Shown here: piece after piece, positions 1 to 64,000 of the stretch | Numbering within the stretch: the first letter of the stretch is position 1 | How the letters are laid out: every line of letters starts with the position of its first letter | NCBI GenBank assembly: GCA_040005235.1 | Contig: JBDTZG010000024.1 | Span: 10,021-74,020 of the forward strand | Length of the DNA stretch: 64,000 nt | Direction of reading: 5' to 3' | Source of the DNA: Acidobacteriota bacterium | GTDB taxonomy: Bacteria > Acidobacteriota > Thermoanaerobaculia > Multivoradales > UBA5704 | Made by a program: the position numbers and the translations under genes | The notes under the pieces: generated by a model | Told to the model about the DNA's origin: nothing | Seen by the model: only the letters and a program-made list of their open reading frames with translations | Databases searched by the model: none

Positions 1-7
1 TGCCGGC

Positions 8-634
8 GTGATCATCGGAGGCGCGGCACTCCTCTATTCGGCCAGGCAACTCCGGATCTCCTCCCGGGTCAGCCAGGCGCAGTTCTGGCTCGATCTGCGC
101 GAGATGTTCGCGGACAAGCACCACGAGATCCACCTTCAGCTGCGCAACGCGAAATGGTCGAACGACGACGCCCACTTTCCCGCCGAGGAGGATTGGGCGC
201 GGTTGGAGGCCTACATGGGCCTGTTCGAGCACTGCGAGAAAATGCTCGAACAGGGCCTTCTCGACGCGCCGACCTTCGAATCGATCTACGGCTATCGCCT
301 GCAACGGATCGTCGAGAACCCTCTCATCGTGCGCGAAAAACTGGTCGGCCGCCGCTGGGGCTGGGGCGACTTGATCCGGCTCTTGGAGCGCGTCGAGAAG
401 CGCCTGCCACAGACCCGCTACCTGATCGGTTTCTGGGAAGGAAATAAGGGCATCCTCTGGCACGGCACCGCGGTCCGCGCCCAAATCAACGAAAAATTCG
501 GCCCCGATGGCCGCCCCGAGTTGGAACGCCAATACCGCGCCGCGTTCGCCCAACTGAAAGACCGGCCGGGAGAGATTCAATACGCCTGGCTGCGTTCCAA
601 CGGACACACGATCGAGAGCTGGCGCGAGAGGTGA
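8..634 (+). CDS. hypothetical protein, possibly 5'-partial (the ORF runs to the window start; the first in-frame start is GTG at 8)
   Basis: 208-aa ORF with coding-like codon usage in a high-GC background; no recognisable family motif. Confidence 0.45.
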   Translation: MIIGGAALLYSARQLRISSRVSQAQFWLDLREMFADKHHEIHLQLRNAKWSNDDAHFPAEEDWARLEAYMGLFEHCEKMLEQGLLDAPTFESIYGYRLQRIVENPLIVREKLVGRRWGWGDLIRLLERVEKRLPQTRYLIGFWEGNKGILWHGTAVRAQINEKFGPDGRPELERQYRAAFAQLKDRPGEIQYAWLRSNGHTIESWRER

Positions 635-669
635 TCCAGGCTTCCACTCTGCGGTAGACCGTTCACGCC

Positions 670-825
670 ATGATCCCCTTCACTCGCCGCGATCTTCTCG
701 GGGCGACGGCCGCTACGACGGCGGCGCTCGCCCTGCCCAGGGTTCTCTTCTCCGAGGACCCACAAGATGCCATCGGCGCCGAGATCCTGAAGCGCCACGC
801 CGAGGAGATCGAGCGCCTTCAGTAA
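670..825 (+). other. 51-aa ORF with a twin-arginine (Tat) signal-like N-terminus (TRRDLLGATAATTAALALP); possible N-terminal remnant of a Tat-secreted protein
   Basis: ATG at 670 with an RRDLL motif followed by a hydrophobic stretch; ends at 825 just before the low-GC module. Confidence 0.3.
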
Positions 826-1017
826 TGAGTGCGGCAGCCTTCAATCGCCGCTGAAAACCGAGGAATGGAAAAGGGTAACCGCACTCGATGCGACTGGCGC
901 ACGAGGTCGGTTTCCGACAGGCTAGCCAGCGCAGCCTGGAAGCTTGACGATTGGCGTTAATAGAGCGTAACATCTCTGAATCGAAGGTTGGAGGGCGTTA
1001 GTCCTTCAAGGAGGAGT

Positions 1018-1052
1018 TTGACGCTGAAGAGGGGCCGCTGGTATGGTAAAAT
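1018..1052 (+). promoter_or_regulatory. sigma70-like promoter candidate (TTGACG, 18-nt spacer, TATGGT) upstream of the Panacea-domain gene
   Basis: Near-consensus -35/-10 hexamers in an AT-richer stretch, about 120 bp upstream of the ATG at 1173. Confidence 0.4.
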
Positions 1053-1172
1053 GAGAAACCAAGCCTCCTAAACGTCATTGTTCCATCCCAACTTAGGTGG
1101 TGTTGTTTCAAGCGCTGGGTGAGCATAGGATGACTTCCCCGGCCTTCTCTCAGGGTAAAGGTGGAGAACATC

Positions 1173-1751
1173 ATGCCGATTCCAAATAGCCGGCATAAGC
1201 TAAAGCAGCTGATCCTCTATGTCGCCGCTAAAATGAAAGACGCTGATTCCTTCGGAGAAACCAAACTCAACAAGGTTCTGTTTCGGGCAGATATGGCGTG
1301 CTATAGGGATCTCGGCGAGAGCCTAACCGACTTCAAGTTTCAGAAAAACCATCAAGGGCCGACTCTGCGGGCCTTCCTTCCAATCACTCGGGAAATGACC
1401 GCCCAGGGGGTGCTTGCGTGGAACTCTCGGTTCGTAGGTTCTGTCAATGAGAACCGTCCGATAGCGCTGGCCGAGCCCGATCTGGAAGCTATTTCCCCTC
1501 AGGAGAGAGCCCTCATTGACGAAGAGATCGCAAGGGCGTGGATGTTAACTGGAGGACAGATGTCCGACGAGGAGCATGTCACGGCCGCGTGGTTTGCTCT
1601 ACGCCAAGGTGAGACGATTTCGCCGGAGCTTTGCTTTGTTGAAAACCCCCTAAATATTATTCCTCTCAGCGAGAAAGAGGAATCTCGTGCCAAAGAAGCC
1701 ATTGACCGATATCGCGCACGAACCGCAGTTTCTCCGGACCTTAGTGCATGA
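1173..1751 (+). CDS. Panacea-domain (DUF4065, SocA/GepA-like) putative antitoxin
   Basis: Motifs KLKQLILYVAAK...GETKLNKVLFRADMACYRD resemble the Panacea domain. An AAGGTGGAG RBS lies 8 nt before the ATG at 1173 (an alternative ATG is at 1161). GC is lower than in the flanking sequence. Confidence 0.6.
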   Translation: MPIPNSRHKLKQLILYVAAKMKDADSFGETKLNKVLFRADMACYRDLGESLTDFKFQKNHQGPTLRAFLPITREMTAQGVLAWNSRFVGSVNENRPIALAEPDLEAISPQERALIDEEIARAWMLTGGQMSDEEHVTAAWFALRQGETISPELCFVENPLNIIPLSEKEESRAKEAIDRYRARTAVSPDLSA

Positions 1752-2019
1752 ACCTGACTATCTGAAGGCGATAGAAGAGGTGTTCGAAACCGTTCAGAGG
1801 GCAGATGACGTTCTGGGTGGTCTGGAATTGTTCATTAGCCGTCGCGCCGAAATGGGAATGGCCTGCAAGGGATACCCGCCCGAGTTTTGTACATGGCTGT
1901 CGACCTTGTTACCGAATGATTGTCGTGTCCGAGTGCTCTACACCTACACGACCGAAGAGGCACACCTCCTCGACGCGTGGATGGTCTCAGGATCCGCGGA
2001 CGGGCCCTATTATCGCTAG
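1687..2019 (+). CDS. small ORF (110 aa, GTG start) overlapping the 3' end of the Panacea gene; candidate cognate toxin
   Basis: AGAGGAA RBS 5 nt upstream of the GTG; 65-nt out-of-frame overlap with the Panacea gene; no family recognised. Confidence 0.35.
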   Translation: MPKKPLTDIAHEPQFLRTLVHEPDYLKAIEEVFETVQRADDVLGGLELFISRRAEMGMACKGYPPEFCTWLSTLLPNDCRVRVLYTYTTEEAHLLDAWMVSGSADGPYYR

Positions 2020-2104
2020 GCAGCGGCGCCATGGGTGCCATGCGCCGGATCGCTCGAACCAGGAAGCCCCCCCGCCCCCCCCACCCTGCCTACCATTCCC
2101 CACC

Positions 2105-2506
2105 ATGCGAGCGAGCGATCTGCGGGAGCTGACGGCGGTCATGCGGCGCGCGGCCCAGGCATCCCGGGCGCGCAAGCACGATCTGGAAGCGGCGATGGGC
2201 GTGAGCCACGGCCGGATGGAGGATCTCTGGTCCGGAAACCTGGAGCTGAAGGTGCGCCATCTCGTGGGGTTGGCGGAGCTTCTGGAGGTTCCACCGGCGG
2301 AGATTCTCGCGGCGGGATGTCCCCACGCCCAAGCGGCGGAGCGCCGCCTGTCCGACTGGATCGGCCCGGTCGAGCCGCCATTCGCGGCGCGCCGCGCCGA
2401 ACAGGAGAAGGCCAACGCGGAGGCCGACGACGAGCGCCTACGCCGCGTGGTGCGCGAAGAGATCGCCGCCGCGTTGCCCGCCAGGGCGCGCGGCAAGGCG
2501 AAGTAG
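2105..2506 (+). CDS. XRE-family helix-turn-helix DNA-binding protein
   Basis: An HTH_3-like segment (HDLEAAMGVSHGRMEDLWSGNLELKVRHLVGLAELLEVPPAEIL) followed by a charged C-terminal tail. Confidence 0.6.
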   Translation: MRASDLRELTAVMRRAAQASRARKHDLEAAMGVSHGRMEDLWSGNLELKVRHLVGLAELLEVPPAEILAAGCPHAQAAERRLSDWIGPVEPPFAARRAEQEKANAEADDERLRRVVREEIAAALPARARGKAK

Positions 2507-2548
2507 CTCCCCGCAAGCCCCTACGCGCCGCGGTGAGATCGGACCAAC

Positions 2549-2730
2549 ATCGCGTCCGAATTTTGCGTGATGCGTCCGAATTCTGCGCAGTGCGTCCGAA
2601 GAGTCGACAGCCGGTCCGATTTCTGGGTCGGTGCGCTGAGGATAGCGCTTTTCAGCCGTCGGATTACGGCAATGCGTCCGATTTCGGCGAAATGCGTCCG
2701 ACAACTGCGGCGCGCGTCCGGTAAGTGTAT
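2549..2730. repeat. 20-bp tandem repeat array (about 7-9 units, core TGCGTCCGAW); iteron-like
   Basis: GCGTCCGA cores at 2552, 2572, 2592, 2612 (variant), 2674, 2694 and 2713 (variant), with exact 20-bp phasing. Confidence 0.8.
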
Positions 2731-2810
2731 TTTAAGTCCGAGGAACGGAGAAAGGCAGCGCCGAGGAGCACAATCGGCTCCCCGGCATCGCTGTCCTGTG
2801 CCAGCCGCCC

Positions 2811-5800
2811 CTACTCCCGAGGCGCCGGGATGCTCGGCACTACGACCTTCTTCCGCGGGTTCTTCGCCAGCTCGGCGAGCATGACCTCGATCGCCTTTTC
2901 GAGCGTGGGGTCTTGGCCCTTGGCGACCAGGTCGGGCCGGTCGATGACTTCGATGTCGGGGCTCACCCCTTCGTTTTCAACCGCCCATTTGCCGTCGGTG
3001 TCGAGGAAACGGAACTGGGGGACGAGGACGAATCCGCCGTCCATGAGCGGCGGGTTGCCCGAGAGGCCGATCAGTCCGCCCCAGGTGCGGGTGCCGATCA
3101 GCGGGCCGAGGCCGAGCTTCTTGAAGTAGTAGGGGAAGGCGTCGCCGCCCGAACCGGCGCTCCAGTTGATCAGGCACGCTTTCGGACCCGGATTGACGAA
3201 ATCGGGCGTGGTGCCCGGCTCTTCGCCGCGGCGCACCCAGTAGTTGAGCAGCGGGCGAGAGAGCAGCGCGATCATCGAGTCGGGGATAAAGCCTCCGCCG
3301 TTGTAGCGGTCGTCGACGATCAGCGCCTCTTTATCGACCTGCGGGTAGAAGTGCTTGTACAGCTCGCGATTTCCTTCGACCGCGGTGTTCGGCAGGTGGA
3401 TATAGCCGATCCTGCCGCCTGATGCCTTTTCCACCCGGCGGCGGCTGGCATCCACCCAGACGAGATAGCGGAGATTTTGCTCGCTGGTGATCGTCGAGAT
3501 CTTTTCTCCATGCGCTCCGTCGAGCGTCGGCTTTTTGTTGAGCAGCAGCGTGACGGTCCGGCCGCCTTTGTTCTCGAGCAGGCGGTAGAAGTTGTCGACC
3601 CCCTGGGTCGAGACTCCGTCGACGCTCAGGATCAGCTCGCCCTCTTCGGCGTGGACGCCCGGCTCGGTGAGCGGCGAGCGGAAGTCCTCGTGCCAGTTTT
3701 CACCCGGGAAGATCTGGGCGATGCGGAAATAGCCGGACGGATCGGCGGTGACCTCAGCTCCGATCAGGCCGCCATCCTTCCGCTCGACCGGCGACCAATC
3801 GGGCCGCCGTTCGACGTAGGCGTGACCCGAGCCGATTTCGGCCATGATCTCGTTCAACATCCAGTCGAGGTCGTTGCGGCTCGAAACGTAGGGCAGCAGC
3901 TCGCCGTAGCGCTTGATGATGGCGGGCCAATCGCGGCCGTGAAGGTTCGGGTCGTAGAACCAGTCGCGGACCAACCTTGCGGCATCGCGGTAGATCTGCG
4001 CCCACTCCTCGCGCGGGGAGCTGCGGACCTGCAGATGCGAGAGATCGAGCTTGGCGTCCGGCTTTTGGTCCGACGCGGCGTCGACGATTCCGAAATCGCC
4101 GCTCTGGGCGAACAGGATCTTCTTGCCGTCGGCCGACAGGGTGTAGTCGTTCACCAGGGCCAGGACGCTCTTTTCTCCGCGGGCTTCGAGCGAGTAGCGG
4201 AACAGCTGGGTGGTCCCCGGGTTGATCTGCTTCAAGTAGTAGAGGGCGTCGCTCGACGCCGAGAGCGAGCGGTAGGCGCCCGGATCGCCGGGGATCGCCC
4301 GAACCCGGCCGTCGAAACCGTCGAAATCGACCTGCACCTTGACCGGTTTCCCCGCTTCGGCCGCCTTCGCGGCACCGGTCGGCTCCTCATCGCTCTGCGG
4401 CGGGAACAGCGCGGGCTCGTCCTTGTCCAGGGCGCCGACGTAGACGCGGGTCGGATCGATGTAGAGGTACTGGGTCTCAAAGCCGCTGAAGGTGAGCGTG
4501 AAGTCGCGGTTCGACAGGAAGTAGAGATAGTGACCGCGCGGGTCCCAGACCGGTTCGAAGTCGTTGGCGCCGCTGTCGGTCAGCTGCCGGGCTTTGCCAT
4601 CTTCGAGCGAGTAAACCCAGAGGGAGCTTAGGTGATTCGCGCCGAGCTTCGGGTAGGCGAGGAACCGGCTGTCGGGCGACCAGCGATAGATTTCGAGCGT
4701 GCCGTAGCGGCTTGAATCGGCGTCGCGCACCTTGCCCGTTTCGACGTCGGCGATCCGCAGCCGGGCCTTCTTGTCGCCGAACGCGAGCTTTTTCGAGTCA
4801 GGCGACCAGACCGGCGCGAAGCGCCAGACGTCGCCGTCGGTCGTCACCCGCCGCTCGGGGCCGTTGCCGTCGCCCGGACGGACCCAAATTTCGTACTCGC
4901 CGGTACGGTCAGAGAGATAGGAGACCCACTTGCCGTCCGGCGACCAACTGGCCGACATTTCGCGGATTCCGGGGGTGGCGGTCAGGTTGCGGATCTCGCC
5001 TTTCTCGGCCGGCACGGTGAATAGATCGCCATGCGCGGTGAGCAAGGCGCGCTTGCCCGAAGGGGAAGGCACGGCGGCCTCCACGCTCTTCGATAGATCG
5101 ACGATCGACGGCATCGCCTCGGGGAAATCGCCCGAGACGTGGATCGGCACCTTCGCCGTCTCGCCCCGCTGCGGATCGAACAGCCAGATCCAGCCTCCCG
5201 CCTCGTAGACGACCGCGTCGGGGCCGCCGCTCGGCCATTCCACGTCCCAGTCGCCGTTCGTCACTTTGGCGGTCGCTTTGGAGCGCGTGTCGTAGGAGAA
5301 CAGGTTGAGCGTGTGGTCTTTGTCGGAGGCGTAGAAGATTTGATCGCCGATCCAAACCGGCCACATCTCGTTTTCCGGCGTCTTGGTGATCTGCTCGGCG
5401 CTGTCCTTGGCGAAGTCGTAGATCCAGACATCCGGCGTCCGGCCGCCCCGATGGCGCTTCCAGTTGCGGAACTCGCGGCCGATCGGGGTGTAAGCGAAAC
5501 GCGTTCCATCGGGTGACATCGACCCCGCGCCCCCTTCCGGCATGCGCATCGGCTCTTCCATGCCGCCCGCGGCGGGCACCGTGTAGGGCCGGCCGACCCG
5601 TTCGTCGTAGCCCGTCCGGTTGGCGCGGAAGACGATCTTCTTGCCGTCCGGGGTCCAATCGAGGATCACGTTGTCGTATCCGCCGCGCGCCGGAAGCTCC
5701 CCGATGTCGTTTCGGAACGTCAGCTGCTTGGGCTCGCCGCCGTCGGCCGAGACCACGTAGACCTGGCGGGTGCCGCTGTATTCACCCGAAAATGCCACCC

Positions 5801-6057
5801 ATTTGCCGTCGGGCGAGAGCTTGGGGAACAGCTCCTGGCCGGGGTGCGAGGTCAACCGCCGCGCTTCGCCGCCCGCGCGGGGGACGATCCAAACGTCGCC
5901 GGCATAGACGAAGACGATCCGGTCGCGCGAGACGTCCGGCGTATGGAGCATGCGGGTGCCGCCGTCGAGTTGAGCGAACGCGGAGGGCGGGGCGACGAAG
6001 GCAAACGCGGCGAGCAATGCGAACAGGCCGAGGAGCGGCGACGGGCGTTTCTTCACA
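2811..6057 (-). CDS. tricorn protease homologue (beta-propeller, PDZ and S41 peptidase domains), secreted
   Basis: About 1082 aa from a GTG start (VKKRPSPLLGLFALLAAFAFVAPPSAFA signal peptide). WD40-like propeller repeats, a PDZ region and C-terminal S41 peptidase motifs are present. The longer ORF to 6638 lacks coding character upstream of the signal peptide. Confidence 0.75.
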
Positions 6058-6125
6058 AGGCGTTCCTTTCCGGAGGGGTGACGCGAACCGGCTGATCCTG
6101 TCTTTACGGGGCGGCGGAGCGCAAG

Positions 6126-6731
6126 TTGCCATCCCCAGGTAGGATGGCCCTCATGCAGACCCCTCAGATCGTGCGGCTCCAGGACGTGACCCCCAACCCC
6201 TGGAAGAATGGCGGGGGACAGACCCGCGAGCTTCTGGCTTGGCCTGAGGTCGACCGGTGGCGCTTGCGGGTGAGCGTCGCCGAGATCGGAAGCGACGGGC
6301 CGTTCTCTTCGTTTTCCGGCGTCACCCGCTGGTTTGCCGTGGTGGCCGGGAAAGGCGTGGTGCTCCGGTTCGGTTCCGAGGAGCGTCGGCTCTCGATGGG
6401 CAGCGATCCTCTGCGGTTCGACGGGGCCTGGTCTCCCGGCTGTCAGCTGGTCGACGGGCCGACTCTCGATTTGAACCTGATGATCTGCGACGGACGAGGC
6501 ACTATGACCACGGCGTATTCGGGCAAGCCCTGGGGGGAGAATTTCGCCCAACGCGGCCTGTTCGCCCGAGCGGCCGGTCGCTGGGTCCCCGATCAGGGCG
6601 AGCCGCTGGCGCTTTCGCCGAACACTCTCCTCTGGCAACCTGAGGCGAACCCCGGCCTCTGGCGCTTCGAACCCGACTCGGTCGCCCCCGAAAACACCGC
6701 CGTCGGCTGGTGGCTGGGCTTCACCCCTTAG
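6126..6731 (+). CDS. HutD/Ves family protein
   Basis: A PWKNGGGQTREL motif typical of HutD; about 200 aa. Confidence 0.65.
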   Translation: MPSPGRMALMQTPQIVRLQDVTPNPWKNGGGQTRELLAWPEVDRWRLRVSVAEIGSDGPFSSFSGVTRWFAVVAGKGVVLRFGSEERRLSMGSDPLRFDGAWSPGCQLVDGPTLDLNLMICDGRGTMTTAYSGKPWGENFAQRGLFARAAGRWVPDQGEPLALSPNTLLWQPEANPGLWRFEPDSVAPENTAVGWWLGFTP

Positions 6732-6760
6732 AGAGGGCTTGCGCCCTCCCCGCCGATGGT

Positions 6761-7834
6761 TCAGACGCCGTGCGAGCCGGGGGCCTGATCGGGCGACTCG
6801 GGCGGCTCGGGCCGAACCACGGGCGGCGCCGGCAGGGCGATGCCGTGCGCCGCGAAATCTTCGAGCACGGCGAGCAGCACGGCCTGCTGGCGATCCATGT
6901 ACAGGTTCATGTTCGAGCCGATGACGAAGTAAACCAGCTCGATCTCGATCCCGATCCGGCCGATCGCCGTGACGTGCGCGCGATCGAAACGCAGATCGCT
7001 CTGGCCCGCGACGATCGCCTGGAACCGAGCGGGAATCGCCCCCAACTCGGCCGGAGGAGTATCGAGCGCCACGGATAACGTAAGCGCCACCCGCCGCTCG
7101 GCCATCCGCCCGAAATTGTGCAGCCGGCTCTTGAGCAGATCGCCGTTCGAAAAGATCAGCTGCTCGCCTGAGGTGCTGCGGATGCGGGTGGTCTTCAAAC
7201 CGATCGATTCGACCGAGCCCGACAGGTCGTCGACTTGAATCAAATCGCCGAGAACGAACGGTTTGTCGATCAGGATGGTGAGCGAGGCGAACAGGTCGGC
7301 GAGGATGTTCTGGGTTGCGAGAGCGAGCGCCAGGCCGCCGACCCCGAGCCCGGCGATCAGGGCCGTCACCTGAACGCCCAGCGCATCGAGCGCCGCCAAG
7401 GCCAACACTGCGCCGAGGATCAGCTTGCCGAGAAACTTGAGCGCCGAAAGGGTCGTCGCGGAGGCCGGATCGAATCCCGTCCGCTTCTGCCGCCGGTCGA
7501 TCCAGAAATCGATCGCCGCCGAAACCCAGAGGGCCGCCTGAAGGAAGATCGCGATCACCGCGACGGTGCCGAGCACCCGCTCCAAACGGAGCGGCAAATG
7601 TACGGCGAGCGCGCCGAGGCGGAGCGTGACGGCGAGCAGCAGGATGCGGCGGGTGCGACGGGCGAGCACGACCGCGAAATCGTCGAACGGCGTCTCGGTC
7701 CTCTCGGCGCGCGGCGCCAGACGAACCACGATCAGGCGGCGAATCAACAGGGCCAGCCCAAAGACGCCGAGCGCCAACCCAAGCGCCGCGGACCAGCTCT
7801 GCCAGGAATTGCCGAACGGCTCGAAGGGGATCAC
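6761..7834 (-). CDS. mechanosensitive ion channel, MscS family
   Basis: N-terminal TM helices, then the MscS beta-domain motif LGDLIQVDDLSGSVESIGLKTTRIRSTSGEQLIFSN. Confidence 0.8.
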   Translation of the reverse strand: MIPFEPFGNSWQSWSAALGLALGVFGLALLIRRLIVVRLAPRAERTETPFDDFAVVLARRTRRILLLAVTLRLGALAVHLPLRLERVLGTVAVIAIFLQAALWVSAAIDFWIDRRQKRTGFDPASATTLSALKFLGKLILGAVLALAALDALGVQVTALIAGLGVGGLALALATQNILADLFASLTILIDKPFVLGDLIQVDDLSGSVESIGLKTTRIRSTSGEQLIFSNGDLLKSRLHNFGRMAERRVALTLSVALDTPPAELGAIPARFQAIVAGQSDLRFDRAHVTAIGRIGIEIELVYFVIGSNMNLYMDRQQAVLLAVLEDFAAHGIALPAPPVVRPEPPESPDQAPGSHGV

Positions 7835-8014
7835 GGGAAGCTCGAAAAGGTCAAGTTAAGAAAAAGTCCGAAAAAGCTGCCGGGCACATTGGGTCGTCTT
7901 CCGACGGTCGGCCTGAGAATGCTATCAGTTCCCGGATCGCACCCAGGGCGGGGGTAACGAAAGGCGGGCGGGTGCGCCCATTATCTGGATTGCTTACCCT
8001 TAAGGGAGCTTCCG

Positions 8015-9202
8015 ATGAACTCTTCGCACCTGCCGTCCGCCCTGGTTCTCTTCTCGCTCCTGCTCGGCACCTTGCCGGCCGAAGCGAACAACTGCACCGC
8101 GGATCTCGTCCCCGCCGCGACCCTGTTGTTGCCCTATTTCCAAGTCGACCTCGGAAACGCCGCGGGCGCCAACACGACGTTTTCGATCCAGAACGTCGGC
8201 CCGAACGGCGTTTTGACGAAAGTCGAGCTGTGGAGCGACCTCGCCGTGCCGGCCGGCGGGTTCATGATGTATTTGAGGCCGCGGGAGCGCCGGACCGTCG
8301 ATCTGCGGAGGGTTCTCAACTGCGCACTGCCCGCGACGGTGAATCCGGCCGGCACCTTCCCGAGTTGCACCGGCGCACTCCCTCCGAGCGCCGCTTTCTG
8401 CGCCATGTACGACTGGAAGAAGACGTTGACCGGCAAGCCCTCGACGTTCCTCGGGGGAAACTGCGGCGGACGGAACTTCAACGACTCGATCGCCCGGGGC
8501 TACCTAACGATCGACACGATGAACACGTGTACGACGCGATTTCAGGGCGACCCCGGTTTCTGGTCCTCGGGCGGCACCGGCGACGCCTCGAACCAGAACG
8601 TCCTGGCCGGCGATTTCGCGATCGCCGATACCTCGACTGGACCCGCGTTCAGCGCCCCGCTGGTCTCGATCGAAGCCCGCGTCGCCGATCCGGAGACGGC
8701 GACCGCGGGCAATGCCACGTTCTACGGCACTCAGGACGGCTGGATCGCGGCGGACAACCGCGAGCCGCTCGCGGGGATCTACGGACCTCGCTTTAGCACG
8801 GCGCCCCGCGTCGGTTCGACCGACCTGATCGTCTGGCGCGATCCGAAAGTGGATCAGAACCCCTTCACCTGCGGCACGGTTCCGGCCTGGTTTCCACTGT
8901 CGCAGACTTCAATCATCCGATACACCGACGCGGGCGCGGCGACACTCCTTGGCGGCACGCCTTTTCCCGCCGCCGCGCAACGGGTCTCGGCCCTCCCCCT
9001 GACCGGCGCCTTGGGTGGCAGCGGCTGGCTCCGCCTCGATCTGAACTTCAGCTCTGCGGCGGCCGGCAACAATCCCCCCGAAGCCCCGAATCGCGCCCAG
9101 GCGTGGGTCGGCACCTTGATCAAACAGATCGGCAAATATCCGGTGAGCTTCGAGTCCGTGGCGTTGAACAACGGCTGCACCGGGACGCTCGGCTACCCGT
9201 AG
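8015..9202 (+). CDS. secreted hypothetical protein, Cys-containing and Gly/Thr-rich
   Basis: Signal peptide MNSSHLPSALVLFSLLLGTLPAEA; no family recognised. Confidence 0.55.
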   Translation: MNSSHLPSALVLFSLLLGTLPAEANNCTADLVPAATLLLPYFQVDLGNAAGANTTFSIQNVGPNGVLTKVELWSDLAVPAGGFMMYLRPRERRTVDLRRVLNCALPATVNPAGTFPSCTGALPPSAAFCAMYDWKKTLTGKPSTFLGGNCGGRNFNDSIARGYLTIDTMNTCTTRFQGDPGFWSSGGTGDASNQNVLAGDFAIADTSTGPAFSAPLVSIEARVADPETATAGNATFYGTQDGWIAADNREPLAGIYGPRFSTAPRVGSTDLIVWRDPKVDQNPFTCGTVPAWFPLSQTSIIRYTDAGAATLLGGTPFPAAAQRVSALPLTGALGGSGWLRLDLNFSSAAAGNNPPEAPNRAQAWVGTLIKQIGKYPVSFESVALNNGCTGTLGYP

Positions 9203-9205
9203 AAC

Positions 9206-11038
9206 CTAAGGGACGACCGGAGGGGTCGTCGCCAGCGCCGAAAGCTCGGCAATCGAGCGAACGACCCCTCCGCGGACGACGTAACGCACCTGACGCAAAT
9301 TGCGGATCGCGGCGGTCGGGTCGGCGCCGACGATCAGCAGGTCGGCGAGCTTGCCCTTTTCGACCGTGCCGATTTCGGCGGAGCGCCCCAAGGCGCGGGC
9401 TCCCCCTCTTGTCGCGCTTATCAAAATGTCGCTTGGTGACATTCCCGCCGCCTGCATCGCTTCCATCTCTGCGTAAATCGACGGACCGTGGAGGGTGAGA
9501 GGGTTGCCCGCATCGGTGCCCATCGCGATCGTGATTCCGGCGGCGACCACTTTTTTCAAATTCTCCGCGCCGATCTTTTCCCGCGCGGCATTGCGCTCGC
9601 CGCGGACTTGGATCTGCTCGGCGGTGCGGCCCGCGGCGACCTTCGCCGTCTCCGCAACCCGGGCTCGGGTGACCGGATCGACACAGCCGTTCGGATCGTC
9701 GATCTCGGGTGCCTTGCCGCCAAGCGCCCCTTCGAACATCCGCTGGTAGCCGGCGCCCACGGTAAGCGTCGGGACGTAGACCACGTTCTTCTCCTTCGCG
9801 AGGAGAAGGAACTCGTCATCCACGGGCAGATCGGTCACGCTGTGGACGAGAACCGCCACTCCGAGGCGGAGCGACTCCTTTGCTTCTTTGAGACCGGTCG
9901 CATGAGCGATCAGGGGGAGCTTTTTCGCGGCGGCCTCTTCGGCCGCGGCACGGACCACCGCCGCCAGCTCTTCGAACGGGCGGCTGTCGTCGACGATGAA
10001 CCAAACCTTCACCGCGTGGCTCCCGCGCGCGGCGAGATAGCGCACCCCCTCGCGCGCGGCATCGGCGTCCTTCAAATAGATCATCTGCCGCTCGCCCGGC
10101 AGATTTAGCCAGTGGTCGATCGTGGTGAGCAGCGGTCCCGCGGCCCTCACCCGGGGGGCGAGCGTGTCGTCTTCCGTTTTGGCCGGCAGGCCGAGCGTCC
10201 AGGCGAAGCCGCCGACATCGAACACGGATGTCACGCCGGCGCAGAGCTGCGAGCGATAAAAGCGCTCCGGGTGGGCCGCGAGATCGGCGATCGTCTCGGC
10301 ATAGGTATGGCGATCGCGCACGTCGAGCGCATCGGGCCGGGCGTCCGCCCAGCCGGTCTGGGAAAAATGGACGTGGGCGTCGATCAATCCCGGCGTGAGC
10401 CACTGGCCTTTGAGGTCGAGCACGTCGACTCCAGAAGGCACCGGGCAGGCCGCGCGGGTCCCGGCGCAATCGATCTTCCCTTCGCGCAGGACGACCACCG
10501 AATCGGGAATCGGAGCCGCCCCGGTGCCGTCGATCAACGTCGCCCCGACCAGCGCCTTGGGGGCCGGCGGTACCCCGGGAAGTGCCTCGAACGCGGTCGA
10601 GACGCCGATCTTCCAGCCTTTCGGGGTCGCCAGGAAGAAGCGTTCGGAAATCCCCGACTGCTCGACCGCGCCATATCGCACTCTGTAGCGGTAGGTGCCG
10701 TAGACGAGGCCAGGCCGCACCGGAGTCAGGTGCATGTCCTCGGCTTCGATATGGTCGGGCCATCCGGTGCCCACGCCCTTGGCGAACTCAGCGAAACCGA
10801 CCGACATGCCGTCCGGCCCGGTGCGCGCGAAGCTCTCTTCCGGCAGATAGCAGGCCAGATAGGCGTCTTTGTCCTTCTTGCGGATCGCTTCGAGGTTCGC
10901 CTCGAACACCTTCTTTGCGCCCGCGAGATCGGCCGAAGAGCCGGCGGATGACTTTGCGGCGTTTGCAGGAATCGCGGGAAGCGCGAGGACTAAGCCCAAG
11001 ACGGCGAGCGAGACGCGACGACCTGCGGTGCGGTTCAT
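9206..11038 (-). CDS. amidohydrolase family protein with an N-terminal signal peptide and an extra N-terminal domain
   Basis: A metal-binding GLIDAHVHF motif, and C-terminal MGTDAGNP...HGPSIYAEMEAM typical of the amidohydrolase superfamily. Confidence 0.75.
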   Translation of the reverse strand: MNRTAGRRVSLAVLGLVLALPAIPANAAKSSAGSSADLAGAKKVFEANLEAIRKKDKDAYLACYLPEESFARTGPDGMSVGFAEFAKGVGTGWPDHIEAEDMHLTPVRPGLVYGTYRYRVRYGAVEQSGISERFFLATPKGWKIGVSTAFEALPGVPPAPKALVGATLIDGTGAAPIPDSVVVLREGKIDCAGTRAACPVPSGVDVLDLKGQWLTPGLIDAHVHFSQTGWADARPDALDVRDRHTYAETIADLAAHPERFYRSQLCAGVTSVFDVGGFAWTLGLPAKTEDDTLAPRVRAAGPLLTTIDHWLNLPGERQMIYLKDADAAREGVRYLAARGSHAVKVWFIVDDSRPFEELAAVVRAAAEEAAAKKLPLIAHATGLKEAKESLRLGVAVLVHSVTDLPVDDEFLLLAKEKNVVYVPTLTVGAGYQRMFEGALGGKAPEIDDPNGCVDPVTRARVAETAKVAAGRTAEQIQVRGERNAAREKIGAENLKKVVAAGITIAMGTDAGNPLTLHGPSIYAEMEAMQAAGMSPSDILISATRGGARALGRSAEIGTVEKGKLADLLIVGADPTAAIRNLRQVRYVVRGGVVRSIAELSALATTPPVVP

Positions 11039-11114
11039 GAGGCTCTCCCCAAAGTTTTGGGGGACTCTATCAACCGGCGGGGGTACCAGCGGGAGCGGCG
11101 ACCTTCGGAGGGGG

Positions 11115-11189
11115 TGGCTCCTCGGGAGGGATTTGAACCCCCAACATTTCGGTTAACAGCCGAACGCTCTACCATTGAGCTACCGAGGA
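11115..11189 (-). tRNA. tRNA-Asn (anticodon GTT)
   Basis: Reverse-complement reads TCCTCGGTAGCTCAATGGTAGAGCGTTCGGCTGTTAACCGAA...GGTTCAAATCCCTCCCGAGGAGCCA. A cloverleaf with a CTGTTAA anticodon loop and a 3' CCA. Confidence 0.9.
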
Positions 11190-11282
11190 ATATCGAAGCA
11201 ACTACGCGGTGCACCTGGGCGCGCCGGAGGGCGGATTCTAGGGGCGGTCGGAAGGGTTGTCAATTCTGGGGCGGACGAAACC

Positions 11283-12101
11283 CTACTCGATCAGCCCTTC
11301 GAGCGGAGAGGAGGCGTTCGCGTAGAGCTTCTTGGGGATTCGGCCGGCGTTGGCGGCGAGCCAGCCGGCTTCGACGCCGAGTTTCATCGCGAGCGCCATC
11401 CGGACCGGGTCTTGCGCTTCGGCGACCGCCGTGTTCATCAGGACGCCGTCCGCCCCCAACTCCATCGCTAGTGCCGCGTCGCTTGCGGTCCCCACTCCCG
11501 CATCGACGATCACCGGAACGTTCGCCTGCTCGACGATGATCTTCAGGTTCGCCCGGTTACGGATGCCCATCCCGGAGCCGATCGGCGCGCCGAGTGGCAT
11601 AACGGCCGCGGCGCCCAGCTCTTCCAGACGACGGCAGACGACCGGATCGTCGTTGGTGTAGGGCAAAACGATGAACCCTTCCGCGACCAGAATCTCGGTC
11701 GCCTTGAGCAGCTCGACGGTGTCCGGAAAGAGCGTCTTCTTGTCGCCGATTACTTCGAGCTTCACCCAGTTCCAGCCACCTAGCTCGCGCGCCAGGCGCG
11801 CCGTGCGCACCGCCTCATCGGCCGTGTAGCAGCCGGCGGTGTTGGGCAGCAAGAGATAGCGCTCCGGATCGATGTAGTCGATCAGCGAGCCTTTGCCCAG
11901 GGCATCCAAGTTCACGCGGCGAAGCGCCACGGTGACCACCTCGGTGCCCGAGGCGTCGAGCGCTGCCACCATCGAAGGGAAGCTCGGGTATTTCCCGGTG
12001 CCGAGGATCAGGCGGGAGCGGAAGGTCCGGTCGGCGATCGTGAGCGGCGCGACTTCCGAGGTTGAGGCAGGGGGCGAGATCATCGTTTCCGTGGCTTCCA
12101 T
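11283..12101 (-). CDS. thiG: thiazole synthase ThiG
   Basis: [17 protein letters not shown] and [18 protein letters not shown] motifs are characteristic of ThiG. Confidence 0.9.
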
Positions 12102-12136
12102 AGAGCGATTCTAGTCGGAGAGGGAGCAGGCAAAAC

Positions 12137-12640
12137 TTAGTGGGGCCCGCATGCGCGCGGCTCGACCGTAGACACGAATCTCACCGGCTTGTCGGAGCGC
12201 GCCAGGGCGACTACGTGGTGCGGCCGTTCAGCGACGATGCAGGTGCATTGGCCGCTCGCCGGCTGTTCGAGCAGATCGACCACCAGCTCGGCCGCGCGCT
12301 CTTCGACCCCGCGCACCGTGATGCCCGAAACGCAGCTTTGAGTGGGAAGTGCCACGGCGATCACCATCTTCCGGGCGAAATCGATCTGCGGCAGTTCTTC
12401 GCCCGGGCCGCTCCCCTTTTTCAGGCTGTCCCAGCCGGCGCGGAAGGCTGTCGCGTCGCGATAGACCTCTCGCATCTGCTCGCCGGCTTGGCCCGGCATC
12501 GAGCGCTGGTCGAGCGTTTCGAGGGCGATCGGGTCGGTGGCCGGGGCGGCTGAGCCAGGTTGCGGCCCGGCCGCGCAGGCTAGCGCGGCGAGGCCGAGAG
12601 CCAGGAGTCCGGTAGCTTTAGACATCGCAGACCTCCTCAA
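12137..12640 (-). CDS. secreted hypothetical protein
   Basis: Signal peptide [20 protein letters not shown]; 4-nt overlap with the panD stop. Confidence 0.5.
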
Positions 12641-13038
12641 AACGCCGCCGCCAACACCTCGACCGGCTCGGCGGTTTCGATTCCCAACGCCGCGACGTTG
12701 CGGTTCTTCTCGTCGACGAAAACGAGCTTGGGATGATGATCGCGCAGCTCCTCGGCCTCGTACTCGGCAAACGTCGCGAGAATCACCAGATCTCCCGCCT
12801 TCGCCTTGTGCGCCGCCGCTCCATTCAGACAGATCTCCCCCCGGCCCCGTTTGCCGGGGATCGCGTAGGTCGCAAGGCGCTCGCCGTTGGTGACGTTGTA
12901 GATCTCGATCCGCTCATGCTCCAGGATGTCGGCCGCTTCGAGCAACAGCGGGTCGATCGTCACCGAACCCTGGTAATGGAGATTCGCTTCGGTCACCGTC
13001 GCCCGGTGGATCTTCGATTTGAGCATCGTGCGCTTCAT
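12637..13038 (-). CDS. panD: aspartate 1-decarboxylase PanD
   Basis: [25 protein letters not shown]...GAAAH is a near-canonical PanD sequence, 133 aa. The longer ORF to 14205 is an out-of-frame artefact. Confidence 0.9.
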
Positions 13039-13052
13039 GGTCCTAAAGCCCC

Positions 13053-13904
13053 CTAGCTCTCGATGGAGAGATGGAAGTTGTCGATCAATCGGGTGCCGCC
13101 CACGCGAACCGCGAGCGGCAGCACAATTTCTCCCGAGAGGGTCGCCGCCGGACGAAACGTCTCGGCATCGACCGCCTCGGCATACTCCAAAATCACGAGC
13201 GGTTCGCTCGCGAGCCCTGCGCGAAGAATCCTCCGCACCTCGTCCCCGCTCCGCTCCCCCGCTTCGATCGCTTCCCGCGCCGCGACCAGCGAGCGATGGA
13301 GCACGGTCGCCGCGCTCCGCTCTTCGCCGTTGAGGAACACGTTGCGCGACGACATGGCGAGCCCGTCCGGCTCGCGCATCGTCTCGCCCGGAACGATCTC
13401 GACCGGAAAATGCAGGTCGCGGACCAGCTTGCAGATCACCGCCAGCTGTTGCGCGTCCTTCCGGCCGAACACCGCGAGATCGGGCCGCACCAGGTTGAAC
13501 AGCGCGGCCACGACTGTCGCGACGCCACGAAAATGGCCGGGCCGAAATTCCCCTTCGAGCCCTTCGGCCGGACCGCCGGGCTCGATGAAGACCGTGTGCC
13601 CTTCCGGGTAGATCGTCTGGACGTCGGGAAGGAACAACAGGTCGCAGCCTGCGGCCTCCAACATCTCGGCGTCGCGCTCGGGCTGGCGCGGATAGCTCGA
13701 CAGATCCTCGGCCCGGTTGAACTGGGTCGGATTGACGAACACCGAAGCGACCACCCGGTCCGAGCGTTCGCGCGCCGCGCGGACGAGCGACAGGTGTCCC
13801 TCGTGGAGCGCGCCCATGGTCGGCACGAACCCCACCGTCCGGCCCCGAACGGCCCAGAGCGCCAGCTCTTGGCGGAGCCCCGCCTTGTCGCGAATCTGCA
13901 GCAT
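13053..13904 (-). CDS. panC: pantoate--beta-alanine ligase PanC
   Basis: [21 protein letters not shown] and HFRGVATVV motifs. Confidence 0.9.
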
Positions 13905-13913
13905 CGGTTCCCT

Positions 13914-14753
13914 TTAGCCGTAGATCTTGCGCAGCTCGGGTTTCGGTTCGAGCGCGCCGTAGGTCTCTTCCGCCGAGGGAAAGCTCCCCTCGCGCACGTC
14001 TTTGGCAAAGCGCTCGATCGCCTCGCGCGAAGCCACTCCCAACTCCGCGTAGCGCCGCACGAAACGGGGGGCGATCCGCTCTTCCAGGCCCAGCAGGTCG
14101 TGGTAGACCAGCACCTGACCGTCGCACGCGGCGCCCGCGCCGATGCCGATCGTCGGGATCGCCAGGCGTTCGGAGATCTCTTCCCCGAGATCGCTCGGCA
14201 CGCATTCGAGAACGAGGGAGAACGCGCCCGCCTCTTCCAATTCCAGCGCGGCATCGACCATTTCCCGCGCCGCGTCATGGCTGCGGCCTTGGACTTTGTA
14301 TCCGCCGAGGCGATGGACCGACTGAGGGGTGAGCCCGAGGTGCGCCATCACCGGCACCTCGGCGGAAACGAGCGCGCGGACCACTTCGGGCCGGCCGCCT
14401 TCGATCTTCACCGCCTGCGCGCCCGCTTCTTTGACGAACCGGATCGCCGAGGCGACCGCCTGGTCGGGACCCAGATGGAACGAGCCGTAGGGCATGTCGG
14501 CGACCAGCAGGGCGCGCTCGACCCCCCGGCGCACGGCGCGGGTGTGATGGATCATTTCGTCCAGGGTGACCGACAGCGTGTCCGGATGGCCGAGCACGAC
14601 CATCGCGAGCGAGTCGCCGACCAGGACGATGTCGGCCCCCGCGGCATCCGCCGTCTTGCCCTGGGGGAAGTCGTAAGCGGTGACCATGACCAGACGTTCG
14701 CCGCGGTTTGGGGCTTCGACGATCGAGGGAACCGTGATGCGCTTCGCAGCCAT
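13914..14753 (-). CDS. panB: 3-methyl-2-oxobutanoate hydroxymethyltransferase PanB
   Basis: [19 protein letters not shown] and VKIEGG motifs. Confidence 0.9.
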
Positions 14754-15137
14754 TCGTTCGCGCTCCGATTTCTCGCCCGGGGTCTACCTCAAGAGGAGCC
14801 CCGAAAAGCGAAAAGCCCTTCACGCCAGGGAGGCGGAAGGGCCGGTAAGCGCACGTTACCCGTTGAATCGAGGGTTTGCGCGTCGATCGTCGGTTGGATC
14901 GAGGTGTCGTCCTCCGGCTTGATCCTGATCCGGAACTTCTCGGTACGACCCTCTCGCCGCGACCGTCACACCCTCGTCGGGGCGCTTTCGGTTCTTTCCG
15001 TCTCGGTCCCGGCGGCCGGCCCTCTCACAATTGGGGGGCTCAAGGCCGCTCGCAGGATCCCAGCGGTTTGTCGGACCCCTTGCGGGCTCCGACGGCGCGG
15101 ATGATATGCGCCTTGGTCGTCCAGATCAAATCGCCCT

Positions 15138-15221
15138 GGCCTGAGTCTCATTTTGTCCCGCAGCGACTGGCCGCTGCCGAAGGCGCCCGAAGGAGCGAGG
15201 AGGCAAAATGAGACTCAGGCC
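15138..15221. repeat. 84-bp element with perfect 18-bp terminal inverted repeats (GGCCTGAGTCTCATTTTG ... CAAAATGAGACTCAGGCC) abutting the dNK stop codon
   Basis: Arms at 15138-15155 and 15204-15221; the 48-nt spacer has its own small palindrome; no U-tract. Confidence 0.7.
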
Positions 15222-15872
15222 CTAGCGCGAGCCCATCGGCACGAAGTACTCCGTCCCCTTGATCGGCCGGGAGAGGCGGTTGAGCAGCTCGCCGAAGTCC
15301 TCCGGCCGGTCGGGGAAGTTCAGGTGCCGCGTGTCGACCACCAGGAGCGGAGAGGCCTCGTAGTAGTGGTAGTAGTGGTTATAGGCGTCAATCAGCTCGG
15401 CTTCGTAATCGCGCGCCAGAGTCTTCTCGACCGCTCGTGCCCGCTTCTTGATCCGATCCATGCAGGTGTCAACGTCGGCCACCAGGTAGAGGATCAGATC
15501 GGGCTTCGGGATCTGCGGTTCGAGCAGGGCGTAGAGCTTGTCGAACAGCATCAGCTCGTCGTCCGAAAGGTTCAGGTAGGCGAAGATCCGGTTCTTCTGG
15601 AAGGTGTAGTCCGAAACCACCATCCGTTCGAACAGCTCGCGCTGGGCGATCCCCTGCTGCTGCTTGAACCGCGAGAGCAGGAAGTAAAGCTCGGTCTGAA
15701 ACGCCGCGCCCGGTCGATCCTGGTAAAAATCGCCGAGGAAGGGATTGTTCACGTCTTCGAGGACTTTGACCCCCTCGAAGTGGCGCGTGAGCAACTCGAC
15801 CAGAGTGGTTTTCCCCACCCCGATCGGTCCGTCGACCGCGATGTAGTGGTACGGAAGGCTCGGTCCGCTCAA
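15222..15872 (-). CDS. deoxynucleoside kinase family protein
   Basis: A P-loop AVDGPIGVGKTT and dNK-type architecture; 216 aa. Confidence 0.75.
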   Translation of the reverse strand: MSGPSLPYHYIAVDGPIGVGKTTLVELLTRHFEGVKVLEDVNNPFLGDFYQDRPGAAFQTELYFLLSRFKQQQGIAQRELFERMVVSDYTFQKNRIFAYLNLSDDELMLFDKLYALLEPQIPKPDLILYLVADVDTCMDRIKKRARAVEKTLARDYEAELIDAYNHYYHYYEASPLLVVDTRHLNFPDRPEDFGELLNRLSRPIKGTEYFVPMGSR

Positions 15873-15879
15873 GGCTTTT

Positions 15880-17079
15880 TTAGGCGCCGCTCGCGAGCGC
15901 CGCGGAAGCCGCCAACTCAGCGGCGTTTGGGGCCGGCGGAATCGGCGGCAGAGGGGCCGAAGTAGCCGAAGCGGCGATCGGGTTGTACAGCGTGTCGCGC
16001 TCGATCGGCTCGAATCCCGCCAGGCGGACGATCCGTTCGAGCTCGGCGCGGGTCATCTGCTGCGGAGTGCCGGCCCCGGCCATGTGGTAGATCGTTTCCT
16101 CGACCACCGTGCCGTCGAGGTCGTCGGCCCCAAAGCGCAGCGCCACCTGGGCGAGCTTCGGCGAGATCATGATCCAGTAGGCCTTGATGTGCGGGATGTT
16201 GTCGAGCACCAGGCGCGACGTCGCGATGTGGCGCAGGTCGTCGGTTCCGGTCGTGTGGTACTTCAACCCCATGTAGTTGTTCTCGGGGTGATAGGCGAGC
16301 GGGATGAACGCGTTGAAGCCGCCCGACTCGTCCTGCAGCGCGCGCAGACGCATCAGGTGGTCGACTTTGTGGATCGGCTTTTCGACGTGGCCGTAGAGCA
16401 TGGTGCAGTTGCTCTTGATCCCCATCCGGTGGGCGATGCGGTGAACCTCGATCCACTCGTCCGCGTCGAGCTTGCCGTCGCAGATGATCTCGCGCACTTC
16501 GGAATGGAAGATCTCTGCACCGCCGCCCGGCAGCGATCCGAGCCCCGCGTCGCGCATTTGGCGCAAGACCTCCTCGATCGACAGCTTCTCGCGCTTGGCG
16601 AACCAGCCGATCTCGATCGCGGTGAATGCCTTCAAGTGCGCATTCGGGAAACGCTCGCGCAGGCCCCGGAGCATTTCGAGATACCACTCGAGCGACAGGT
16701 CAGGGTGCAGACCGCCGACGATATGGAACTCGGTCGCCCGCTGCCCGCCCTGCTCCGCGGCATGTTTGTAGACGTCCTCGTGCGACATCTCCCAAGCGTG
16801 GGCCTCGCCCTTGAGCGCCGCGAAGCTGCAAAACTTACAGTTGTAGGTATAGACGCAGACGTTCGTCGGGTTGATGTGCCGATTGACGTTGAAGTAGGTG
16901 ACGTTGCCGTGCATCCGCCGCCGCACCGAGTCGGCCAGACGGCCGAGCGCCACGACGTGGGGGGTGGAAAAACAGAGCAGGGCGTCTTCGTCGTCCAGCC
17001 GCACACCATCGCGCACCTTCTCGGCGAGCGGGCGGAGACTCGAAGGAAAACGTTCCGGCTGGATCTCGGGGTTCTGCAT
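15880..17079 (-). CDS. radical SAM enzyme of the futalosine-pathway MqnC/MqnE (or CofH) family
   Basis: A CxxxCxFC cluster motif (YTYNCKFCSFAA) and family-like length and C-terminal region. MqnC versus MqnE cannot be resolved by eye. Confidence 0.65.
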   Translation of the reverse strand: MQNPEIQPERFPSSLRPLAEKVRDGVRLDDEDALLCFSTPHVVALGRLADSVRRRMHGNVTYFNVNRHINPTNVCVYTYNCKFCSFAALKGEAHAWEMSHEDVYKHAAEQGGQRATEFHIVGGLHPDLSLEWYLEMLRGLRERFPNAHLKAFTAIEIGWFAKREKLSIEEVLRQMRDAGLGSLPGGGAEIFHSEVREIICDGKLDADEWIEVHRIAHRMGIKSNCTMLYGHVEKPIHKVDHLMRLRALQDESGGFNAFIPLAYHPENNYMGLKYHTTGTDDLRHIATSRLVLDNIPHIKAYWIMISPKLAQVALRFGADDLDGTVVEETIYHMAGAGTPQQMTRAELERIVRLAGFEPIERDTLYNPIAASATSAPLPPIPPAPNAAELAASAALASGA

Positions 17080-17596
17080 TTTTGACTTCCTTGGGGCTTC
17101 CTAGGGGTTCCCGGGGCGGCCCTCACGGGTTGTACCCGGCTGATAGCCGGGCAGTATAGCAGGGGGCCGCGACCCTTCGAGAGTGAAAACACCGCCGGGT
17201 TTACGCCACATTCCCGGCAGGGGTGCCTCCTCTCATCGGCACCTCTCATCCGAATTCCGAAACCCGCCGTAGAGACCCTCTGAACCCGACAGCTTCTCCC
17301 CTACTTGGAGGATTGAGAACATGATTCGACTTCGTCGTGTCTCTGGCCGAGACGGGGCCGACCTGGCGACTGCCTGAGCCGCCAACGTCAAAACCGGAGG
17401 TGCCGAATGGCAGGCGCTGATGGTCCGGACCGTGGGGGTTGAGCCCGGTTCCAATCGAAGGTGGGGGCTTGGCGGGGGATTTGGCGGTTTGGTAGGAAAG
17501 TGATTTGTAGCGCTCTTGGTTGCGAGGCTCTGTGTACACCCATTTCGGGCGCTCGGGGCCTCGCCTAAAAGCCGGCCCCTCTCGCTCATCGTGCCG

Positions 17597-17611
17597 TAAG
17601 ATGCTATCTTA
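17597..17611. promoter_or_regulatory. perfect inverted repeat TAAGAT-GCT-ATCTTA immediately upstream of vapB; candidate autoregulatory operator
   Basis: Palindrome ends 5 nt before the vapB ATG. Confidence 0.5.
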
Positions 17612-17616
17612 CCCTC

Positions 17617-17844
17617 ATGAAGACCGCAGTCTCCACCAAGGGACAGATCGTCCTACCTGCAGAGATCCGTCGGCTGGACCGCATCGAGGCCGGGGACGAG
17701 TTTGAAGTCGAGCGGATCGACCGGGGGGAGTACCGGCTTCGGCTGGTTCCCTCTCGGAATGAGGGTCTCTTAGACTGGCTGCTCGCCTGTCCGGAAAAGG
17801 GGTTCTTCGTACCCATTGAGTCCGAGTCCACGGACACGTTGTGA
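17617..17844 (+). CDS. vapB: AbrB/MazE/SpoVT-type antitoxin (VapB-like)
   Basis: MKTAVSTKGQIVLPAEIRR is a swapped-hairpin SpoVT/AbrB motif; 4-nt overlap with the downstream PIN gene. Confidence 0.8.
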   Translation: MKTAVSTKGQIVLPAEIRRLDRIEAGDEFEVERIDRGEYRLRLVPSRNEGLLDWLLACPEKGFFVPIESESTDTL

Positions 17845-18254
17845 CCATCCTGGTCGACGCCAATGTCCTGAGCGAAGCCACCCGACCGGAACCTGACCCG
17901 TCGGTCCTGGAGTGGCTGGCCGAGCATGAACGGGAGATCGTCGTCGATCCGGTCATCCTCGGCGAGATCCATTTTGGGATCCTCGTGCTCCCCAGCGGCA
18001 AGCGACGCCAGCGCCTGGAGCGTTGGTTCGAAGAAGGGATCCGGCGAATCCACTGCGTCGCCTGGGAGTCGAGCACAGGTCTTCGCTGGGCTCAGCTGCT
18101 CGCCGATTTGCGGCGGCGAGGCAGATCCATGCCGATCAAAGACAGTTTGATCGCGGCGACGGCTTTCGCTCACAACCTTCCGCTGGCGACACGCAACCGA
18201 AGTGACTTCGAGCAAACCGGGATCCAGATCATCAATCCCTTCGCCCTCGCCTAA
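17841..18254 (+). CDS. vapC: PIN-domain toxin VapC
   Basis: ILVDANVL...D...E...D acidic residues in PIN arrangement; 137 aa; coupled to vapB. Confidence 0.8.
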   Translation: MTILVDANVLSEATRPEPDPSVLEWLAEHEREIVVDPVILGEIHFGILVLPSGKRRQRLERWFEEGIRRIHCVAWESSTGLRWAQLLADLRRRGRSMPIKDSLIAATAFAHNLPLATRNRSDFEQTGIQIINPFALA

Positions 18255-19165
18255 TCCTCCTCGTACTTAATCTCCATACCCCGCGCCCGCCAAGCCGAGA
18301 GCGCGACCAGCAGGCCGGCGAAGATCAGCAGGCCGATTACGGCGACCGGTTTGCTTGGGGCGTCGGAGAGCAAGGCCAATGGACCGTCCGAGACGGGGAC
18401 GGGCATCAGCGATTGCAGGTAGTGGATCACGCTCGCTTTTTTGAGCAGGGGCGGGAGGAGGAAGTGGATTCCTTCCCAGCCGAAAATCAGGAGGGCGGGG
18501 ATGGCAGGACTGCGGAAGAAGAAGCCTAACGTGAGGAAGATGGCTCCGTAGCCGACGCAGGCGAGCAGGGTGGTCGCGACGTAGGCGAACAGGTGGCTTA
18601 AGCCGGGGCCTTGGAGGAGGAAGCGCGAGCTGCCGGGAATGGGTACGAAGGTCAGGAGGAACGACGCGGCGGTCGAGAGGCCGAAGAGGAAGCCGGCGAC
18701 GATGAGGCCGGTCAGGTATTTGCCGAGCACCAGAACCTCGCGGCGGATCGGTGCGAGGAAGTAGTAGTGCAGCGTGCGGTCGAGGACCTCACGGCGGATC
18801 AAGTTGCCGAAGATTCCGACGCAGCCGAGGAAAACGATGACGCGGAGCAGGAACGCCTGATAGATGCCGCCCGCAAAAATCGCCTGGGCTTGGGCAAGGT
18901 CGAACAGCTCGCGGATCGAGTCGCCGTGGGTGAAGAAGAGGCGGAGCGAGAGGACCGCGGGGGGAGCGAGCGCGAGCAGCCAGAGGCCGATGGCGCGCTT
19001 GCCGAAGAAGCCCTTTTTCAGCTCCATGCGAATGATCGCTGCGAGCTGCCGGCGGCGTAGGGCCGCGCTGCCCGGGGCGGGTTCACCGACCGCAATAGGG
19101 GTCGCCGGGGACGCCTGGCTCGCCGGGGTAGTCGCCGGGTTTGGGTTCGAAATCGCGGCGCTCAT
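18251..19165 (-). CDS. ABC-2 type transporter permease
   Basis: Six predicted TM helices; start overlaps the stop of the upstream ATPase (TAATG). Confidence 0.65.
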   Translation of the reverse strand: MSAAISNPNPATTPASQASPATPIAVGEPAPGSAALRRRQLAAIIRMELKKGFFGKRAIGLWLLALAPPAVLSLRLFFTHGDSIRELFDLAQAQAIFAGGIYQAFLLRVIVFLGCVGIFGNLIRREVLDRTLHYYFLAPIRREVLVLGKYLTGLIVAGFLFGLSTAASFLLTFVPIPGSSRFLLQGPGLSHLFAYVATTLLACVGYGAIFLTLGFFFRSPAIPALLIFGWEGIHFLLPPLLKKASVIHYLQSLMPVPVSDGPLALLSDAPSKPVAVIGLLIFAGLLVALSAWRARGMEIKYEED

Positions 19166-20124
19166 TACCGGCCCCCTTGTTCGATCAGATATTGGTAAAC
19201 CGCATGGACGTCGGCGTCGGCCGGCACGATCGATTCGACCGCGAGGTTGTTTTCGAGCACGATGCGATTGAGCAGCAGGTGGAATCCGTCCGCGTCTTTG
19301 GTGCTGACCAACAGGCCGCGGCGGTCGTTGGTGATTCGTGCTTCCACCACATGGTCATATTCGAACAGCCGCGAGGCGAGCAGCGACGGTTTGTCGCAGC
19401 GGATCATCACCTGGACCGGATGCTCCTCTTCCATCTCGTCGCGCACTCCGCCGATCTCGCCTTCGGCGACCACGTAGCCGCCGTTCAGCAGCACCACCTG
19501 GTCCGAGATGAGATCCACCTCGTGCAGGATGTGGCTGGAGACCAACACATGCTTGCCGGCAATCGAAAGCTCGCGGAACAGGGCGATCACCTCGGCGCGG
19601 GCCATCGGGTCGAGACCATTCAACGGCTCGTCGAGAATCAGGACGGACGGATCGTGCGCCATCGCCTGGGCGAGCTTGACCCGCTGGCGCATGCCTTTGC
19701 TGTAGCCCGCGACTTTTCGGCCGCCGGCTTCCGTAAGGCCCACCCTGTCGAGCGCCTTGACCGCTCGGTCTTTGGCGTCCGATGCCGAGAAGCCGTAGAC
19801 GCGGAGTAGTAGCTCGACGAACTCGAAGCCGGTGACCCCCGTGGGGAAGGCGTCCACCTGGGTGGCGAAGCCGATCTCGCGGAACATGGTCTCCGGCCGG
19901 TCGGGCGACAGGCCGCGAACGCTGACCGTGCCCGCGCTCGGCCGCAGCAGGCCAACCAGGAGGTTCATCAGCGTCGTCTTGCCCGAACCGTTCGGACCGA
20001 CCAAGCCGGTGATGCCGGGCGGGATCGTCAAGTCGATCCGGTTGACGCCGAGCACCTCGCCATAAAACTTCGAGACGTTGTCGAGAACGATCTGATCGTT
20101 CGTGCCTTTCGTCGTCGCGCTCAT
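19165..20124 (-). CDS. ABC transporter ATP-binding protein
   Basis: Walker A GPNGSGKTT, signature GYSKGMRQR, Walker B ILDEP. The start is assigned to MSATTKG at 20124; the ORF extension to 20388 overlaps the upstream permease. Confidence 0.85.
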   Translation of the reverse strand: MSATTKGTNDQIVLDNVSKFYGEVLGVNRIDLTIPPGITGLVGPNGSGKTTLMNLLVGLLRPSAGTVSVRGLSPDRPETMFREIGFATQVDAFPTGVTGFEFVELLLRVYGFSASDAKDRAVKALDRVGLTEAGGRKVAGYSKGMRQRVKLAQAMAHDPSVLILDEPLNGLDPMARAEVIALFRELSIAGKHVLVSSHILHEVDLISDQVVLLNGGYVVAEGEIGGVRDEMEEEHPVQVMIRCDKPSLLASRLFEYDHVVEARITNDRRGLLVSTKDADGFHLLLNRIVLENNLAVESIVPADADVHAVYQYLIEQGGR

Positions 20125-20987
20125 CGCACCACCTCGTAGGCGCGCAGGCGCGTTTTGAGCAGCCAGAGGAAGATCAGGCAGCCGCCGATCATGGTGATCC
20201 AGGCGAGGAAGAGCGGATGGTCGTCGGGCGGCCGGACGCCGAACAGCGATGCCCAGACCGTGGCGCTCGCGCCAGAGGCGTCGAACAGCTTTCCAAACGA
20301 CAGGCCGAGAATCCCGCGGACCGCTTGACCGAACGCCGTGCCGATGAAGAACAGCATGAACAGGGCGATGCGTGCGACCGGCTTCCACTTTACCCAGGCG
20401 GAGATCGCGAGAGCGAAGAGCGAGAGGAAGAGAATCCAGATCCAGCTGCCGATGAACAGGGCAGAGGCGATCTGTAGATTCTGCCCCGCCCAGTGGGGCT
20501 CGAGGTACGCCTGAAATCCCCAGAGCAGCAGGCCGGGCACCCAGGTGACCAGCGACATCAGGATCGCCAACACGCAGAGCTTGCCGAGCACGTATTCGGC
20601 GCGCGAAAACGGCCGCGCGAGATAGAGCGGCAGCCCATTGTTGCGCAAGTCGGGCGCCACGAGGGCAGGGCCGACGAACAGCGTGATGATGAAGCAGAGA
20701 CCACTTTGAAGCGTCATCCCGCGCCAGAAGAACTGGGCATCGATCGGCAGAATCTCGTTCAGCTTCTCGGCCGTGAGGCCGACGAACTTGAGCGCCGACA
20801 GGTTGTGATGCAGGTAGATGATCAGCAGCCCGGCAAACGGCACGGCGAAGCAGAGCGCGAAGAAGATTGCGAACAGCCGGCTTTTGAACACGTCCGAGTA
20901 GGCATAGCGCGGCAGGATCAAAAACCGGCGCTTCTCGGGCGTGAGCGTGCCGGAATATGGGCGATAACTACGTTCGAAGACGGCCAT
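20121..20987 (-). CDS. ABC transporter permease
   Basis: Polytopic membrane protein lying between two ABC ATPase genes. Confidence 0.65.
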   Translation of the reverse strand: MAVFERSYRPYSGTLTPEKRRFLILPRYAYSDVFKSRLFAIFFALCFAVPFAGLLIIYLHHNLSALKFVGLTAEKLNEILPIDAQFFWRGMTLQSGLCFIITLFVGPALVAPDLRNNGLPLYLARPFSRAEYVLGKLCVLAILMSLVTWVPGLLLWGFQAYLEPHWAGQNLQIASALFIGSWIWILFLSLFALAISAWVKWKPVARIALFMLFFIGTAFGQAVRGILGLSFGKLFDASGASATVWASLFGVRPPDDHPLFLAWITMIGGCLIFLWLLKTRLRAYEVVR

Positions 20988-20991
20988 CGGG

Positions 20992-21933
20992 CTACCCCTC
21001 CATCGCCTTCAAGAAAATGTCTTCCAGCGAATCACGGCGATAGTCGAGATGACGAATTTGGACCGAATGATCGGCCGCCGCCTGGTAGAGAGCGCGGACC
21101 TCGACACCCGGGGGGAGGACGAGCTTGATCCGCCGCCGGCTGCCTTCGGCAACCTCGCAGCCGAGGCCGTCGAGCGCCGTGCGGAATTTCTGCTCGTTGT
21201 CGTTGTCGGCGCGCAGCTCCAACTCCAGAAAACTGCGGTTCGCACTACGTTCCGCCTCCAGGTTGCAGTAGGTGGCGATCTGGCCGTTTTTAAGCACCAG
21301 GACCTCTTCGCAGCACTCTTCCACGTCGCGCAGCAGGTGGGACGAAAGGATTACTCTGACCTGCCCCGCGTCGCGAATGTCGCGGATCAAATGAAGCATG
21401 CGGGAGCGGGCTGGCGGATCGAGCCCGTTGGTCGGCTCGTCCAGAAACAAAACCTTGGGTCCGTGGACGAGAGCCTGGGCGAGCTTCGCGAGCTGTTTCA
21501 TGCCGAGCGAGTAGCTGTCGACCGGGCGATATCGCGCCTCGCCGAGGCCGACGTAGAACAGCGACTCGTGCGCCCGTTCGAGCGCCTGCTCGGGCGGCAG
21601 GCCCGACAGCTCGGCCATCAATCGGACGAACCGGACGCCCGAGAGTCCGGCGACGAACGCGTCGTTTTCCGGCATGTAGCCCATCAACGCGCGAATATCG
21701 CGCCCTTTGCTCCGGATGTCGTGGCCGAGCAGCCGGGCGGTGCCGGCGGACGGCGCGTAGAAACCGAGCAGGGTGTGCAGCAGAGTGGTTTTGCCGGCAC
21801 CGTTCGGCCCAAGCAGGCCGATCGAGCGACCGGTCAATTTCGCGGTAAGCCCGTGGAGGATTCGGCGTTTGCCGAGCGTGACCTCCAGACCTTCGAGGTC
21901 GATTACGGGTGTGGTTTCGGTCATGGGAAGCAT
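20992..21933 (-). CDS. ABC transporter ATP-binding protein
   Basis: Walker [10 protein letters not shown], signature YSLGMKQ, Walker B LFLDEP. Confidence 0.85.
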
Positions 21934-22057
21934 CTCCTCGACAGACGAACAAGGCGAACGAAAAATCAGCCCCGAGAAACAGGTAGAGGCGCAAGCTACT
22001 GCGCCTCTACCTACGGTATTTACGTTGGGGTGTTTCTGATCTTACCCGACTCGGGAT

Positions 22058-24763
22058 TTAGGAGTCGCCTCCGTCGTGGCCGCCCATCGAACGAAGGATG
22101 CTCGAGAACCCGGTGAGCAGCTTCAGGTTGTCGCCCAGCGGACCGTTCACCGCGTTGCTGCCGAACAGAATGCGATTCTCTTCGGCGTAAGCGTAAATCG
22201 CGCTCGGACCCTGGCCGAGGAACGACCGGAGCGGATTGGCCTCATTGCTGTCGAGCGCCTTCTGCGGAATGAACTTCGCACCCTGCTTGGCGAGCGCTCC
22301 TAGATCCTGGAACACCAGGGCCGAAACGTTCACCTGTCCGTCCGTGCCCAGCAGGTTGCGCAGACGCTCGGAGCGGCCGAGCGTGGCGCCCGAGTCGCGG
22401 CCGGCGAAGGCCCGTTCGATCAACGTCCGGGAGGGCGCGGCGACCAGGAAGCCCCCTTCGAACGCGTAGTGAATCGACATTCCCAGGTCATCCGAGTTGA
22501 TCGCGTGCCAGGTGCGGCCGCCGCTCGTCTCGGTCGTCAGGGTCACTCCTCCCTTACCGTTCTTCGTCAGCTCCCGGTTCAGCCGTTCGACCGTCAGCTC
22601 GATCGTGTGCTCTAGAGTGTTCGGGTCGTAAACCTCGGCCACGAACTTCCAGGACGGTTTCGGCAGCACCGGTCCGTCGAGCGCCAGGGCGAACTCGCCG
22701 CCGAGCGGAGCGACCACGTCGTCGCGCAGCCGGAATCCCTCTTTCGCTTCGGCCGCACTCAGCTCCGCGGCGAATTTCGGGTTGGCGGCGAGCAGCTCGT
22801 CGAGCAGCATCGCCGGGTTCTTGACTACGAAGGCCGCGGCGGCATTCGCGTCCGGCGAGACGAAGTCGAGCGCCCGCATGGGAGCCGGCTCCGCGAGCCA
22901 GGCCGCGACGCCGCGACGCGCTTGTTTGAAGGTCAGGACGGCCCGGGTTTCGGTCCGCCCTTCGACGTCGCGACGTTCGACGATGAACTGGTCGAGGTCG
23001 AGAATGCCGAGAGTCTCGGCGATGTGGTGGTCATCGGTGTTTTCGCCGTTCGTGACCGTGGCACTCTGGCCGATCAAAGAGGCGAGGTCGGCCGAGAAGA
23101 GCCAGCCTGCGCCGTCCTGATAGGAGGCTGCGACGCGATTGCGGAAGGCCGAGGCGACGAACGGATTTCCGCCCGCGGCATTGGTCGTCACCTGGTTGAT
23201 CAGCGCGGCGCTCGGGCTTGCGACGAACAGATCAGAGCCGATCCAGAGCAGCAGCTCCTTGTCTTCGCCGGGGGCCGTCACGGCCGGCAGGCTCTCGACG
23301 ATCCGGATCTTGTGGGAATGCTCTCCGCCTTCACCGTTCAGCCGTTCGATCTCGGCGGCGAGCGCCGCGCGGAAGGCCGCTTGATTCTCGATCTCTGCGG
23401 TCAACACGGGCTCGGCGTCGGAGCTCGCTCCGGTGCTGTTCTTCCCCACTGCGATCGCGATCTCCGGTCCGAGGTGGCTACCCAGCTCGGAGATCCGGTC
23501 GATCAGGTCGTGGACCTTCTGGCGCTCGGCGTCGGAGGAGAAGTTGTCCTGCCACCACTGACGCAAGGTCTCGCTCTCCGCGAGCTTCTGGTCGAGCAAC
23601 GTTTGAGTCTCGCCCAGGTTCTTGGCGAGGTTCGGTAGCGCGATGAACACCTTCGTGTCCGCGGGAGACAGATCGAGCAGGCGGGTCGAATAGCGCAGGC
23701 CCGGACGCTCGATCTGAGAGTCGATGTCGGCGCTCGCCGCGGTCAGCTCGGCGAGGAGCTGGTCGTACTGCTTGGCGTTCTTGCTCCAGGCGATCTCTTG
23801 GGTCACCGGAACGGTCGAGAGGCTGGCCGCCGTCACCACCTGGCCGCCCGGGTGCAGGATGTTCTCGCGACCGGACTGGTTGACGTGGACCTCCCCCTCG
23901 ACCACCGCGACGCGCGATCCCTTGGTGCCATGGTTGACCGAGAAAATCGTGCCGGTGACGGCGACCAGGCAATCTTCGGTCTCGACGTACAGGTGATGCG
24001 GGCGCTGCTTGGCGGCTTGGACGATGATCTTGCCGCGCTCCAGCTCGATCGTGTTCCCCTTGCGGCCGGCGTCGAGCGACAGACCGGCGCGCTCGCTCAT
24101 TTCAATCACCGAACCGTCGGTCATCCGGACGAAAGCGCGCGAGCCTTTTGCGGTGCGGATCTCGTCACCTTCTTTGATCGCGGCTCCCGCGCCGAGCTGG
24201 GCGGTCTGCTCGCCGTCGATCCGATACAGGCTCCCTTCGATCGCCTCGACGCGCGCCATCTGGCCGCCCGAGATGAAGAAGTCCTGCATCAGGAAGATGC
24301 CCGTGCCGAGCGCGGCGACCAGCACCGCGGCCAGGGCGTACAGGGTCCGGCGGTCCCGTCGCTGCGGGATCTGGACGACAACCGGAGCGTTGTTGGTTCC
24401 CGATAGCGGTTTGCCCTCGCGGGCGGTGCGCAGGGCGCGACGGCAGGGAACGCAGCTGCGCGTGTGGTCTTCGACCAACAGGGCGCGGGCGGCGGGCAGC
24501 TCTCCTGCGAGGTACGCCGGGATCTCCGCCTGGAAATCCTCGCAGCCGCGCAGCGGCGAGTGGACCGCATGGATCGTCGGTGTCGGAGCCTGGGGAGTAA
24601 AAGTCTCCTCGGGGGCGACGCCGGTCGCGGCGAATTGCGCCAACTTGCTTCGCACGCGGGAGGCGGCGGCAGCCATTTCATGCTCATCGACTGGAGTGGA
24701 TGCGATCTCGGAGATCGCCTCGTCGAGGCGGGCTTCATCGATGCGGTTCATAAACAGGCTCAT
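22058..24763 (-). CDS. large anti-sigma factor: zf-HC2-like N-terminus, one TM helix, a FecR domain and a roughly 550-aa C-terminal extension
   Basis: [10 protein letters not shown] zinc-finger-like motif, a TM segment [18 protein letters not shown], FecR-like VTGTIFSV; located downstream of an ECF sigma gene with a 4-nt overlap. Confidence 0.7.
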
Positions 24764-25401
24764 GACTGACCTCCTTGATGCGACGAAAGCTCTTTCTGCA
24801 GCCGATGGCGAGCACGATGCAGGATGACGGCTACAGCGGTCTGGGAGCAGGAGAGCATCCGGGCGATGTCCAGATTGCTCTGCCCTTCAAAGTAGCGAAG
24901 CGTGAAGATTTCGGCCTGGCGCGGTGACAGTTGGCCGACCGCGGCGCGTAGTGCCAGGGCCAGCTCGCGGTTGCCGCGGCGGCGTTCGGGACTCTTGCCG
25001 GGCTCGTCGGCAAGGCTTTCGGCCACGTCGTCGAGCGCCACGGCCTTGGCGCGTTTCCGGCTGCGCGCCAGATCGAGCGCCGCGTTCACCGCCGCCCGAT
25101 GAAGATAGCTCCCCACCTGCTCAGTGAGGTCCAGCTCCTCCCGGCGGGCGAGGCGAAAGAACACGGTCTGCATCACGTCCTCGGCGTCCGAAGCATTGCC
25201 GGTGATGCGATAAGCGGCCCGGTAGACTCCCTGGTGGTGCAGCTCGAACAGTCGTTCAAGCGTCGCTGGAACGGGCTGGCCGATGGGTTGGCTGCCGGCC
25301 CGGGCGATCGGGGCTCCCCCCGGGGGGGCGGTGGATACGGCGATTGGAGCGGTTGCCTGCACGGTGTCGTCCCTCCTGATGTCTCCACTCATGGAACGCA
25401 C
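24760..25401 (-). CDS. RNA polymerase ECF sigma factor (sigma-70 family)
   Basis: Region 2 LERLFELHHQGVYRAAYRITGNASDAEDVMQTVFFRL and region 4 LSPRQAEIFTLRYFEGQSNLDIARML. Confidence 0.85.
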   Translation of the reverse strand: MRSMSGDIRRDDTVQATAPIAVSTAPPGGAPIARAGSQPIGQPVPATLERLFELHHQGVYRAAYRITGNASDAEDVMQTVFFRLARREELDLTEQVGSYLHRAAVNAALDLARSRKRAKAVALDDVAESLADEPGKSPERRRGNRELALALRAAVGQLSPRQAEIFTLRYFEGQSNLDIARMLSCSQTAVAVILHRARHRLQKELSSHQGGQS

Positions 25402-25553
25402 CTCCCGGGAGAATGTTACGCCCGGCTCCGAAACAACGCCTCAAGGGAGAGGAAAGAGGGATCAAAGGGGGATCAAAAGGCGCAGAATGGAGCCCTCGCG
25501 TCCGTCCAAAGCCCGGGTACCCCGTTTTTCGCTCGAACTGGAGGAAGAGCCCC

Positions 25554-26426
25554 ATGCTCCTCAACTACCTCGATTCGGCCATCGGCTTCATCGTCGTCAT
25601 CCTGATGTTTTCCCTGGTGATCACGATCCTGGTCCAGATGGTGGGCGTTCTGCTCCAGCTGCGCGGCAAGAGCCTGCTGCGGGGGGTGGAGCTGCTCTTC
25701 CATGAGATCGACCCGGACCTCAAGAGCCAGGCCAAGGCTCTGGCGGATCAGGTGCTACGCCACCCGGCGATCGCCGAAGACACGAAGCGGCTGGCTTCGG
25801 CGCTCCAGTCCCATGAGCTCAAACTGGTGCTTCAATCGCTCGCCGAGGCCGCCGATGCGAATCCTCAGCTCAAGAAGGCGCTCGACGAACGCCGCGCGAC
25901 GGTCTTCGGCAGGATCGACGACTGGTTCGAGTTGGTGATGGACCGCGCGGGCGAGCGGTTCAAGATGAACACCCGCTGGGCGACCACGGTTTTCGCGGTC
26001 ATCCTGGCCTTCGCCCTCCAGCTCGACTCGATCAGCCTGTTCCGCCAGATTGCGACCAACGCCGACCTTCGCGCCCGGCTGGTCTCGATGAGCGATTCCG
26101 TATCCGAGACGAGCAAGAAGGTGCTGGAATCGCCAGCCGTCCCCAACACGGAACAGGGTCTAAAGGAGCTCACGGACCGAGCCGCCGAGGTCAAGGCCGA
26201 AATCGAAAAATCCCAGCTCCAGCTGGTGCCGAACCCCTGGCGCCTCTCGGCTTTCGACAACATACGGAGCTTCCTCGGCCTGATCCTCACGATTTTCCTG
26301 CTCGGCCTGGGCGCCCCCTTCTGGTTCAAGGCCCTGCAAAACTTGGTGGGCCTGCGCCACGCGGTCGACCAGAAGAAGGACCAGGACGAAGAGGCCGAAC
26401 GGGCGGCTTTGGCGGCGAAGAAGTAG
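25554..26426 (+). CDS. membrane protein with a coiled-coil region, hypothetical
   Basis: GGAGG RBS before the ATG at 25554; an N-terminal TM helix and a second TM near the C-terminus. Confidence 0.55.
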   Translation: MLLNYLDSAIGFIVVILMFSLVITILVQMVGVLLQLRGKSLLRGVELLFHEIDPDLKSQAKALADQVLRHPAIAEDTKRLASALQSHELKLVLQSLAEAADANPQLKKALDERRATVFGRIDDWFELVMDRAGERFKMNTRWATTVFAVILAFALQLDSISLFRQIATNADLRARLVSMSDSVSETSKKVLESPAVPNTEQGLKELTDRAAEVKAEIEKSQLQLVPNPWRLSAFDNIRSFLGLILTIFLLGLGAPFWFKALQNLVGLRHAVDQKKDQDEEAERAALAAKK

Positions 26427-26514
26427 AGGGGCTGCGAAGGAGTCTGCCGATCCGGCCACAATTTCCAACAGGGGGTGGAGCAAACTCCGCTCCCTGTGCC
26501 TGCCCTTCGTCTGC

Positions 26515-26874
26515 TCAGCGCGTCAGCACTGCTCCCGGTAAATCCAAGGAAGATCCCGCCAGCGATCCCGCCGTCGTCAGAAGCTCGACAACTCGCTTCT
26601 GAGCATCGCCTTCCGAAGCGAGAAACTCGCCCGTTGCGACGAAGGCGTCCGCCAGGGGATTCTCCGAGGCTTCAGGGAGAAGGGTGACACCAATCTTTCC
26701 GTCCCTGCGATACTCCACGACGATGTGACGCACGCCGTCGCGGAAATCGAGCCACGCCGAGGCGGCGCCGCCATTGACCGGAACTTCGAGGTGACACTGC
26801 GAGCTAGGGAATTCGCGATGGAGGGAGGATGCTAGATTCTCGATTGGATGCATCTTTCCAAACCTCCTGGCCAT
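26515..26874 (-). CDS. hypothetical protein, overlapping the next ORF
   Basis: ORF with coding-like composition; no family recognised. Confidence 0.3.
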   Translation of the reverse strand: MARRFGKMHPIENLASSLHREFPSSQCHLEVPVNGGAASAWLDFRDGVRHIVVEYRRDGKIGVTLLPEASENPLADAFVATGEFLASEGDAQKRVVELLTTAGSLAGSSLDLPGAVLTR

Positions 26875-27163
26875 CCGCCCCTCGCTTCAGGAGCTGGACT
26901 CTACCTATTTTTACGGTCACCAGCTCAAACGCGCCGTTGGGCGCAATGAACGTCAGGTGGCCAGTGTGTCGATATCGAAGGACTCGAGAGTCCCCGGCAG
27001 ACGGCCGGAACCCGTCTCGCAGGGGCGGGCACATACGCTCTCCGCACTCGCGATAACCGGGATCGAAGGGAACGCCCGAGAACTCGTTCTCGACGGCATT
27101 GAGGACGTTCGCGATCAGATCGAGCGCTTCTTCGAACGAAGAGGCGGCAGGAGCTTCGTCCAA
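26804..27163 (-). CDS. hypothetical protein; overlaps the 26515-26874 ORF out of frame; possible frameshifted single gene or two-gene cassette
   Basis: 119-aa ORF; 71-nt overlap with the neighbouring ORF. Confidence 0.3.
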   Translation of the reverse strand: MDEAPAASSFEEALDLIANVLNAVENEFSGVPFDPGYRECGERMCPPLRDGFRPSAGDSRVLRYRHTGHLTFIAPNGAFELVTVKIGRVQLLKRGADGQEVWKDASNRESSILPPSRIP

Positions 27164-27501
27164 CCTTCGGCAGAATTCCGTAAGCCGCCAGACCTTGTCG
27201 CGGATCGAAATTTTCCAGTCCTCCGAACGAGAAAGCAGAATTCTCCGCTAGGCCATAAGCGCACCGATCCGCGATTACCCGGCTTGCCTCAAAGGACCGG
27301 TTGCAGCGGCTTTTCACGGTTCTATGCTCCCCACCCGGAGGGCGGAAGATCAACCATCATACGACGGAAAGTGCTCCTGTTCTGCTGAATTTTTCGCCCG
27401 TCGGCCTGGAGTACTCCCAAAGAGCGCCTCTAGGAGGCAGTATAGAGCTCGCCCGACTGGCGCGTGGGAGGCCGGGCGAGTACGATTCCGGTGAGGATAC
27501 T

Positions 27502-28188
27502 ATGAGCTTACCGGCCGTCATCTTCGAAGAGCGCCTGCGTATTCCGAGCGAAGTTCATCGCCTCGCGCCGTTCCGCCTTTGGTGCGCCGGGACCGAGTTT
27601 CCCGAAGAGGGTCGAATAGATTTTCTGGCCGGCAACGTGGAGGTGGACATGAGCCCGGAGGACCTCCACACCCACGGCACGGCGAAGACCGAGGTCGCGA
27701 CACGCCTTCAACTTCTGCTCGCCGATCCGGGCCGCGGCGAGGTGTTCATCGATCGGGCTCGCGTGGTCTCCTCAAGAGCCGATCTTTCGGTTGAGCCGGA
27801 CATCGTGGTCGTCCTCGGCGAATCGCTCGCCGCCGGCCGGGTTCGCTTCGTGCCCGCGGCCAAAGATCCAACCCGCTCCTCAGAGATCGAAGGCGCGCCG
27901 GATTTGATCGTTGAGATCGTCAGCGACTCTTCCGAAAAGAAGGATACCGCCCGCCTGCCGCGCCTCTACGCCAAGGCGGGAGTGCCGGAGTTCTGGACGA
28001 TCGACGCCCGCGGGCCGAAAGTACGGTTCTCAATCGACCTGCTCGCCGGAGCCCTCTACCGGCGACAGGAGCCCGACACCGACGGCTGGATTGATTCGCC
28101 GCTCCTTAGGCTGCGCTGCCGCCTTTCGCGCGAACGAACCGCGTGGGGAAGTTGGCGCTATCGGTTCGAAACGGTCGCGCGCGGTTGA
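27502..28188 (+). CDS. Uma2-family (DUF820) putative restriction-endonuclease-like protein
   Basis: RLEL..G...V.PD......E...PDLIVEIVS...D...K core typical of Uma2/PD-(D/E)xK; the long 5' ORF extension lacks an RBS. Confidence 0.65.
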   Translation: MSLPAVIFEERLRIPSEVHRLAPFRLWCAGTEFPEEGRIDFLAGNVEVDMSPEDLHTHGTAKTEVATRLQLLLADPGRGEVFIDRARVVSSRADLSVEPDIVVVLGESLAAGRVRFVPAAKDPTRSSEIEGAPDLIVEIVSDSSEKKDTARLPRLYAKAGVPEFWTIDARGPKVRFSIDLLAGALYRRQEPDTDGWIDSPLLRLRCRLSRERTAWGSWRYRFETVARG

Positions 28189-28405
28189 GGCCGGGTACCC
28201 GGGCTTTGGAAGACCCGCGAAGGCGCAGTTTCTCCTCGCAGGATGGCCCCTCCTTCCCTCACGCTCTCGAGCAGTTCCTCGAAAAGGTCTGGTCTCATAG
28301 ATATTCTGCCTCGACGGTTTTTCTCAGCGTGGCACTACGCGCTCGTCAGATCGGCTCGTTCGTTCTTCGCATCGGCGAAGAGTAGGAGCATCTTTTCACG
28401 CCCCC

Positions 28406-29410
28406 TTACCCCCGCCGCATCTCTTCCAAATACCGCCGGAAGAACGGCAACCCCGCGAGCGCGGGCACTAGGTAGCGCGAGGTGAACAGCAGGCCGAGCG
28501 CCGCAGCGGTTTGGGCGTTCAAGTAGGGGGCATACAGCGCAACTAGGGCCGCGTCTCGGGTGCCCAGGCCGGCGAAGGTGAAGGGGGTCAGGCCGGCGAG
28601 GATGGCGAGTGCTGCGAGTCCTATGTGGGCGAGGAAAGGTACGTAGGCCCGCAGGGCGAGGATGAAGATCCAGAGCTGGACGAAGTGGAGCAGCCAGAGG
28701 CCGATTGAAATGGTCACCACCTGCGCGTGGCGGGCTGGCTCGCGGCGAAAGGTGCTCCGCGTTTCGGCCCAGGCGTCGCGGAGTTTCTCGATCTTGCCCT
28801 TCAGCTTGCCCGGCGCGATTCGCAACGCGAGCCCAAAGACGAAGCGGGCGAAGACTTCGGAATTGAGGGTGAGGAAGCCGACCACGGTCGCGACCGAGAT
28901 CCCCGCCGCGGCGAGCCAGAGGATCGCTCCTTTGCCCGGCAGGAAGAGGAGGCCGATGGCGCACCAGAGGAAGAGCGCCAGGACGTCGTAGGCCTTCTCG
29001 AACACGGTGAGCGACAGCGCGAGCGAGCCGGGGAGGTGGCCGCGCGATTTCAAGAAGAACGATTTGGCGATGTCTCCCATTTTGGACGGCAGCACCATGT
29101 TCATCACGTCGGCGACCAGGATGAGGCGCACTGATTCCGCCACGCCGAGCGTCGTTCCGGCGGGCATCAAGCGGCGCAGACGCCATCCTTGGACCGCTTT
29201 GATCAAAACGAGGGCGAGCTGACCTACGAGCATCCAGCCCCAGTTCGACCGGGCGAGCACGCCGCCGATCGCGCGGAGATCGATCTTCCGATAGATCAGG
29301 GCGAGCAGCGCGAGGCTGACCGCGATCGAGATCCAGCGATTGCGCCGCGCGGCGGCGGAAGGGCGCGCGAGAGCTTGCGGCGTTTCGGCCGAGACCGGCG
29401 GTTGGTCCAC
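28406..29410 (-). CDS. flippase-like / lysylphosphatidylglycerol-synthase TM-region (UPF0104) family membrane protein
   Basis: About 8 TM helices. GTG start at 29410 just after the stop of the upstream gene; the ORF extension to 30025 overlaps that gene. Confidence 0.55.
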   Translation of the reverse strand: MDQPPVSAETPQALARPSAAARRNRWISIAVSLALLALIYRKIDLRAIGGVLARSNWGWMLVGQLALVLIKAVQGWRLRRLMPAGTTLGVAESVRLILVADVMNMVLPSKMGDIAKSFFLKSRGHLPGSLALSLTVFEKAYDVLALFLWCAIGLLFLPGKGAILWLAAAGISVATVVGFLTLNSEVFARFVFGLALRIAPGKLKGKIEKLRDAWAETRSTFRREPARHAQVVTISIGLWLLHFVQLWIFILALRAYVPFLAHIGLAALAILAGLTPFTFAGLGTRDAALVALYAPYLNAQTAAALGLLFTSRYLVPALAGLPFFRRYLEEMRRG

Positions 29411-29418
29411 CGCGGCCC

Positions 29419-30459
29419 TTAGCCCTTGTACGGGAACTGCGGGCCGTACCAGCTCTCGCGGATCAGCTTCTGCGCTTTCGGCCGGGCGACGAACGGGTAC
29501 CAAAGGAGCGAGTTGTAGACCAAGGCCCCCTTGGCGAGCACCTGCACGAGGGGGGTGTCGAACAACAGCGGCTTCAAGAACGAAGCCCGCAGCCGCTTGT
29601 GGATGCCGCCGAGCAGGTTCGATTTCGGCGTCGCGAACTGCTCGGAGCCGACGTCGTCGCCCACCATACGCCCTTCGATGGATCCCAATCCCCGCGCCTC
29701 GGCGTTGGTGAGAAAGCCGATCGCCCGCGGATCGAACCCCATATACCGGGCCGCCGCCGCATCGGCCGCCACCAAATCGGGCGAGGCGATGACGAGATCG
29801 GCGATCCGTACGTCCCCAGTGCGGGGACCCTTGCCCTCCTGGCAGACCGTGCCGTCGATCACCGTGAACCGCGGCGCGAGCGCCTGGTTGATGTCGACGA
29901 TCACTTGGTGGAGGACCGGGTGGAAGTTGTGCCGGAAAGTGGGCAGACACCCCCACTGATTCTTGAGCGAGGCGGTGATCGTCGAGAGGTGGTGGCACTT
30001 CATGACCGGCAGGGTCACCAGGCAATCCGCTTCGAGCAGCGTCCGGGGAAAAACCAACTTGCGGACGTGCATGCCGTCCACCGCAATCTCCTCCAGCGGA
30101 TCGCGCGAAAGATCGACGTACTCAACCCCGTATTTCGCCGCCAGCCGGTCGTACCCCCAGATCTTCTCCGCCCGCCGAACGTTGTCGGCCCCGACGATCT
30201 GCGAATCCCCCATCTGCAACCGGACGTCCGGCAGCGCTTCGCGGATCGTCTGCAGCACTCCCTCCAGCACCCAAGGGGAGGTGTTCGTCCCGGGCACCAG
30301 AGGGAACGACAAAGTGTTGATCTTGAGGAAGATCCGCGAGCCCTGGATGTGGTCGCGCCAAGAAGCTAGCTCCATCGCCCGCTTGACTGCGGCCTGCACC
30401 CCTTCGGCTTGGGTGACGCGGACCCGGGCTACGGGTGCGGGGGTGGCAGATTTAGGCAT
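29419..30459 (-). CDS. DUF362 domain-containing protein
   Basis: Start assigned to MPKSATP at 30459. Motif recollection of the DUF362 family (LKINTLSFP..., TLPVMKCHHL). Confidence 0.5.
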   Translation of the reverse strand: MPKSATPAPVARVRVTQAEGVQAAVKRAMELASWRDHIQGSRIFLKINTLSFPLVPGTNTSPWVLEGVLQTIREALPDVRLQMGDSQIVGADNVRRAEKIWGYDRLAAKYGVEYVDLSRDPLEEIAVDGMHVRKLVFPRTLLEADCLVTLPVMKCHHLSTITASLKNQWGCLPTFRHNFHPVLHQVIVDINQALAPRFTVIDGTVCQEGKGPRTGDVRIADLVIASPDLVAADAAAARYMGFDPRAIGFLTNAEARGLGSIEGRMVGDDVGSEQFATPKSNLLGGIHKRLRASFLKPLLFDTPLVQVLAKGALVYNSLLWYPFVARPKAQKLIRESWYGPQFPYKG

Positions 30460-30595
30460 TTGAGGATCCAGAGCGAACAGACGGCGACTTTTTAAGATGG
30501 TAGCAGACGGGTCGAGCCGAAGGCTCGTTACTCGGGCCGGCGCCCCCCACCCATACGGGTCTCTCTCAGCGCTTCCCAATGGAAGAAGACCGGCT

Positions 30596-30823
30596 TCACG
30601 GGTACTCTTGGCGCAACTGAGCAAAAACCTCTTCCGCCGACGTACCGGACGCTCGGCCGCCTCGAATCTCGTCGACGCGCCTAGCAACCTCCACGTCCCA
30701 GGCGGCAGCCACCCCCTCCTCCTCAGGCTCCAAAGAGCCGAGCAGAAAGCAAGCCAACTCGGCCTTGGCCTGGGCGGAAAGATGCTCGAGCTCCGATTTG
30801 AGTTGTTTCATCGGCTGGGCCAT
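30596..30823 (-). CDS. putative addiction-module antitoxin component (TIGR02574-like), apparently orphan
   Basis: 75 aa, MKQLKSELEHLSAQAKAELACFLLGSLEPEEE...WDVEVARRVDEI; no toxin ORF in either flank. Confidence 0.55.
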   Translation of the reverse strand: MAQPMKQLKSELEHLSAQAKAELACFLLGSLEPEEEGVAAAWDVEVARRVDEIRGGRASGTSAEEVFAQLRQEYP

Positions 30824-30889
30824 GAGGTGCCTCCAGGGGTCGATTGTGCCACGCAGGCCGCCTATAGGACCAACCCGTTCGTTGGCCGG

Positions 30890-31314
30890 TCAGCTCGCAT
30901 CCCGCACCAGCCGAAACCCCAAGCTGAATCCGAGATCCTGGGGTCGATGGGTGTAGCGAAGGGCGCAGCGGGCGCTGTCCGCGCCGAAGTACCAGCTGCC
31001 GCCTCGACACGCTCCACCGGACAATCGGGACCACACTTCTGAAACCAACTGGGATTCGAGCCCATCACCTTCCGCCATTGGCTTTGGGTGACTTCGTAGC
31101 GGCCGACGTAGAGCGGGCGGGAGATGCGGACCGGGTGTTGGACCTCTTGAGGCTCGCGGGTCGGTTCGGAGGCAGGGCTTCCCATTACGAAGCTTCCGGC
31201 CGGAAGCAGGACGAACTGCATTTCGGTCGTCGGCTCGGTCCAACTCTTCTCCGGTGCGCGGCATCCGAAGATCAAAAGTAGGCCTAAGAAACCGGCGGGG
31301 AGGGCGGCGCGCAT
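30890..31314 (-). pseudogene. formylglycine-generating-enzyme (FGE-sulfatase) domain remnant, frameshifted and internally deleted
   Basis: The N-terminal FGE motifs (LLPAGSFVMGSP, RPLYVGRYEVTQSQWRKVMGSNPS) are in one frame (ORF 30862-31314). The C-terminal motifs (GGSWYFGADSARCALRYTHRPQDLGFSLGFRLV) are in another (end of ORF 30890-32392). The central region is missing. Confidence 0.6.
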
Positions 31315-31672
31315 TCATGCGCAGTCTATTCGCGCTCCCGGTGGCTTTTCCGAGCACGAGAAGCGCTTCATGAGACGCAAGACCCTCTCTTGCAACGCAG
31401 AAGAGGAGTATGCAGACGCTGGGAAGGGGTGCGGAGACGCTACGCACCGGTCCGTCGAGCACAAGACCCACCGCGGCGAACGCCAGACCTGCCGCGCCGA
31501 GTGCCGGAACCGGTGCGGCGAGCGCAAGAACCGCTGCGCGGCCCCCGGGAACCGCTTCGCGGGATGCCGGAGGCAATGGCTGGTGTGCGCGGAGCGCTCC
31601 GTGGCCTTCGCTACACGGGTCGGTGTGCTCGAAGTCCTCGGTTTTCTGTCTACGCGGCGGTGCGTAGCGTTG

Positions 31673-31798
31673 GGCAGGCGGGTCGGTGCGGTCGGCAGGC
31701 GGGTCGGTGCGGTCGCCAGGCGGGTCGGTGCGTTCGCCAGGCGGGTCGGTGCGGTCGCCAGGCGGGTCGGTGTGGTCGCCAGGCGGGTCGGCGCTTTC
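31673..31798. repeat. 21-bp tandem repeat, about 6 copies (GCCAGGCGGGTCGGTGCGGTC)
   Basis: Near-perfect copies seen directly. They encode heptad peptide repeats in several frames (APTRLAT on minus, GRRVGAV on plus); coding status unclear. Confidence 0.85.
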
Positions 31799-31935
31799 GC
31801 GAGCCGGGTTTTTGCATCCGCGAGGTGCGTCGGTGCGTCGCCTCGCCGGTCGCGGGCGTCCGCGGAGCGATCCGGCGTGCTCGAAGAGCGGTCCGGGGAA
31901 TCGACGGCTCCGTCCTCCATTTCGATCCGGAGGCT

Positions 31936-32832
31936 TCACCCAGCCTCGCGACGGCTCCGGATGCGCCAGAGCAGGAACGCAGAGGCTCCGAGGAAAAAGA
32001 CGCTGCACAGGTAGCTCCCCTCCGGTCCTTGCGCGCCGCCCGTCAGATAAACCGGGCCTCGGACGATCATCCGGACGAGCAGCGCGGGCTGCTTCGCATC
32101 GATGCCCGTGACAGGTAGCTCGAAGCCCGTCGCCAAGAGCCAGTTCCACCCCGTATGCCAGCCCATCACTCCCCAGATGTTTCGGCTCTTGAGCGCCCAG
32201 CAGCAGGTGAACGCGCCGAAGAGGAGAGTGCCCACGGTGACCAGAACGCGTTGATGTGGGCTGTAGTGCAGAAAGGCGAAGACCAGCGAATTGAGCACGA
32301 CGGCGATCGGTACGTTGAATTTGACGGCGACCGCCGAGAGCAGCCAACCGCGGAAGATGATTTCCTCGACGCTCGATTGGACGGCGAAACAAATCAACAG
32401 AAGTCCGATGTTCAACAGCGCGCCCGACGAGCTGAGCGCCGGGCCGAATCCCTTTGCTTCGAGGCCGCCCGCCATCCAGATTGCAGCGACGACCGCAGAT
32501 ATGGTGGCCATGCCGATCGACAAGCCCTTCAGGAACTTCAGCGGCTTGCCGGGTCCCGCCAAGCCGAGAGTGGCGAGGGAGCGCCGCTCGATCCCAAGGA
32601 CCCAGGCGAACAGGACGAGGCCCATCGCGACAAAGTGAACGATCAGCAGCGCGAACAGACCCGACAGACCCAAAGGGTCACCCTTCGCGTTCTCCAGATG
32701 AAAATGCTCGAGAACAAGGGACACCAAGAGGGAGGGCACCGCGACGAGCAAGATGCAAAGGAAGGGCGCGAAGGCGCCCCAGGGCAGCCAGCCTCTTGCG
32801 GGCTCGGGCGAGTAGATGGCGGTCGATTTCAT
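31936..32832 (-). CDS. CPBP (CAAX protease / Abi) family intramembrane metalloprotease
   Basis: EEIIFRGWL and FAFLHY motifs in a polytopic membrane protein. Confidence 0.8.
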   Translation of the reverse strand: MKSTAIYSPEPARGWLPWGAFAPFLCILLVAVPSLLVSLVLEHFHLENAKGDPLGLSGLFALLIVHFVAMGLVLFAWVLGIERRSLATLGLAGPGKPLKFLKGLSIGMATISAVVAAIWMAGGLEAKGFGPALSSSGALLNIGLLLICFAVQSSVEEIIFRGWLLSAVAVKFNVPIAVVLNSLVFAFLHYSPHQRVLVTVGTLLFGAFTCCWALKSRNIWGVMGWHTGWNWLLATGFELPVTGIDAKQPALLVRMIVRGPVYLTGGAQGPEGSYLCSVFFLGASAFLLWRIRSRREAG

Positions 32833-32926
32833 GGGTGCTCCTGCTGGGGTGATTTCAGGATCATGGGCAAAGCCCTGCCCTACCGGGGCGCGCCCACGGC
32901 GAAAACGGGAGGCTTGAACGGGTTGT

Positions 32927-33298
32927 TTAGACCGGCCGCAGCTGCTCTTCGAGCGACCGGGTTTTCTCGGTTCTCACGTCGCCCGTGTGCTGCGTGCTCT
33001 TTCTCTCGATGAGCAGGAGGTGGCACTCCTCGTCCGCGACCGGGTTGTGGCGTACACCCTTGGGAACCACGAACATGTCGCCCTCGTCCAGCTCTACGGC
33101 CCCGTCCTCCATCTCGATACGAAGGTGCCCCTTGAGGATCAAGAACAACTCGTCTTCGTTCTCGTGGCTATGCCACGCCAAGGTGCCCTGGACCGCCGCG
33201 ACCTTGACGTACACGTCATCGACCTCGCCGATGATCCTCGGCGACCAGTGCTCGGTGAGGGCGAGAGCAATCTCCTTCGGCGAAACGGCTTTCAGCAT
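32927..33298 (-). CDS. cupin domain protein
   Basis: WHSHENEDELFLILKG and VVPKGVRHN two-motif cupin signature. Confidence 0.75.
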   Translation of the reverse strand: MLKAVSPKEIALALTEHWSPRIIGEVDDVYVKVAAVQGTLAWHSHENEDELFLILKGHLRIEMEDGAVELDEGDMFVVPKGVRHNPVADEECHLLLIERKSTQHTGDVRTEKTRSLEEQLRPV

Positions 33299-33382
33299 AG
33301 TTGGCTCCGGAGTCCTTAGGCAGGCAAAGAGGGTAGGTCCCGCGGGTAATACGCCCGGAGGGTGAAGCGAGTTTCGATCCCT

Positions 33383-34183
33383 TCAGACCGCCGATCCCCG
33401 CACGGCCCAGGCGCGCGCCTTGAGTCGAATGCGCCCGTCGGCTCCTGGTTCCAGGCGACGCTTGAGGCGGTCCCTCAACCGCTCACGGCTTGGCGGATCG
33501 AGATTGGTCACGAAGCTTGGACCCGTGCCGGTGCCGCGGAGAAAGGGCTCCCAATAGTCGTCGAAATCGGCGAAGTCGGTCGGGATCTCGAGCGAACCTA
33601 CTTGCGCCTGGGCAAACCCTGCGGTTTCGAGAAGCGAGACGAGCGCGGGCGGCCGACAAATAGGGAAACCGAGGTGTTCCGCGCGGGCCGCGGCCTGAGG
33701 ATCCGCGGCGATCGCCTCTTCCCAGAAAGCCCTCAAGAATTCCATGCCTTCCGAGTAGTCCCAAACGTAGGCGGCAAAGGTTCCGCCGGTGCGGAGGCGC
33801 TGCCGGATCGATGTCACGACCTGGGCGGGATCCGGCAGGAAGTTCAGGACCAGCCCCGAGACCACGGCGTCGAATCCGCCCTCCCTTCGGGGAAGGTTCT
33901 CGGCGCCCGCGACAACAAACGAAGCGCGATCGTCCGAAACTTGGCTTCGAGCGTGCTCCAGGAACTGGGCAGAGGGATCGCAGGCAACGACCGACGCCGG
34001 CTCGCAACGGTCGAAGATCGCGGAGGTGAGCGCTCCGGTGCCGCACCCGACTTCGAGCCAATGGGCCGATCGCGGCGGTTGGAGCCATTCGAGGAACTTT
34101 CGGGCCAAGGGACGGCTCCAGCGGCCCATGAAGGCCTCGTAGGCGTCGGCGCCTTCCCATGTTCGATCTGGCGGATAGGTCAT
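33383..34183 (-). CDS. class I SAM-dependent methyltransferase
   Basis: LEVGCGTGALT motif I and DAVVSGLVLNFL motif. Confidence 0.8.
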   Translation of the reverse strand: MTYPPDRTWEGADAYEAFMGRWSRPLARKFLEWLQPPRSAHWLEVGCGTGALTSAIFDRCEPASVVACDPSAQFLEHARSQVSDDRASFVVAGAENLPRREGGFDAVVSGLVLNFLPDPAQVVTSIRQRLRTGGTFAAYVWDYSEGMEFLRAFWEEAIAADPQAAARAEHLGFPICRPPALVSLLETAGFAQAQVGSLEIPTDFADFDDYWEPFLRGTGTGPSFVTNLDPPSRERLRDRLKRRLEPGADGRIRLKARAWAVRGSAV

Positions 34184-34321
34184 CTTGCTCCTCTGCGGTC
34201 TGCCGCGGGAGATTGTATGCCCTCTCCCGGTCGGGTCTCTTTCAGGCTACATCTCGGAATGGAAGCCTGGCTCCGAGAAGCCTTGACATGCAGGCCGCCG
34301 TGGCTACATTGTAGGTCCGCC

Positions 34322-34570
34322 ATGAAAACACGCCTCGTCCCTATGGGCAACTCTCGCGGGGTTCGACTTCCGAAGCCCTTGATCCAGCAGGCGGGCTTGA
34401 CCGACGAGGTCGAACTCGAGGTGCGGGGAAATACCATTCTCATCGTTGCCCAAAAGGGCCTGCGGGCCGGCTGGGCGGAAGCGGCTCAGAGGCTGCGCGA
34501 GGAAGACGGTGACCGGCTTCTCGATCCTCCTACGCCCACCCGGTTCGACGACGAAGAGTGGCAGTGGTAG
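34322..34570 (+). CDS. mazE: MazE/AbrB-type antitoxin
   Basis: MKTRLVPMGNSRGVRLPKPLIQQAGL SpoVT/AbrB motif; 13-nt overlap with the mazF-like gene. Confidence 0.8.
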   Translation: MKTRLVPMGNSRGVRLPKPLIQQAGLTDEVELEVRGNTILIVAQKGLRAGWAEAAQRLREEDGDRLLDPPTPTRFDDEEWQW

Positions 34571-34899
34571 GAGCGAGACCGGTTCGGCGCGGAGAGGTTT
34601 TCCTCGTTGACCTCGACCCCACGCGCGGCAGCGAGATCCGAAAGACTCGGCCTTGCGTCATCGTCTCGCCAGACGAGCTGAACCATCACCTTCGAACCGT
34701 GATCGTTGCGCCGCTCACCTCGGCTGGCCGACCGTACCCGTTCCGCATCGCCTGCGGTTTCATGGCCAAGCGCGGCCAGGTCGTCTTGGATCAGCTTCGA
34801 ACCGTAGACCAGGAACGCCTCGTACGCCATCTTGGGCGCATGTCGGCGCCAACCCTGGCTCAGATCCTGGCGGCGCTCCAGGAGATGTTCGAGACTTGA
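34558..34899 (+). CDS. mazF: MazF/PemK-family endoribonuclease toxin
   Basis: RRGEVFLVDLDPTRGSEIRKTRPCVIVS is a canonical MazF N-terminus. Confidence 0.85.
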   Translation: MAVVGARPVRRGEVFLVDLDPTRGSEIRKTRPCVIVSPDELNHHLRTVIVAPLTSAGRPYPFRIACGFMAKRGQVVLDQLRTVDQERLVRHLGRMSAPTLAQILAALQEMFET

Positions 34900-35168
34900 G
34901 GCAGCAAGCCCATGATGCGGCCGTCTCGGACATCTGACGGACGGCGGGCTACGCCGCCTCTGCGTGCAGCTTGACCCCAAGCCCGTCGCGTCATCTGGAC
35001 AGAGCGTATGTCCTCCCAGACCGGTAGGCGAAACGGTCTCCCCAACTCTCGTAATTGCCGCAGCGCAGCACCGCGCGTTGACTCGGCCCGGCGCCTCATC
35101 TATCGTTCAAGCTAATCATCTGTGGGAGGGAGCCCGGAGCGCAGGTCACGGCTCGGACCGGGAAAGGC

Positions 35169-35672
35169 ATGTCGGCTATTATCGAGCGCGAGGACGAGCT
35201 TCCTCTCTCTGAGAGGCTGGGTACCTTGGGCGTGGTGCATCTCCGGGCGATCGCTGCGGTTGCCGGCTATACGGTGTCCGTACCCGAGTCTGACTACGAC
35301 AGCGTCGACCTGATCGTGAAATCCAGGAGGGGCAGGAGGTCTCAGTTGGAATTCCAGGTGAAATGCACTACGCAGATCATTCCCTCCGGCGAGAGCATCA
35401 GCTTCGAGCTGCCCAGGAAAAACTATGACGACCTGCGAGCCGACACGATTGCGCCCCGAGTGCTCTTCGTGGTTCTCGTTCCAAAAGATACCGGAGCATG
35501 GCTACAGCAAAACGAACGTCGAATGCATCTGCGCCACTGTGGGTATTGGTTCTCGCTTCGTGGTTTCGCTCAACGACCTAACTCGACTTCCGTGACCGTG
35601 CAGATTCCTCGCGGCAACCTGTTGACGCCCGCAGCGCTTCAAGCACTGATGGCGTGGGGGGCCATTCAATGA
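35169..35672 (+). CDS. DUF4365-like (restriction-endonuclease-fold) protein; first gene of the candidate SIR2 operon
   Basis: 167 aa; D-x-D...ELQVK-like core (DYDSVDLIVKS, LEFQVKCTT) recalled as DUF4365/Mrr-like. GC lower than background. Stop overlaps the next ATG (ATGA). Confidence 0.5.
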   Translation: MSAIIEREDELPLSERLGTLGVVHLRAIAAVAGYTVSVPESDYDSVDLIVKSRRGRRSQLEFQVKCTTQIIPSGESISFELPRKNYDDLRADTIAPRVLFVVLVPKDTGAWLQQNERRMHLRHCGYWFSLRGFAQRPNSTSVTVQIPRGNLLTPAALQALMAWGAIQ

Positions 35673-36865
35673 TCGTCTCCATCCGGGACAAAGCAACGCT
35701 CGCGGCGATTCGGCCCGCCAGAGTGGCGGCCTACTTGCAAGCCACGAACTGGAAACGGGTGGCGCTGGAGTCGGGGCGCTATTCGATCTGGGTGAATCCT
35801 TCGGCCCGTGAGCCCATCGAGCTACTCCTGCCGCTCGATTCAAAGTTCGACGATTTTCCGGAGAGGATGGCGGAACTGCTGCACGACCTTCAGAAGGAAG
35901 AGGAGCGGTCGCAGCTCGACATTCTCCGCGACATTGAGCTCAGCAGCTGTGACGTTTTTCGATTCAGGAAGGATCCGCGCTCCGGTTTCTTGGGCGCCAT
36001 CCAGCTCGAAGATGGCGTTCGGTTCGTCTCCTATGCTCGCGACCTGCTGCTTCTCGCCGCGTCCGCCGAGCACGATCCAGAGCGGGCCGGCATTGCGGGG
36101 CGAAGGTCGGATGACGTCACGTCGTTCATGTCTCAGGCGTTGCTGGGCCAGACCGAAATCTCGAGTTTTGTCGTCACGGCGCAAGTGCCCATTCCCGCGC
36201 GGTTGAACGAAGAGCTGTTCCCTGACGAGATCCCTTCGACTCCGGAGCCTTTCGAGCGGCGCGCCGGCGTTCGGTTGATGAATCTTCTTAGCCTCACCCG
36301 AGACGCAGCGCTCGAGGTCTCTCAAACCAACGATATCCAACCCTTCGTCGATGCTCTCGGCCAGGGCGCAACGGTCAACCTCTACAATACGCTGGTCGAT
36401 GCGCAGTCGATCGTTCCCGGGCAACCCTTGGAAGTCAACTGCACCTGGGCGCCGAGCCGACCGCTGTTTGGGAGCAGCCCGCCGAAGTCGGTCCTCTTCG
36501 AACCCGAGATCATTCTTCCCATCAGGGCCGCGGTGGAGGGTCTCCGGACGCGCGCCCCCAAAGAGGGAGAACGGATCTTTGGCTTCGTCGAGGTGCTACA
36601 GCAATCCGCCCAAGAGGTCCTGGTGGGAGAGTTGGCGGTAGCCACCGTGATCGAGGGAAAGCCGCGGAAAATCTATCTATTCCTTCAGCAGCCGGACTAC
36701 GGCAAGGCGATCGTCGCGTTCACAGAAAAACGACCGATCGAGATCACCGGAGATCTGCTCAAGGGCGGGAAGCGTTGGACTCTGCAGAACCCTCGGGACA
36801 TGGCTCTCTACCCCGCTGGAGGTGCTTCGTTGGAAGAAGAGGATAAGGAGAGCGGTCAGCAATAG
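35669..36865 (+). CDS. hypothetical protein (399 aa), middle gene of the candidate SIR2 operon
   Basis: Translationally coupled to the upstream gene; no recognisable motifs. Confidence 0.55.
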   Translation: MIVSIRDKATLAAIRPARVAAYLQATNWKRVALESGRYSIWVNPSAREPIELLLPLDSKFDDFPERMAELLHDLQKEEERSQLDILRDIELSSCDVFRFRKDPRSGFLGAIQLEDGVRFVSYARDLLLLAASAEHDPERAGIAGRRSDDVTSFMSQALLGQTEISSFVVTAQVPIPARLNEELFPDEIPSTPEPFERRAGVRLMNLLSLTRDAALEVSQTNDIQPFVDALGQGATVNLYNTLVDAQSIVPGQPLEVNCTWAPSRPLFGSSPPKSVLFEPEIILPIRAAVEGLRTRAPKEGERIFGFVEVLQQSAQEVLVGELAVATVIEGKPRKIYLFLQQPDYGKAIVAFTEKRPIEITGDLLKGGKRWTLQNPRDMALYPAGGASLEEEDKESGQQ

Positions 36866-36905
36866 CTGGTTAACTGCCGGACTTCGCTCGCCTGAGATCA
36901 GCGTC

Positions 36906-38270
36906 ATGAGCATTAATCCTCCCTCTCGCGAAGCTTTACTTGGTAACTTGGCTGATGCGGCACTGTTCGGCTCCTTTGGATTATTTGTAGGTACTGGGCT
37001 TTCACGTGCCCTCACCAAAGGCACGGCTCTTTCCTTCAAAGACTTACTGGTTTCTGTCTCCCGTCAGCTCGGCGTCGACTTGGACTTCGAGGACGTCGAT
37101 ATTGTTTGCGGAAAATCCTACCCACAGCTGGCGGAGGAGATCGCCCAGCTTCTCTCGCAGAGTAAGAACTGCTCATATTCTGAGGCGACTCTTGGTCTTA
37201 AGCGCGCAATCTGCCGCGCTTGCGACCTACAGGCGGACGCCAGTCTAACGACGCGTTACCGAGAAGCAATGGAGCTGATTCGGGTACAGTGGGTAATTAC
37301 CACCAATTATGATTTTATCTTAGAGGACTTGATTCCTAATTCCGTGTCGCTGCTGCCTAATGAACTACTAATTCCCAGGGTGGATTTCGTACCCATCTAC
37401 CATTTTCATGGTCACGTTCGTTCTGCCGCAAGTATTGTCGTCACGGATTCAGACTACATCCGCCTTCTCGCACCGACAGAGTACCGCCAGCTAAAGCTGA
37501 ATCTCTTAATGGCAGAGTCGAGCACTCTTATGCTGGGATACAGCCTTGGCGATATCAATGTTAAGACCGCCTTGGAGTGGTCCCGTGCCTTTGGAGCTGA
37601 GTGGGGACTGCGGGCGGAGGCGCATCAGTCACTTGTTGTACAGGCACTATATAAACCAGGAGCAACTCGTGAAACCGAGCCCTATTTTGGCCTGAATGGA
37701 GAGGTCATTATTGAAGTCGGAGACCTTTCGGTGATTTTGGGTGAAGTTTCAAAGGCCATCGAGACACGAAGGCTTGAATACACGGATCAAAAAGGGATGC
37801 TTGCTGATTGGATTAACGTGATTCCGGCCGGAAACCTGGCAGATGACGACGACCTTAGGATTGCTTTTCTGGATCTTCTTAGCCGGCTTCCGAGGCTTTA
37901 CGACTTGCCAGCGGTAATCCGGTACCTCGGCGCTGTATTGGATCCAATCTGGGAAAGGGCGCGCGCTGACTGCGGCTGGAGTCACTATGATCGATTCCTC
38001 TGTGTTCTGCTTGATGTTTTTAGAACCCTCCCGACGCGCCAGATTCACCCATCTCTGCTTTCTTACCTTGGAGATCAGCTCGATTATTTGTCCTGGTACA
38101 TAGACTCGGAAGGTAGAACGACACTTGGGACGTCTTTCGCTGCCTCACGTACTTGGCTGGGCAGAAAAGAAGAGATCCCCAAAGAGACTTGGAAAGCCTT
38201 AGTGGACTTTGCGACATATCGATCGCGCTACAGGCTGCTCAATCTTCTATCAGATCCAAGGGAGAGTTAG
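36906..38270 (+). CDS. SIR2-like (SIR2_2) domain protein with a roughly 250-aa C-terminal domain of unknown function
   Basis: Gly-rich FVGTGLS, a VITTNYDFILE motif and HFHGH catalytic-His context typical of defence-associated SIR2 NADases. GC about 48-50 percent versus about 68 percent background. Confidence 0.65.
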   Translation: MSINPPSREALLGNLADAALFGSFGLFVGTGLSRALTKGTALSFKDLLVSVSRQLGVDLDFEDVDIVCGKSYPQLAEEIAQLLSQSKNCSYSEATLGLKRAICRACDLQADASLTTRYREAMELIRVQWVITTNYDFILEDLIPNSVSLLPNELLIPRVDFVPIYHFHGHVRSAASIVVTDSDYIRLLAPTEYRQLKLNLLMAESSTLMLGYSLGDINVKTALEWSRAFGAEWGLRAEAHQSLVVQALYKPGATRETEPYFGLNGEVIIEVGDLSVILGEVSKAIETRRLEYTDQKGMLADWINVIPAGNLADDDDLRIAFLDLLSRLPRLYDLPAVIRYLGAVLDPIWERARADCGWSHYDRFLCVLLDVFRTLPTRQIHPSLLSYLGDQLDYLSWYIDSEGRTTLGTSFAASRTWLGRKEEIPKETWKALVDFATYRSRYRLLNLLSDPRES

Positions 38271-38463
38271 CGTCTTTCGGCAATGCGCGCGCACGCATCA
38301 GCCGCTCACCGGGCGTCATCTTGCTGGGTGGCAACACCGTTTCCAGGCAGACGATCGCCTCGCTATTTAGGCTGTAGGGATTCGTCAAGCAGTAGGATCT
38401 CCGGTCTCGCGCTGTTCATCGTCGATTGACCAGGCGCGTTCAGCATCAAGGAGGAGACCGCTG

Positions 38464-39156
38464 TTGAAAACCATCGGCCTGATCGGCGGCATGAGCTGGG
38501 AATCGACGGTCCCTTACTACCGCCAAATCAACGAGACGGTGAAGGAGCGTTTGGGCGGGCTTCACTCGGCGAAGGTGGTGCTCTACAGCGTGGACTTTCA
38601 CGAGGTGGAGCGGTTGCAGCATTCGGGCGACTGGGAGGCCGCGGGGGCGTTGTTGGCCGGGGCGGCTCGGGCGGTGGAGGCGGCTGGGGCGGATTTTCTG
38701 GTGCTTTGTACGAACACGATGCACAAAGTCGCGGGAGCGATCGAAGGCGCGGTGGGTATCCCTCTTTTCCATATCGCCGATCCCACGGCCGAGGAGATCA
38801 AGGCGGCGGGGTTTAGGACGGTGGGTTTGATCGGCACCCGGTTCACGATGGAGCAGGAGTTCTACAAGGATCGGCTTAGCGATCGACATGGCCTGGCGGT
38901 TCTGGTTCCTCCGGTGGAGGACCGCGAGATCGTGCATCGGGTGATCTACGAGGAGCTTTGTCTCGGCAAGATCGTCGACGGCTCCCGGGTGGAGTTCCGG
39001 CGGATCATGGCGGACCTGGTGAGTGAGGGGGCGGAGGCGATCATTCTCGGCTGCACGGAGATTTCGCTTCTGGTGGGAGCGGAGGACTCTACCGTTCCGC
39101 TGTTCGATACGACGAGCATCCACGCGCGGAAGGCGGCGGAGTGGGCCTTGGCGTAG
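38464..39156 (+). CDS. aspartate/glutamate racemase family protein
   Basis: IGLIGGMSWEST and LGCTEISLL motifs; TTG start after an AGGAG RBS. Confidence 0.8.
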   Translation: MKTIGLIGGMSWESTVPYYRQINETVKERLGGLHSAKVVLYSVDFHEVERLQHSGDWEAAGALLAGAARAVEAAGADFLVLCTNTMHKVAGAIEGAVGIPLFHIADPTAEEIKAAGFRTVGLIGTRFTMEQEFYKDRLSDRHGLAVLVPPVEDREIVHRVIYEELCLGKIVDGSRVEFRRIMADLVSEGAEAIILGCTEISLLVGAEDSTVPLFDTTSIHARKAAEWALA

Positions 39157-39311
39157 GGATGAGGCGGGCGACCTTGACGAGCTTGAAATCCGTCCTTGAA
39201 AAGGCTTGACCGGCAGTGTCGCCCCGCGCCGGGGGTGGAGTGGTTCTGCCCCCGGCGTTTTCTGACCGCCCCGCGATAGGCTAGGTCGCCGATCGCAATC
39301 CCCGGACACTC

Positions 39312-40289
39312 ATGAAGCTGATCATCCAGATTCCGTGCCTCAACGAGGAGGCCTCTCTGCCGACCACGCTCGCGGCCTTGCCGCGCTCGTTGCCGGGAAT
39401 CGATTGCGTCGAGTGGCTGATCATCGACGACGGCTCGACCGATCGGACGGTCGAGGTGGCCCGGGCGCATGGGGTGGACCACGTGGTCCGTTTCGGCACC
39501 AACCAGGGGCTCGCCCGGGCGTTCATGGCGGGGTTGGAGGGGGCGATCCGGGCGGGGGCGGACATTATCGTCAATACGGACGCCGACAATCAGTACGACG
39601 CGGCGGACATCCCGAAGCTGATCGAGCCGATCCTCGCCGGACGGGCCGAGATGGTGATCGGCGCGCGGCCGATCGACGAGATCACCCACTTCTCGCCGTT
39701 CAAGAAGCTGCTCCAGAAGATCGGCAGCTGGGTCGTGCGGAAAGCCTCGGGGACGACGATTCCGGACAGCCCGAGCGGATTCCGGGCGTTTTCGAGGAAC
39801 GCCGCGCTGCAACTGAATGTCTTCTCGCGCTACACCTACACGCTGGAGACGATCATCCAGGCGGGGCAAAAGGGGATTCCGATCACCTGGGTGCCGATCC
39901 GCACCAACGAGGATCTGCGCCCGTCACGCTTGGTGAAGGGGATCGCGGACTACGTGCGGCGGTCGGTGTTCACGATCCTGCGGATCTTCCTGCTCTATCG
40001 GCCGCTGCGGTCGTTCTTCTGGGTTGGGACGGTGTTCATCACGCCGGGGTTCTTTCTAATGGTGCGCTGGCTGGTGTTCTTCCTTCAGGGCTCCACCCGG
40101 GTTCGCGCGCCGTCGTTGATCCTCGCCGCGGTGTTGATCATCATCGGCTTCCAGACCTGGATTCTCGGCTTCGTGGCCGATCTGCTCGCGGCCAACCGCC
40201 GGTTGCTCGAAGAGAACCAGCTCCGCCTGCGGCGACTGGAGCTTGGGACGCCCGCTCCTGTGCCGCCGGGCGAGGATCGCCGGCCTTGA
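39312..40289 (+). CDS. family 2 glycosyltransferase (polyprenyl-phosphate sugar synthase, DPM1/GtrB/ArnC-like) with a C-terminal TM anchor
   Basis: [17 protein letters not shown] and [10 protein letters not shown] (DXD) motifs plus two C-terminal TM helices. Confidence 0.8.
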
Positions 40290-41797
40290 GCGGTCCGCCG
40301 CTCTGGAATCGGTTCGAGCGGGAGGTGATCGAGCCGGGCAACTGCCTGCACTGCGGCGCGTGCGTGGGCTTGGCACCCGAGCTGTTGCGGTTCGAGGAGA
40401 CGCCGCGCGGGCCGTTGCCGCGATGGATCGGCAAATCAGGGCAACCGGACGTAGGGGCGGAGCTCGCCTCCGCCCGGGATGTCCGAGGCCTGCCAAATCG
40501 GGCGGAGACAAGCTCCGCCCCTACGGAGGATTCCGAAAACCTCGCGCTCGCCTGGGCCGTTTGCCCCGGCCGCGGCATTCCTTACCCGGAGCTGTTCGCC
40601 CATCTCGGCCGGCCGCCGGAGTCTTGGCTGATCGGGCCGTTCGAGCAGATCTACGTCGGCCATTCGGCGGATGAGGCCGTGCGGCGGCGGGGCGCTTCGG
40701 GAGGTGTGATTTCCCAGGTGCTCATTCACCTGTTGGAAACGGGCCGGATCGACGGGGCGGTCGTCTGCCGGCAGGGGGTGCCCGTTCCCGACACCGCGAG
40801 CCCGGTGATCGCCAGGACGCGCGACGAGGTGCTCGCCGCGGCACAGAGCGTCTATGCGGTGACGCCGATGCTTTCTATCCTCCCCGAGATGGCGAAGTTC
40901 GAGGGGCGGCTCGCATTCGTCGGCCTGCCCGAGCAGGTGGCAGCCTTGAGAATGTTGCAGGCGGCGGGTGATCCCGCGGCTTTGAAGGTCGTGTTCGTCG
41001 CCGGGCCGTACGTCGGCACCAACATGTATCGCGGCGCGGTCCGGGCGTTTCTGCGCGGCCATGGGGTGGCGGACGATGTGGCGATCGCCAAGCTCGAATG
41101 GCGGGCGGGCGAATGGCCGGGGTACCTGCGGGTCGAGACCGCTGAGGGCCAAGTGTTTTCGGCCCACAAGTTCTATTACAACTACCTGATTCCGTTTTTC
41201 ATCTCGCGCAATTGCCAGATCATTCCGGACTTCACGAACGAGGCGACCGACCTGTCGGTGGGCGATGCGTGGAGCCCGGAGCTGGAGACCGCCGGCGGCG
41301 GCCATTCGGTCGTGGTGGCGCGGAGCGCCGCGACGGTCGAGCTGCTGACCGAGATGAAGAACGCCGGCCGGCTCGCTCTCGATCCGATCGACTGGCAGCG
41401 GGCCGCGACGATGCACGGCCACATGATCGATTTCAAGAAGCGCGGGGCGTTTCTGCGGCTCGACGCGCAGGCACGGCGCGGGCTGCCGGTTCCCGACTAC
41501 GGCTACCGCCCGGCATCGATCGCGCGGGAGCGCCGGGTGGTCGAAGCCGTGATCAGCGGCTCGTTCCGCTTCGGAAGGCAACGTTGGGCGCGCTGGGTCG
41601 TTTCGCGCCTGCCGCTCGGGCTCGTCGGTCCGGCGTTCAACGCGCTGCGCAAGGGGTGGAAGTCGATCTCCAAGCCGACCAAGCGGAAGGGGCTGGCCGC
41701 GGTCGATTTCTCGTTTCGGCCGAATCCGGCACGCTGGGCGGAGATCGCCGATTTCGCGGGCCGGCAAGGCGAACCCTGCGAGCACTGCGAGCGATGA
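40286..41797 (+). CDS. coenzyme F420 hydrogenase/dehydrogenase beta-subunit-like (FrhB/FdhB family) protein
   Basis: N-terminal 4Fe-4S-like [12 protein letters not shown] and the family's central region; TTG start overlapping the GT2 stop. Confidence 0.55.
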
Positions 41798-43407
41798 GCT
41801 ATCTATCGCGCGCGCTCCGGGCGTACGCCGACCGGCAACTGCCGCGGGTGCTCACCCAGATGGATCGCGATCCGGATTCGCCCCGGTTCGGCAATTTCGA
41901 CCGCAACCACTGGCACTACAAGATCCGCGATTTCTCCTCGGCGATTTTGCAGCAGGGGGCGTTCACGCTCGACGCTCTCCTCTGCGGCGACCTGGAAATG
42001 CCGGGCGATCCGGAGAAGATCGAGTCTTGGGCGGTTGGTGCGGTGAACGCGCTCGCGGCCCAGGTGCGGCGGGACGGCGGGGTCGACGAGTATTTTCCCT
42101 ACGAGCGAAGCTACCCGGCCGCGGCCTTCGGGCTCTACGCGGCGGCGCGGTTGGCGCTCGATTGGCAGACTTCGCGGCCGGCGCTTGCGTCCGGGATCGA
42201 ATGGCGCGGGCTGTCGCGGCTCGCGGCGCATCTGGATCGCCGGCAGGAGACGGAAGCCTCGAACCAGCAGGCGGCGGGGCTTGCGGCGCTTGCGCTCGCG
42301 GCGCGGCTGCCGGAGATCTCTCCCCGGGCCGCGCGCATAGCGGAGCACGCCGAGCGGTTGTTCGCGAGTCAACATGCTGAAGGATGGTTTCCCGAGTATG
42401 GCGGCCCGGACTTCGGCTATCTGACCGTGACGATCGACGCGCTGGTCGATTACCACGATGCGACGGACGATCCACGCGCTCCCGCCGCGATCGATCGGGC
42501 GGTCGAGTTTCTCGCTTCTCTGGTCGGCGCGGACGGGCGGCTTCCTTCGACTCTCAACAGCCGGAACACCGACTACGTGGTCCCCTATGGTTTGGCCCGA
42601 ACGGGAGCGCGCAACCGCCGTGCGGCCTGGCTGGTCGAGACGCTGTTTCGGGATGCCGACGATCCCGGACACTTTCTTTGGGCGACCGACGATCGGTACC
42701 ACAGCCACTATGTCTACGCGAGCGTCGTGCGGGCGCTGCCTCATCTCGATCGCATGCTCGCGGGCGAGCCGCCACCCGAGCGGGGCGGCGTGACGTTTGA
42801 GGGCGCCGGTTACCGCGTCGTCTGGAGCGAGGATCGGACCTGGAGCGCGGCGATCGGCCTACGGAAGGGCGGGCTGGTGCGCATTCATCGCCGCAACGCG
42901 CCGCCGCTGCTCGATCATGGTTGGCGGGTTCGGAACGGCTCCGCGCTCTGGACCAGCAACTGGTGGCAAGGGTCGGAGGCGCGCATCGAGGCCGCGGGAG
43001 CGGGAGACGATCACCTGCGGATCGCGGGCACTTGTAGGAAGGCGAGCTTTCTGGTGCCGACCCCTTGGAAGCACGCCGCCCTGCGGATCGCTTCGAAAGT
43101 GCTCGGCGCACGGCTGCTCAAGCCCTTGCGGCGCCTGTTGATCTTCAAGCCGCAGAGCGAAAATCCAAACGCCCCACGCTTCGAGCGGGAGATCGAGGTC
43201 AACGAGCGCGGCATCGCGGTGCGCGATCGCCTGACCTTTCCATCGGGAGCGGTAGCGGAGCGGAGCCCGCGGCAGAACCTGCGCCATGTGGCGAGCGCGG
43301 AGAGCTTTCATTCGGAAGATCTGCTGCTGCCGATCCCCGCGCGAATCGAGCGGTCGGCCACGGGACTCACCGCCGAATGGCGGTTCCCGGAGGGGCCAGG
43401 CTCTTGA
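41794..43407 (+). CDS. hypothetical protein (537 aa) within the glycosylation locus
   Basis: ATG overlaps the upstream stop (ATGA); no family recognised. Confidence 0.5.
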
Positions 43408-45077
43408 GTGTGGCTGAAGGCTTGGCGCCCACCGAGCCGGGAACCGCAGAAAGTCCGCGATTCGGGCTCATCCCTTGGCTCGCTCTTCTCGCCGGGGCCG
43501 CCGTGCTCTTCCTGCTCGGGATCACCTGGGGCTTGCCGAGCTGGCGCGGCTGGGCGGGGGACGAGATCCGGCCGAACCAGGTGGCGTTCGCGGTCCATCG
43601 CGCGTTTTCCGGCGGCTGGCACACGAAATATCCGCCTTTTCATTACTACGTCTTGGCGCTGGTTCAAGCACCCATACGGGCGCTCGCCGGAGTCGGACCC
43701 GTTCCGGGAAAAGGGCTCGATCTCAACAGTTGGCTGTTCGTTCTGTCGCGGCTGGTGAGCGTCGCCATGGCGCTCGGCGCGGTGGCCGCGATCGCCGAGG
43801 TGGGCCGGTCGGTTTCGAATCGGCGCGCCGGGCTGTTCGCCGGTGTGCTGGTAGCGACCGGCGCGCCGTTCGTCTACTTCGCGAAGACGGCGAACGTGGA
43901 GATGCCTTTCTTCTTCTGGTTCGCGCTGTCGCTGGTTTTCTTCGTCCGCCTGTTGGACGGCCACCGGATGCGCGATTACCTGCTCTTCGGGGCATGCGCG
44001 GTGTTTGCGATCACCAGCAAAGACCAGGCGTACGGGCTGTACGCCCTCGTGCCGCTGGCCGTAGTTCCTTCGTTGATGCGGGCACGGACCCAAGAGGGGA
44101 GATCCGGGGGATTCTTCGGCGCGCTGTTCGATCGGCGCATCCTCGCGGTGCTCGGCCTCGGCCTCGGGCTGGCCGCGGTGATCTACAACTGGGCCTTCAA
44201 CTTCGGCGGGTTTCTCGCCCACGTTCACACCCTGCTCGGGCCGCAATCGGAAGAGGCCAAGGCGTTCGCCAACACCCCTGCGGGCCACTTCGGCAACCTG
44301 ATCGAAAATCTGTCGCACCTGCGGTTCTGCATGGGCTGGCCGGCCTTCGTGGTGGCCGGGCTGGGTGTAGTGCATGTGCTGGTGAGGTCTTGCGGCCGGG
44401 AAAGGAAGATGTACGGCGCGCTCGCGGTTTTGGGCGGCTCCTATTACCTGACCTTCTTGCTGCCGATCCTGTTCAGTCGCGACCGCTACGTGCTGCCGCT
44501 CGCCTTGCTTCTAGCGCTACCGGCCGGCCGTTTTCTGGCGGCGATCACGCTGCTCGGCCGGCCAGCGCTTCGGGCTTTCGGCATCCTGGCCGCTACTTCC
44601 GTACTCGCCTACGGCGTTCTCTACGCCCTGTCGGTTGATCGGCGGATGATGCATGACGCGCGCTACGACGCCGAGGCCTTCGCCCGGGACAACGGCGGCT
44701 TGGCGGATTCTTTGGCGCTCGGCCGAGCGAAACACGCGCCGCGCCTGCCGCATGCCGGCTGGGGGAGCTTTCCGGCGGTGCTCGCGCGTCGCGCGCCGGG
44801 GATCGTCGCGGTCAACGTCATCGATCTGCGGACCCCAGCGGAGCGCGCGTCCTACGACCGGCTAATGTCGGGGGAGGTCGGTTATTTTCTCGCCAAGCGC
44901 TTCGAGTGGAGCTCGCGCTGGGATGTTCTGGATACTCGCGGCACCTATTCGAGCCTGGTGTTCGTGAATCCGGAGATGGCGTTGTTCCGTCGCGACCCCT
45001 CCCTGCCGCGAGGCGGGCGGAGCGGCCGGCGAAACGACGTTTTCGAAGAGAAAGAGCCCGCCCTCGACGAAGAGTGA
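43404..45077 (+). CDS. GT-C fold glycosyltransferase (PMT/ArnT-like, family 39-type) integral membrane protein
   Basis: About 11 TM helices with ArnT/PMT_2-like N-terminal loops; TTG/GTG start overlapping the upstream stop. Confidence 0.6.
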   Translation: MSVAEGLAPTEPGTAESPRFGLIPWLALLAGAAVLFLLGITWGLPSWRGWAGDEIRPNQVAFAVHRAFSGGWHTKYPPFHYYVLALVQAPIRALAGVGPVPGKGLDLNSWLFVLSRLVSVAMALGAVAAIAEVGRSVSNRRAGLFAGVLVATGAPFVYFAKTANVEMPFFFWFALSLVFFVRLLDGHRMRDYLLFGACAVFAITSKDQAYGLYALVPLAVVPSLMRARTQEGRSGGFFGALFDRRILAVLGLGLGLAAVIYNWAFNFGGFLAHVHTLLGPQSEEAKAFANTPAGHFGNLIENLSHLRFCMGWPAFVVAGLGVVHVLVRSCGRERKMYGALAVLGGSYYLTFLLPILFSRDRYVLPLALLLALPAGRFLAAITLLGRPALRAFGILAATSVLAYGVLYALSVDRRMMHDARYDAEAFARDNGGLADSLALGRAKHAPRLPHAGWGSFPAVLARRAPGIVAVNVIDLRTPAERASYDRLMSGEVGYFLAKRFEWSSRWDVLDTRGTYSSLVFVNPEMALFRRDPSLPRGGRSGRRNDVFEEKEPALDEE

Positions 45078-45323
45078 ACGGAAGAGCCTCATGAGGCGTG
45101 CCCGAAGGAATCCTCGAACGCCCGCGAGCGTCCTGGTCGGCATTCTGATGATGGGGGCCGTGCGCGAGATCGACGGTCAAGGCGGCCGCGGGCAAAGGGC
45201 GCGAGGTCCACCCGGTGCTCTGGGGGCTCGCCCTGTTGCTCGTGCTGCGCTATGCGTTCCTACCGCTCTCGAGCGGTAGGACGCAGCCGGACGTCTTGAC
45301 GACGGGACCCAGCCCCTCGGCGC

Positions 45324-45869
45324 TCAGCCCGAGAAGACGTCGACGCGTTCGTCGTCCGCGGTTTCGGCGAGCGAGCCGGCGCGGTGGAGGAAGCGCAGCA
45401 GGCGATGAAAGCCGGCGAGCATCTCGCCGAGCGCCTGTTCCTCTTCTTCCGGTAGCGGACGGTCGATCCCGAGCGTGCGATAGACGTCGACTTTCGGTCC
45501 CGGCTCGCCACCGGCCGCCAACCCGCCGCGCCAGACCGAGGCCCAACCGCTCGGGTTCTGCGGTTCCGGGCGACGCCCGGTGAGAGGGCGCTCGTTGACG
45601 ATCTGGAGCGCGCTGTGAAGATCGGACAAGTCGCTACCGAGCGAATCGAGGATCTTTTCGAGCGTGTCCAGGGACGGCTTCTGTTTGCCGGTTTCGTACG
45701 CCGAAAGCATCGCCTTGGTGATGCCGGCCGTATCGGCCACCTGGTACTGCCTCTTACCCTGGCGGTCGCGAAGCCAGCGCAAGGATCTCCCCAAACCATG
45801 AAAGATTGGCATGGCGACAACGATAGCGCGACCGATCTTCCTTGGCAACCGTAAGCTCAGTTCTTTCAA
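45324..45869 (-). CDS. XRE-family HTH transcriptional regulator with a C-terminal domain
   Basis: HTH_3 QYQVADTAGITKAMLSAYETGKQKPSLDTLEKILDSLG; the start may be the internal M at about 45812. Confidence 0.65.
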   Translation of the reverse strand: MKELSLRLPRKIGRAIVVAMPIFHGLGRSLRWLRDRQGKRQYQVADTAGITKAMLSAYETGKQKPSLDTLEKILDSLGSDLSDLHSALQIVNERPLTGRRPEPQNPSGWASVWRGGLAAGGEPGPKVDVYRTLGIDRPLPEEEEQALGEMLAGFHRLLRFLHRAGSLAETADDERVDVFSG

Positions 45870-46061
45870 TAACTTACATCCTGGCCTGTAGTAGCTTGCG
45901 ACCGCAACTTGTTGCTTGACAAAGACAAGATGCAGGGCCTAGAGTTGCTGGCAACGAGAAAATTTTTTGCCGCAATGCTGCCGACGACCTGCTTTTTTAT
46001 CTTTCCGGGGCGTCGAGTTTCCTTCCTGGAGAGAGGCCGGCCCGGCAGAGGAGGTCCGAAA

Positions 46062-47480
46062 GTGACGGCGAGCCATCCTGATCCATCCCTTCTGGAGCGC
46101 TTTCTGCGGGGCGAGTTGGACGCTGAAGAGCGGAAAGGTGTCGTTCGCCACCTGATCGGAGGGTGCGCAGCCTGCCGCAGGTTGGCCGGCGATCTCTGGC
46201 AGGCACCTCCTCATCTCCCGGCCGCGCCGACCTCCGGCAGCGTCTCGTCCGAGCAAGGCCCCACCGAATACCTAGCCGGATACTCAAGCGAATACCGCGA
46301 GGGCATGGACCGCGCGGTTCGCATCGCGCGGGAGCGACGGCCGGTGCTGGCGGCCGCTCGGCAGAAAGCGCCTCATTTGCTCGCCGAGTTGCTCGCGGCG
46401 CCCCCCTCGGAGCGTCTCGCTCTGGCTCACAAGGAGCCCCGGTTCGCGATTCCGCCGCTGTGCGAAGAGATCCTCCGTCGGCGCGCCGAGGTGGGACGGA
46501 CCGCTCCCGGCCCCACCCGAGGGTATGAAAAAGCCGGAGAGCCTCCGATCGAGCAACGCCAGCTGGTGGACCTTGCGCTCGCGCTCGCCGAGCGTCTCGA
46601 TGCCTCCGAGTGGGGATTGTCGATCGTACGTGACCTCGAAGCCAGAGCCTGGGCGCATCGCGGGGACGTCGCCCGCGAAGCGGGGCTTCGCGAGGAGGCG
46701 CAGCTGGCGTTCCGCATGGCGCACTCGCTCTACGCCTTGAGCTCCCAGGACCCCTGGGAATGGGCCGAGATTTCCCGGTACGAGGCACGCTTCGAGTTTT
46801 TTCGCGGTCAGGCGGAGGCGGCCACCGCCCTGGGTCTCGAATCCGCGGCGCTCTACAGAAAGCTCGGCGAGCGCGATCTACTGGCCGCGACCCTCACCGA
46901 AGTCGGGCCGATGGCGGTGCGGGCGAAACGGCCGGACCTCGCGATCGAGGCGCTTGCCGAGGCGATCGGGCTGTTCGATTCCGCGCGCGAACCGCGGCGG
47001 CTCGCCTGCAGTCTCAAGGGACTCGGTGCATTGCTCCTGGAAACCGATCGGGCGCGCGAGTCGCTGGGACATCTTTGGCGCGCCCGCTCGCTCTTCGAGC
47101 GGCTCGGCGAGGAAGACGAAGTTCTCCGCGTCCGCTGGCTCGAAGGGCGCGCGGCGCTCGCGGTCGGCAGCGTGGCGGAGGGAGAGGCCGCGCTTCTCTC
47201 GGTGCGGGGCCATCTCCTTGCGGCCGGGCTCAGCCAGGACGCCGCGGGCGTCCTGCTCGACCTGGTCCAGCTTTATTGGAGCCAAGGACGCCACGGAGAG
47301 ATGCTCGACCTGTTCGGGGAGATCTTCTTGCCCTATCGCACGCGCGACCTCGAACGGGGGACGATCGGGGCGGTCCTGATGCTGCGCCGCGCGGTCGAGA
47401 CGGGGAGCGCCACGATCGAGATGGTCCGCGAAGTCGCAAGGTACCTGGCCGCAAGCCGGCCGAGCTGTCGATTGGGATAA
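46062..47480 (+). CDS. zf-HC2-type putative zinc-finger plus TPR-like repeat regulatory protein
   Basis: GTG start after a GGAGG RBS; N-terminal HLIGGCAACRRL anti-sigma-type zinc finger; helical repeat region downstream. Confidence 0.55.
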   Translation: MTASHPDPSLLERFLRGELDAEERKGVVRHLIGGCAACRRLAGDLWQAPPHLPAAPTSGSVSSEQGPTEYLAGYSSEYREGMDRAVRIARERRPVLAAARQKAPHLLAELLAAPPSERLALAHKEPRFAIPPLCEEILRRRAEVGRTAPGPTRGYEKAGEPPIEQRQLVDLALALAERLDASEWGLSIVRDLEARAWAHRGDVAREAGLREEAQLAFRMAHSLYALSSQDPWEWAEISRYEARFEFFRGQAEAATALGLESAALYRKLGERDLLAATLTEVGPMAVRAKRPDLAIEALAEAIGLFDSAREPRRLACSLKGLGALLLETDRARESLGHLWRARSLFERLGEEDEVLRVRWLEGRAALAVGSVAEGEAALLSVRGHLLAAGLSQDAAGVLLDLVQLYWSQGRHGEMLDLFGEIFLPYRTRDLERGTIGAVLMLRRAVETGSATIEMVREVARYLAASRPSCRLG

Positions 47481-47550
47481 GAAGGCAAAGGCCGGAAAGC
47501 CCTCAGGGCCGGGAGACCCTGAGGGGCGCAGAGACCTGATCGGCCTGCCT

Positions 47551-50679
<3,129 letters not shown>

Positions 50680-50810
50680 GGGGTCTCCCTTTTAGGGCGA
50701 TGGGACTTGAAATTCATGCGCCGCTCGGAGCGGGCGGCGCGAGCGCAATGGAGCGCAATAAGGCCCGCGCCGAGATTTAAGCGGCGCGGGCTCGAAGCTC
50801 GTCGAATCGG

Positions 50811-51575
50811 TTACTTCGGTTTCGGCGCCGCAGCTGCCGCGAGGCTCGCCGGTTTGCCGAACCGGTCGGCCGCTAGGGTCGGATTGACCTCGATCTTTTC
50901 GATCGTCATCGAAAATCCGCCCGGACCCGGAGCGCCTTTCTGCTTGCTCTCCGAGGAGAAAGCGTAGAGACCGCCGTCGACTTCCTTGTAGTCGCCGAAA
51001 GTGGTGATCGTCTCGACCTCCTGTCCACGCACGGTGGACTTGCCCTCGCTCTGGACCAGCAGGGAAGAGTCCGCGTCGAAATACAGGGTCTCGACGTCGC
51101 CGCTCTTCTTGGTCACCTTGAGTTTGTAGGCGGGCGCGCCTTCGAGGTCAACCTTGCCGAGCATTTCCACCGTGTGTCCCTTGTCCTTGTAGTCGACGAA
51201 CGAGCCGTCGATGTCGGCTTCGTCCTTCATCGACTTGAGTTCGTCGTCCGACATCGGCTCGGCGTCTTTCTTGCCGAGGAACGGCATCAACTGCCAGCCA
51301 GCGGTGCCGTCGGACGTGATTACGGCGGTCATTCCCTGGATCACGAACTCCAGGTGCATTTTGTTCGGGCGTGCGATTTCGACCACGAACGGCGCCTCGA
51401 TTCCGGGACCGAACGTGCGTTTGCCGGTCATGCGGAGCGCCTGGACGGATTTGACCTTTTCACGCCCACCGCGGGCCTGAATGTTCTTCTCGATCACCTC
51501 GTCGGCGGTCTGGGCGAAGGCCGAAGCGGCAAAGACCGCGGCAACGGCGAAAGTCATCAGCGATTTGCGAAGCAT
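50811..51575 (-). CDS. secreted LolA-like / outer-membrane lipoprotein-sorting-like protein, hypothetical
   Basis: Signal peptide MLRKSLMTFAVAAVFAASAFA; LolA-like beta-rich composition; weak family assignment. Confidence 0.45.
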   Translation of the reverse strand: MLRKSLMTFAVAAVFAASAFAQTADEVIEKNIQARGGREKVKSVQALRMTGKRTFGPGIEAPFVVEIARPNKMHLEFVIQGMTAVITSDGTAGWQLMPFLGKKDAEPMSDDELKSMKDEADIDGSFVDYKDKGHTVEMLGKVDLEGAPAYKLKVTKKSGDVETLYFDADSSLLVQSEGKSTVRGQEVETITTFGDYKEVDGGLYAFSSESKQKGAPGPGGFSMTIEKIEVNPTLAADRFGKPASLAAAAAPKPK

Positions 51576-51787
51576 GCTCGTTCTCTCCTCTAAAGCGGCT
51601 CGGTAGGCAGGCGAGCTTACCGGTCCCGGCCGGAGGTCTACCTTTCGGCTCTGGTGGCCGCTTTTTGAGGATACGCCGGTTTGGGGGGAAAAGTTGCGGC
51701 CGGCACGTTGCGAACGTCGCGCTCAACACCTTGCCCCTGGCCGCCTCCCCCGCTACGCTTGGCTCGCAAATCTTCTCGGGAGGATCC

Positions 51788-54700
51788 ATGCGCCGCACGA
51801 TCGTCTGTTTTTTCGCGCTCGCCACTCTGCTCTCGCTCCCATCGCTCGGCGCAAGTGCCGGAATCGATCCCGCCTTGCTCGCGGGACTCAAGGCGCGATC
51901 GATCGGTCCGGCGGCGATGAGCGGCCGGATCGCCGCGATCGATTCGGACCCACGCAATCCCTCGGTGATCTGGATCGGTTCCGCCACCGGCGGCGTCTGG
52001 AAATCCGAAAGCGCCGGCCTCACCTGGGAGCCGGTTTTCGACGATCAGCCGGTCGCCTCGATTGGCGCGGTGGCGATCGATCCGACGAACTCCGCGGTGG
52101 TCTGGGTGGGTACCGGCGAGGGCAACCCACGCAACAGCGTCTCGATCGGCGAAGGGCTGTTCAAAACCCTCGACAGCGGCAAGACCTGGAAGCGGATGGG
52201 GCTTGAGAAGACGGAGCACATCCATCGGATCGCGATCGACCCGCGCAACCCCCAAACCGCCTACGTGGCGGCCCTCGGCAAGATTTGGGGCGAGAACCCC
52301 GAGCGTGGCGTCTACAAGACGACCGACGGCGGCGCCACATGGCGGCGCGTGCTCTACGTCGACGAGCGCACCGGCGCCGCGGACCTGGTGATGGACCCGA
52401 GCAACCCGAACAAGCTGTACGCGGCGATGTGGGACTACCGGCGCTGGCCGTACAAATTTCGCTCCGGCGGCCCGGGCTCGGGGCTCTACGTGAGCAACGA
52501 CGGCGGCGAAAACTGGAAGCGGCTGACCGAGGACGACGGCCTGCCGAAAGGCGAGCTGGGCCGGATCGGTCTTGCGATCGCGCCCTCGAACCCGAAAATC
52601 GTCTACGCGCTGGTCGAGGCGAAGAAGCCGGCCCTGCTCCGATCGGACGACGGGGGCCTGACCTGGGATGCGGTCAACAGCGATCCGGACATCAACGAGC
52701 GGCCCTTCTATTTCGCCGACATCCGCGTCGATTCGGCCGATCCGAACCGCCTCTATCGGCTGGAGGTGTCGCTCGACGTCTCGACCGACGCGGGCAAGAC
52801 CTGGAAGACCTTGGCGAGCTCAAGCGCGGCGCATCCCGATCATCATGCGCTCTGGGTCGATCCGCTCGATCCGAACCACCTGATCGACGGCAACGACGGA
52901 GGCGTGTTCACCACTCGCGACCATGGGGACACCTGGTCGTTCGCGGGGGGCCTGCCGCTCTCTCAGCTCTACCACATAAGGTACGACAACGACCTGCCGT
53001 ACCACGTCTACGGCGGCTTGCAGGACAACGGCTCGTGGCGCGGCCCCTCCTCCGTCTGGGAGGGTGGCGATATCCGCAACCTGCATTGGCAGGAGGTCTG
53101 CTTCGGCGACGGTTTCGATACCGCCCCGGATCCGCGCGATTCCTCAAAAGGGTACGCGATGAGCCAAGGGGGCGCGCTGATTCGCTGGGATCTGAACACC
53201 GGCGAGCGCAAATCGATCCAACCGGTGCGCGAAAAGGATGGCCCTGAGCTGCGCTTCAACTGGAACTCCGCCCTCGGCCTCGATCCGTTCGACCCTGACA
53301 CGATCTATTACGGCAGCCAGTTCGTCCACAAATCGGTCGACCGAGGCGAGACCTGGACGGTGATCAGCCCCGATCTCACCACCAACCGCGCCGAGTGGCA
53401 GCCGAAGGAAACCGGCGGCGTGACCCAGGACGTGACGGGCGCCGAGAATTACACGACGCTGCTCGCCATCGAACCGAGCCCCAAGGCGAAGGACCTGCTC
53501 TGGGTGGGTTCGGACGACGGTCGCTTGCAGATCACGCGGAACGGCGGCAAGGATTGGACGAGTGTCGAAGGCCACGTCCCCGGCGTCCCGGCGAACACGT
53601 GGATTCCGCACATCCACGTTTCGACCTACGACCCGGCGACGGCGTTCGTGGTGTTCGACGACCACCGGCGCGCGAATTACGCCACTTACGTCTACCGGAC
53701 CGACGACTACGGCAAGACCTGGAAGAGCCTCGCGACGCCGGACCTTCGCGGCTACGCCCTCGCGATCACCCAAGATCCTGTCACCCCGAATCTGCTGTTC
53801 CTGGGCACCGAATTCGGCCTCTGGTTCTCGCTCGATGGCGGCGGCAAGTGGTATCCCTTCCGGCATGGCCTGCCTACCGTCTCGGTGATGGACCTCGCGA
53901 TCCAGCCCCGCGATCGCGACCTGCTGATCGCCACCCATGGCCGCGGCATCTACATCGTGGACGACATCGAATCGCTGCGAGAGCTGACCGCGGCGACGCT
54001 CGCCGAGCCGCTCCATCTGTTTCCGATCGCCGACGCGCAGCAGTTTTGGGCCTCTCGCTCGACCGGACCGCGGTTCCCGGGGGGCAATGACTACAAGGGA
54101 AAGAACAGGCCCTACGGCGCTGCGCTGACGTTCGTGGTCAACAGTCCCGACCTGCCTCATCCCGACGCGGCGATCGAGCGCGAGCGAAAGGAGGCCAAGA
54201 GAAAGGCCGATGTCGCAACTCCTGAGGCGCAGAAGCCGGGCGGCGGGAACACCCCGGGCACCGAGGGCGACAAGAAGACGAAGGTGCAGATTCAGGTCAG
54301 CAACGCCGCGGGAGAGCGGGTTCGCTCGTTCGAGCAGAGAGTCACGCAGGGGGTCAACCGGGTCGCCTGGGATCTCCGCGGCGACCCCTTCAAAGAGCCG
54401 CCGACCAAGAAACCGCCCTCACCCTTCCGCTCCGGCGGGCCGCAGGTCGTCCCAGGCACCTACACGGTCAAGATCACCTATGGCGACAAGTCCGCAGAAG
54501 GCCCCGTTCGCGTGGTGGGCGATCCGCGATTCCACCTGTCGGAGGCCGATCGGGCGGCAAACGACGCCGCGATGCACCGCGCCGGAGCGCTCAAAGAGCG
54601 CGTCTCCCTCGCCGTCGAACGGATCGTCCGGACGAAATCCGACCTCAAAACGATCCTCGATCGGGTCAACCGGCGCGACGACGAGCGCCGAAGGACCGAC

Positions 54701-55039
54701 GGAACGACCGAAAAATCGTCGGAGGTCAAGGCCCTGGAGAAGGCGGCAAAAGATCTCCGCCAAAAGTTGGAAGGCGTCGAGCGGAAGCTCTGGAAGTCCG
54801 ACGAGATCGTCGGCCGCCCCAAAGGCGACGACCTGGCCTCGGAGCTTGACGATCTACTCTCCCGACTCGGCAGCTCCTGGGACGCCCCGAACGCCACGCT
54901 GCTCATGGGGATCGAAGAGGAGGAGGAAAAAGCCGGCCCGATCTTCGCGGAACTGGACGACCTGCTCACGAAGGACGTCGCGGCCTTCCGCTCGATGGTT
55001 CCGGCGGGGGAACTGGAGTTGTTGGGTGGAGGGCGGTAA
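51788..55039 (+). CDS. secreted BNR/Asp-box repeat protein, paralogue of 47551-50679
   Basis: GGGAGG RBS before the ATG at 51788; signal peptide; Asp-box repeats (SESAGLTW, TLDSGKTW, TTDGGATW, SNDGGENW and others); 1083 aa. Confidence 0.75.
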   Translation: MRRTIVCFFALATLLSLPSLGASAGIDPALLAGLKARSIGPAAMSGRIAAIDSDPRNPSVIWIGSATGGVWKSESAGLTWEPVFDDQPVASIGAVAIDPTNSAVVWVGTGEGNPRNSVSIGEGLFKTLDSGKTWKRMGLEKTEHIHRIAIDPRNPQTAYVAALGKIWGENPERGVYKTTDGGATWRRVLYVDERTGAADLVMDPSNPNKLYAAMWDYRRWPYKFRSGGPGSGLYVSNDGGENWKRLTEDDGLPKGELGRIGLAIAPSNPKIVYALVEAKKPALLRSDDGGLTWDAVNSDPDINERPFYFADIRVDSADPNRLYRLEVSLDVSTDAGKTWKTLASSSAAHPDHHALWVDPLDPNHLIDGNDGGVFTTRDHGDTWSFAGGLPLSQLYHIRYDNDLPYHVYGGLQDNGSWRGPSSVWEGGDIRNLHWQEVCFGDGFDTAPDPRDSSKGYAMSQGGALIRWDLNTGERKSIQPVREKDGPELRFNWNSALGLDPFDPDTIYYGSQFVHKSVDRGETWTVISPDLTTNRAEWQPKETGGVTQDVTGAENYTTLLAIEPSPKAKDLLWVGSDDGRLQITRNGGKDWTSVEGHVPGVPANTWIPHIHVSTYDPATAFVVFDDHRRANYATYVYRTDDYGKTWKSLATPDLRGYALAITQDPVTPNLLFLGTEFGLWFSLDGGGKWYPFRHGLPTVSVMDLAIQPRDRDLLIATHGRGIYIVDDIESLRELTAATLAEPLHLFPIADAQQFWASRSTGPRFPGGNDYKGKNRPYGAALTFVVNSPDLPHPDAAIERERKEAKRKADVATPEAQKPGGGNTPGTEGDKKTKVQIQVSNAAGERVRSFEQRVTQGVNRVAWDLRGDPFKEPPTKKPPSPFRSGGPQVVPGTYTVKITYGDKSAEGPVRVVGDPRFHLSEADRAANDAAMHRAGALKERVSLAVERIVRTKSDLKTILDRVNRRDDERRRTDGTTEKSSEVKALEKAAKDLRQKLEGVERKLWKSDEIVGRPKGDDLASELDDLLSRLGSSWDAPNATLLMGIEEEEEKAGPIFAELDDLLTKDVAAFRSMVPAGELELLGGGR

Positions 55040-55191
55040 CGGCAGGGGAAGCTCACCGAACTCGTTCGGGAGGCCCCTTTCAGCCCACCACGGGGTACTT
55101 TTCCCTCCCCCAGGATCCGCCCGCCCGACAAGGAATAGCCGTACCTGAGCCCGCATAGCCGCCGCAGCCGATGAAAAGCGAGGAGGTGCGG

Positions 55192-55863
55192 TTATTTGCG
55201 AGTGGTACCGCGATTCTCCTCGCGGGTTGAATCGATAATCTGCATTGCGGCAGTGGTCAAGGCACCTCGGCTGAGTGTTCCGTCAAGTCTCTTGACGTTG
55301 GAGGCTATCGACGCCAGTGCCTCATAACGACTCCGAACCTCTCCAAAAAACTCGGACCCTTTTAATTCAATTACATCTCGGGCTCGCTGCCTTAATCGCT
55401 CCTCGCAGACACCTACCGGGGTATCAATCCACAAGATCAGGTCAGCAATCTCAACCGGCGTCGTCACAAAGTCAAAAACAAGCGCCAGGCGGTGGTCCAG
55501 CGCCGGTCCATAGGCTAGATTACCAAGATAAGATCGATCAACTAGAATCAGATCAAATTTCTTAAGCCTCGGTGAGATAACAATCCTGTTCGACCGCCTG
55601 CTTGCGACAGCCCACAGAAGCTCTCTCTCAATATCGTCAAGGTCGCAATTTGGACACTTACATACCCTGTCCAGGATCTCTGAAACAGTTAGTGTTCCGC
55701 CAGATAGCGTACTCGCGTAGTTATCCAAATCGCTACAAAACTCCTTTGTCGCCAAGACATTCAAATCAACTCTATAGGCAGAGTTTAGCGAATCGACCAA
55801 CGTCGTTTTTCCGCACCCATCTATTCCGTCTATCTTAACGACAACAGCCCTTGAGTTATCCAT
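55192..55863 (-). CDS. thymidylate-kinase-like (dNMP kinase family) P-loop kinase
   Basis: P-loop KIDGIDGCGKTT, DRSYLGNLAYG (the Tmk DR[YF]..S..AY motif) and a lid-like region; low GC (about 45-50 percent). Confidence 0.65.
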   Translation of the reverse strand: MDNSRAVVVKIDGIDGCGKTTLVDSLNSAYRVDLNVLATKEFCSDLDNYASTLSGGTLTVSEILDRVCKCPNCDLDDIERELLWAVASRRSNRIVISPRLKKFDLILVDRSYLGNLAYGPALDHRLALVFDFVTTPVEIADLILWIDTPVGVCEERLRQRARDVIELKGSEFFGEVRSRYEALASIASNVKRLDGTLSRGALTTAAMQIIDSTREENRGTTRK

Positions 55864-55879
55864 CCTCGTGGTTACCCGC

Positions 55880-56557
55880 TTAGCTTTCAGGCACCGGGGG
55901 AGTGAAGTCGAGCTCGTACTGTCCGATCTCCGGAATTTCTTGCAGCTCCCTTGGTATCATATGGCGAAACTTTTTAGCTTTTGTCGCGTAAAGTTGCCGA
56001 ATATTAGGATTACTGGTATCTATAACAAGCGGCTCGGTGTTCACAACTATTCCGGCGCCAGATACACCACTGATCTTATCCGGATTATTAGTCATCAGGC
56101 GAACCGCTTCAACGCCCTTCTTCTTCAGGAAATCTCCGATTCGAGAGAAATCTCGCCCCTCGGGGGCAACACCAATCTGCATGCGGGAGTCATAGGTATC
56201 AATGCCTTGTGTTTCTAGGTCTGTAGCTTTGACTTTAGCTGAAAGGCCCGCTCCCCGACCATCAATTCTGAGATATAGTAGTATACCATGTTTCTCAGCT
56301 TTAAGCCTACCCAGAGCCATCTCTAATTGTTGAGCGCAATCGCACAACTCACTGCCAAATATTTCTCCAAATACGCATTCGGAGTGGATCCGCACCAACG
56401 GCTCCAATTGACTGAACGGTGCTCCAAAATATACCGCTAGATCGCCATCTACAGCTTCAGTTAGCGACACTGATTCGACGGTAATATTCCCCCACTTTTT
56501 CGTCTTGAACGAAGCCTGCGAATGCAGAAAAGTCCTCAGGTCCATGACCGTTTCCAT
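55880..56557 (-). CDS. GTP cyclohydrolase II (RibA) homologue outside a riboflavin operon
   Basis: RIHSECVFGEIFGSELCDCAQQLEMAL (zinc-ligand Cys triad), GILLYLRIDGRGAGL, and GIDTYD...RDF...VRLMTNNPDK all align by eye with E. coli RibA. Confidence 0.75.
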   Translation of the reverse strand: METVMDLRTFLHSQASFKTKKWGNITVESVSLTEAVDGDLAVYFGAPFSQLEPLVRIHSECVFGEIFGSELCDCAQQLEMALGRLKAEKHGILLYLRIDGRGAGLSAKVKATDLETQGIDTYDSRMQIGVAPEGRDFSRIGDFLKKKGVEAVRLMTNNPDKISGVSGAGIVVNTEPLVIDTSNPNIRQLYATKAKKFRHMIPRELQEIPEIGQYELDFTPPVPES

Positions 56558-56559
56558 CC

Positions 56560-57918
56560 TTAATCATCAGGTCCAGCTTGCCTGGGAACAAACTCCTCGA
56601 TAATCTGTTCTAGTAGAGAATCTCTGTTGATTTCAGTGACACTTATCAGTCGGCTGCGAATATGATGGTGGATGTATCCAAGAAACGAGTGGCCCTTCGC
56701 TGCAACGATCCCGAGAATTGAGAGGGAGGTATCTTCCATTGCAATTCGCATAAGGCGCTGAAACTCAGGGTTCTGTAATTGTATCGGGCCAATCTCATCC
56801 ACGATGAGTAAAGCTCGGCGATGAGCGAGTCCCTTGTCAATTGCCGGCAGTACCAATTCTTTCATGGTCGCGCTGTTAAGCTCATACGTGCCACTCTCTG
56901 TTTTGAGAGCTAGCTGGCCTATATGCTGACCATCGACAGTAACTGTTTCAAAACCGATGCGCTCGCTGCCGTTTCGAATCTCACGCGTAAAGAACCCAAC
57001 GACCTCGAACCACGACGATCTATTTCGGATTTCGCAAACAGCTTTCTCAAGTAGGGTGCTTTTGCCTACACCAGGCTCGCCCGTTAAAAACAGGCACTTT
57101 GAGCTTAAGCGCCAAATATTTTCGACCTGTTTAAGGTAAAGGTCGTAAACGGTGCGCGAATCGTAGGCGTTTAGAGCGAAATCTAGTTTGTCGTCAAATG
57201 TTACTTGGAAACCTTGGAGACGTACCAGCGCCTCGCGATCCTTGAGACTAATGTGCCGAGGATCTCTTATGACGACTGTAATATCCACCGGGTACGGAAA
57301 GAACCGGACCTCGATGTTTGAAGCGAAGTCTCCTGCTTCGTTAGCAAGAATCTCAATCATTCTGAGCCCACTTTGCATTCGGTCGATCATTAGATCGGGC
57401 GTGATGAGATTTGCATTTCGGAATGCCATGAAGCCCGCAATATAATTGCTGTCGGCAACGGCAACCCACCGAAGGCGACCTCCCCTTCGCACAAAGGCCA
57501 GGAGTTCCTGTCGGCAAGTTTCCGCAATTAGCCGTCCAGTTTCTTGAACCAGAACGAGTTCTTTGTCAGCCTTGATGATCAAGTCGCGCTCGCTGGACTT
57601 TCTGGAAAAGAAATCGTCAGCCACCGTCTTATCTAGAAGACGCCTTACCACTGCTTCCACGTCACGCAGTTGAGTAAAAATCTGGTCACGAGCCGCTCGG
57701 TCTTTCAAAGTACCAAATGCAACGATTCCTAACGCAGTAGCGGTAGCTCCAACGGCGTATTCGGGCTTCCCACCAAAAGTTGCGAACCACGCAGCCAGGA
57801 CTGAAAGGCCGATGCTAAGGATCGTGTCGAAATTTGTCCAGATTAACAGTAGAAATCGCACTATTCCTCGATGAGGCGCCTTGTTTTTCGGAGAATCAGG
57901 GTTCATGGACCGGAACAC
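56560..57918 (-). CDS. membrane-anchored protein with a C-terminal THEP1-like nucleoside-triphosphatase domain
   Basis: Two N-terminal TM helices and a middle domain of unknown function. Walker A LTGEPGVGKSTL and Walker B LLIVDEIGPIQL resemble the NTPase_1/THEP1 family. Confidence 0.6.
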   Translation of the reverse strand: MFRSMNPDSPKNKAPHRGIVRFLLLIWTNFDTILSIGLSVLAAWFATFGGKPEYAVGATATALGIVAFGTLKDRAARDQIFTQLRDVEAVVRRLLDKTVADDFFSRKSSERDLIIKADKELVLVQETGRLIAETCRQELLAFVRRGGRLRWVAVADSNYIAGFMAFRNANLITPDLMIDRMQSGLRMIEILANEAGDFASNIEVRFFPYPVDITVVIRDPRHISLKDREALVRLQGFQVTFDDKLDFALNAYDSRTVYDLYLKQVENIWRLSSKCLFLTGEPGVGKSTLLEKAVCEIRNRSSWFEVVGFFTREIRNGSERIGFETVTVDGQHIGQLALKTESGTYELNSATMKELVLPAIDKGLAHRRALLIVDEIGPIQLQNPEFQRLMRIAMEDTSLSILGIVAAKGHSFLGYIHHHIRSRLISVTEINRDSLLEQIIEEFVPRQAGPDD

Positions 57919-58179
57919 CTCTTGCGGTTGCTACCAAGGCTCAGTCCGAAGCTTGGTCTTCGTAGATAGTGTACGCTATCTCTTCCGGAGAGCTCCCATC
58001 GCGCGTGGAGGTTCCTGAAGACGAACAGGCAGTCGATATCTTCCCTGTCGTTGTAGACCTGAGCGGCAATCCAGAGGTCGCTTCCATGGGTGAAGGGATC
58101 GATTGTGATGAGTTTTCACAGAGAAGAGCGGCGCGCAAAGTGCCGGCTTCGGCGGCCGCCAACGGGATCGGTCTTCCTT

Positions 58180-58510
58180 CTGGAGGGCGTGACGATTCTC
58201 CGGCAAGATCTGCTGTCCTTCTGGAAGGATCGCCTCTCTCAAGGGGTCACCGGTTTTAGGCCAATTTCACTGGTCCCTCCCAGGGGATCACTGATTTTCG
58301 GCCAAAATCACCGTTCCTTCCCGAGGGATCGCTCTTCCTTCCCAAGGGATCACTGATTTTGAGCCAAAATCACCGTTCCTTCCCGAGGGAGCACCCTTCC
58401 CTCGGTCGGGATCACTGATTTTCGGCCAAAATCGCTCTTCCCTCCCGCGGGATCGGTGATTTTGGCGCAGGATCGCCATTCCCTCAGGAAGGAACGGTGA
58501 TTTTGGGGGC
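58180..58510. repeat. tandem array of about 5-6 roughly 62-bp units, each with an imperfect palindrome GGGATCACTGATTTTCGGCCAAAATCACCG; degenerate at both ends
   Basis: Three near-identical copies of GGGATCACTGATTTT(C/G)(G/A)GCCAAAATCACCGTTCCTTCCCGAGGG, with degraded copies either side. Confidence 0.8.
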
Positions 58511-58513
58511 AAC

Positions 58514-59218
58514 CTAGCGAACGCGGCCCCCGCGCAGGCGTTCAATCAGCGCGCCCAGCGCGGCACCGATCACAACCATGGCGACGATCGGCCCGGTGTG
58601 GGACGGCAGGACGTGGCTTGGGAAGGTGAAGGGGCAGATCAGGCGCCAGGAGGAGTCGGCGAGCAGTCCAGCGGCGAGGCCGGCGAGGGCTCCGGCGGTG
58701 GCCGGTCGGAACGAGAGGCCGCGGCTCAGCAGCCAAAGGCCGATCAACAGGAGCGGCGAGGCGATCAGGAATTCGTAGTACAGGCAGGCGTTTAGCTCGA
58801 CGGGCGCCAGTCCGGGCGGGGCGGGAAAGGGGCTTTGGCGGAAGGCGAGCGCCAGGCCGGCGAGGTGAAATCCGAAGGCGCCGAGGGCGCAGGCCCAGAG
58901 GGTGGTGCGCGGTAGGCTGCTCCCGGGAGTCGATTCGCGTAGCGCGCTGACCGCGACCATCAAAGCCAGAGACAACTGGGCGAACGAAAGTCCCCAGGCG
59001 AGGACCGCCCCCAGCTGCGGCAAGTCGGGCCGGAAGCCGTACTTGCTCCAGAACGTCGCGAGGGCCAGGAGCGTCCAAGGCACCAGCAGAATCGAGCGCT
59101 GAAACGGCGGCGCGAGCGGCTTGACGGGTTTCAGGTCGGCGTAGATCGCTCGGCGCAAGGCTTCAGGCAGAGCGGCGTCGTTTTCGTTGGTCATTTTTGG
59201 ATCGCTCATGGTGATCAT
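58514..59218 (-). CDS. NrsF/DUF1109-like multi-TM anti-sigma factor
   Basis: Start at MITMSDPKM (59218); six predicted TM helices; immediately downstream of an ECF sigma gene. The ORF extension to 59566 overlaps that sigma gene. Confidence 0.55.
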   Translation of the reverse strand: MITMSDPKMTNENDAALPEALRRAIYADLKPVKPLAPPFQRSILLVPWTLLALATFWSKYGFRPDLPQLGAVLAWGLSFAQLSLALMVAVSALRESTPGSSLPRTTLWACALGAFGFHLAGLALAFRQSPFPAPPGLAPVELNACLYYEFLIASPLLLIGLWLLSRGLSFRPATAGALAGLAAGLLADSSWRLICPFTFPSHVLPSHTGPIVAMVVIGAALGALIERLRGGRVR

Positions 59219-59226
59219 CGGGGCGG

Positions 59227-59796
59227 TCACCCCGCCTCGCCGGCCCTCCCCGGGCCGAGCAGAATTTCTCGCAACATCACCATTCCACGATGCGCCCGGA
59301 GCTTGGCGGCCCCGCCGCGAATTCCGAGCGTCGCTCCGATCTCTTGGAACGACAGGCCCACCACGTGGTGCAGAACCAGCGCCTCGCGGCGGTCTTCCGG
59401 CACGCCCCGCAACGCCTTCGAGAGTGCCTGGCGATCGGCCAACCCCTCGACCTCCGGCGGCACCGGCAGCTCGGGGGCCTCCCCTTCGGGGAAGAGATCG
59501 AACCCCTTGCGCGACCTCGTGCGGCGGTCCATCAGGAACGCGTGGCGCGCGATCGCGAAAGCCCACGGCCGAACCGGCCGATCCCGCTGGTAGGTGTGAC
59601 GCGCTCGGTGCAGCTGGAGGAACGTCTCCTGCAACAGGTCGTCCGCGACGTTGGTGCTCCGGGTCAGTGAAATGAGGTACCTCCGCAGGGGTGGCGAGAG
59701 GGCTTGATAAAGATCTTCGAACGCTCGCCCGTCGCCCTGCTGGTACCGGACCATGAGGGCGGAGAGCTCGTCGGCCGAACCTTCGGCTGGTTCCAC
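59227..59796 (-). CDS. RNA polymerase ECF sigma factor
   Basis: Region 2 MVRYQQGDGRAFEDLYQALSPPLRRYLISLTRSTNVADDLLQETFLQLHR and region 4 LSFQEIGATLGIRGGAAKLRAHRGM; start uncertain (GTG 59796 or ATG 59754). Confidence 0.8.
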   Translation of the reverse strand: MEPAEGSADELSALMVRYQQGDGRAFEDLYQALSPPLRRYLISLTRSTNVADDLLQETFLQLHRARHTYQRDRPVRPWAFAIARHAFLMDRRTRSRKGFDLFPEGEAPELPVPPEVEGLADRQALSKALRGVPEDRREALVLHHVVGLSFQEIGATLGIRGGAAKLRAHRGMVMLREILLGPGRAGEAG

Positions 59797-59995
59797 TCCA
59801 CTCCCTCCTATGCCGCGGTCGGGGCGGCGGTTACAACGCTTCGTGGGGCGCGGCGGTCGGAAAGGCAGGCGCCGGGTGCGGCGTTCCGAAACAGATGGTG
59901 TTCGAGTGCGCAATCTATCGCAGGGAGAGCAGGATGGCGAGCAGGGGCCGGCCGGTTCCCTGTACACTTGGAGCCTGCCGAGGAGGTCCTTTTTG

Positions 59996-60286
59996 ATGTT
60001 AGAAAACGTGACGATCGATACGTTCGCCGGCCACAAAGGCTCCGCTTTTCGGATGGTCGCGGCCGAGAACCTCGCCTTGGAGGTCACGCTCGCGCAAGTG
60101 ACGGCGCTCGGCGATTCGGGGGGGCGCCAGGCCTTTTCACTGGAATTCCTGGCGCCGCTCGGCGGCCCGATCTTCCCCCAAAGTATTTATCGCTTCGAGC
60201 ATGAGGCGCTCGGCGCGCTCGACCTTTTCGCGGTGCCGCTCGGCCCGAAGGGTGGAGGTTTTCGCTACGAGGTGATCTTCACTTGA
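59996..60286 (+). CDS. small hypothetical protein (96 aa)
   Basis: GAGGAGG RBS upstream of ATG 59996; the upstream part of the ORF overlaps the sigma gene antisense. Confidence 0.4.
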   Translation: MLENVTIDTFAGHKGSAFRMVAAENLALEVTLAQVTALGDSGGRQAFSLEFLAPLGGPIFPQSIYRFEHEALGALDLFAVPLGPKGGGFRYEVIFT

Positions 60287-60803
60287 TCTCGGCGTAAGCG
60301 GGCAAAGACGCCGCCGGGCCGGGCGTGGCGCCGGGCGGTAGGTATTCCATCAGGAAGTAGACGCTGTTCTCGCCGACCTTCTTGAACCCCAAACGCTCAT
60401 AAAGGCGAAGCGCGGGATTCAGCTGCTCGACGTGGATCGTTAGCGGCAGGCAGGCCGCCGTGGCCTCTCCGATCAGGCGATTGAGGTATGCCGTTCCAAT
60501 CCCCCGGTTTCGATGGGCGGCGGCGATCGCGATGTCCATCAAGCGGATTTCCTTCAGGCGGCGATGGATGTAGAGGCGGCCCGCCCGGTCGCCATTGGCC
60601 AGGATCAGCGACAGCTCGGCCCCGGGATAATTCTCGCGGTAGAAGACGTCTTGCGCGTGGAACTGCATCGCGCAGAACCCGAACTTCTGCTCGGGGGTCC
60701 AGTCGGTCACCGAAAGCTCTTGCTCCCGCGTGCCGGCATAGAGCTCAAGCAGGAACGGTCGATCCTCTTCAGTGACCGGCCGCAACGAGAGATCGGAGGC
60801 CAT
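60279..60803 (-). CDS. GNAT family N-acetyltransferase
   Basis: Acetyl-CoA-binding motif AHRNRGIGTAYL. Confidence 0.75.
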   Translation of the reverse strand: MASDLSLRPVTEEDRPFLLELYAGTREQELSVTDWTPEQKFGFCAMQFHAQDVFYRENYPGAELSLILANGDRAGRLYIHRRLKEIRLMDIAIAAAHRNRGIGTAYLNRLIGEATAACLPLTIHVEQLNPALRLYERLGFKKVGENSVYFLMEYLPPGATPGPAASLPAYAEIK

Positions 60804-60825
60804 GCTCCCTTTCCGCTCGCGGGCG

Positions 60826-61584
60826 TTACAACGCTTCGGGCGCGAGCTCGACCGCCATCAAGATCGAGGCATAGCGTACCGCAGCGCGCGGGCCGGCGAT
60901 CGCGGAAAGCCCGACGTCCCGCGCCCACGTTCCCGGTGTCAGGCCGAGGAGGTACAGGCCGCGGCGGAGCCGCGGCATGCCGGACTCTCGATCGATCGTG
61001 AATCGCGTGGTGAAACGGGAAACCAGCCCTGCGGTATCTCTGACTGCCAGACTGAGCTCCAGTGGCGACTCCTGGGCGTGCTCGAATTCGAAGCGGACCG
61101 GCGGGCTGGGGTTCCATCCGCCGCGACGGCGGAGGCTCCAGGCCGCGAAGCGGTTCGGCCGGTCGTCGATCGGATCGAACGAAGGAAAGATCACGTCCAG
61201 GTCCGCGGCGAGAGGCAGCAGCTCGCGCTGCTTCGCTTCAAACGCCGTCGGCGGGTAGAGACCCCGGATTGCAATGCGGAGCGGCCGGCCATAAAGCTCG
61301 CCGTCGCCCGCCCACAGAGAATCGGCCGGTACGACCCGAAGGCCGGTTTCGGCGTCGGCCTCAAGGCCGGGGCGGCGCACAGCTCGCGGCAGACGCTTCA
61401 GGCTGCGGAGAGTTTCGCTGCCGTCGACGTAGCCGACGGAGAGCGGCGCGGTTTTACCCTCCTGCGCCCACGCGAACGTAGGCAGCGACGCGCCGAGAAT
61501 TCCAACCGAAGAGAGCGTTAAAAACTCGCGACGGCTCCACTCCTGCACCGACAAGGAACGAACGACAGAGATCGAAGAAGACAT
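60826..61584 (-). CDS. Tat-signal secreted hypothetical protein
   Basis: SRREFLTLSSVGILGASLPTFAWA twin-arginine signal. Confidence 0.55.
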   Translation of the reverse strand: MSSSISVVRSLSVQEWSRREFLTLSSVGILGASLPTFAWAQEGKTAPLSVGYVDGSETLRSLKRLPRAVRRPGLEADAETGLRVVPADSLWAGDGELYGRPLRIAIRGLYPPTAFEAKQRELLPLAADLDVIFPSFDPIDDRPNRFAAWSLRRRGGWNPSPPVRFEFEHAQESPLELSLAVRDTAGLVSRFTTRFTIDRESGMPRLRRGLYLLGLTPGTWARDVGLSAIAGPRAAVRYASILMAVELAPEAL

Positions 61585-61801
61585 GAGATGCCTCGCAGAG
61601 GTTCAGGAGCGAGAAGAGCCGTCCCTGAGCCGGAAGTTGCGCCGGACAATGCGGGCACGCTAGCACACCCCGGGCGCGGAAGGCGCACGGAATCAACACT
61701 TTAGACAGCCGGTACATGTGCGATCGAGCGAAGTAGAGAGCGGGCGAACGGCTCCCCTCGCGGGAGGAGCACGCTCTACTGCAGAAGCCTCTAAAGAGGC
61801 T

Positions 61802-62323
61802 TCAAGTGCGCGGGGGGTAGACGCCCTGAAGGGCGATGTTGAAGTAGAACGTCAGGTACGGCTGCAGGTTGTTGTGCGGCTGGTCGCCGCCTGCGGGTGG
61901 AAGTCCCTGATCCGACATCGGGACCAGCGGTGCACCTGCGGGAGGCACATAACCGTTGCCGGCTGCCGGCCTCGCGAAAGAGTTGCTGGCGGCGCTGGTT
62001 CGGTTGCCAGGGGCTCCCAGTGACATCAGGGGATGACTATGTGAAGGGATTTCACTTTCTAGCAGGCTGACAGTTTCGCTGCCGCCAGTCTCGCCGAGGT
62101 CATGCAGCGAAAGGCCAGGACCTTGCCCCGGGTGCATCGGCGCTCTTCCTTGAAGGTCGGGCAAGGCGAAGTTGGACTTTCCATCACCCCCGTACGTCGT
62201 TCCCAGGAGCGAGAAGAGGGCGGTGTTCTGAGACAATGGCAACAGCTGTCCGTCGCACCACGCCCAACCCTTCGGCGCGAAGTTGAACGGGAAAATGCGG
62301 ATTTCTGCCACAAACGGGTCCAT
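61802..62323 (-). CDS. phage tail collar domain protein (MdpB-like), copy 1
   Basis: FVAEIRIFPFNFAPKGWAWCDGQLLPLSQNTALFSLLGTTYGGDG...FALPDLQGR is a canonical tail-collar domain. Confidence 0.8.
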   Translation of the reverse strand: MDPFVAEIRIFPFNFAPKGWAWCDGQLLPLSQNTALFSLLGTTYGGDGKSNFALPDLQGRAPMHPGQGPGLSLHDLGETGGSETVSLLESEIPSHSHPLMSLGAPGNRTSAASNSFARPAAGNGYVPPAGAPLVPMSDQGLPPAGGDQPHNNLQPYLTFYFNIALQGVYPPRT

Positions 62324-62331
62324 GTCTCCTC

Positions 62332-62835
62332 CTAGGTCGGGCTCGGGAAGATCCCGAACAAGGAAATGATGAAGTCAACGCAAAGATAAGGCTGGAAGTT
62401 CGTATGAGGCTGACTTCCACCTGTCGATCCGATCGACTGCGGTGCCATCGCCGCGGCAGGGGCTCCTGACTGATAGAGGGTGGCTGCCGACGATTCAGCA
62501 GGAAGGTTGTTGTTCGCATTCGGATCGTTTCCCACCGAGTTCGAGCACAGAAGAGGATGGCTGTGGGCTGTGATCTGGTTTACCGTGAGAGTGATCTCTT
62601 CCGCGCCTCCGGTCTCCGCCAGGATAAAGCCGCTGCCCTGGTGAGCTGGGATCCGGCCCCGCAGGTCGGGTAGCGCGAAGGTGCTCTGACCGTCGCCGCC
62701 GTAGGTCGTTCCGATCAGTTGGAACAAGGTCTCGTTCTCGGAGATCGGCAGAAGCTGCCCTTCACAAAACATCCATCCGGCCGGGGCAAAGTTCCCGGCG
62801 AACATTCGAATCTCTCCGACGTATGGTTGGGCCAT
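62332..62835 (-). CDS. phage tail collar domain protein (MdpB-like), copy 2
   Basis: YVGEIRMFAGNFAPAGWMFCEGQLLPISENETLFQLIGTTYGGDG...FALPDLRGR. Confidence 0.8.
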   Translation of the reverse strand: MAQPYVGEIRMFAGNFAPAGWMFCEGQLLPISENETLFQLIGTTYGGDGQSTFALPDLRGRIPAHQGSGFILAETGGAEEITLTVNQITAHSHPLLCSNSVGNDPNANNNLPAESSAATLYQSGAPAAAMAPQSIGSTGGSQPHTNFQPYLCVDFIISLFGIFPSPT

Positions 62836-62844
62836 GCCGGTCTC

Positions 62845-63348
62845 CTAATTCGGACTCGGGAAGATGCCCTGGAGGGCAATCGAAAAGTTCAGGATCAAGA
62901 AAGGCTGCATGTTCAGGTGCGCTTGGGACCCGCCGACATTCGCGACGGTTCCACCGATCATGGCCGCCAAGTTCGTGGGCGCGAGGTATGGATTCGCCGG
63001 TGCCTGGCGACTCAAGAGATTCGCCGTTGGGATGGGCTGTGACGCGTCCGTTGACGTGGCGTTGAGCGTGTGCGTATGCGTCGGAAGCTCGGCGATGCTG
63101 AGCGTATGGGCCTGTTCGCCGCCCCGCTCGCCGAGGGTATGCCCGCTGCCTACGTGAATCGGAGTGCGACCGCGAAGGTCGGGCAGCCCGAAGTTGACAC
63201 GACCGTCTCCCCCGAAAGTCGTCCCCAGGAGCGAGAAGAGCCCCTGGTTCTGGTTGATCGGGAGCAGCTGCCCATCACACAGCGCCCAGCCTTTGGGTGG
63301 AAAAACGAAGCTCATGATCCTTATTTCGCTCAAAAACGGTTCTGCCAT
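62845..63348 (-). CDS. phage tail collar domain protein (MdpB-like), copy 3
   Basis: FLSEIRIMSFVFPPKGWALCDGQLLPINQNQGLFSLLGTTFGGDG...FGLPDLRGR. Confidence 0.8.
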   Translation of the reverse strand: MAEPFLSEIRIMSFVFPPKGWALCDGQLLPINQNQGLFSLLGTTFGGDGRVNFGLPDLRGRTPIHVGSGHTLGERGGEQAHTLSIAELPTHTHTLNATSTDASQPIPTANLLSRQAPANPYLAPTNLAAMIGGTVANVGGSQAHLNMQPFLILNFSIALQGIFPSPN

Positions 63349-63416
63349 TTCTACCTCCCCTGGTTAGCATGTCCAGTCCGCCACAGTTCATTCATCTCTC
63401 CATTGAGGGCGATGCA

Positions 63417-64000
63417 CTACGGCGGCGTAGTGATCGGCCCGGCAATCAACGCCACCCCCGGATCAGCGAACATCGTGCCGGTGTTGTGGCTCTGCATCTC
63501 AGCTGTGGCTGTACCGCTGGCGGGCGCGTTATCGATCAGTTCGGCCGTTGCTCCGCCGAGCTCTTCGTAGACGAACCACGCCGCGTTGCCATCGAAGGTC
63601 GGGTAGTCGTACGAGCCGTTTGGACCGACCGTCGAGGGCACTGTATTGGTTCGGATGTCCGCGCGGACCCTGGCCGGACTGCCTTGATTGTCCGCGGCGA
63701 GGAAAATTGCAGCAAGCGGGAAAGACGCTGCCGGCGCATTGTTTTGCGCGTCATTGTTGGAGACCGTCACGTCGTTCGTCGAGACGATTCCCAAGCCCGT
63801 CGTCGTAGAGCCGAGGAATTGCATGTCAACAGCTCGGCCACCTGGGGTCTGCCGGATCACGTTGCCATCGATCAGGAGAGTGGCCGTGGTTCTGCCTTGG
63901 ATCACCACCCGAACGCCGTTGCCGGTAGACGATCCCGAGCCGGCAACGCCGATGTTGCCGATCGTGTTGCCCTGAATCCTGCCCTTGATCGTGCCGCCTG
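63417..64000 (-). CDS. parallel beta-helix repeat protein, 5'-partial (continues beyond the window end)
   Basis: The reading frame stays open to 64000 upstream of the listed M (…GNTIGNIGVAGSGSSTGNGVRVVIQGRTTATLLIDGNVI); Gly/Thr/Asn-rich beta-helix-like repeats. Confidence 0.55.
   Translation of the reverse strand, partial: GGTIKGRIQGNTIGNIGVAGSGSSTGNGVRVVIQGRTTATLLIDGNVIRQTPGGRAVDMQFLGSTTTGLGIVSTNDVTVSNNDAQNNAPAASFPLAAIFLAADNQGSPARVRADIRTNTVPSTVGPNGSYDYPTFDGNAAWFVYEELGGATAELIDNAPASGTATAEMQSHNTGTMFADPGVALIAGPITTPP

Follow-up and report, generated by a model that had tools for sequence, protein, structure and literature searches.

Panacea-domain antitoxins and the features of the locus

SocAB of Caulobacter crescentus is the founding SocA/Panacea pair, in which SocA is a ClpXP adaptor and SocB a replication-clamp inhibitor unrelated to the RelE/ParE superfamily. 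The published catalogue of PanT partners of Panacea antitoxins comprises 88 T clusters (PMC8832971). RelE/ParE-type partners are already among them: Panacea antitoxins are paired with ParE, as recognized by CDD matches, and with the clusters T14 and T28, which HHpred ties to HigB-2, YoeB, ParE and RelE (Kurata et al. 2022, PMC8832971). The pairing of a Panacea protein with a RelE/ParE-like toxin is thus already catalogued and the locus described here offers no new principle. What it does offer is very probably a well-delimited PanAT acquisition in an uncultured acidobacterial lineage, with the empty and the filled site both at hand.

The window that we analyzed is a 64,000-nucleotide stretch of the acidobacterial contig JBDTZG010000024.1, and the features with which we are concerned are as follows:

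632..2085, no strand assigned: inserted or replaced block, present in the window and missing from the closest relative, L093
648..921, plus strand: 5' remnant (TAT-signal) of an M20 peptidase gene, 79% identical in nucleotides to the beginning of a gene in L108
944..973, plus strand: probable native cassette promoter, TTGACG-N18-TAACAT (consensus scan, 9/12 positions)
1018..1047, plus strand: second sigma70-like site, TTGACG-N18-TATGGT with a TG upstream (consensus scan alone, 9/12 positions)
1173..1751, plus strand: panA, encoding a 192-aa Panacea-domain antitoxin (PF13274 above cut-off)
1687..2019, plus strand: panT-like gene for a 110-aa protein with a predicted RelE/ParE fold, overlapping panA by 65 nt in another frame
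2105..2506, plus strand: resident gene for a probable HTH protein of 133 aa (HTH_26/HTH_31 below threshold, residues 8-68)
2537..2753, plus strand: resident repeat array, 20-bp units in two blocks of four with the consensus nnGCGTCCGAnnnnTGnnnn (repeat scan and three-genome comparison)

The initial annotation had assigned everything from the promoter to the repeat array to one inserted module. The features that it listed are all in the sequence, yet they resolve into two unrelated units, 632-2085 and 2105-2753.

The Panacea gene and its promoter

The Panacea (DUF4065) assignment of 1173-1751 is borne out by profile search: the product of panA matches PF13274 (SocA_Panacea) over profile positions 1-112 of 113 with a score of 31.5 bits (E = 3.8e-7), where the cut-off is 25.7. 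A precomputed match to this profile is also available for 23 of 25 PanA homologues, and a protein identical to PanA is named a SocA-domain antitoxin by NCBI. In the AlphaFold model of PanA (pLDDT 81.2) the confident core spans residues 5-145. It is followed by a flexible linker, with pLDDT below 50 for residues 158-165, and by a conserved C-terminal helix (residues 167-185) that is modelled at low confidence (pLDDT about 50-58). No recognizable DNA-binding domain is present in PanA. The SocA_Panacea domain of the antitoxin is shared with SocAB, whereas no sign of the SocAB mechanism is seen in the window cassette.

A consensus scan recovered two sigma70-like sites against 0.5 expected. The architecture and flanking bases of the site at 944-973 (TTGACG-nTTGGCG...GCGTAAnAT) are also found upstream of PanA in two other loci, L012 and L196, and by this comparison the site is homologous to the promoters of those loci. 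The module hence appears to have a promoter of its own, as initially annotated, but with 9 of 12 consensus positions matched it cannot be called near-consensus. The site at 1018-1047 is without comparable support from other loci.

A conserved partner gene hidden in the end of panA

The 110-aa, GTG-start ORF that had been noted to overlap the 3' end of panA by 65 nt is present, and is preceded by a Shine-Dalgarno-like AGAGGAA at 1676-1682. A homologue adjoins PanA directly downstream on the same strand in 50 of the 65 distinct PanA-clade loci in which the downstream sequence is long enough for assessment. Most of the loci beyond these 50 carry a look-alike ORF in the equivalent place, and the genes flanking the PanA-partner loci vary. 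In the relatives ATG starts are found at equivalent positions, giving overlaps with panA of 50-95 nt. The ratio of third- to first- and second-position divergence is 2.0 in panA but drops to 0.97 in the overlap, where the third positions of codons 183-192 are invariant; these codon-position statistics show selection acting in the frame of the 110-aa ORF over codons 183-192 and upstream of position 1744.

The shorter start chosen by gene callers, GTG at 1744, is at odds with conservation, codon-position and structural evidence and was rejected: R17 of the 110-aa protein, with a conservation of 90% or more, and strand beta1 (residues 18-21) both lie upstream of it. PGAP does not call the gene, while other callers shorten it to GTG-1744 and lose the conserved strand. 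Among 1.84 billion clustered proteins just 26 representatives of the family were recovered, yet a six-frame search finds it beside most PanA genes of the clade. Taken together, the sequence comparisons indicate that the 110-aa ORF is a real, conserved partner gene of panA. They also imply that annotation-based surveys of toxin-antitoxin systems miss toxins that start 50-95 nt inside the antitoxin gene.

The arrangement agrees with that of the described PanAT systems (PMC8832971, PMC10440598) in that the Panacea protein comes first with a small partner gene within 100 nt, and in that the two-gene unit is kept across many genomes and contexts as a mobile, compositionally foreign cassette. It differs from them in that the 110-aa family is unmatched in Pfam and NCBIfam and mostly escapes gene finders, and in the close-clade overlap, which is out of frame and 50-95 nt long where a short gap or an overlap of 1-8 nt is usual.

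Boundaries and origin of the inserted segment

Positions 1-628 and 2071-3200 of the window align to L093 at 92.6-92.9% identity (blastn). In place of 632-2085, the junctions of which were taken from this alignment, L093 holds 134 bp of unrelated sequence. The segment has a GC content of 0.558 versus 0.63-0.68 for its flanks, and the low-GC block within it, about 920-2030, has 0.53 versus a window mean of 0.636 (z = -2.45). GC3 is 0.56 for panA and 0.56-0.64 over the span of panA and the 110-aa ORF, as against 0.81-0.86 for host genes. An inserted module of lower GC does therefore exist, but the extent of 960-2810 originally given to it has to be revised: the low-GC part ends at about 2030, and 2071-2810, which includes the repeat array, has an overall GC of 0.68, placing the HTH gene and the array outside.

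The panA-partner gene pair recurs in unrelated contexts (L001, L007, L008, L011 and L196). This recurrence, the empty site in L093, the precise junctions and the low GC3 together favor insertion, and 632-2085 is in all likelihood a horizontally acquired 1.45-kb segment of this Thermoanaerobaculia chromosome, with a self-contained PanAT cassette, a type II toxin-antitoxin system, as its payload. The comparison spans three or four genomes, and the cassette may instead have been lost in L093 rather than gained in the lineage of the window; the composition, however, speaks for gain and against such a loss. No terminal inverted or direct repeats were found when looked for at 632 and 2085, and neither an integrase nor a tRNA gene is present in the 10 kb upstream and 10 kb downstream. 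The left part of the segment has the M20 peptidase remnant, which includes a 51-aa ORF at 670-825 and continues out of frame in the ORF at 829-960. Its counterpart in L108 is a 500-aa gene with Peptidase_M20, M20_dimer and TAT_signal domains, the last of which is also matched by the ORF in the window itself (E = 1.7e-5).

Predicted fold and possible target of the partner protein

The initial annotation had held that the partner matches no recognized toxin and could be new. This is contradicted by the predicted RelE/ParE fold, by weak matches to PF05016 in four of 23 relatives (best E = 0.0016) and by the presence of such pairs in Kurata et al. 2022. The AlphaFold model, built from a 14-sequence alignment (pLDDT 83.7, pTM 0.73), has a beta-alpha-alpha-beta-beta-beta topology with the elements E18-21, H23-35, H39-56, E68-71, E79-87 and E91-101, which matches the superfamily layout, in which a short strand at the N-terminus is followed by a hairpin of two helices and an antiparallel sheet of three strands. 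Almost all of the top 25 Foldseek matches in the PDB are RelE/ParE-superfamily toxins (probability 0.87-1.0), and these include ParE, ParE2, YafQ, HigB2 and RelE with a probability of about 1.0, TM 0.5-0.69 and E-values of only 2e-3 to 5e-2. The 110-aa protein of the window has no match in Pfam (E <= 1), NCBIfam, PADLOC or PHROG, and the family profile retrieves from the PDB sequences noise but no ParE or RelE chain at E <= 10; the superfamily assignment hence rests on predicted structure. Given this fold and the ParE-led PDB matches, the protein is, as modelled, a diverged representative of an already known toxin superfamily and not a new type of toxin. A formerly unannotated partner family thereby gains a predicted RelE/ParE structural assignment.

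In predicted toxin fold and size, and in having the antitoxin gene first, the cassette is like ParDE, PaaA2-ParE2 (PDB 5ceg, 5cw7), RelBE, DinJ-YafQ and HigBA. The flexible C-terminal helix of the antitoxin could wrap the toxin, comparable to the C-termini of ParD, PaaA2 and RelB. In contrast to ParDE, RelBE, DinJ-YafQ and HigBA, the antitoxin is a Panacea-domain protein rather than one of the RHH, Phd or HTH type, and the 110-aa protein has no sequence resemblance to ParE or RelE that could be detected and does not appear to conserve the catalytic residues of RelE, YafQ and HigB.

With no conserved catalytic His/Arg/Tyr set apparent on the sheet, the modelled toxin looks more like ParE than RelE. 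The same cassette could nevertheless have a different target, should the 110-aa protein be a RelE-type ribosome-dependent mRNA endonuclease and not a ParE-type gyrase poison. Foldseek also returns YafQ, HigB2, RelE and HP0894 at probability 0.98-1.0, a weak YafQ_toxin match is seen in one relative, and the RVRVLY strand of the close clade offers basic residues and a tyrosine. However, the best Foldseek matches are ParE proteins (5ceg_B and the ParE2 chains of 5cw7), the R.R.LY strand is not conserved in the wider family, where the C-terminal strands are variable, and none of the near-invariant residues (R17, R38, A39, L46, R52, E55 and V83) is of a catalytic type on the sheet. These residues map to strand beta1 and the helical hairpin, with the exception of V83 in the third strand. 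We accordingly regard an endonuclease as somewhat unlikely, while giving it real weight. Appreciably less probable is a protein that is not toxic at all, being an accessory or adaptor of a stand-alone Panacea protein, or a swap of the toxin and antitoxin roles. Panacea has been proposed to be a sensor and not always the neutralizer (Ernits et al. 2023, PMC10440598), but almost all proteins known to have the RelE/ParE fold are toxins, and the gene order with the antitoxin first, the close conservation of the pair and its mobility are those expected of PanAT.

If the 110-aa protein is a ParE-like toxin neutralized by PanA, the cassette could work as follows. The single promoter at 944-973 would give rise to a bicistronic mRNA of panA and the 110-aa gene, the former supplying an antitoxin with a tethered, conditionally ordered C-terminal helix and the latter a RelE/ParE-fold toxin. 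PanA would most likely neutralize the toxin by direct binding, with the C-terminal helix as the probable contact, by analogy to ParD, PaaA2 and RelB with their partners. The putative ribosome-binding site and start codon of the toxin lie within the very panA codons that specify this helix. In addition, the Shine-Dalgarno sequence of the 110-aa gene can form an 8-bp hairpin in which AUUCCUCU (1659-1666) takes part in the pairing; the overall folding of this segment is no better than shuffled (z = 0.04) and the hairpin is not evidently conserved. The position of the toxin's initiation region and the hairpin suggest that toxin translation is probably coupled to, and limited by, that of the antitoxin. 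Upon loss of PanA, free toxin would arrest growth via gyrase poisoning or mRNA cleavage.

A more far-reaching interpretation, which we consider speculative and of low probability, is that the 110-aa family constitutes a distinct clade of RelE/ParE-fold toxins, for the most part unannotated and hard-wired to Panacea by the long out-of-frame overlap, and that, separately, the HTH gene and GTCCG array constitute a new chromosomal landing pad for toxin-antitoxin cassettes. If this were true, toxin synthesis would depend strictly on translation of the antitoxin, the initiation region lying in the codons of the neutralizing helix, and many "orphan" PanA genes in the databases would have hidden toxins.

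A resident, probable HTH gene and phased repeat array

Iteron- or centromere-type arrays are known from plasmid iterons, parC of R1 and tubC of pBtoxis. The array at 2537-2753 resembles these in having short direct repeats in strict helical phase, arranged in two blocks beside the gene for a small putative DNA-binding protein. Units of the GCGTCCGA type start at 2552, 2572, 2592 and 2612 and again at 2674, 2694, 2714 and 2734, with an inverted GTCCG-like copy ahead of each block (2539-2544 and 2658-2664). Five of the seven exact matches to GCGTCCGA in the 64 kb lie in phase within the array. The earlier description of a phased 20-bp array is thus accurate as to the 4+4 units and their period, though not as to its inclusion in the low-GC module. 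Across three genomes the unit counts are 4+4, 4+4 and 3+5, and GTCCG is invariant in all 24 units while the remainder of the unit is variable.

The neighboring gene had been annotated as a small XRE HTH gene. The ORF at 2105-2506 does have matches of the Cro/C1 type, but these are below cut-off, with 19.1 bits for HTH_26 (cut-off 22) and 16.5 bits for HTH_31 (cut-off 27, E = 0.011), and the gene again lies outside the low-GC module. Its orthologue in L093 reaches 20.3 and 18.1 bits with the same two profiles, and the protein of the window matches PHROG regulators at E = 0.02-0.03; it has no PDB sequence match, and no relatives emerged from searches of genome contigs or viral contigs. The protein shares 92% identity with its counterparts in L093 and L097, and its gene has native composition (GC 0.72, GC3 0.86). 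Gene and array are collinear and 92.6% identical in L093, which is without the insertion, and are found at the same chromosomal site in L097, the array sitting between two convergent chromosomal genes. The HTH gene and the array are a separate, older chromosomal unit and, judging from the sequences, most likely represent a DNA-binding protein encoded beside an array of multiple binding sites, all of them on one face of the helix.

In the initial annotation, the HTH gene and iterons had been taken to suggest the remains of a plasmid or integrative element, such that the promoter, PanA, the overlapping ORF, the HTH gene and the array would form one module with an iteron origin and its regulator. 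Two blocks of 20-bp direct repeats do resemble iterons or type II/III centromeres, and an IMG/VR viral contig (L183) has at least seven direct and three inverted GCGTCCGA octamers at the 3' end of a 978-aa ORF. This contig, however, was picked up by searching with that very octamer; the scan of viral contigs gave 23 loci, about the chance number, among which L183 alone is a real multi-copy array, and its 978-aa ORF has neither similarity to the HTH protein nor a Pfam domain. The persistence of the HTH gene and array in L093 without the PanAT segment, their native GC3 (0.86 versus 0.56-0.64 for PanAT) and the lack of any rep, integrase or par gene, or tRNA, within 10 kb on either side leave such a remnant unsupported. 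Moreover, PanAT loci elsewhere never have the HTH gene or the array, and a search that allowed up to one mismatch found no DnaA box within 50 kb. Unlike the iteron, parC and tubC arrays, this one has no initiator, ParA, ParM or TubZ gene, DnaA box or AT-rich unwinding element, and it sits between convergent chromosomal genes and is conserved in related chromosomes. We therefore view a single-module remnant as extremely improbable. The array might alternatively be a recent tandem duplication, or a structured or protein-sponging RNA, e.g. in the 3' untranslated region of an HTH or Tricorn transcript, rather than a DNA-binding array. It lies between convergent genes and hence would be transcribed from neither promoter region, its minus strand has GGA in every unit, and in L145 the equivalent position behind the Tricorn gene is occupied by a tandem array with a highly regular 21-bp period. 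Against this, neither strand folds better than shuffled sequence (z = -1.4 and -1.5), no Rfam family is matched, and across the three genomes just the 5-nt core and the phase are kept. A conserved core and phase with a diverged remainder would fit a core for protein recognition rather than RNA helices or a young duplication, making the latter two unlikely. The HTH gene and GTCCG array are flanked by differing toxin-antitoxin cassettes, namely PanAT in the window and a VapC-like gene with Unstab_antitox in L097.

Insertion of the Panacea cassette beside a conserved HTH gene

The source genome of the window is an uncultured member of the Thermoanaerobaculia (Acidobacteriota), and the Tricorn-like protease encoded beside the cassette finds its best matches in MAGs of the same group. 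Over the 10 kb examined on each side the genes are ordinary housekeeping genes, and no integrase, rep gene or tRNA was found among them. The features of the region are as follows:

8-634, plus strand: 3' end of an unknown 227-aa gene
670-825, plus strand: 51-aa ORF with a TAT signal
1173-1751, plus strand: panA
1687-2019, plus strand: 110-aa ORF
2105-2506, plus strand: HTH gene
2537-2753, no strand assigned: repeat array
2811-6056, minus strand: Tricorn-like protease

The initial annotation treated 960-2810 as one lower-GC block. This description fits only ~920-2030 (GC 0.53; window mean 0.636, sd 0.042; z = -2.45) and fails for the HTH gene (0.72) and the array-containing stretch 2071-2810 (0.68). 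GC3 separates the cassette from its flanks more sharply than GC does, being 0.56 in panA and 0.64 in the 110-aa ORF as against 0.81-0.86 in the four flanking genes, including the HTH gene. Close relatives of the region were found by scanning species-representative genomes with the Tricorn protein. The closest of these, L093, whose Tricorn protein is 96% identical, aligns with window positions 1-628 at 92.9% and with 2071-3200 at 92.6%, and the 1454 bp at 632-2085 correspond to 134 bp of unrelated sequence in it. The two loci are a filled-site/empty-site pair, and since the HTH gene and array lie within the conserved right flank they fall outside the insertion. The PanAT cassette has been recently inserted beside an unrelated, conserved HTH-plus-repeat unit: the features originally described are all real, but the cassette and this resident unit had been wrongly joined.

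At the left end of the insert, 648-921 is 79% identical to the opening 275 bp of a gene for a 500-aa TAT-signal M20 peptidase in the related locus L108, where it sits elsewhere, between the YfiH-like gene and the 227-aa gene. This segment is a gene remnant of native composition, not cassette DNA. The stretch 648-960 is a pseudogene remnant, in which a stop codon and a shift of frame break up the ~275 bp of the peptidase start. The intact peptidase gene of L108 had no match in the retrieved part of L093, and neither terminal repeats nor a target duplication were found around the inserted segment. The cassette might have arrived by recombination that carried along a scrap of a relative's DNA, or might have landed in, and destroyed, a copy of the peptidase gene.

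A two-gene unit with a predicted ParE-like toxin

The Panacea assignment of 1173-1751 is borne out by a PF13274 match of 31.5 bits (cut-off 25.7), and an identical protein, MEP7011246.1, appears at NCBI under the name 'MAG: type II toxin-antitoxin system antitoxin SocA domain-containing protein'. Homologs of the 110-aa ORF occur on the same contigs as PanA homologs. The family profile was run on six-frame translations of 79 distinct PanA-clade loci, of which 65 had at least 300 nt of downstream sequence. In 50 of these 65 a homolog lay immediately 3' of PanA in the same orientation, and most of the remaining assessable loci have a look-alike ORF at that position. The pair is neighbored by NYN and YfhO genes in L001, an IS21 element in L007, peptidase M1 and alpha-2-macroglobulin-like genes in L008, a MazE/PIN pair in L011, and in L196 by a large ORF containing a TNPPW motif of N6-methyltransferase type (read by eye, no database match); the HTH gene and the GTCCG array are absent from all these PanAT loci. 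These comparisons mark the cassette as a two-gene unit that is both conserved and mobile. Gene callers missed the 110-aa-type ORF in L007, L008 and L011, only 26 proteins of the family came up when its profile was searched against 1.84 billion cluster representatives, and an exact look-up placed the window's 110-aa protein in Logan only, NCBI having no copy. In L196, the closest PanAT homolog (78.7% nucleotide identity), the toxin frame (2416-2703) shifts near its 3' end, leaving the conserved C-terminus LLDAWVVSGSSDGPYYR in another frame; either an error in the assembly or decay of the toxin gene would explain this.

No match to the 110-aa protein was found in Pfam, NCBIfam, PADLOC or PHROG. 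An AlphaFold2 model built on a 14-sequence alignment (pLDDT 83.7, pTM 0.73) has the topology strand-helix-helix-three strands, and its top Foldseek matches in the PDB are almost only RelE/ParE-superfamily toxins, including Mesorhizobium ParE (5ceg_B) and ParE2 (5cw7), with TM up to 0.69, followed by YafQ, HP0894, HigB2, the RelE-like domain of Cami1, RelE and M. tuberculosis ParE2. Among 23 members scanned singly, four weakly matched PF05016 (best E 0.0016), one YafQ_toxin and one ParE-like_toxin. Given the modeled topology, the structural matches and these weak matches, the family is predicted to be a divergent branch of the RelE/ParE superfamily. Its nearly invariant residues (R17, R38, A39, L46, R52, E55 and V83) lie, V83 excepted, in the first strand and helical hairpin; as none of catalytic type is on the sheet, the prediction leans towards a ParE-like non-nuclease.

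In the work that defined PanAT systems, ParE is among the CDD matches of Panacea partner toxins, and the Dataset S1 clusters T14 and T28, marked untested, have HHpred matches to HigB-2, YoeB, ParE, RelE and YafQ (Kurata et al. 2022, PMC8832971). Hence, a Panacea antitoxin with a RelE/ParE-type partner, the point of likeness to that catalog, is a pairing of a known kind. The partner had been proposed as an unrecognized type of toxin; the modeled fold instead suggests an ordinary, poorly annotated PanAT with a ParE-like toxin. To what was known, the cassette adds a partner family that profile libraries do not detect, an out-of-frame overlap that is both long and conserved, and a clean acquisition event.

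In the PanA model (pLDDT 81.2), residues 5-145 form a confidently predicted core and residues 158-165 a linker (pLDDT <50). The helix that follows, 167-185 (pLDDT ~50-58), has a sequence, EEERAxAAIERYxART, that is kept across the clade. As modeled, the helix has the look of a tethered element that would fold on the partner; PanA proteins neutralize via the Panacea core or via appended elements (Ernits et al. 2023, PMC10440598).

Toxin start and promoter

The Shine-Dalgarno (SD) sequence and start codon of the toxin lie in the DNA encoding this PanA helix. The ORF is present at 1687-2019 as originally described, with a 65-nt overlap with panA. Gene callers choose GTG 1744, for a 91-aa product whose gene would overlap panA by 8 nt. 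A true start at or near 1687 is instead indicated by four results. R17 (at least 90% conserved across the family) and the first strand of the model (residues 18-21) are upstream of 1744, and close relatives have an ATG at the position equivalent to 1687, with overlaps of 50-95 nt. In a codon alignment of panA from ten close loci, the ratio of third- to first/second-position divergence is 2.0 for codons 1-160 and 0.97 for codons 172-192; in codons 183-192 third positions are invariant and first positions vary at about 0.7, a signature of selection in the other frame. Finally, an SD-like AGAGGAA ends 5 nt upstream of GTG 1687. Together with AUUCCUCU (1659-1666) it could form an 8-bp hairpin; the surrounding 121-nt segment folds no better than shuffled sequence, so translational coupling of the toxin to panA is at most a reasonable supposition.

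The promoter had been called near-consensus; there are two sigma70-like sites, each matching 9 of 12 consensus positions, so that neither deserves the term. The site at 944-973 is probably the cassette's own promoter, since its hexamers and flanking bases are common to promoters upstream of PanA in the loci L196 and L012. The window leader has ~130 extra nt downstream of this shared promoter, before panA, and a weak terminator-like hairpin (1083-1100) lies within them. A motif YTTACGCCC(C), absent from the window leader, recurs 15-40 nt upstream of PanA start codons in loci L007 and L014-L018, whose leaders are otherwise unalignable.

The resident HTH gene and repeat array

The product of 2105-2506 has sub-threshold matches to Cro/C1-type domains (HTH_26, 19.1 bits vs 22; HTH_31, 16.5 vs 27), as does its L093 ortholog, and matches PHROG regulators at E 0.02-0.03. 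It is a probable HTH protein, though the XRE label first given to it is not established. The phased 20-bp array was correctly recognized: its eight units make up two four-unit blocks with an exact period, and of the seven exact GCGTCCGA octamers in the 64 kb, five belong to it and are in phase. It always lies just 3' of the HTH gene, with 4+4 units in the window and L093 and 3+5 in the further relative L097. GTCCG is invariant in 24/24 units from the three genomes (2.0 bits at five positions), followed ten bases later by a weaker TG, the remaining positions varying freely; each block is preceded by an inverted GTCCG-like copy.

The short core and phase are conserved and whole units are gained or lost, a pattern consistent with an array of several protein-binding sites that all lie on one face of the helix. 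A structured RNA was rejected by the tests applied. The interpretation as a plasmid origin, and with it that of HTH gene and iterons as a plasmid or integrative-element remnant, falls on the lack of a rep gene within 10 kb and of a nearby DnaA box, and on the conserved chromosomal position. Lying between convergent genes, the array is no obvious operator for either. The adjacent HTH protein is a natural candidate ligand of the binding array, weakly suggested by co-occurrence in three genomes, and the nearest analogies might be centromere-like or excisionase-like filament sites.

In L097 (DASYKS010000015; features at 11312-11919 and 12394-12948) a PIN/VapC-like gene (PF01850, E 2.3e-6) with an upstream 67-aa ORF lies between the array and the Tricorn gene, and an Unstab_antitox ORF (PF09720, E 5.5e-14) lies just upstream of the HTH gene, the position of PanAT in the window. 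With this placement, both flanks of the HTH-plus-array unit look like a hot spot for different TA cassettes. L108 retains a 130-bp remnant of the HTH gene; before its Tricorn gene are two tandem paralogs (10113-10589 and 10751-11224) for 157-158-aa cysteine-rich secreted proteins, with no Pfam match. A distant relative, L145 (Tricorn 56% identical), has 12+8 near-identical 21-bp tandem units, CCGTCCGCACGTGTGTTCGGC, GTCCG included, directly after the Tricorn terminator (5136-5570), followed by DUF433 and MGMT-like genes and with no HTH gene. In L183 (IMG/VR 3300035459_000162), at least seven direct GCGTCCGA copies with irregular spacing and three inverted copies (5570-5730) sit within the 3' end of a 978-aa ORF, which has no Pfam match and, by eye, primase-like (GNGVHVYW) and Walker-A-like motifs; as L183 was found by octamer search, the identity may be coincidental.

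Two further low-GC islands occur in the window. The island at 36100-37900 (down to 0.51) has a 403-aa ORF with no Pfam match preceding a gene for a 482-aa SIR2_2-domain protein (36822-38270, E 4.4e-16), and could be an anti-phage defense island. The third, at 54650-56550 (minimum 0.47 near 55550), carries thymidylate-kinase-like, GTP cyclohydrolase II and NTPase_1/AAA genes on the minus strand.

Follow-up and report, generated by a model that had tools for sequence, protein, structure and literature searches.

Directly downstream of an XRE-family helix-turn-helix (HTH) gene, in a 64 kb stretch of acidobacterial DNA that was analysed as a whole (the window), lies an array of phased 20-bp direct repeats, and gene and array together form a real protein-DNA module that recurs in many soil Acidobacteria. 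The module is apparently undescribed, and a literature search with partial coverage found no paper on such an HTH-plus-array arrangement. On balance, we read the array as the cognate multi-site operator of the upstream XRE protein, the two parts making up a self-contained unit.

Direct reading of the sequence gave eight units with an intact GTCCG and the core (Y)GCGTCCGA, all on the + strand and divided into two blocks of four 20-bp units each. Block 1 (2549..2630) consists of CGCGTCCGA (2551-2559), TGCGTCCGA (2571-2579), TGCGTCCGA (2591-2599) and CCGGTCCGA (2611-2619), while block 2 (2673..2750) consists of TGCGTCCGA (2673-2681), TGCGTCCGA (2693-2701), CGCGTCCGG, which carries GTCCGG (2713-2721), and TAAGTCCGA (2733-2741). 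The central spacer (2631..2672, + strand) contains two degenerate units at ~2631 and ~2652. An earlier note on this DNA had counted seven clear and about two degenerate copies ending at 2730; the degenerate pair stands, but there are eight clear copies and the array reaches 2741. The exact 20-bp spacing that it described is found within each block but not between them, where the distance is 62 bp, a conserved gap that corresponds to a +2 shift relative to the 20-bp grid. Because 62 - 20 = 42 bp, or four helical turns, helical register is kept across this gap. The note had also placed all sites on the same face of the DNA and here the phasing holds, with distant relatives at 21 bp; however, a 20-bp period under-winds by ~34 degrees per unit compared with 10.5 bp per turn and so the same face is only approximate in the clade of the window. 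A logo of 70 units reads YGCGTCCGA-w-n-w-CYGSR, and each unit contains two conserved boxes ~10 bp apart, which is the separation expected for a dimer in successive major grooves.

This array is real and not due to chance. Each of the four exact TGCGTCCGA copies in the 64 kb lies in the array, and one-mismatch matches outside the array are fewer than expected from shuffles (20 found versus 33). There are 112 occurrences of GTCCG on the + strand of the window (1.75 per kb), and when 190-bp windows were anchored at each of these the maximum count of 8 fell at the array locus, with counts from 4 to 8 each seen once and representing the array's own successive sites, and no remaining anchor exceeding 3. 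Likewise, the array locus has seven in-phase spacings of any 5-mer, while four or more were reached by 0.6% of 626 control segments of 480 bp each. Tandem Repeats Finder called the blocks separately, with periods of 20 and 18. As the note had proposed, the array is also non-coding, since its period cannot be divided by 3, and what sets orthologues apart is the insertion or deletion of whole 20-bp units and a centre of 61/62 bp. A coding heptad repeat (21 bp = 7 codons) was rejected because the clade of the window and L140/L148 use 20 bp, and single units are lost. On inspection, GAAC...CGTC within the units was also rejected as an ECF-sigma promoter, as the spacing is ~9 nt and not 16-17, and a CRISPR array would need repeats of at least 23 bp with unique spacers of similar or greater length, in contrast to the 9-bp core and 11-bp spacers observed here.

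The link between array and gene is seen most directly in relatives. A search of a 5.8-billion-protein database gave seven close homologues of the HTH protein, and all seven are followed by the same array, starting ~45-55 nt past the stop codon, in at least three different gene contexts. In L005-L007 (70% identity) the array is present though both flanking genes differ, with a Na/H exchanger on one side and DUF4440 and Lon on the other. Across four orthologous loci, invariant positions make up 51/64 of the cores versus 64/132 of the spacers (Fisher p = 2.7e-5), and units are gained or lost in exact 20-bp steps, with copy numbers between 6 and 13. Distant homologues (30-50% identity) also have downstream arrays, here of 6-17 units phase-locked at 20-21 bp (L135, L136, L137, L138, L140, L141, L143, L144, L146, L148, L151 and L152), and in L152 a run of 12 sites spans 505 bp and, apart from one slip of 1 bp, stays in register modulo 21. 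By one metric, four or more in-phase spacings were detected in 18 of the 22 assessable loci against 0.6% of the 626 control segments; overall, gene and array are paired in 18-19 of 22 loci, spanning 30-90% protein identity and at least ten gene contexts, and the orientation of the array relative to the HTH gene is always the same. One family member, L139, has no array, and L134 and L149 have only ~3 units each.

The cores are clade-specific and take the forms GCGTCCGA, GTCCTGA, GTCYYG, GGTCCCG/TGTCCCCG, GTCCCCG and AAGCCG. The most divergent recognition helix (LPRGGWDEL) pairs with the most divergent GTCC-type core (GTCCCC/GTCCCG), while L152 has a GTCCGA core despite a different recognition helix, and recognition helix and motif are linked at the level of clades without a clean code. 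L143, for example, has GTCCTGA and L151 has GTCCCCG. Gene contexts vary. Downstream of the array in the window there is a convergent tricorn protease gene, and the gene 3' of the array is also convergent in L001, L005 and L152, while co-directional CHAT operons are found 3' of the array in L135, L141, L146 and L137. In L151 a tandem pair of modules, 770 bp apart, precedes an operon whose products are an APH kinase, a HopA1/LanC-like protein and a protein of 412 aa, and modules in relatives often adjoin toxin-antitoxin or conflict genes. Orphan arrays were also identified (L011, L021, L085 and L087), with no family HTH gene within 8 kb, which means that the HTH protein acts at several loci or that another factor is involved. 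Together, these comparisons show a functional array that is linked to its neighbouring HTH gene.

The HTH gene (2105..2506, + strand) encodes a protein of 133 aa. In an AlphaFold2 model residues 1-75 form a five-helix XRE domain (pLDDT ~90 for residues 1-70). A linker modelled at low confidence comes next, containing a conserved G-C-P motif and W85, and then a long C-terminal helix (92-123) carrying a conserved LRRxxREE motif. Pfam HTH_26 and HTH_31 match the window protein below cut-off, although many family members have precomputed PF13560, PF13443 or PF01381 matches. Using Foldseek, the top PDB matches were XRE regulators, ClgR, restriction-modification C-proteins and DdrO, all of XRE type with a probability of 1.00 and target-normalised TM-scores of 0.6-0.74, and the best PDB sequence match was HigA3 (E = 0.027). 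At E <= 1e-3 there are 113 family representatives, almost all of them 75-215 aa long and the closest 125-155 aa. There are at least 148 clusters, and where organism names are given these are Thermoanaerobaculia and Acidobacteria. An exact-protein look-up found no identical protein on record, and NCBIfam, PADLOC and PHROGs contain no specific family for it.

Upstream of the gene the sole conserved stretch is ACCCTGCCTACCATTCCCCACC (2083..2104, + strand); orthologous loci have ~26 nt 5' of the ATG in common (somewhat fewer in L131) and diverge completely beyond this. It includes a -10-like TACCAT box (2091-2096) 8 nt before the ATG, with TAGAGT and TACGAT as its equivalents in L005 and L130, respectively, and there is no Shine-Dalgarno sequence upstream of the gene. 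The placement of TACCAT suggests a leaderless or near-leaderless mRNA, with the box as a putative promoter element, while a sigma-70 promoter scan gave no match and promoter and terminator scans of L146 and L137 gave nothing useful. In the linker leading from the HTH stop codon to the first unit (2507..2548, + strand), alignment of four orthologous loci revealed a conserved box, GAGATCGG (2535-2542), which in the window only includes TCGGAC, an inverted copy of the core, and two inverted-repeat pairs were found there. Two further boxes, ATAGCGC (2642-2648) and GGAYTACGGCAA (2661-2672), lie in the central spacer and are both kept in L001, L004 and L009, and largely in L131, and the two-block split is also present in L005, L011, L143 and L138. 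Between the array and the tricorn stop codon, folds of both strands predicted a G+C-rich hairpin, GCCGAGGAGC...GCTCCCCGGC (2760..2786), which has a counterpart with changed bases in L004 and L009 and is probably a shared bidirectional terminator of the HTH side and the convergent tricorn protease gene. A terminator scan over 1900-3000 returned no match, and no terminator-like site was seen between the HTH stop codon and the array.

The earlier note had put forward a cooperative repressor array bound by the adjacent HTH protein, and gene-array linkage, conserved cores and clade-matched motifs all argue for this. We consider it very likely, by guilt by association, that the XRE protein binds the array. 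It would be made from a short-leader mRNA and its long C-terminal helix would probably mediate dimerisation or oligomerisation, with one dimer occupying each 20-bp unit, such that one HTH reads the strong 9-bp core YGCGTCCGA and its partner contacts the weaker CYGSR one helical turn downstream. With a recurrence of 20-21 bp, or two helical turns, neighbouring dimers would be aligned along nearly one side of the helix and could contact each other, and this contact could allow cooperative, switch-like coating of the two ~80-bp blocks around the conserved spacer. The resulting nucleoprotein complex, directly 3' of its own gene, would most likely act as a repressor, roadblock or insulator that gates transcription out of or into the gene, and the array may also be a sink that buffers free repressor. 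Relatives are consistent with such a device, in that the same module immediately precedes co-directional operons of CHAT-protease or LanC-like type, or adjoins toxin-antitoxin genes. We hold the gate itself more tentatively, and what counts against it is that it has no obvious gene to control where the downstream gene is convergent, as in the window, L001, L005 and L152. No core is found 5' of the HTH gene and the motif is absent from the gene's own promoter region, so classical autoregulation is not indicated; the array precedes co-directional operons in some relatives and a convergent gene in the window.

The closest parallels in fold are the XRE/Cro-CI repressors (lambda CI, SinR, C-proteins, ClgR and DdrO), among which SinR is a small protein with a C-terminal helical oligomerisation element. 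In these repressors adjacent dimers bind cooperatively, which is also what we propose here on the basis of sequence; however, the known ones use 1-4 sites that overlap the regulated promoter, whereas the present module has 6-17 sites 3' of its own gene, phase-locked over 150-500 bp, and none in its own promoter. BldC of Streptomyces is a small protein that forms head-to-tail oligomers, the count of direct repeats dictating how many protomers bind, but it has a MerR/Xis-like fold and binds 2-4 AT-rich repeats at target promoters, and it is not known to have a long array by its own gene.

A possibility that we rate lower than the operator is that the pair is a widespread chromosomal module of Acidobacteriota (Thermoanaerobaculia and relatives) whose primary job is architectural and not the classical repression of a promoter, with the XRE protein polymerising along the helically phased 150-500-bp track into a discrete nucleoprotein body. 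This body would be a centromere or tether that needs no ParA, or else a polar barrier or an insulator. It could wall off rapidly turning-over toxin-antitoxin and conflict islets (CHAT proteases, PIN, Panacea) from housekeeping neighbours, and array length, which changes in whole-unit steps, could tune the threshold.

The main rival to the operator reading is more specific, namely that the array is a centromere-like or chromosome-organising site, with the XRE protein coating the two blocks in a segrosome-like complex that would position, pair or tether this part of the chromosome with no dedicated ATPase next door, much like StbA/stbS or ParR/parC, and we judge this to be unlikely. It would account for two blocks of phased direct repeats beside a small two-domain HTH gene, and for a self-contained module with changing neighbours. 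Type Ia partition loci have their centromere 3' of the gene that encodes the binding protein (sopC of F, parS of P1), and the array is placed in the same way. ParR/parC (R1, pB171, pSK41) and SopB/sopC (F) are also phased direct-repeat arrays, bound cooperatively into continuous nucleoprotein; R1 parC (5 + 5 repeats) shares the two-block layout, pSK41 parC has 20-bp repeats and sopC is downstream of the gene for its binding protein. However, ParR is a ribbon-helix-helix protein and SopB is of ParB type, and both are plasmid-borne with an adjacent motor gene (parM, sopA) that is absent here. StbA of R388 sets a precedent for segregation without a plasmid-encoded NTPase, acting on stbS, which is formed of two sets of five repeats, and it also represses via smaller repeat sets elsewhere (10.1101/2022.04.29.490116), a pattern that the orphan arrays fit. 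StbA/stbS and the present module have in common a small two-domain HTH protein, two sets of phased direct repeats and no dedicated ATPase, but the repeats of stbS are 9 bp long, recur every 11 bp and are located upstream, in the stbA promoter, in contrast to the recurrence of 20-21 bp and the downstream position seen here. Furthermore, the StbA DNA-binding domain is PadR-like and plasmid-borne, and ours is XRE and chromosomal. No ParA, ParM or TubZ-type gene was found among the called genes and Pfam matches of the annotated loci, and the syntenic chromosomal context is not that of a replicon needing its own partition. Searches of plasmids and viral contigs gave no relatives, the XRE fold is not ParB, ribbon-helix-helix or PadR, and the tandem modules upstream of the L151 operon look regulatory.

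It is still less probable that the array is a selfish or neutral repeat (REP, MITE or minisatellite) that stands beside the HTH gene by chance, or that it is bound by another, genome-wide factor. Several arrays do exist in related genomes, with 2-3 in each of the related MAGs (L006 and L011 belong to one, and L021, L085 and L087 to another). L011 is flanked by imperfect direct repeats of ~40 bp, and L087 and L021 contain perfect 20-bp satellite runs that indicate recent tandem expansion. In addition, arrays with a YTAAGTCCGA core occur in Bhargavaea (Bacillota), where no HTH gene of the family is close by. However, when we scanned genomes for a DNA pattern of three successive GTCCGA-N14 units, most multi-hit loci were perfect 20-bp satellites unrelated in sequence to the window array, and a conserved core with variable spacers was seen only in Thermoanaerobaculia and Bhargavaea. 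Cores that are kept while spacers diverge are the opposite of a neutral satellite, and the pairing of gene and array in 18-19 of 22 loci, with clade-specific cores and at least ten gene contexts, also argues against chance association. In stem-loop tests for REP, BIME or MITE elements the units were at best weak imperfect palindromes, with fold z-scores of -1.6 and -2.4. The earlier note had named a generic REP element as the outcome that would overturn its reading, and in the window there is instead a single array in 64 kb, with the motif otherwise below expectation.

We consider it very unlikely that the array acts as RNA, whether it forms the 3' UTR of the HTH mRNA or an antisense transcript, and functions as a repeat-motif sponge or structured regulatory RNA. 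The gene-to-array interval without a terminator-like site and the hairpin after the array suggest that it is probably transcribed, its orientation relative to the HTH gene is constant, and the minus strand gave a fold z-score of -2.4. However, the plus strand scores only -1.6, the covariation term from RNAalifold comes out positive (+1.08) and so gives no support, and the only Rfam match (Rfam 15) had an E of 0.45, which is not beyond chance. Whole-unit indels would break a long-range fold, and a 20-21 period of two DNA turns, like a modulo-21 register kept over 505 bp with variable skipped units, is a property of duplex DNA and not of RNA. The partner protein also has a DNA-binding fold.

An equally slim prospect is a polar, Ter-like replication-fork barrier, in which the oriented, protein-loaded array would arrest forks from one direction. 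All units share one orientation, and in the window and L001 the genes on either side point towards the module. Terminator-protein genes lie beside their sites in the known cases (tus by TerB, rtp by TerI/II), and here too a small, presumably dimeric DNA-binding protein is encoded beside its sites, while one genome has a second, orphan array. Against this, the fold is unrelated to Tus or RTP, the modules occupy many differing contexts, often by toxin-antitoxin or conflict genes, and L151 has its tandem pair ahead of an operon. As a guide to the origin or terminus, GC skew was rejected as uninformative: L001 has a cumulative-skew minimum close to the module, but the window and the loci cover too little sequence, and the sign of the skew depends on which way the genes run, which confounds it.

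The least likely reading, and one that is already largely refuted, is that of the earlier note's iterons, in which the array would belong to a replication origin or copy-control locus (P1 incA, RK2, pPS10) and the adjacent protein would be its initiator. The array does resemble iterons such as those of P1 incC/incA, RK2 and pPS10 in having direct repeats of ~19-22 bp in helical phase (its 20-bp repeats are within the 17-22 bp type), and P1 has a further array, incA, that follows repA and titrates the Rep protein, which is comparable to an array downstream of its putative binder's gene. However, the 133-aa protein is an XRE HTH and not a winged-helix Rep initiator, with no Rep family match in Pfam or NCBIfam, and the sole TTATCCACA-like DnaA box in the window (1 mismatch) is at 55.7 kb, so that none lies within 50 kb of the array. 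G+C is at least 0.605 in 200-bp windows across the array and hence no AT-rich unwinding element is evident. In place of the episomal context of iteron replicons the locus is chromosomal and syntenic, with relatives on contigs of 0.5-7 Mb, and neither protein nor DNA of the module gave a match in 72,556 plasmids or among viral contigs.

If the operator reading is correct, the module would be a compact device made of a protein and its track, in which a 130-aa XRE protein acts on 6-17 phased sites behind its own gene. To date, most known examples of long cooperative filaments come from plasmid segrosomes (ParR, TubR, StbA and omega), and the XRE family would then extend from promoter switches with few sites to filaments of this kind on chromosomes. 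Likewise, the clade cores (GTCCGA, GTCCTGA, GTCCCCG and AAGCCG) and their diverged recognition helices would represent orthogonal protein-DNA pairs, which would suit studies of recognition codes and cooperativity and might be adapted as titration arrays or synthetic insulators. Members of the family occur only in soil Acidobacteria, a poorly studied group in which, to our knowledge, almost no regulatory DNA has been characterised, and the position of the module beside CHAT-protease operons and toxin-antitoxin islets hints at a role in the control of conflict systems.

The HTH gene at 2105-2506 encodes a 133-aa protein, and structure prediction modelled residues 1-75 confidently as a five-helix XRE HTH domain, which is followed by a long helix at residues 92-123. 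In structure it most resembles XRE regulators, ClgR, restriction-modification C-proteins and DdrO; matches to Pfam HTH_26 and HTH_31 were both below cut-off, and HigA3 was the sole PDB sequence match (E = 0.027). Direct reading of the window sequence showed that the downstream array is composed of two blocks of four 20-bp units. Block 1 carries the cores CGCGTCCGA (2551-2559), TGCGTCCGA (2571-2579 and 2591-2599) and CCGGTCCGA (2611-2619), block 2 carries TGCGTCCGA (2673-2681 and 2693-2701), CGCGTCCGG (2713-2721) and TAAGTCCGA (2733-2741), and two degenerate units lie inside the 62-bp stretch between them. There are therefore eight intact GTCCG cores rather than the seven clear copies (plus about two degenerate ones) of the earlier note, which ended the array at 2730, short of the last core. 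The exact 20-bp spacing that it described holds inside each block but not between blocks, where there is an offset of +2 bp, and helical register is nevertheless kept because 62 - 20 = 42 bp, or four helical turns.

The array stands far beyond chance expectation. Exact TGCGTCCGA occurs four times in the array and not at all in the rest of the 64 kb, with one-mismatch matches outside the array fewer than chance (20 observed versus 33 expected from shuffles). Counting GTCCG in 190-bp windows anchored at each + strand GTCCG across the 64 kb gave a value of 8 for the array; counts of 4-8 were seen once each, as expected from its successive sites, and the remaining anchors gave ≤3, with a background density of 1.75 per kb. 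Likewise, in-phase spacings of any 5-mer numbered seven at the window locus, and values of ≥4 were found in 0.6% of 626 control segments. Since its period is not divisible by three and entire units are inserted or deleted between orthologues, the array is non-coding, in agreement with the first reading. A generic REP element, the alternative which that reading had singled out, was rejected given the single array copy in 64 kb. Other repeats were also observed in the window. At 58242-58485 a separate family has approximately three units of 62 bp (41 bp under an alternative scoring), each containing the palindrome GGGATCACTGATTTTCGGCCAAAATCACCG with TTCCCTCCC flanks, and resembles a REP element or MITE. 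At 31456-31842 there are G+C-rich tandem repeats with unit lengths of 21 bp and 63 bp (≤6.5 copies, 91% match), which possibly encode a heptad or 21-residue repeat.

Only seven close relatives of the HTH protein were found among 5.8 billion proteins, and in every sufficiently long contig the array begins ~45-55 nt past the HTH stop codon. It is present in five syntenic loci (82-91% identity), in L133 (91%), which has another + strand gene on the downstream side, and in L005-L007 (70%), where both flanking genes are different (a Na/H exchanger on one side, DUF4440 plus Lon on the other). Between 6 and 13 copies of the unit are present. When four orthologous loci were aligned, 51/64 core positions proved invariant versus 64/132 in spacers (Fisher p = 2.7e-5), and units have been gained or lost between the window and the other aligned loci, in both directions and always in exact 20-bp quanta. 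A logo of 70 units reads YGCGTCCGA, three variable positions and, approximately one helical turn downstream, a weaker CYGSR box, which in some units completes the palindrome GTCCG-N5-CGGAC. These comparisons indicate that array and HTH gene travel together, with selection acting on the array.

Among 1.84 billion representatives, a profile search identified 113 members of the HTH family, nearly all of 75-215 aa and the closest of 125-155 aa, and a second search gave at least 148 clusters, in which the named organisms were Thermoanaerobaculia or Acidobacteria. A distant set, comprising 14 metagenomic loci and four loci on contigs of 0.5-7 Mb (L148, L149, L151 and L152), encodes proteins 30-50% identical to that of the window, and here too a downstream array is the rule. 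With a 21-bp period we found TGTCCTGA in L143 (14 units), GTCCTG/GTCYYG in L135, L138, L141, L144 and L146 (9-12 units), AGTCC-N4-TTGA in L137 (~10 units) and CGGTCCGA in L152 (12 units), where register modulo 21 is held across 505 bp with one 1-bp slip. The period is 20 bp for GTCCTGA in L140 and GGTCCCG in L148 (eight units), 20-21 bp for TGTCCCCG in L151 (15 units), and 20-22 bp for AAGCCG in L136 (seven units). Using a uniform metric, at least four in-phase spacings were present in 18 of the 22 assessable loci, with L137 visibly a 19th; L134 and L149 have approximately three units each, and in the same survey no array was found in L139. The presumed recognition helix varies in sequence between motif classes, and the most divergent, LPRGGWDEL, pairs with the most divergent GTCC-type core, GTCCCC/GTCCCG; this correspondence is at clade level only, with no clean code.

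Arrays also occur alone. An orphan array in L011 (4500-4972; Thermoanaerobaculia MAG SMAG_U11135, which also contains L006) is 81% identical to that of L005 and includes roughly 25-70 nt from the 3' end of the HTH gene, which is otherwise absent. The genes on either side of this array diverge from each other, and imperfect direct repeats of ~40 bp (4500-4545 and 4928-4972) bracket the array, which suggests that it was inserted or duplicated as a unit. A second MAG, SMAG_U5208 (Thermoanaerobaculia), contains three arrays of ~0.4-0.5 kb (L021 2589-3105, L085 7559-7986 and L087 1602-2140) with GCGTCCGR cores in 21-bp small-palindrome units (GTCCG-N5/6-CGGAC), and no family HTH gene was found within 8 kb of any of them. 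The L087 array is flanked by a PIN-toxin gene and a BlaI-type repressor gene, and both it and the L021 array run into perfect 20-bp satellites (CTGTCCGAACTTCSGGCGSC, ~10 copies). As judged from these sequences, arrays grow via tandem duplication. Because orphan arrays exist, the HTH protein, if it binds them, would have several genomic targets. Other genome matches to the search pattern were mostly plain perfect satellites with no relation to the window array. In Bhargavaea (Bacillota) we observed at least two arrays per genome (L094 3789-3892, L112 5990-6114 and L120 6059-6193), with 6-8 units in exact 20-bp phase, a conserved YTAAGTCCGA core and variable spacers. These are intergenic among housekeeping genes (one example is the gap separating truA from an ECF transporter gene), and no family HTH gene was found nearby. 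They are a possible independent phased-array system of Firmicutes, and their core recurs in the last unit of the window array (TAAGTCCGA).

Upstream of the HTH ATG only ~26 nt are conserved among orthologous loci; this segment contains a TACCAT box eight nt 5' of the start codon, and the core motif was not found in it. Two C runs at 2066-2086 (GCCCCCCC GCCCCCCCC), directly upstream of the TACCAT box and unconserved in orthologous loci, could be slippage-prone and affect the HTH promoter. Between a conserved 227-aa gene (ending at 634) and the HTH gene lies a 1.4-kb insert (~635-2064) with a G+C content of 0.50-0.57 versus ~0.65, carrying an ORF that resembles a SocA/Panacea antitoxin (1161-1751; Pfam E = 4e-7) and an overlapping 110-aa ORF (1687-2019) with no family match. 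The insert is missing from the orthologous loci L009 and L004, and in L001 other small genes occupy its position, including an Unstab_antitox gene. The site has the appearance of a hot spot for toxin-antitoxin-type cargo. Downstream of the array there is a G+C-rich hairpin (2760-2786) and then a convergent tricorn-type protease gene. The longest version of this ORF (2811-6638, - strand) is 1275 aa and orthologues are called at 1079-1082 aa; its true start is probably ~200 codons downstream of the first TTG.

The most economical model is that the array serves the adjacent XRE protein as its cognate multi-site operator. The data directly show the array, its conservation, its linkage to the gene, its phasing and the motif classes. 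From these we infer that the protein binds the array cooperatively, with a stoichiometry of one dimer per 20-bp unit, each contacting a strong half-site and the weak box one turn away. Adjacent dimers would sit two turns apart on nearly the same DNA face, and a filament could assemble over the two blocks, with the conserved spacer between them. Placed directly behind the regulator gene, it may act as a gate (repressor, roadblock or insulator) and a titration sink. The chief competing reading gives the array an architectural, centromere-like role similar to that of StbA/stbS. That system of plasmid R388 has a small HTH protein, two repeat sets and no NTPase, with smaller sets elsewhere that repress (10.1101/2022.04.29.490116), and the module resembles it in its small HTH protein, two repeat sets and lack of an adjacent NTPase gene. 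StbA/stbS, ParR/parC, SopB/sopC, Rep/iterons and SinR or CI-type repressors are the closest known systems. On tested defining features (initiator or motor gene, replicon type, fold) the module does not belong to the iteron or partition families. The iteron reading of the earlier note was abandoned: there is no Rep-type protein, DnaA box or AT-rich element, synteny is chromosomal, and no plasmid or viral relatives of the module were found. An RNA function is less likely; no known or evident structured RNA is present (no Rfam match, fold z-scores of -1.6 and -2.4, positive RNAalifold covariation term), and a 20-21 bp period maintained across variable skipped units is a property of duplex DNA. 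A polar fork barrier and a selfish repeat are also less likely than the operator model.

Neither kind of component is new: XRE HTH proteins are known, and so is cooperative binding to phased direct repeats. The HTH protein had no match in NCBIfam or PADLOC, and Pfam and PHROGs returned only generic HTH domains and generic regulator families, respectively. In full-text literature of partial coverage, where absence is not proof, we found no description of this conserved arrangement, in which Acidobacteriota chromosomes encode an XRE protein of 125-150 aa and carry, immediately 3' of its own gene, 6-17 sites with clade-specific cores that are phase-locked at 20-21 bp.

The gate and titration role is proposed tentatively, since a downstream target is missing at half of the loci. 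It is favoured by the lack of any terminator-like site in a scan from the HTH stop codon to the array, by co-directional conflict-gene operons after the array in several clades, and by two stacked modules preceding one operon in L151. The post-array gene is co-directional in several relatives and convergent in the window, L001, L005 and L152. Many loci, namely the window, L001, L148, L152 and the CHAT loci, have toxin-antitoxin or conflict genes no more than ~2 kb away. In L148 a small-gene and toxin-antitoxin cluster follows co-directionally. L151 (6001-7530) has two paralogous HTH genes in tandem, the first (P0214) with the 15-unit TGTCCCCG array behind it and the second (P0176) with only approximately three GTCCCTT sites, followed co-directionally by genes for a 412-aa protein, an APH kinase and a HopA1/LanC-like protein. 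In L135, L141, L146 and L137, genes for CHAT-domain (caspase-like) proteases follow the HTH-array module co-directionally, either as CHAT with a TPR protein and an unknown protein or as a CHAT-FGE-sulfatase fusion, which hints that in these clades the module controls conflict or cell-death effectors.

What the first reader, a model, noticed from the sequence alone, without database searches (positions are those of the whole stretch)
55192..57918. Candidate undescribed nucleotide-targeting system: TM-anchored THEP1-like NTPase, GTP cyclohydrolase II homologue and thymidylate-kinase-like kinase in a tight low-GC operon
Three minus-strand genes separated by 2 and 16 nt, with GC about 45-50 percent against about 68 percent background. 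The middle gene aligns convincingly with RibA (zinc Cys triad C-x10-C-x-C, the catalytic Arg loop and the C-terminal NNPxK region), but no riboflavin genes are adjacent. The other two genes are nucleotide enzymes: a dNMP-kinase-like P-loop kinase with the Tmk DR[YF]..S..AY motif, and a membrane-anchored NTPase with THEP1-like Walker motifs and an unknown middle domain. A foreign operon combining a GTP-destroying cyclohydrolase with a nucleotide kinase and a membrane NTPase could be a nucleotide-depletion or nucleotide-modifying antiviral system, analogous to the dCTP-deaminase and dGTPase defence systems. Alternatively it could be a prophage-derived nucleotide-metabolism cassette or a toxoflavin-like small-molecule pathway.
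Basis: partly seen in the sequence, partly recalled or inferred. Interest (0 to 1): 0.85.

Follow-up and report, generated by a model that had tools for sequence, protein, structure and literature searches.

The report
Mobile cassette with altered GTP-cyclohydrolase enzyme
A horizontally moving gene pair, here with a dedicated nucleotide kinase, joins a riboflavin-type GTP-cleaving enzyme that has lost a key catalytic residue to a probably membrane-anchored sensor-ATPase; it is not vitamin biosynthesis, is undescribed, and is most likely a new way for bacteria to attack the guanine-nucleotide pool during conflicts with phages or mobile DNA.

Summary
There are three tightly packed minus-strand genes at 55192-57918, with GC 0.47-0.50 against 0.63-0.69 in the flanks, and the three domain calls were correct.

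The conserved unit is a pair. The first gene encodes an N-terminal hydrophobic hairpin, a PLD-like domain without the HKD motif, and a THEP1-type NTPase. The second encodes a diverged GTP cyclohydrolase II. When loci are retrieved through the GCHII alone, 30 of 34 carry the NTPase gene directly upstream on the same strand. They span many phyla, and the pair's GC is nearly always 10-20 points below its surroundings.

The GCHII is not RibA. The zinc Cys triad and the Arg nucleophile are kept, but the catalytic Tyr105 is Thr in 120 of 120 relatives, with other fixed changes. No rib genes are adjacent anywhere.

The window's Tmk-like kinase belongs to a small subfamily found only in this cassette; seven trios were verified. 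Other loci carry unrelated nucleotide kinases, dCTP deaminases or divergent ThyA-like genes instead.

Neighbourhoods include integrases, transposons, an ICE, a prophage and several defence genes. There are no matches in PADLOC, sequenced phages, plasmids, IMG/VR or the literature.

Best reading: an undescribed guanine-nucleotide-targeting conflict cassette. The function is inferred, not shown.

The parts
56560..57918 (-). Core gene 1: a 452-aa protein (448 aa from the ATG at 57906). Its parts are an N-terminal hydrophobic hairpin, a PLD-like domain and a THEP1-type NTPase.
57703..57855 (-). Predicted membrane hairpin, aa ~22-72: two hydrophobic helices followed by a long helix running to aa 95.
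   Evidence: Hydropathy is 1.6-1.7 for segment 1 and 1.27 for segment 2. AF2 helices are 17-28, 30-47 and 52-95 at pLDDT 56-73. The pattern is conserved in A1. This is a prediction only.
57103..57633 (-). PLD-like middle domain (aa 96-272) without an HKD motif; probably a ligand-binding or sensor domain.
56584..57102 (-). THEP1/NTPase_1 domain (aa 273-445) with intact Walker A and Walker B motifs.
55880..56557 (-). Core gene 2: a diverged GTP cyclohydrolase II, here called the 'T-clade'. It is 225 aa, or 221 aa from the ATG at 56545.
   Evidence: Pfam PF00925 scores 128.2 bits. Alignment to E. coli RibA 2bz0 shows the Zn Cys triad and Arg128 kept and Tyr105->Thr112. Thr is present in 120 of 120 relatives, together with N95G, N100A, Q108E and N118R. 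TIGR00505 scores 150.6, below the 205.85 cut-off.
55192..55863 (-). Accessory gene: a cassette-specific Tmk-like nucleotide monophosphate kinase, 223 aa.
   Evidence: Pfam Thymidylate_kin scores 51.8 bits. TIGR00041 scores 53.6, below the 83.25 cut-off. The best PDB matches are thymidylate kinases at E = 1e-7. The subfamily has 19 relatives at 43-62% identity, then drops to 28-29%. It is always found as NTPase-GCHII-kinase. All five aligned members have 'AYG' where Tmk has 'AYQ'.
55150..58290 (.). Extent of the low-GC foreign insert that carries the operon and its upstream untranslated region.
   Evidence: Composition profile. No flanking direct repeats, tRNA or integrase were found in the window.

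Best explanation
The region is a horizontally transferred conflict cassette, most likely anti-phage or anti-mobile-element.

**Effector (inferred).** The effector is a neofunctionalised GTP-cyclohydrolase-II-fold enzyme.
- It keeps the machinery that binds GTP, expels pyrophosphate through a covalent guanylyl-arginine intermediate, and hydrates and opens the imidazole ring with zinc.
- It has replaced the tyrosine needed to complete the riboflavin-type reaction.
- It would therefore irreversibly convert GTP into a dead-end ring-opened product, probably a formamidopyrimidine-type nucleotide, or into GMP. It would not make the riboflavin precursor DARP.

**Partner.** The partner gene is translationally coupled to the effector. 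It encodes a probably membrane-tethered protein in which a non-catalytic PLD-like ligand-binding domain is fused to an active THEP1-type NTPase. This protein is inferred to sense a trigger and to switch or restrain the enzyme. It may also add its own NTP hydrolysis.

**Accessory genes.** These are optional:
- in this window, a dedicated Tmk-like NMP kinase;
- elsewhere, AAA_17/18 or guanylate-kinase-like kinases, dCTP deaminases and divergent ThyA-like enzymes.
They are inferred either to funnel further nucleotides into the reaction or to widen the attack to the pyrimidine pool. The expected outcome is that replication of an invading element is starved or poisoned.

**What is shown and what is inferred.**
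- Shown: gene architecture, conservation of the pair, clade-specific active-site changes, folds, mobility and neighbourhoods.
- Inferred: substrate, product, trigger, regulation and the defence role.
For: **The pair is conserved.**
- It is present in 6 of 6 loci retrieved through the NTPase.
- It is present in 30 of 34 loci retrieved through the GCHII alone: 11 of 11 GTDB species genomes, 17 of 20 metagenome loci and 2 of 3 further loci.
- Order and strand are always the same, and the stop and start codons often overlap by 4 nt.

**It is horizontally mobile.**
- Hosts include Acidobacteriota, Planctomycetaceae, Chthonomonas, Chloroflexia, Bacillota, Alpha-, Beta- and Gammaproteobacteria and Actinomycetota.
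- The pair's GC is 10-20 points below its flanks in most loci.

**The GCHII is a distinct clade.**
- Tyr105->Thr in 120 of 120 relatives, with N95G, N100A, Q108E and N118R also fixed. The Cys triad (119 of 120), Arg128 and Lys154 are kept.
- It scores below NCBI's ribA equivalog cut-off.

**The partner protein looks active and regulatory.**
- Walker A and B residues are invariant.

**Nucleotide enzymes have been recruited repeatedly.**
- Kinases lie immediately downstream in 13 of 32 loci where the downstream sequence is visible, and they come from three unrelated families.
- The Tmk-like subfamily is confined to the cassette.
- Accessory dCTP deaminases pass the NCBIfam equivalog cut-off, and the ThyA-like genes are highly divergent. 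They share the pair's low GC inside a prophage.

**The context fits a conflict system.**
- L004: GmrSD_N + RelA_SpoT with the same low GC as the pair.
- L038: an ICE, next to a GT4-conflict-NACHT-TPR protein.
- L003: a moron inside a prophage.
- L041: two integrases. L042: a DDE transposase and TniQ/TnsD.
- L017: a large protein with a pAgo-associated SIR2/PNTD-like region. L033: a TOTE primase.
- Other neighbours hit AbiEi, TIR, NucC, NsnA, REase and DRT models.

**Precedent.** A defence system containing a thymidylate synthase and a dNMP kinase has been experimentally validated in E. coli (PMC13092281).
Against: - There is no experimental evidence of any kind.
- No component matches a known defence family in PADLOC.
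- Many loci sit among ordinary housekeeping genes with no defence gene nearby, including the window itself. The roughly 10% PADLOC hit rate among neighbours includes generic domains and was not compared with a matched background.
- A kinase next to a depleting enzyme is not obviously needed for depletion.
- The role assigned to Tyr105 rests on recalled literature that I could not retrieve. I only found a secondary source that calls these residues 'catalytic tyrosines in RibA'.
- Four GCHII-clade loci lack the NTPase, so the enzyme can work without it.
- The TM anchor is only marginally supported.
Confidence: 0.5

Rival explanations
1. **Antiviral or signalling nucleotide synthesis instead of depletion.** The T-clade enzyme makes a ring-opened guanine nucleotide monophosphate, such as the 5-formylamino-pyrimidinone ribotide. 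The dedicated NMP kinase and cellular NDK raise it to the di- and triphosphate. That product either poisons phage polymerases, in analogy to viperin products, or acts as a second messenger. The PLD-like/NTPase protein would sense or transduce it.
For: - The zinc site and Arg nucleophile are retained while only the Tyr is lost. That argues for a defined alternative product and not simple hydrolysis.
- A kinase subfamily exclusive to the cassette has lost the thymine-reading Gln ('AYG' for 'AYQ'), which suggests a non-thymine substrate.
- Kinase-linked GCHII proteins carry an extra C-terminal tail, and their genes overlap the kinase gene.
- The PLD-like domain most resembles a small-molecule-binding domain, TrmB.
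- By recalled knowledge, prokaryotic viperins are often accompanied by nucleotide kinases.
Against: - The kinase is absent from about 60% of loci.
- The kinases are of three unrelated families, so a shared unusual substrate is not guaranteed.
- No polymerase-like, cyclase-like or obvious effector component is present.
- The product is entirely inferred.
Confidence: 0.2
2. **Selfish nucleotide-metabolism module of mobile elements.** The cassette is an auxiliary metabolic cassette that reshapes the host nucleotide pool for the benefit of the prophage, ICE or transposon that carries it. It might, for example, convert dCTP towards dTTP and adjust guanine nucleotides. It would not be defending the host.
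For: - The pair is found inside a prophage together with Dcd and a ThyA-like gene, on an ICE and next to Tn7-like genes.
- The accessory set (Dcd, ThyA-like, Tmk-like) mirrors the dTTP synthesis route.
Against: - It is absent from 50,697 sequenced phages, 72,556 plasmids and IMG/VR.
- Inside the prophage, the cassette's GC (0.31-0.35) differs from that of the phage genes (0.45-0.51). It is therefore a moron and not part of the phage core.
- Many loci have no mobile element nearby.
- The ThyA-like genes are far below the thymidylate synthase cut-offs.
Confidence: 0.12
3. **Small-molecule biosynthesis or salvage.** The GCHII homologue starts a pathway to a pteridine, toxoflavin-like, deazaflavin-like or other pyrimidine metabolite, and the NTPase and kinase serve as pathway or resistance enzymes.
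For: - By recalled knowledge, GCHII homologues start toxoflavin biosynthesis, and S. coelicolor has paralogues with altered products. A recent review states that one S. coelicolor copy has 'a completely new function unrelated to flavin biosynthesis' (PMC13151069).
- Flavoproteins occur near some loci.
Against: - No tailoring enzymes (methyltransferase, deaminase/reductase, lumazine-synthase-like) are conserved with the pair. Beyond the two core genes, the only recurrent neighbours are nucleotide kinases and deaminases.
- The flavoprotein neighbours have host-like GC, not cassette-like GC.
- A two-gene unit that hops across about ten phyla is atypical for a biosynthetic cluster.
Confidence: 0.1
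4. **Ordinary housekeeping genes.** These are a RibA (riboflavin biosynthesis), a Tmk and a THEP1 NTPase that happen to be adjacent.
For: - NCBI annotates them as 'GTP cyclohydrolase II RibA', 'dTMP kinase' and 'nucleoside-triphosphatase'.
- The GCHII passes the NF001591 'subfamily' cut-off, 158.8 against 148.
Against: - Tyr105->Thr is fixed in the whole clade.
- All three proteins score below the equivalog cut-offs.
- GC is foreign.
- No rib genes are adjacent in any of the roughly 40 loci.
- The distribution is very rare and patchy: 11 of 185,579 species genomes matched the pattern scan.
- The GCHII is strictly coupled to a fusion protein that is found nowhere else.
Confidence: 0.03

Closest known systems
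GTP cyclohydrolase II (RibA; E. coli structure 2BZ0/2BZ1)
   Same: - Same fold family: PF00925 at 128 bits, phmmer E = 9e-34 to 2bz0.
- The zinc ligands Cys54/65/67, the Arg128 nucleophile, Lys154, Arg94 and Arg49 are conserved.
   Different: - The catalytic Tyr105 is Thr throughout the clade. N95G, N100A, Q108E and N118R are also fixed, Q91 has become hydrophobic and R64 has become Leu or Phe.
- It scores below the ribA equivalog cut-off.
- It is never found in a rib operon, and it is coupled to a PLD-like/THEP1 fusion gene.
- By recalled knowledge (Spoonamore & Bandarian 2006 and 2008; Kaiser et al. 2002; not retrievable here), replacing this Tyr changes the product from DARP to the formylated intermediate or to GMP.
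Nucleotide-depletion defence enzymes (defensive dCTP deaminase/AvcD, dGTPase; Tal et al. 2022 and Hsueh et al. 2022, recalled and cited within PMC12265719)
   Same: - A nucleotide-destroying enzyme is combined with a P-loop kinase or NTPase module.
- Small mobile low-GC cassettes with a patchy distribution.
- Some loci of the present cassette actually carry a dCTP deaminase.
   Different: - The catalytic fold is different (GCHII), and so is the presumed target (GTP, by ring opening).
- No PADLOC hit.
- The partner is a separate PLD-like/THEP1 protein, probably membrane-tethered, and not a fused kinase domain.
- No experimental proof.
THEP1 / human NTPCR (PF03266, structures 1YE8 and 2I3B)
   Different: - THEP1 proteins are stand-alone and about 170-190 aa long. 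Here the domain is fused to a hydrophobic hairpin and a PLD-like domain.
- It scores below the NCBIfam equivalog cut-off.
HKD-less PLD-fold domains (TrmB sugar-binding domain 2F5T; FAM83 DUF1669; Pfam DUF5919)
   Different: - No detectable Pfam match for the window protein itself.
- It has its own set of invariant polar residues: E120, Q125, E126, R167, N168, R205, Y209, D219, R233 and K244.
- The ligand is unknown.
Thymidylate synthase + dNMP kinase defence system validated by DefensePredictor (PMC13092281)
   Same: It shows that ThyA-fold and dNMP-kinase genes can be parts of experimentally validated anti-phage systems. Similar accessory genes flank the present pair.
   Different: - That system has no GCHII or THEP1 component. 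PF00925 does not occur in the held supplements.
- Homology between its genes and the accessories here was not tested.
Prokaryotic viperins with adjacent nucleotide kinases (recalled knowledge)
   Same: A nucleotide-transforming enzyme is optionally accompanied by a nucleotide kinase. This is a possible analogy for producing an antiviral nucleotide.
   Different: There is no radical-SAM enzyme and the chemistry is different. This is a functional analogy only.

Membership tests
GTP cyclohydrolase II / RibA | Match to PF00925 above the gathering score | tested here: met
   128.2 bits against a cut-off of 23.3.
GTP cyclohydrolase II / RibA | Zinc-binding Cys triad (E. coli C54, C65, C67) and the Arg128 nucleophile | tested here: met
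   C61, C72, C74 and R135 in the window protein. Conserved in 119-120 of 120 relatives.
GTP cyclohydrolase II / RibA | Catalytic Tyr105 | tested here: not met
   Thr112 in the window protein. Thr in 120 of 120 relatives. Tyr is present in all three solved RibAs that were aligned.
GTP cyclohydrolase II / RibA | NCBIfam ribA equivalog score (TIGR00505) | tested here: not met
   150.6, below the 205.85 cut-off. Only the looser 'subfamily' model NF001591 is passed, 158.8 against 148.
GTP cyclohydrolase II / RibA | Riboflavin-operon context, or being the only ribA copy in the genome | tested here: inconclusive
   No rib genes are next to the pair in the window or in the annotated related loci. The rest of the source genome could not be searched.
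GTP cyclohydrolase II / RibA | Converts GTP to DARP + formate + PPi | not testable with these tools
   Needs an enzyme assay.
THEP1 / NTPase_1 | PF03266 match, THEP1 fold, Walker A and B motifs | tested here: met
THEP1 / NTPase_1 | Stand-alone single-domain protein of about 170-190 aa; NCBIfam NF010248 equivalog score | tested here: not met
   It is a 452-aa three-part fusion. The score is 102, below the 156 cut-off.
Phospholipase D superfamily | PLD fold | tested here: met
Phospholipase D superfamily | Catalytic HxK(x)4D (HKD) motif | tested here: not met
   There is no invariant or nearly invariant His among the domain's conserved columns.
Thymidylate kinase (Tmk) | PF02223 match, P-loop and DR motif | tested here: met
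   51.8 bits against a cut-off of 27. GIDGCGKTT and VDRS are present in the sequence. The best PDB hits are thymidylate kinases.
Thymidylate kinase (Tmk) | dTMP kinase equivalog score (TIGR00041); the thymine-contacting Gln of the 'AYQ' motif | tested here: not met
   53.6, below the 83.25 cut-off. All five aligned cassette kinases have 'AYG'. The role of the Gln is recalled knowledge.
Known anti-phage defence systems (PADLOC-DB 2.0) | Significant match of any component to a defence-system model | tested here: not met
   The GCHII has 0 hits. The NTPase has only P-loop noise (E >= 0.005). The kinase has a weak hit to PDC-M51B at 8e-7.
Anti-phage defence systems in general | Enrichment in defence islands or mobile elements | tested here: inconclusive
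   Defence, conflict or mobile-element genes lie near the pair in L003, L004, L005, L006, L017, L033, L038, L041 and L042 and at other loci. They are absent in others, including the window. No matched background was computed.
Anti-phage defence systems in general | Protection against phage on heterologous expression | not testable with these tools
   Needs an experiment.

The most novel reading that the evidence does not exclude
The T-clade enzyme opens the imidazole ring of GTP but stops at a formamidopyrimidine-type ribonucleotide. The cassette-specific NMP kinase converts this towards the triphosphate.

Bacteria would then be deliberately making a 'damaged-base' guanine nucleotide, either as an antiviral polymerase poison or as an immune second messenger read by the PLD-like/THEP1 protein. 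This chemistry has not been seen in any immune system.
Probability: 0.2. Interest if true: 0.9.

Novelty: new variant of a known kind. Interest (0 to 1): 0.75.

Why it matters
If the defence reading is right, GTP cyclohydrolase II chemistry (zinc-dependent purine ring opening) would join the repertoire of immune effectors that act on the nucleotide pool. So far that repertoire consists of deaminases, triphosphohydrolases, phosphorylases and NADases.

It would also define three new things:
- a new sensor module, an HKD-less PLD-like domain fused to a THEP1 NTPase;
- a functional context for THEP1-type NTPases, whose biological role is still unclear;
- a cassette-specific family of nucleotide kinases.

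Whatever its function, hundreds of database proteins are currently auto-annotated as 'GTP cyclohydrolase II RibA', 'dTMP kinase' and 'nucleoside-triphosphatase'. These annotations are almost certainly wrong, and that matters for metabolic reconstruction of riboflavin and dTTP pathways in MAGs.

The system is small (2-3 genes, about 2.7 kb), so it is directly testable.

Tried and rejected
1. **A conserved fourth small gene upstream of the NTPase.** Small ORFs of 60-73 aa exist in several loci, but they share no similarity. Rejected.
2. **Promoter and terminator scan of 54900-58700.** The counts are no higher than in shuffled sequence. Uninformative.
3. **Insertion scars.** There are no flanking direct repeats at the island borders. 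The only tRNA in the window lies 44 kb away, and no integrase was found among the window neighbours scanned.
4. **A phage-borne or plasmid-borne origin.** No relatives in IMG/VR, none in 50,697 phage records, and only an unrelated plain NTPase in plasmids.
5. **Literature.** Seven full-text searches combined GCH II, THEP1, DUF5919 or RibA-like with defence, conflict or depletion terms and found nothing relevant. The DefensePredictor supplements contain no PF00925.
6. **Primary papers on the Tyr105 mechanism.** Ren et al. 2005 and Spoonamore & Bandarian 2006 and 2008 are not held, so that point rests on recalled knowledge. It is supported by a secondary mention of 'catalytic tyrosines' and by a review statement that one S. 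coelicolor RibA paralogue has a new function.
7. **A flavin link through neighbouring flavoproteins** (PNPOx, flavodoxin-like, luciferase-like, FAD oxidoreductases). Rejected: their GC matches the host and not the cassette, and none recurs.
8. **An integron cassette.** The repeat array lies 5' of the operon and has no attC-like placement. Not pursued.

Full report
**1. The observation**

They are 55192-55863 (223 aa), 55880-56557 (225 aa) and 56560-57918 (452 aa), separated by 16 and 2 nt. NCBI's models for the same MAG (Acidobacteriota) start four codons later for two of them: 448 aa for the NTPase and 221 aa for the GCHII. A Shine-Dalgarno-like AAGGA sits about 9 nt before the second ATG of the middle gene (sequence).

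GC is 0.47-0.50 over 55250-57750, against 0.63-0.69 on both sides. Pfam confirms all three domain calls:
- Thymidylate_kin, 51.8 bits;
- GTP_cyclohydro2, 128.2 bits;
- NTPase_1, 108.3 bits, covering aa 276-440 of the long protein.

All three fall below NCBI's curated equivalog cut-offs:
- dTMP kinase, 53.6 against 83.25;
- ribA, 150.6 against 205.85;
- NTPase, 102 against 156.

The window neighbours are ordinary host genes. Two Sortilin/BNR proteins lie on one side. An NrsF anti-sigma/ECF sigma pair, a GNAT and three Collar-domain proteins lie on the other. There is no tRNA, integrase or flanking direct repeat at the island.

**2. The conserved unit is a pair**

Homologues of the 452-aa protein are rare: 23 hits, of which about 20 are full-length. 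In all six genomic contexts retrieved through these homologues, a GTP_cyclohydro2 gene follows immediately on the same strand.

The reverse test is independent of the NTPase. I built an alignment of the GCHII relatives (A2) and used it to fetch loci, then scored the neighbours with profiles of the three parts of the NTPase protein.
- All 11 loci from GTDB species genomes carry the NTPase gene directly upstream.
- So do 17 of 20 metagenome loci.
- So do 2 of 3 further long contigs.

That makes 30 of 34 loci in all. The exceptions are three low-GC loci whose GCHII gene has in-frame stops under table 11, probably from a recoded lineage, and one locus (L036) where a DCD-like gene precedes the GCHII and a cytidine-deaminase-like gene follows it.

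Stop and start codons of the two core genes often overlap by 4 nt, which indicates translational coupling.

Hosts include Acidobacteriota, Planctomycetaceae, Chthonomonas, Chloroflexia, Bacillota, Sphingobium, Novosphingobium, Noviherbaspirillum, Marinobacterium, Lentzea and Micromonospora. In most loci the pair's GC is 10-20 points below its flanks, for example 0.38 against 0.57-0.61 in L001, 0.49 against 0.65 in L011 and 0.38-0.43 against 0.58 in L015. This is a rare, horizontally moving cassette.

**3. The GCHII is a neofunctionalised clade, not RibA**

HMMER alignment to E. coli RibA (2bz0) is gap-free over the catalytic core with an offset of 7.
- Cys54, Cys65 and Cys67 align with C61, C72 and C74.
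- Arg128 aligns with R135.
- Tyr105 aligns with Thr112.
- The three solved RibAs that were aligned all have Tyr at this position.

In a MAFFT alignment of the 120 closest relatives with E. coli RibA, several changes are fixed:
- Tyr105 is Thr in 120 of 120.
- Asn95 is Gly in 120 of 120.
- Asn100 is Ala in 118.
- Gln108 is Glu in 120.
- Asn118 is Arg in 120.
- Gln91 is always hydrophobic, and Arg64 is Leu or Phe.

The Cys triad, Arg49, Arg94, Lys101, Arg128 and Lys154 are retained.

From established RibA enzymology, recalled and not retrievable here, I take two points. The zinc site is needed for ring opening, while pyrophosphate release proceeds without it. The Tyr is needed to reach DARP: its replacement gives GMP or the formylated intermediate, and a Tyr/Met switch explains the altered product of S. 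coelicolor paralogues. Within the held library I could only confirm that these residues are called 'catalytic tyrosines in RibA', and that one S. coelicolor RibA paralogue has 'a completely new function unrelated to flavin biosynthesis'.

My inference is that the clade still binds GTP, still expels PPi and still opens the ring, because otherwise the zinc site would decay. It probably ends at a product other than DARP. No rib gene is adjacent in any annotated locus.

**4. The partner protein**

The family alignment (A1) and an AF2 model (mean pLDDT 84, with the domains above 90) show three parts.

- **aa ~17-95, helical region.** It contains two hydrophobic segments followed by a long helix. 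Hydropathy just reaches the usual TM threshold for the first segment and not for the second. A membrane hairpin is therefore plausible but unproven.

A profile of the middle domain, searched against 1.84 billion representatives, finds 295 proteins, 71 of them at E <= 1e-30. Nearly all have the same ~440-aa architecture. Weaker hits include ~250-270-aa proteins that lack the NTPase domain, one fusion to a TauD dioxygenase, and a faint link to DUF5919.

**5. Accessory genes**

The window's third gene belongs to a small Tmk-like subfamily: 19 relatives at 43-62% identity, then a drop to generic Tmk at 28-29%. Every member with context is the third gene of an NTPase-GCHII-kinase trio. These are the window, L004, L006, L018, L020, L041 and L042. 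About seven more sit on contigs whose lengths match those of contigs carrying the pair. All five aligned members read 'AYG' where Tmk reads 'AYQ', which hints at a substrate other than dTMP.

Other loci carry different genes in the same slot.
- **Unrelated kinases.** AAA_17/18/DNMK-like kinases occur in L012, L016, L023, L025 and L040, and a guanylate-kinase-like gene occurs in L008. In total, 13 of 32 loci with visible downstream sequence have a kinase there.
- **dCTP deaminases.** Those in L003, L024 and L021/L022 pass the NCBIfam equivalog cut-off.
- **ThyA-like genes.** Those in L003 and L008 are highly divergent, scoring 34-53 bits against cutoffs of 108-327.

In the L003 prophage, Dcd and the ThyA-like gene share the pair's GC (0.31-0.35), while the phage genes are at 0.45-0.51. 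They therefore belong to the same insert.

Repeated recruitment of non-orthologous nucleotide kinases and pyrimidine deaminases points to a function centred on the nucleotide pool.

**6. Context**

| Locus | What lies next to the pair |
|---|---|
| L004 | GmrSD_N + RelA_SpoT genes with the same low GC |
| L003 | moron inside a prophage, between the lysis genes and the tape-measure gene |
| L038 (Micromonospora) | a conjugative element (TraG/TrwB, primase, NlpC/P60), beside a 1372-aa GT4-conflict-NACHT-TPR protein |
| L041 | two integrases |
| L042 | a DDE transposase and TniQ/TnsD |
| L005 and the P0015 locus | transposases |
| L006 | a weak ParD match |
| L017 | a 1577-aa protein with a pAgo-associated SIR2/PNTD-like region |
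| L033 | a TOTE-type primase |

A PADLOC scan of 144 neighbours within +/-3.5 kb also hit AbiEi, TIR effectors, NucC, NsnA, PD-T4-2, DRT and type II REase models. That is roughly a tenth of the neighbours, but it includes generic domains and has no matched background.

Other loci, including the window and L040, lie among housekeeping genes.

None of the three proteins matches a PADLOC model convincingly. The NTPase protein has no relative in sequenced phages or plasmids, and the GCHII clade has none in IMG/VR. Full-text searches returned nothing on GCH II or THEP1 in defence. DefensePredictor's held supplements contain no PF00925, although that study validated a system containing a thymidylate synthase and a dNMP kinase.

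**7. Interpretation**

The best-supported reading (confidence about 0.5) is an undescribed conflict cassette. A GCHII-fold enzyme irreversibly consumes GTP under the control of a PLD-like-sensor/THEP1-NTPase partner, which is probably membrane-tethered. Optional kinases and deaminases funnel or broaden the attack.

The main rival (0.2) shares this architecture. It proposes that the ring-opened product is itself the active agent, either an antiviral nucleotide or a signal, and that the dedicated kinase activates it.

The remaining alternatives rank lower:
- a selfish mobile-element metabolic module (0.12);
- a small-molecule pathway (0.1);
- plain housekeeping genes (0.03).

Substrate, product, trigger and phenotype are all inferred.

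**8. Novelty and verdict**

Relative to known nucleotide-pool defences, this is a new variant. It has a new effector fold and chemistry, a new sensor module and a dedicated kinase family. If the product turns out to be an immune nucleotide, it would be categorically new.

Interest is high (0.75). The cassette is robustly conserved, undescribed, mis-annotated in databases, small and directly testable. Its function has not been demonstrated.

Noticed in passing
window 58160-58510: An array of palindromic repeat units spaced 21, 41 and 62 nt apart. The core is GATCACTGATTTTCGGCCAAAATCACCGTTCCTTCCCGAGGGA. It lies just upstream of the cassette, next to the 3' end of the NrsF gene. It occurs nowhere else in the window and is strongly structured as a single strand (z = -5.2). 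Its nature is unknown; it could be REP/MITE-like, an operator array or an insertion remnant.
   Followed up: partly
window 61802-63348: Three tandem paralogous genes of 167-173 aa, each with a Phage Tail Collar domain (92-103 bits). No other phage genes were seen nearby.
   Followed up: no
window 47551-50679 and 51665-55039: Two divergently oriented paralogues of about 1040-1120 aa, both Sortilin-Vps10/BNR-repeat proteins, flank a 254-aa gene with no Pfam hit.
   Followed up: no
L035, L037, L039 (GCHII at L039:9968-10579): T-clade GCHII genes interrupted by in-frame stop codons under table 11, in low-GC contigs. This suggests a recoded lineage. No NTPase partner was detected. In L039 the gene sits within an array of ~500-aa paralogues that have no Pfam hits.
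   Followed up: partly
L036:830-2681: A variant cassette without the NTPase: a DCD-like gene (285 aa), then the T-clade GCHII, then a cytidine/dCMP-deaminase-like gene (128 aa). Here the GCHII is linked directly to pyrimidine deaminases.
   Followed up: partly
P0266, P0230-P0289 (protein hits): The PLD-like middle domain also occurs fused to a TauD/TfdA dioxygenase (P0266), and in ~250-270-aa proteins that lack the NTPase domain. P0256 and P0230 show weak DUF5919 matches.
   Followed up: partly
window 55880-55950 and related loci: GCHII proteins that are followed by a kinase are longer (206-243 aa, with a C-terminal tail) than pair-only ones (199-205 aa). Their genes often overlap the kinase gene by 8-59 nt, which hints at a physical GCHII-kinase interaction.
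   Followed up: no
window 45500-46250: A second, milder GC dip (0.59 against ~0.68) about 10 kb upstream of the cassette. Not examined.
   Followed up: no
L001:10173-10823 and L009:1179-2072: Two other low-GC genes occupy the slot after the pair: a DUF6602 protein (followed by a NUDIX gene) and an FRG-domain protein. Neither has an NCBIfam match.
   Followed up: no

What the first reader, a model, noticed from the sequence alone, without database searches (positions are those of the whole stretch)
58180..58510. About 62-bp tandem repeat array with internal palindromes at the boundary of the low-GC nucleotide island
Three near-identical and several degenerate copies of GGGATCACTGATTTTCGGCCAAAATCACCGTTCCTTCCCGAGGG lie in the 596-bp gap between the island and an ECF sigma/anti-sigma pair. 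Each unit contains the imperfect palindrome TGATTTTCGGCCAAAATCA. This is not CRISPR-like, because the inter-repeat segments are themselves repeated and no cas genes are present. It could be an array of protein-binding sites, a REP/BIME-like element, or the attachment or terminal-repeat region of the inserted island.
Basis: seen in the sequence. Interest (0 to 1): 0.55.

Follow-up and report, generated by a model that had tools for sequence, protein, structure and literature searches.

The report
Mosaic palindromic repeat array at island edge
A real, non-coding 343-bp array of alternating 41-bp and 21-bp repeat units sits at one end of a 3.45-kb foreign gene cassette in a soil Acidobacteriota genome, and arrays built to the same plan occur in other metagenomes, so it belongs to an undescribed repeat family whose function is still only inferred.

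Summary
The array spans window 58164-58506. It has five 41-bp L units and four 21-bp S units. An L unit is an S-type unit plus a 20-bp insert carrying the 19-bp palindrome TGATTTTCGGCCAAAATCA. An inverted unit closes the array 7 nt after the nrsF stop codon.

Seven island-free alleles in relatives place the nrsF and BNR-gene stop codons only 21-28 bp apart. The window therefore carries a ~3.45-kb low-GC insert, and the array is its nrsF-proximal end. One degenerate unit lies at the far end.

The same array start follows nrsF in a much more distant MAG, L018. It is absent from a relative 92-96% identical to the window.

The units occur nowhere else in the window or in ~215 kb of fetched loci. 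Exact-pattern scans of genome, metagenome and viral collections gave only chance hits.

An exhaustive protein search with the spurious ORF over the array found five mis-called "proteins" that are translated arrays with the same 41/21 grammar. It is not CRISPR, not coding and not a known RNA family, and it is not a conserved part of the adjacent NTPase operon.

Best reading (confidence 0.4): a new BIME-like mosaic repeat family at an insertion hot spot. Rival: cis-acting ends of the mobile cassette.

The parts
58164..58506 (.). Whole mosaic array. On the + strand the order is S, degenerate L, truncated S (17 nt), degenerate L, L, S, L, S (irregular), L, then a 58-nt cap.
58284..58448 (.). Well-conserved core, L-S-L-S-L. 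L (41 nt) = GGGATC + ACTGATTTTCGGCCAAAATC + ACCGTTCCTTCCCGA. S (21 nt) = GGGATC + GCTCTTCCTTCCCAA.
   Evidence: nhmmer E 1e-13 to 2e-12 for the three L units
58292..58310 (.). Palindrome P1 (TGATTTTCGGCCAAAATCA). Further copies lie at 58354-58372 and 58416-58434.
   Evidence: as RNA the hairpin is weak (-2.9 kcal/mol on the + strand, -7.3 on the - strand, z -0.04 and -1.8)
58164..58283 (.). Decayed units on the NTPase-proximal side of the array.
   Evidence: (families D2, D3)
58449..58506 (.). Cap: a 20-nt half-palindrome unit plus an inverted unit. The arm 58480-58506 is 96% complementary over 27 nt to 58302-58328 and to 58364-58390.
   Evidence: I3, I4; this pairing drives the strong whole-array fold (-159.5 kcal/mol, z -5.5)
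55098..55117 (-). Solitary degenerate unit at the far end of the insert. GATCCTGGGGGAGGGAAAAG matches the array unit GATCCCGCGGGAGGGAAGAG at 17 of 20 positions.
   Evidence: 4 of 1000 shuffles score as well
55051..58504 (.). Accessory segment of about 3.45 kb (51% GC against 65-68% in the flanks) that is absent from seven relatives.
58505..58512 (-). TTGCCCCC directly after the nrsF stop. It also occurs in the empty-site spacer of L023, and an imperfect copy (TTCCCCT) lies at 55044-55050. This is a tentative target-site-duplication-like direct repeat.
   Evidence: post-hoc observation, not statistically supported
58514..59218 (-). nrsF, the anti-sigma gene (PF06532). Its last codons (RVR*) are shared only with the other array-bearing relative, L018.
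56560..57906 (-). First island gene: a transmembrane segment, an unknown domain and a THEP1-like NTPase. It is followed by GTP cyclohydrolase II (55880-56557) and a thymidylate-kinase-like gene (55192-55863).
51665..55039 (+). Convergent BNR/sortilin-Vps10 gene. In island-free relatives its stop codon lies 21-28 bp from the nrsF stop.

Best explanation
The array is a cluster of a previously undescribed, lineage-restricted family of non-coding mosaic repeats found in Acidobacteriota-type genomes. It is built from two fixed-length modules. S is 21 bp with core GATCCC-NN-GGGAAGGA. L is 41 bp, an S-type unit plus the palindrome TGATTTTGG/CCAAAATCA.

In behaviour it resembles BIME/REP clusters. It occupies the spacer between two convergent stop codons, its presence or absence varies between relatives, its unit number and order change quickly, and related arrays occur in other genomes.

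Shown: the array is real, it is accessory DNA, and it is the nrsF-proximal end of a 3.45-kb low-GC cassette whose far end carries one more degenerate unit.

Inferred: the units act as double-stranded DNA. The 21, 41 and 62-bp spacings equal 2, 4 and 6 helical turns, so the AT-rich palindromes lie on one face of the helix as a phased set of sites for a dimeric protein encoded elsewhere. The repeat cluster makes this gene-end spacer a recombination-prone landing pad where cassettes are gained, lost or exchanged.
For: - The array is far beyond chance.
- Seven empty alleles show it is part of the insert (L007-L010, L022-L024).
- A different insertion sits at the same spot in L019, and three relatives' contigs break right after nrsF (L016, L017, L018). 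This marks a hot spot.
- The same array start abuts nrsF in L018. Flanking identity there is only 66-78%, yet the first 42 nt of the array match at 37/42. A relative 92-96% identical to the window lacks it.
- Five mis-called proteins from ENA, JGI and NCBI contigs are translated arrays. They show the same frame-shifting L/S grammar and align without gaps over 53 aa (E 1.7e-8 to 8e-4).
- Homologous NTPase + GTP-cyclohydrolase-II operons elsewhere have no such array, so it is not part of the gene module.
- The unit hairpins are weak as RNA, which favours a double-stranded DNA role.
- No Rfam family matches.
Against: - Defining REP/BIME features are not met. There is no GTAG or CGTC tag, the palindrome is AT-rich and weak, and the units are direct rather than alternating in orientation (sequence; definitions from PMC3733652).
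- No second copy occurs in the 64-kb window or in ~215 kb of fetched loci, about 150 kb of which is from relatives.
- Exact-pattern scans of 596 Gb of genomes and of the metagenome set returned only chance hits.
- The genomic contexts of the five related arrays could not be fetched, so dispersal within one genome is unproven.
- No binding protein or transposase has been identified.
Confidence: 0.4

Rival explanations
1. The array is the cis-acting terminal repeat region of the 3.45-kb cassette itself. On this reading the cassette is a non-autonomous mobile element, and its reiterated end sites are bound by a transposase or recombinase supplied in trans, as at the multi-site ends of Tn7 or Mu. 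The element would target the 3' end of nrsF.
For: - The array sits at the insert boundary, 7 nt after the nrsF stop.
- A unit-like sequence lies at the other end of the insert (4 of 1000 shuffles).
- The junction CCCC|AAAATCACCG is identical in two distant lineages, while close relatives are empty.
- The RVR* end of NrsF is shared only by the array-bearing alleles among those whose downstream DNA was fetched.
- There is an imperfect TTGCCCCC/TTCCCCT direct repeat, and TCACCG lies near both ends in inverted orientation.
- L019 shows an insertion at the same site that displaced the nrsF 3' end.
Against: - No transposase or integrase was found in the insert or among about 40 window ORFs scanned.
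- The far end has a single degenerate unit and no palindrome.
- The direct repeats are not statistically supported: 1842 of 2000 shuffles score as well against the window's nrsF end, and 157 of 2000 against L018's.
- At 343 bp and about 10 units, the array is much larger than known transposon ends (my own knowledge).
- No close NTPase homologue exists for the L018 lineage; the next best hit is 68% identical. This hints that the array can occur without this cargo.
- Identity to L023 dips on both flanks of the insert, which fits import by homologous recombination rather than de novo transposition.
Confidence: 0.25
2. The array is a neutral by-product. Replication slippage or unequal crossing-over amplified a short palindromic spacer sequence in non-coding DNA, and it has no function.
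For: - Unit order and number differ between the window and L018.
- Copies decay progressively towards one side.
- No gene-linked conservation is seen.
Against: - The same 41/21 grammar and conserved core bases recur in five diverged arrays.
- The array start is as conserved between the window and L018 as the sigma and nrsF coding sequence (82-88%), against 66-78% for neighbouring genes.
Confidence: 0.15
3. The array is the regulatory region of the island operon, either an operator array or tandem promoters upstream of the NTPase gene.
For: - It lies in the 607-bp gap 5' of the operon on the coding strand side.
- The palindromes have 7-9-bp half-sites typical of dimeric repressors.
Against: - The array ends 258 bp before the ATG.
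- No sigma-70-like promoter was found in the gap.
- The conserved SigF-type TGTAACC promoter upstream of the sigma gene is absent from the array.
- The GGAAC motif is not conserved in the related arrays.
- Homologous operons lack any array.
- The island encodes no regulator.
Confidence: 0.1
4. The array is transcribed as a structured non-coding RNA. Candidates are an nrsF 3'UTR insulator or terminator, a purine-rich GGA-motif protein sponge, or a type III antitoxin-like repeat RNA.
For: - The whole minus-strand array folds well (-159.5 kcal/mol, z -5.5).
- It has the same orientation as both flanking operons.
- The sense strand carries many GGGAAGGA motifs.
Against: - The fold is driven by the single 27-nt inverted cap. 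The regular 62-nt repeat is not better than shuffles (z -0.5 and -1.0), and the P1 hairpin is weak.
- No Rfam hit beyond noise.
- No canonical terminator on the sense strand.
- Homologous NTPase modules lack arrays, which argues against a type III toxin-antitoxin system.
Confidence: 0.05

Closest known systems
BIME / REP clusters of Enterobacteria and Pseudomonas (bacterial interspersed mosaic elements)
   Same: Non-coding mosaic of a few fixed-length motifs containing palindromes. Located between convergent gene ends, right after a stop codon. Variable unit number, presence/absence polymorphism between relatives, and related clusters elsewhere.
   Different: No GTAG or CGTC tag. The palindrome is AT-rich and thermodynamically weak. 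Units are in direct rather than alternating orientation. High copy number is not shown, and no RAYT was found (definitions from PMC3733652).
TIR repeat families associated with RAYT-like 'TIRYT' transposases in Acidobacteria (Di Nocera et al. 2013, PMC3733652)
   Same: Same phylum, with moderately abundant repeats that can occur as dimers or clusters. One unit (58243 GGGGTCAC) fits the reported GGGGWSAS motif, and the other units are one mismatch away.
   Different: The 8-nt motif match is weak. No TIRYT gene is in the window.
Iteron and centromere arrays, e.g. F sopC with 12 x 43-bp repeats each holding a 7-bp inverted repeat (my own knowledge)
   Same: Tandem direct repeats of about 40-60 bp, each carrying a short inverted repeat, with spacing in whole helical turns.
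   Different: No rep or par genes are adjacent. The location is chromosomal, between housekeeping-type genes.
Multi-site transposon ends (Tn7 TnsB sites, Mu att sites) and Tn7-like insertion just downstream of a conserved gene (my own knowledge)
   Same: Reiterated ~21-bp sites at the end of an inserted segment that begins a few bases after a gene's stop codon. The cargo looks like defence or nucleotide-metabolism genes.
   Different: No tns or transposase genes, no clear terminal inverted repeats, no clean target-site duplication, and far more sites than known transposon ends.

Membership tests
REP/BIME | A 20-40-bp imperfect palindrome able to form a stable stem-loop | tested here: inconclusive
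   A 19-bp palindrome is present in each L unit. As RNA it folds at only -2.9 and -7.3 kcal/mol, not better than shuffles (z -0.04 and -1.8).
REP/BIME | A GTAG or CGTC tetranucleotide tag at one end of the palindrome (PMC3733652) | tested here: not met
   None of GTAG, CTAC, CGTC or GACG occurs in 58243-58506 (sequence). Definition.
REP/BIME | High copy number, dispersed across intergenic regions of the genome | tested here: inconclusive
   There are no other copies in the 64-kb window or in ~215 kb of fetched loci. The whole source genome was not available. Five related arrays exist in other contigs.
REP/BIME | Palindromic units alternate in orientation within a cluster | tested here: not met
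   All L and S units are direct. Only the terminal cap is inverted, and S unit 58387-58407 is irregular.
REP/BIME | Associated RAYT or TIRYT (Y1/HUH) transposase | tested here: inconclusive
   None was found among about 40 window ORFs scanned with Pfam. The rest of the genome was not available.
CRISPR | Identical repeats separated by unique spacers of similar length, with cas genes nearby | tested here: not met
   The inter-repeat segments are themselves repeated. No Cas domains appeared in the Pfam scans.
Transposon with multi-site ends (Tn7/Mu-like) | A transposase gene inside the element, inverted terminal sites at both ends, and a short perfect target-site duplication | tested here: not met
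   The three insert genes are an NTPase, GTP cyclohydrolase II and a thymidylate-kinase-like gene. The far end has one direct degenerate unit. Only an imperfect TTGCCCCC/TTCCCCT repeat is present.
Integrative element with att sites | An integrase gene, plus direct repeats at both ends that include the 3' end of the target gene | tested here: not met
   No integrase was found. The nrsF-3'-like stretch at the far end is not significant (1842 of 2000 and 157 of 2000 shuffles).
Iteron / partition-site array | A tandem binding-site array adjacent to its rep or par gene | tested here: not met
   The array architecture is compatible, but no Rep, ParA or ParB domain is in the insert or its neighbours.
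Type III toxin-antitoxin (ToxI-like repeat RNA) | A tandem repeat array conserved immediately upstream of the toxin gene across homologous loci | tested here: not met
   NTPase homologues in L011-L015 have no tandem repeats upstream.
Any Rfam RNA family | A covariance-model match at the gathering score | tested here: not met
   Only a tRNA elsewhere in the window passes. In the array there are only sub-threshold miRNA-precursor noise hits.

The most novel reading that the evidence does not exclude
S/L arrays are the cis-acting signature of a new integrase-less cassette-exchange system in Acidobacteriota. On this reading, phased 21/41/62-bp repeat arrays placed just after conserved genes act as landing pads or ends. 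A trans-acting protein would use them to load, swap and remove small defence or nucleotide-metabolism cassettes such as the NTPase / GTP cyclohydrolase II / thymidylate-kinase-like operon.
Probability: 0.12. Interest if true: 0.75.

Novelty: new variant of a known kind. Interest (0 to 1): 0.38.

Why it matters
Repeat families of Acidobacteriota are almost unstudied. A mosaic array with a strict 41/21-bp grammar recurs across metagenomes and sits exactly at the edge of a horizontally acquired, possibly defence-related cassette. That gives a concrete handle on how accessory genes enter and leave gene-end hot spots in these uncultured soil bacteria. If the array is only a local BIME-like cluster, it is still a useful marker for assembly breaks and strain typing, but it is biologically ordinary.

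Tried and rejected
- **Dam/GATC cluster.** Rejected. The array has 9 GATC sites, but GATC is frequent everywhere (10.8 per kb) and other 350-bp windows hold 12.
- **SigF-dependent promoters.** Rejected. The conserved TGTAACC promoter lies upstream of the sigma gene and nothing similar is in the array.
- **Generic ECF GGAAC-N18-TC promoters in L units.** Rejected, because GGAAC is not conserved in the related arrays.
- **Protein-coding repeat.** Rejected. There are stop codons in all frames, and 41 and 62 are not multiples of 3.
- **Conserved 5' element of the NTPase operon, or a type III antitoxin.** Rejected. Homologous operons lack it.
- **Plasmid or phage origin.** No blastn or tblastn match in the plasmid or phage collections, and no viral-contig hits.
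- **13-nt match at 37728.** It lies inside a SIR2-like coding sequence and is a chance hit.
- **Word-index protein search with concatenated six-frame peptides.** Found nothing.
- **Whether the P0060 array also follows nrsF.** Could not be decided. The tblastn hits were dominated by compositional noise.

Full report
**Observation.** The repeat is real. Tandem Repeats Finder gives a period-62 array at 58274-58455 (2.9 copies, 82% matches, score 252), with period-41 rows on both sides. The repeat finder finds seven copies of a 22-nt unit from 58166 to 58492, and 27-nt inverted arms that are 96% complementary. The 19-nt palindrome and the 22-nt unit each occur several times here and nowhere else in the 64-kb window; shuffles gave zero matches. 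A Logan assembly of run SRR26386603 (L006) is 100% identical over window 56053-64000, array included.

**Anatomy.** Cutting at the GGGATC anchors resolves two modules.
- S is 21 nt: GGGATC + GCTCTTCCTTCCCAA.
- L is 41 nt. It is the same unit with a 20-nt insertion, ACTGATTTTCGGCCAAAATC, after GGGATC. The insertion holds the palindrome TGATTTT(C)GG/CCAAAATCA.

On the + strand the array reads as follows:

| Coordinates | Module |
|---|---|
| 58164-58184 | S |
| 58185-58225 | L, degenerate |
| 58226-58242 | S, truncated to 17 nt |
| 58243-58283 | L, degenerate |
| 58284-58324 | L |
| 58325-58345 | S |
| 58346-58386 | L |
| 58387-58407 | S, irregular |
| 58408-58448 | L |
| 58449-58506 | 58-nt cap |

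The last unit of the cap is inverted, which creates the 27-nt inverted repeats. The cap ends 7 nt from the nrsF stop codon (58514-58516 on the minus strand). The 62-bp period is therefore L+S. Spacings of 21, 41 and 62 bp correspond to 2, 4 and 6 helical turns. All six frames contain stop codons, and 41 and 62 are not multiples of three, so the array is not coding. Its GC content is 55.7%. The flanking genes are 65-68% GC and the island genes 48-49%.

**Context.** On the minus strand the order is as follows:
- ECF sigma gene, 59227-59796.
- nrsF anti-sigma gene, 58514-59218.
- The array.
- 258 bp of unique sequence.
- An operon of a TM/unknown-domain/THEP1-like NTPase (56560-57906), GTP cyclohydrolase II (55880-56557) and a thymidylate-kinase-like gene (55192-55863).
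- The stop codon of a convergent BNR/sortilin-like gene (51665-55039, + strand).

The source is an Acidobacteriota MAG.

**Island-free alleles.** NrsF homologues led to syntenic contigs. In L007, L008, L009, L010, L022, L023 and L024 the nrsF and BNR stop codons are only 21-28 bp apart. In blastn against the relatives, homology stops at window 58524-58533 on the nrsF side and resumes at 55032-55047 on the BNR side. The window therefore carries about 3.45 kb of extra DNA, and the array is its nrsF-proximal end.

L023 is 92-96% identical to the window on both sides yet lacks both island and array. Identity dips to 87-89% within nrsF and to 84-90% in the BNR 3' end next to the insert. That pattern looks like an imported recombination tract.

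The site is a hot spot:
- L019 has a different 1.1-kb insertion that replaced the nrsF C-terminus and left the displaced nrsF 3' end downstream.
- Contigs L016, L017 and L018 end 1, 27 and 77 bp after nrsF.

**A second instance at the same site.** L018 (GCA_038248205.1) is a distant relative, with only 66-78% identity in neighbouring genes. It carries the same array start directly after its nrsF stop: TAG GCTGCCCGCCCCAAAATCACCGCTCCCTCCCGAGGGAAGAGCGATCC.... The first 42 nt match the window at 37/42, after which the module order differs, and the contig ends inside the array. Among the alleles whose downstream DNA I could fetch, only the window and L018 share the NrsF ending RVR*. P0048 has the same ending, but its 1,387-bp contig could not be fetched. 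The distribution is thus patchy with respect to relatedness, and the array start is as conserved as the adjacent coding sequence.

**The other end of the insert.** The 148-bp spacer at the far end is host-like at 65.5% GC. It contains one degenerate unit at 55098-55117, matching an array unit at 17 of 20 positions; 4 of 1000 shuffles score as well.

A stretch resembling the nrsF terminus (CGA GTT CGG TGA GCT TCC CC) lies next to the BNR stop but is not statistically supported (1842 of 2000 and 157 of 2000 shuffles). TTGCCCCC follows the nrsF stop both in the window and in the L023 empty site, and an imperfect TTCCCCT precedes the native GCCG-TTA at the far junction. This is compatible with a target-site duplication, but it is a post-hoc observation.

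**Dispersal.**
- An nhmmer profile of the L unit, and fuzzy searches for the units, hit only this array and the L018 site in 280 kb of window plus fetched loci.
- An exact-pattern scan of 596 Gb of species-representative genomes gave five single hits in unrelated phyla, as expected by chance. The source genome is evidently not in that set.
- A second pattern, conserved between the window and L018, gave two chance hits inside coding sequences in the metagenome set. It gave none in viral contigs.
- blastn and tblastn against the plasmid and phage collections found nothing.

**A wider family.** I searched the spurious 85-aa ORF that runs across the array (58288-58545, minus strand) exhaustively against 1.84 billion representative proteins. 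Six hits came back. One of them, P0057, is an unrelated repeat protein.

The other five are evidently translated arrays. They are P0055, P0056, P0058, P0059 and P0060, from ENA, JGI and NCBI contigs of 576 bp to 34 kb.
- They contain runs of 7-aa repeats, which are 21-nt S units. An example is PRQGPAF x5 in P0059.
- Their longer blocks shift reading frame in the order expected for a 41-nt L unit.
- P0055 reads RIWPKIADPGAGTSDPSGGISEFAAKSLVPGQGPVIPRQGSTNLAQ. The window reads RFWPKISDPDRGKGAPSGRNGDFGSKSVIPWEGRAIPREGTVILAENQ.
- Segments from four of them (P0055, P0056, P0059, P0060) align with the window without gaps over 53 aa, or 159 nt.
- By tblastn, the clear (E < 1e-6) hits of P0055, P0056, P0058 and P0059 in the window all fall in and just around the array (about 58134-58622); P0060 hits the array plus compositional noise across the window.

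The L/S grammar and the core bases (GATCCC, GGGAAGGA, GATTTTGG, AAAA) are therefore conserved in diverged arrays elsewhere. There is an ascertainment bias: only arrays that stay in frame can be found this way.

**What it is not.**
- *CRISPR.* The spacers are themselves repeated, and there are no cas genes.
- *A known RNA family.* Rfam gives only miRNA-precursor noise caused by the long inverted repeat.
- *A conserved part of the NTPase module.* The NTPase + GTP cyclohydrolase II pair recurs next to GmrSD and RelA/SpoT genes (L014), with NUDIX (L011-L013) and inside a prophage (L015). None of these loci has tandem repeats upstream.
- *A SigF promoter array.* The conserved TGTAACC promoter lies upstream of the sigma gene and is absent from the array.
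- *A sigma-70 promoter or canonical terminator.* No sigma-70-like promoter, and no terminator on the sense strand, was found in the gap.
- *A special GATC cluster.* GATC enrichment is a genome-wide trait.
- *A site next to a mobility gene.* No integrase, transposase or RAYT was found among about 40 window ORFs.

**RNA or DNA.** The whole minus-strand array folds strongly (-159.5 kcal/mol, z -5.5), but this is due to the single inverted cap. A regular 62-nt repeat is no better than shuffles (z -0.5 and -1.0), and the P1 hairpin is weak (-2.9 and -7.3 kcal/mol). The weak AT-rich palindromes, the strict module lengths and the spacing in whole helical turns fit reiterated binding sites on double-stranded DNA better than RNA hairpins. 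This step is inference.

**Interpretation.** The best-supported reading (confidence about 0.4) is a new, lineage-restricted family of mosaic repeat clusters that behaves like BIME/REP clusters. It occupies the spacer after a stop codon between convergent genes, varies in unit content, is present or absent among relatives, and has relatives in other genomes. At this locus it forms the edge of an accessory cassette at a recombination hot spot.

It is not a member of the REP/BIME family as defined. There is no GTAG or CGTC tag, the palindrome is weak, the units are direct, and high copy number is unproven (definitions from PMC3733652).

The main rival (about 0.25) is that the array is the cis-acting end of the cassette as a non-autonomous mobile element targeting the nrsF 3' end. 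In its favour are the boundary position, the far-end unit, the identical junction in two distant lineages and the shared RVR* terminus. Against it are the lack of any transposase, the lack of clear terminal inverted repeats or target-site duplication, and the absence of a close NTPase homologue for the L018 lineage.

Neutral slippage (0.15), an operon regulatory region (0.1) and a structured RNA (0.05) are less likely, for the reasons given under each rival.

**Verdict.** The result is a moderately interesting new variant of a known kind, mosaic extragenic repeats. It has a low-probability but testable link to integrase-less cassette exchange. Scanning the complete genomes and the contigs behind P0055-P0060 with an S/L-unit profile would decide between the two main readings.

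Noticed in passing
window 55192-57906 (- strand); L011, L014, L015: The operon encodes a TM/unknown-domain/THEP1-like NTPase, GTP cyclohydrolase II and a thymidylate-kinase-like protein. The NTPase + GTP-cyclohydrolase-II pair recurs beside GmrSD and RelA/SpoT genes (L014), with NUDIX and DUF6602 (L011-L013), and inside a prophage with dCTP deaminase and ThyA (L015). It is a candidate nucleotide-directed defence or counter-defence module. PADLOC gives only weak hits.
   Followed up: partly
window 35169-38270 (+ strand): A second low-GC patch carries DUF4365, a PDC-M02B protein (E 1e-91) and a SIR2-like PDC-S25 protein (E 3e-20). It is probably a defence system.
   Followed up: partly
L019:3270-4446: A different 1.1-kb insertion (a 246-aa protein with no Pfam hit) sits at the same nrsF 3' end. 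It gives NrsF a new C-terminus and leaves the displaced original nrsF 3' end downstream at 4370-4446.
   Followed up: partly
window 61802-63348 (- strand): Three tandem phage-tail-collar-domain genes are hypervariable between close relatives: 61-75% nucleotide identity to L023, against a 92-96% baseline.
   Followed up: no
window 1161-1751: A SocA/Panacea antitoxin-domain protein lies in a low-GC kilobase (1001-2000, 53% GC).
   Followed up: no
window 31456-31842: A 21-nt/63-nt tandem repeat (up to 6.5 copies at 91% matches) lies within ORFs listed on both strands. If it is coding, it would give a 7-aa repeat.
   Followed up: no
window 2552-2701: There are two short tandem repeats (20 nt x 2.5 and 18 nt x 2.4) near the first low-GC patch.
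   Followed up: no
window 27301-28188 and 33362-34570: A Uma2-family putative restriction endonuclease, and a protein with a MazE-antitoxin-like domain.
   Followed up: no
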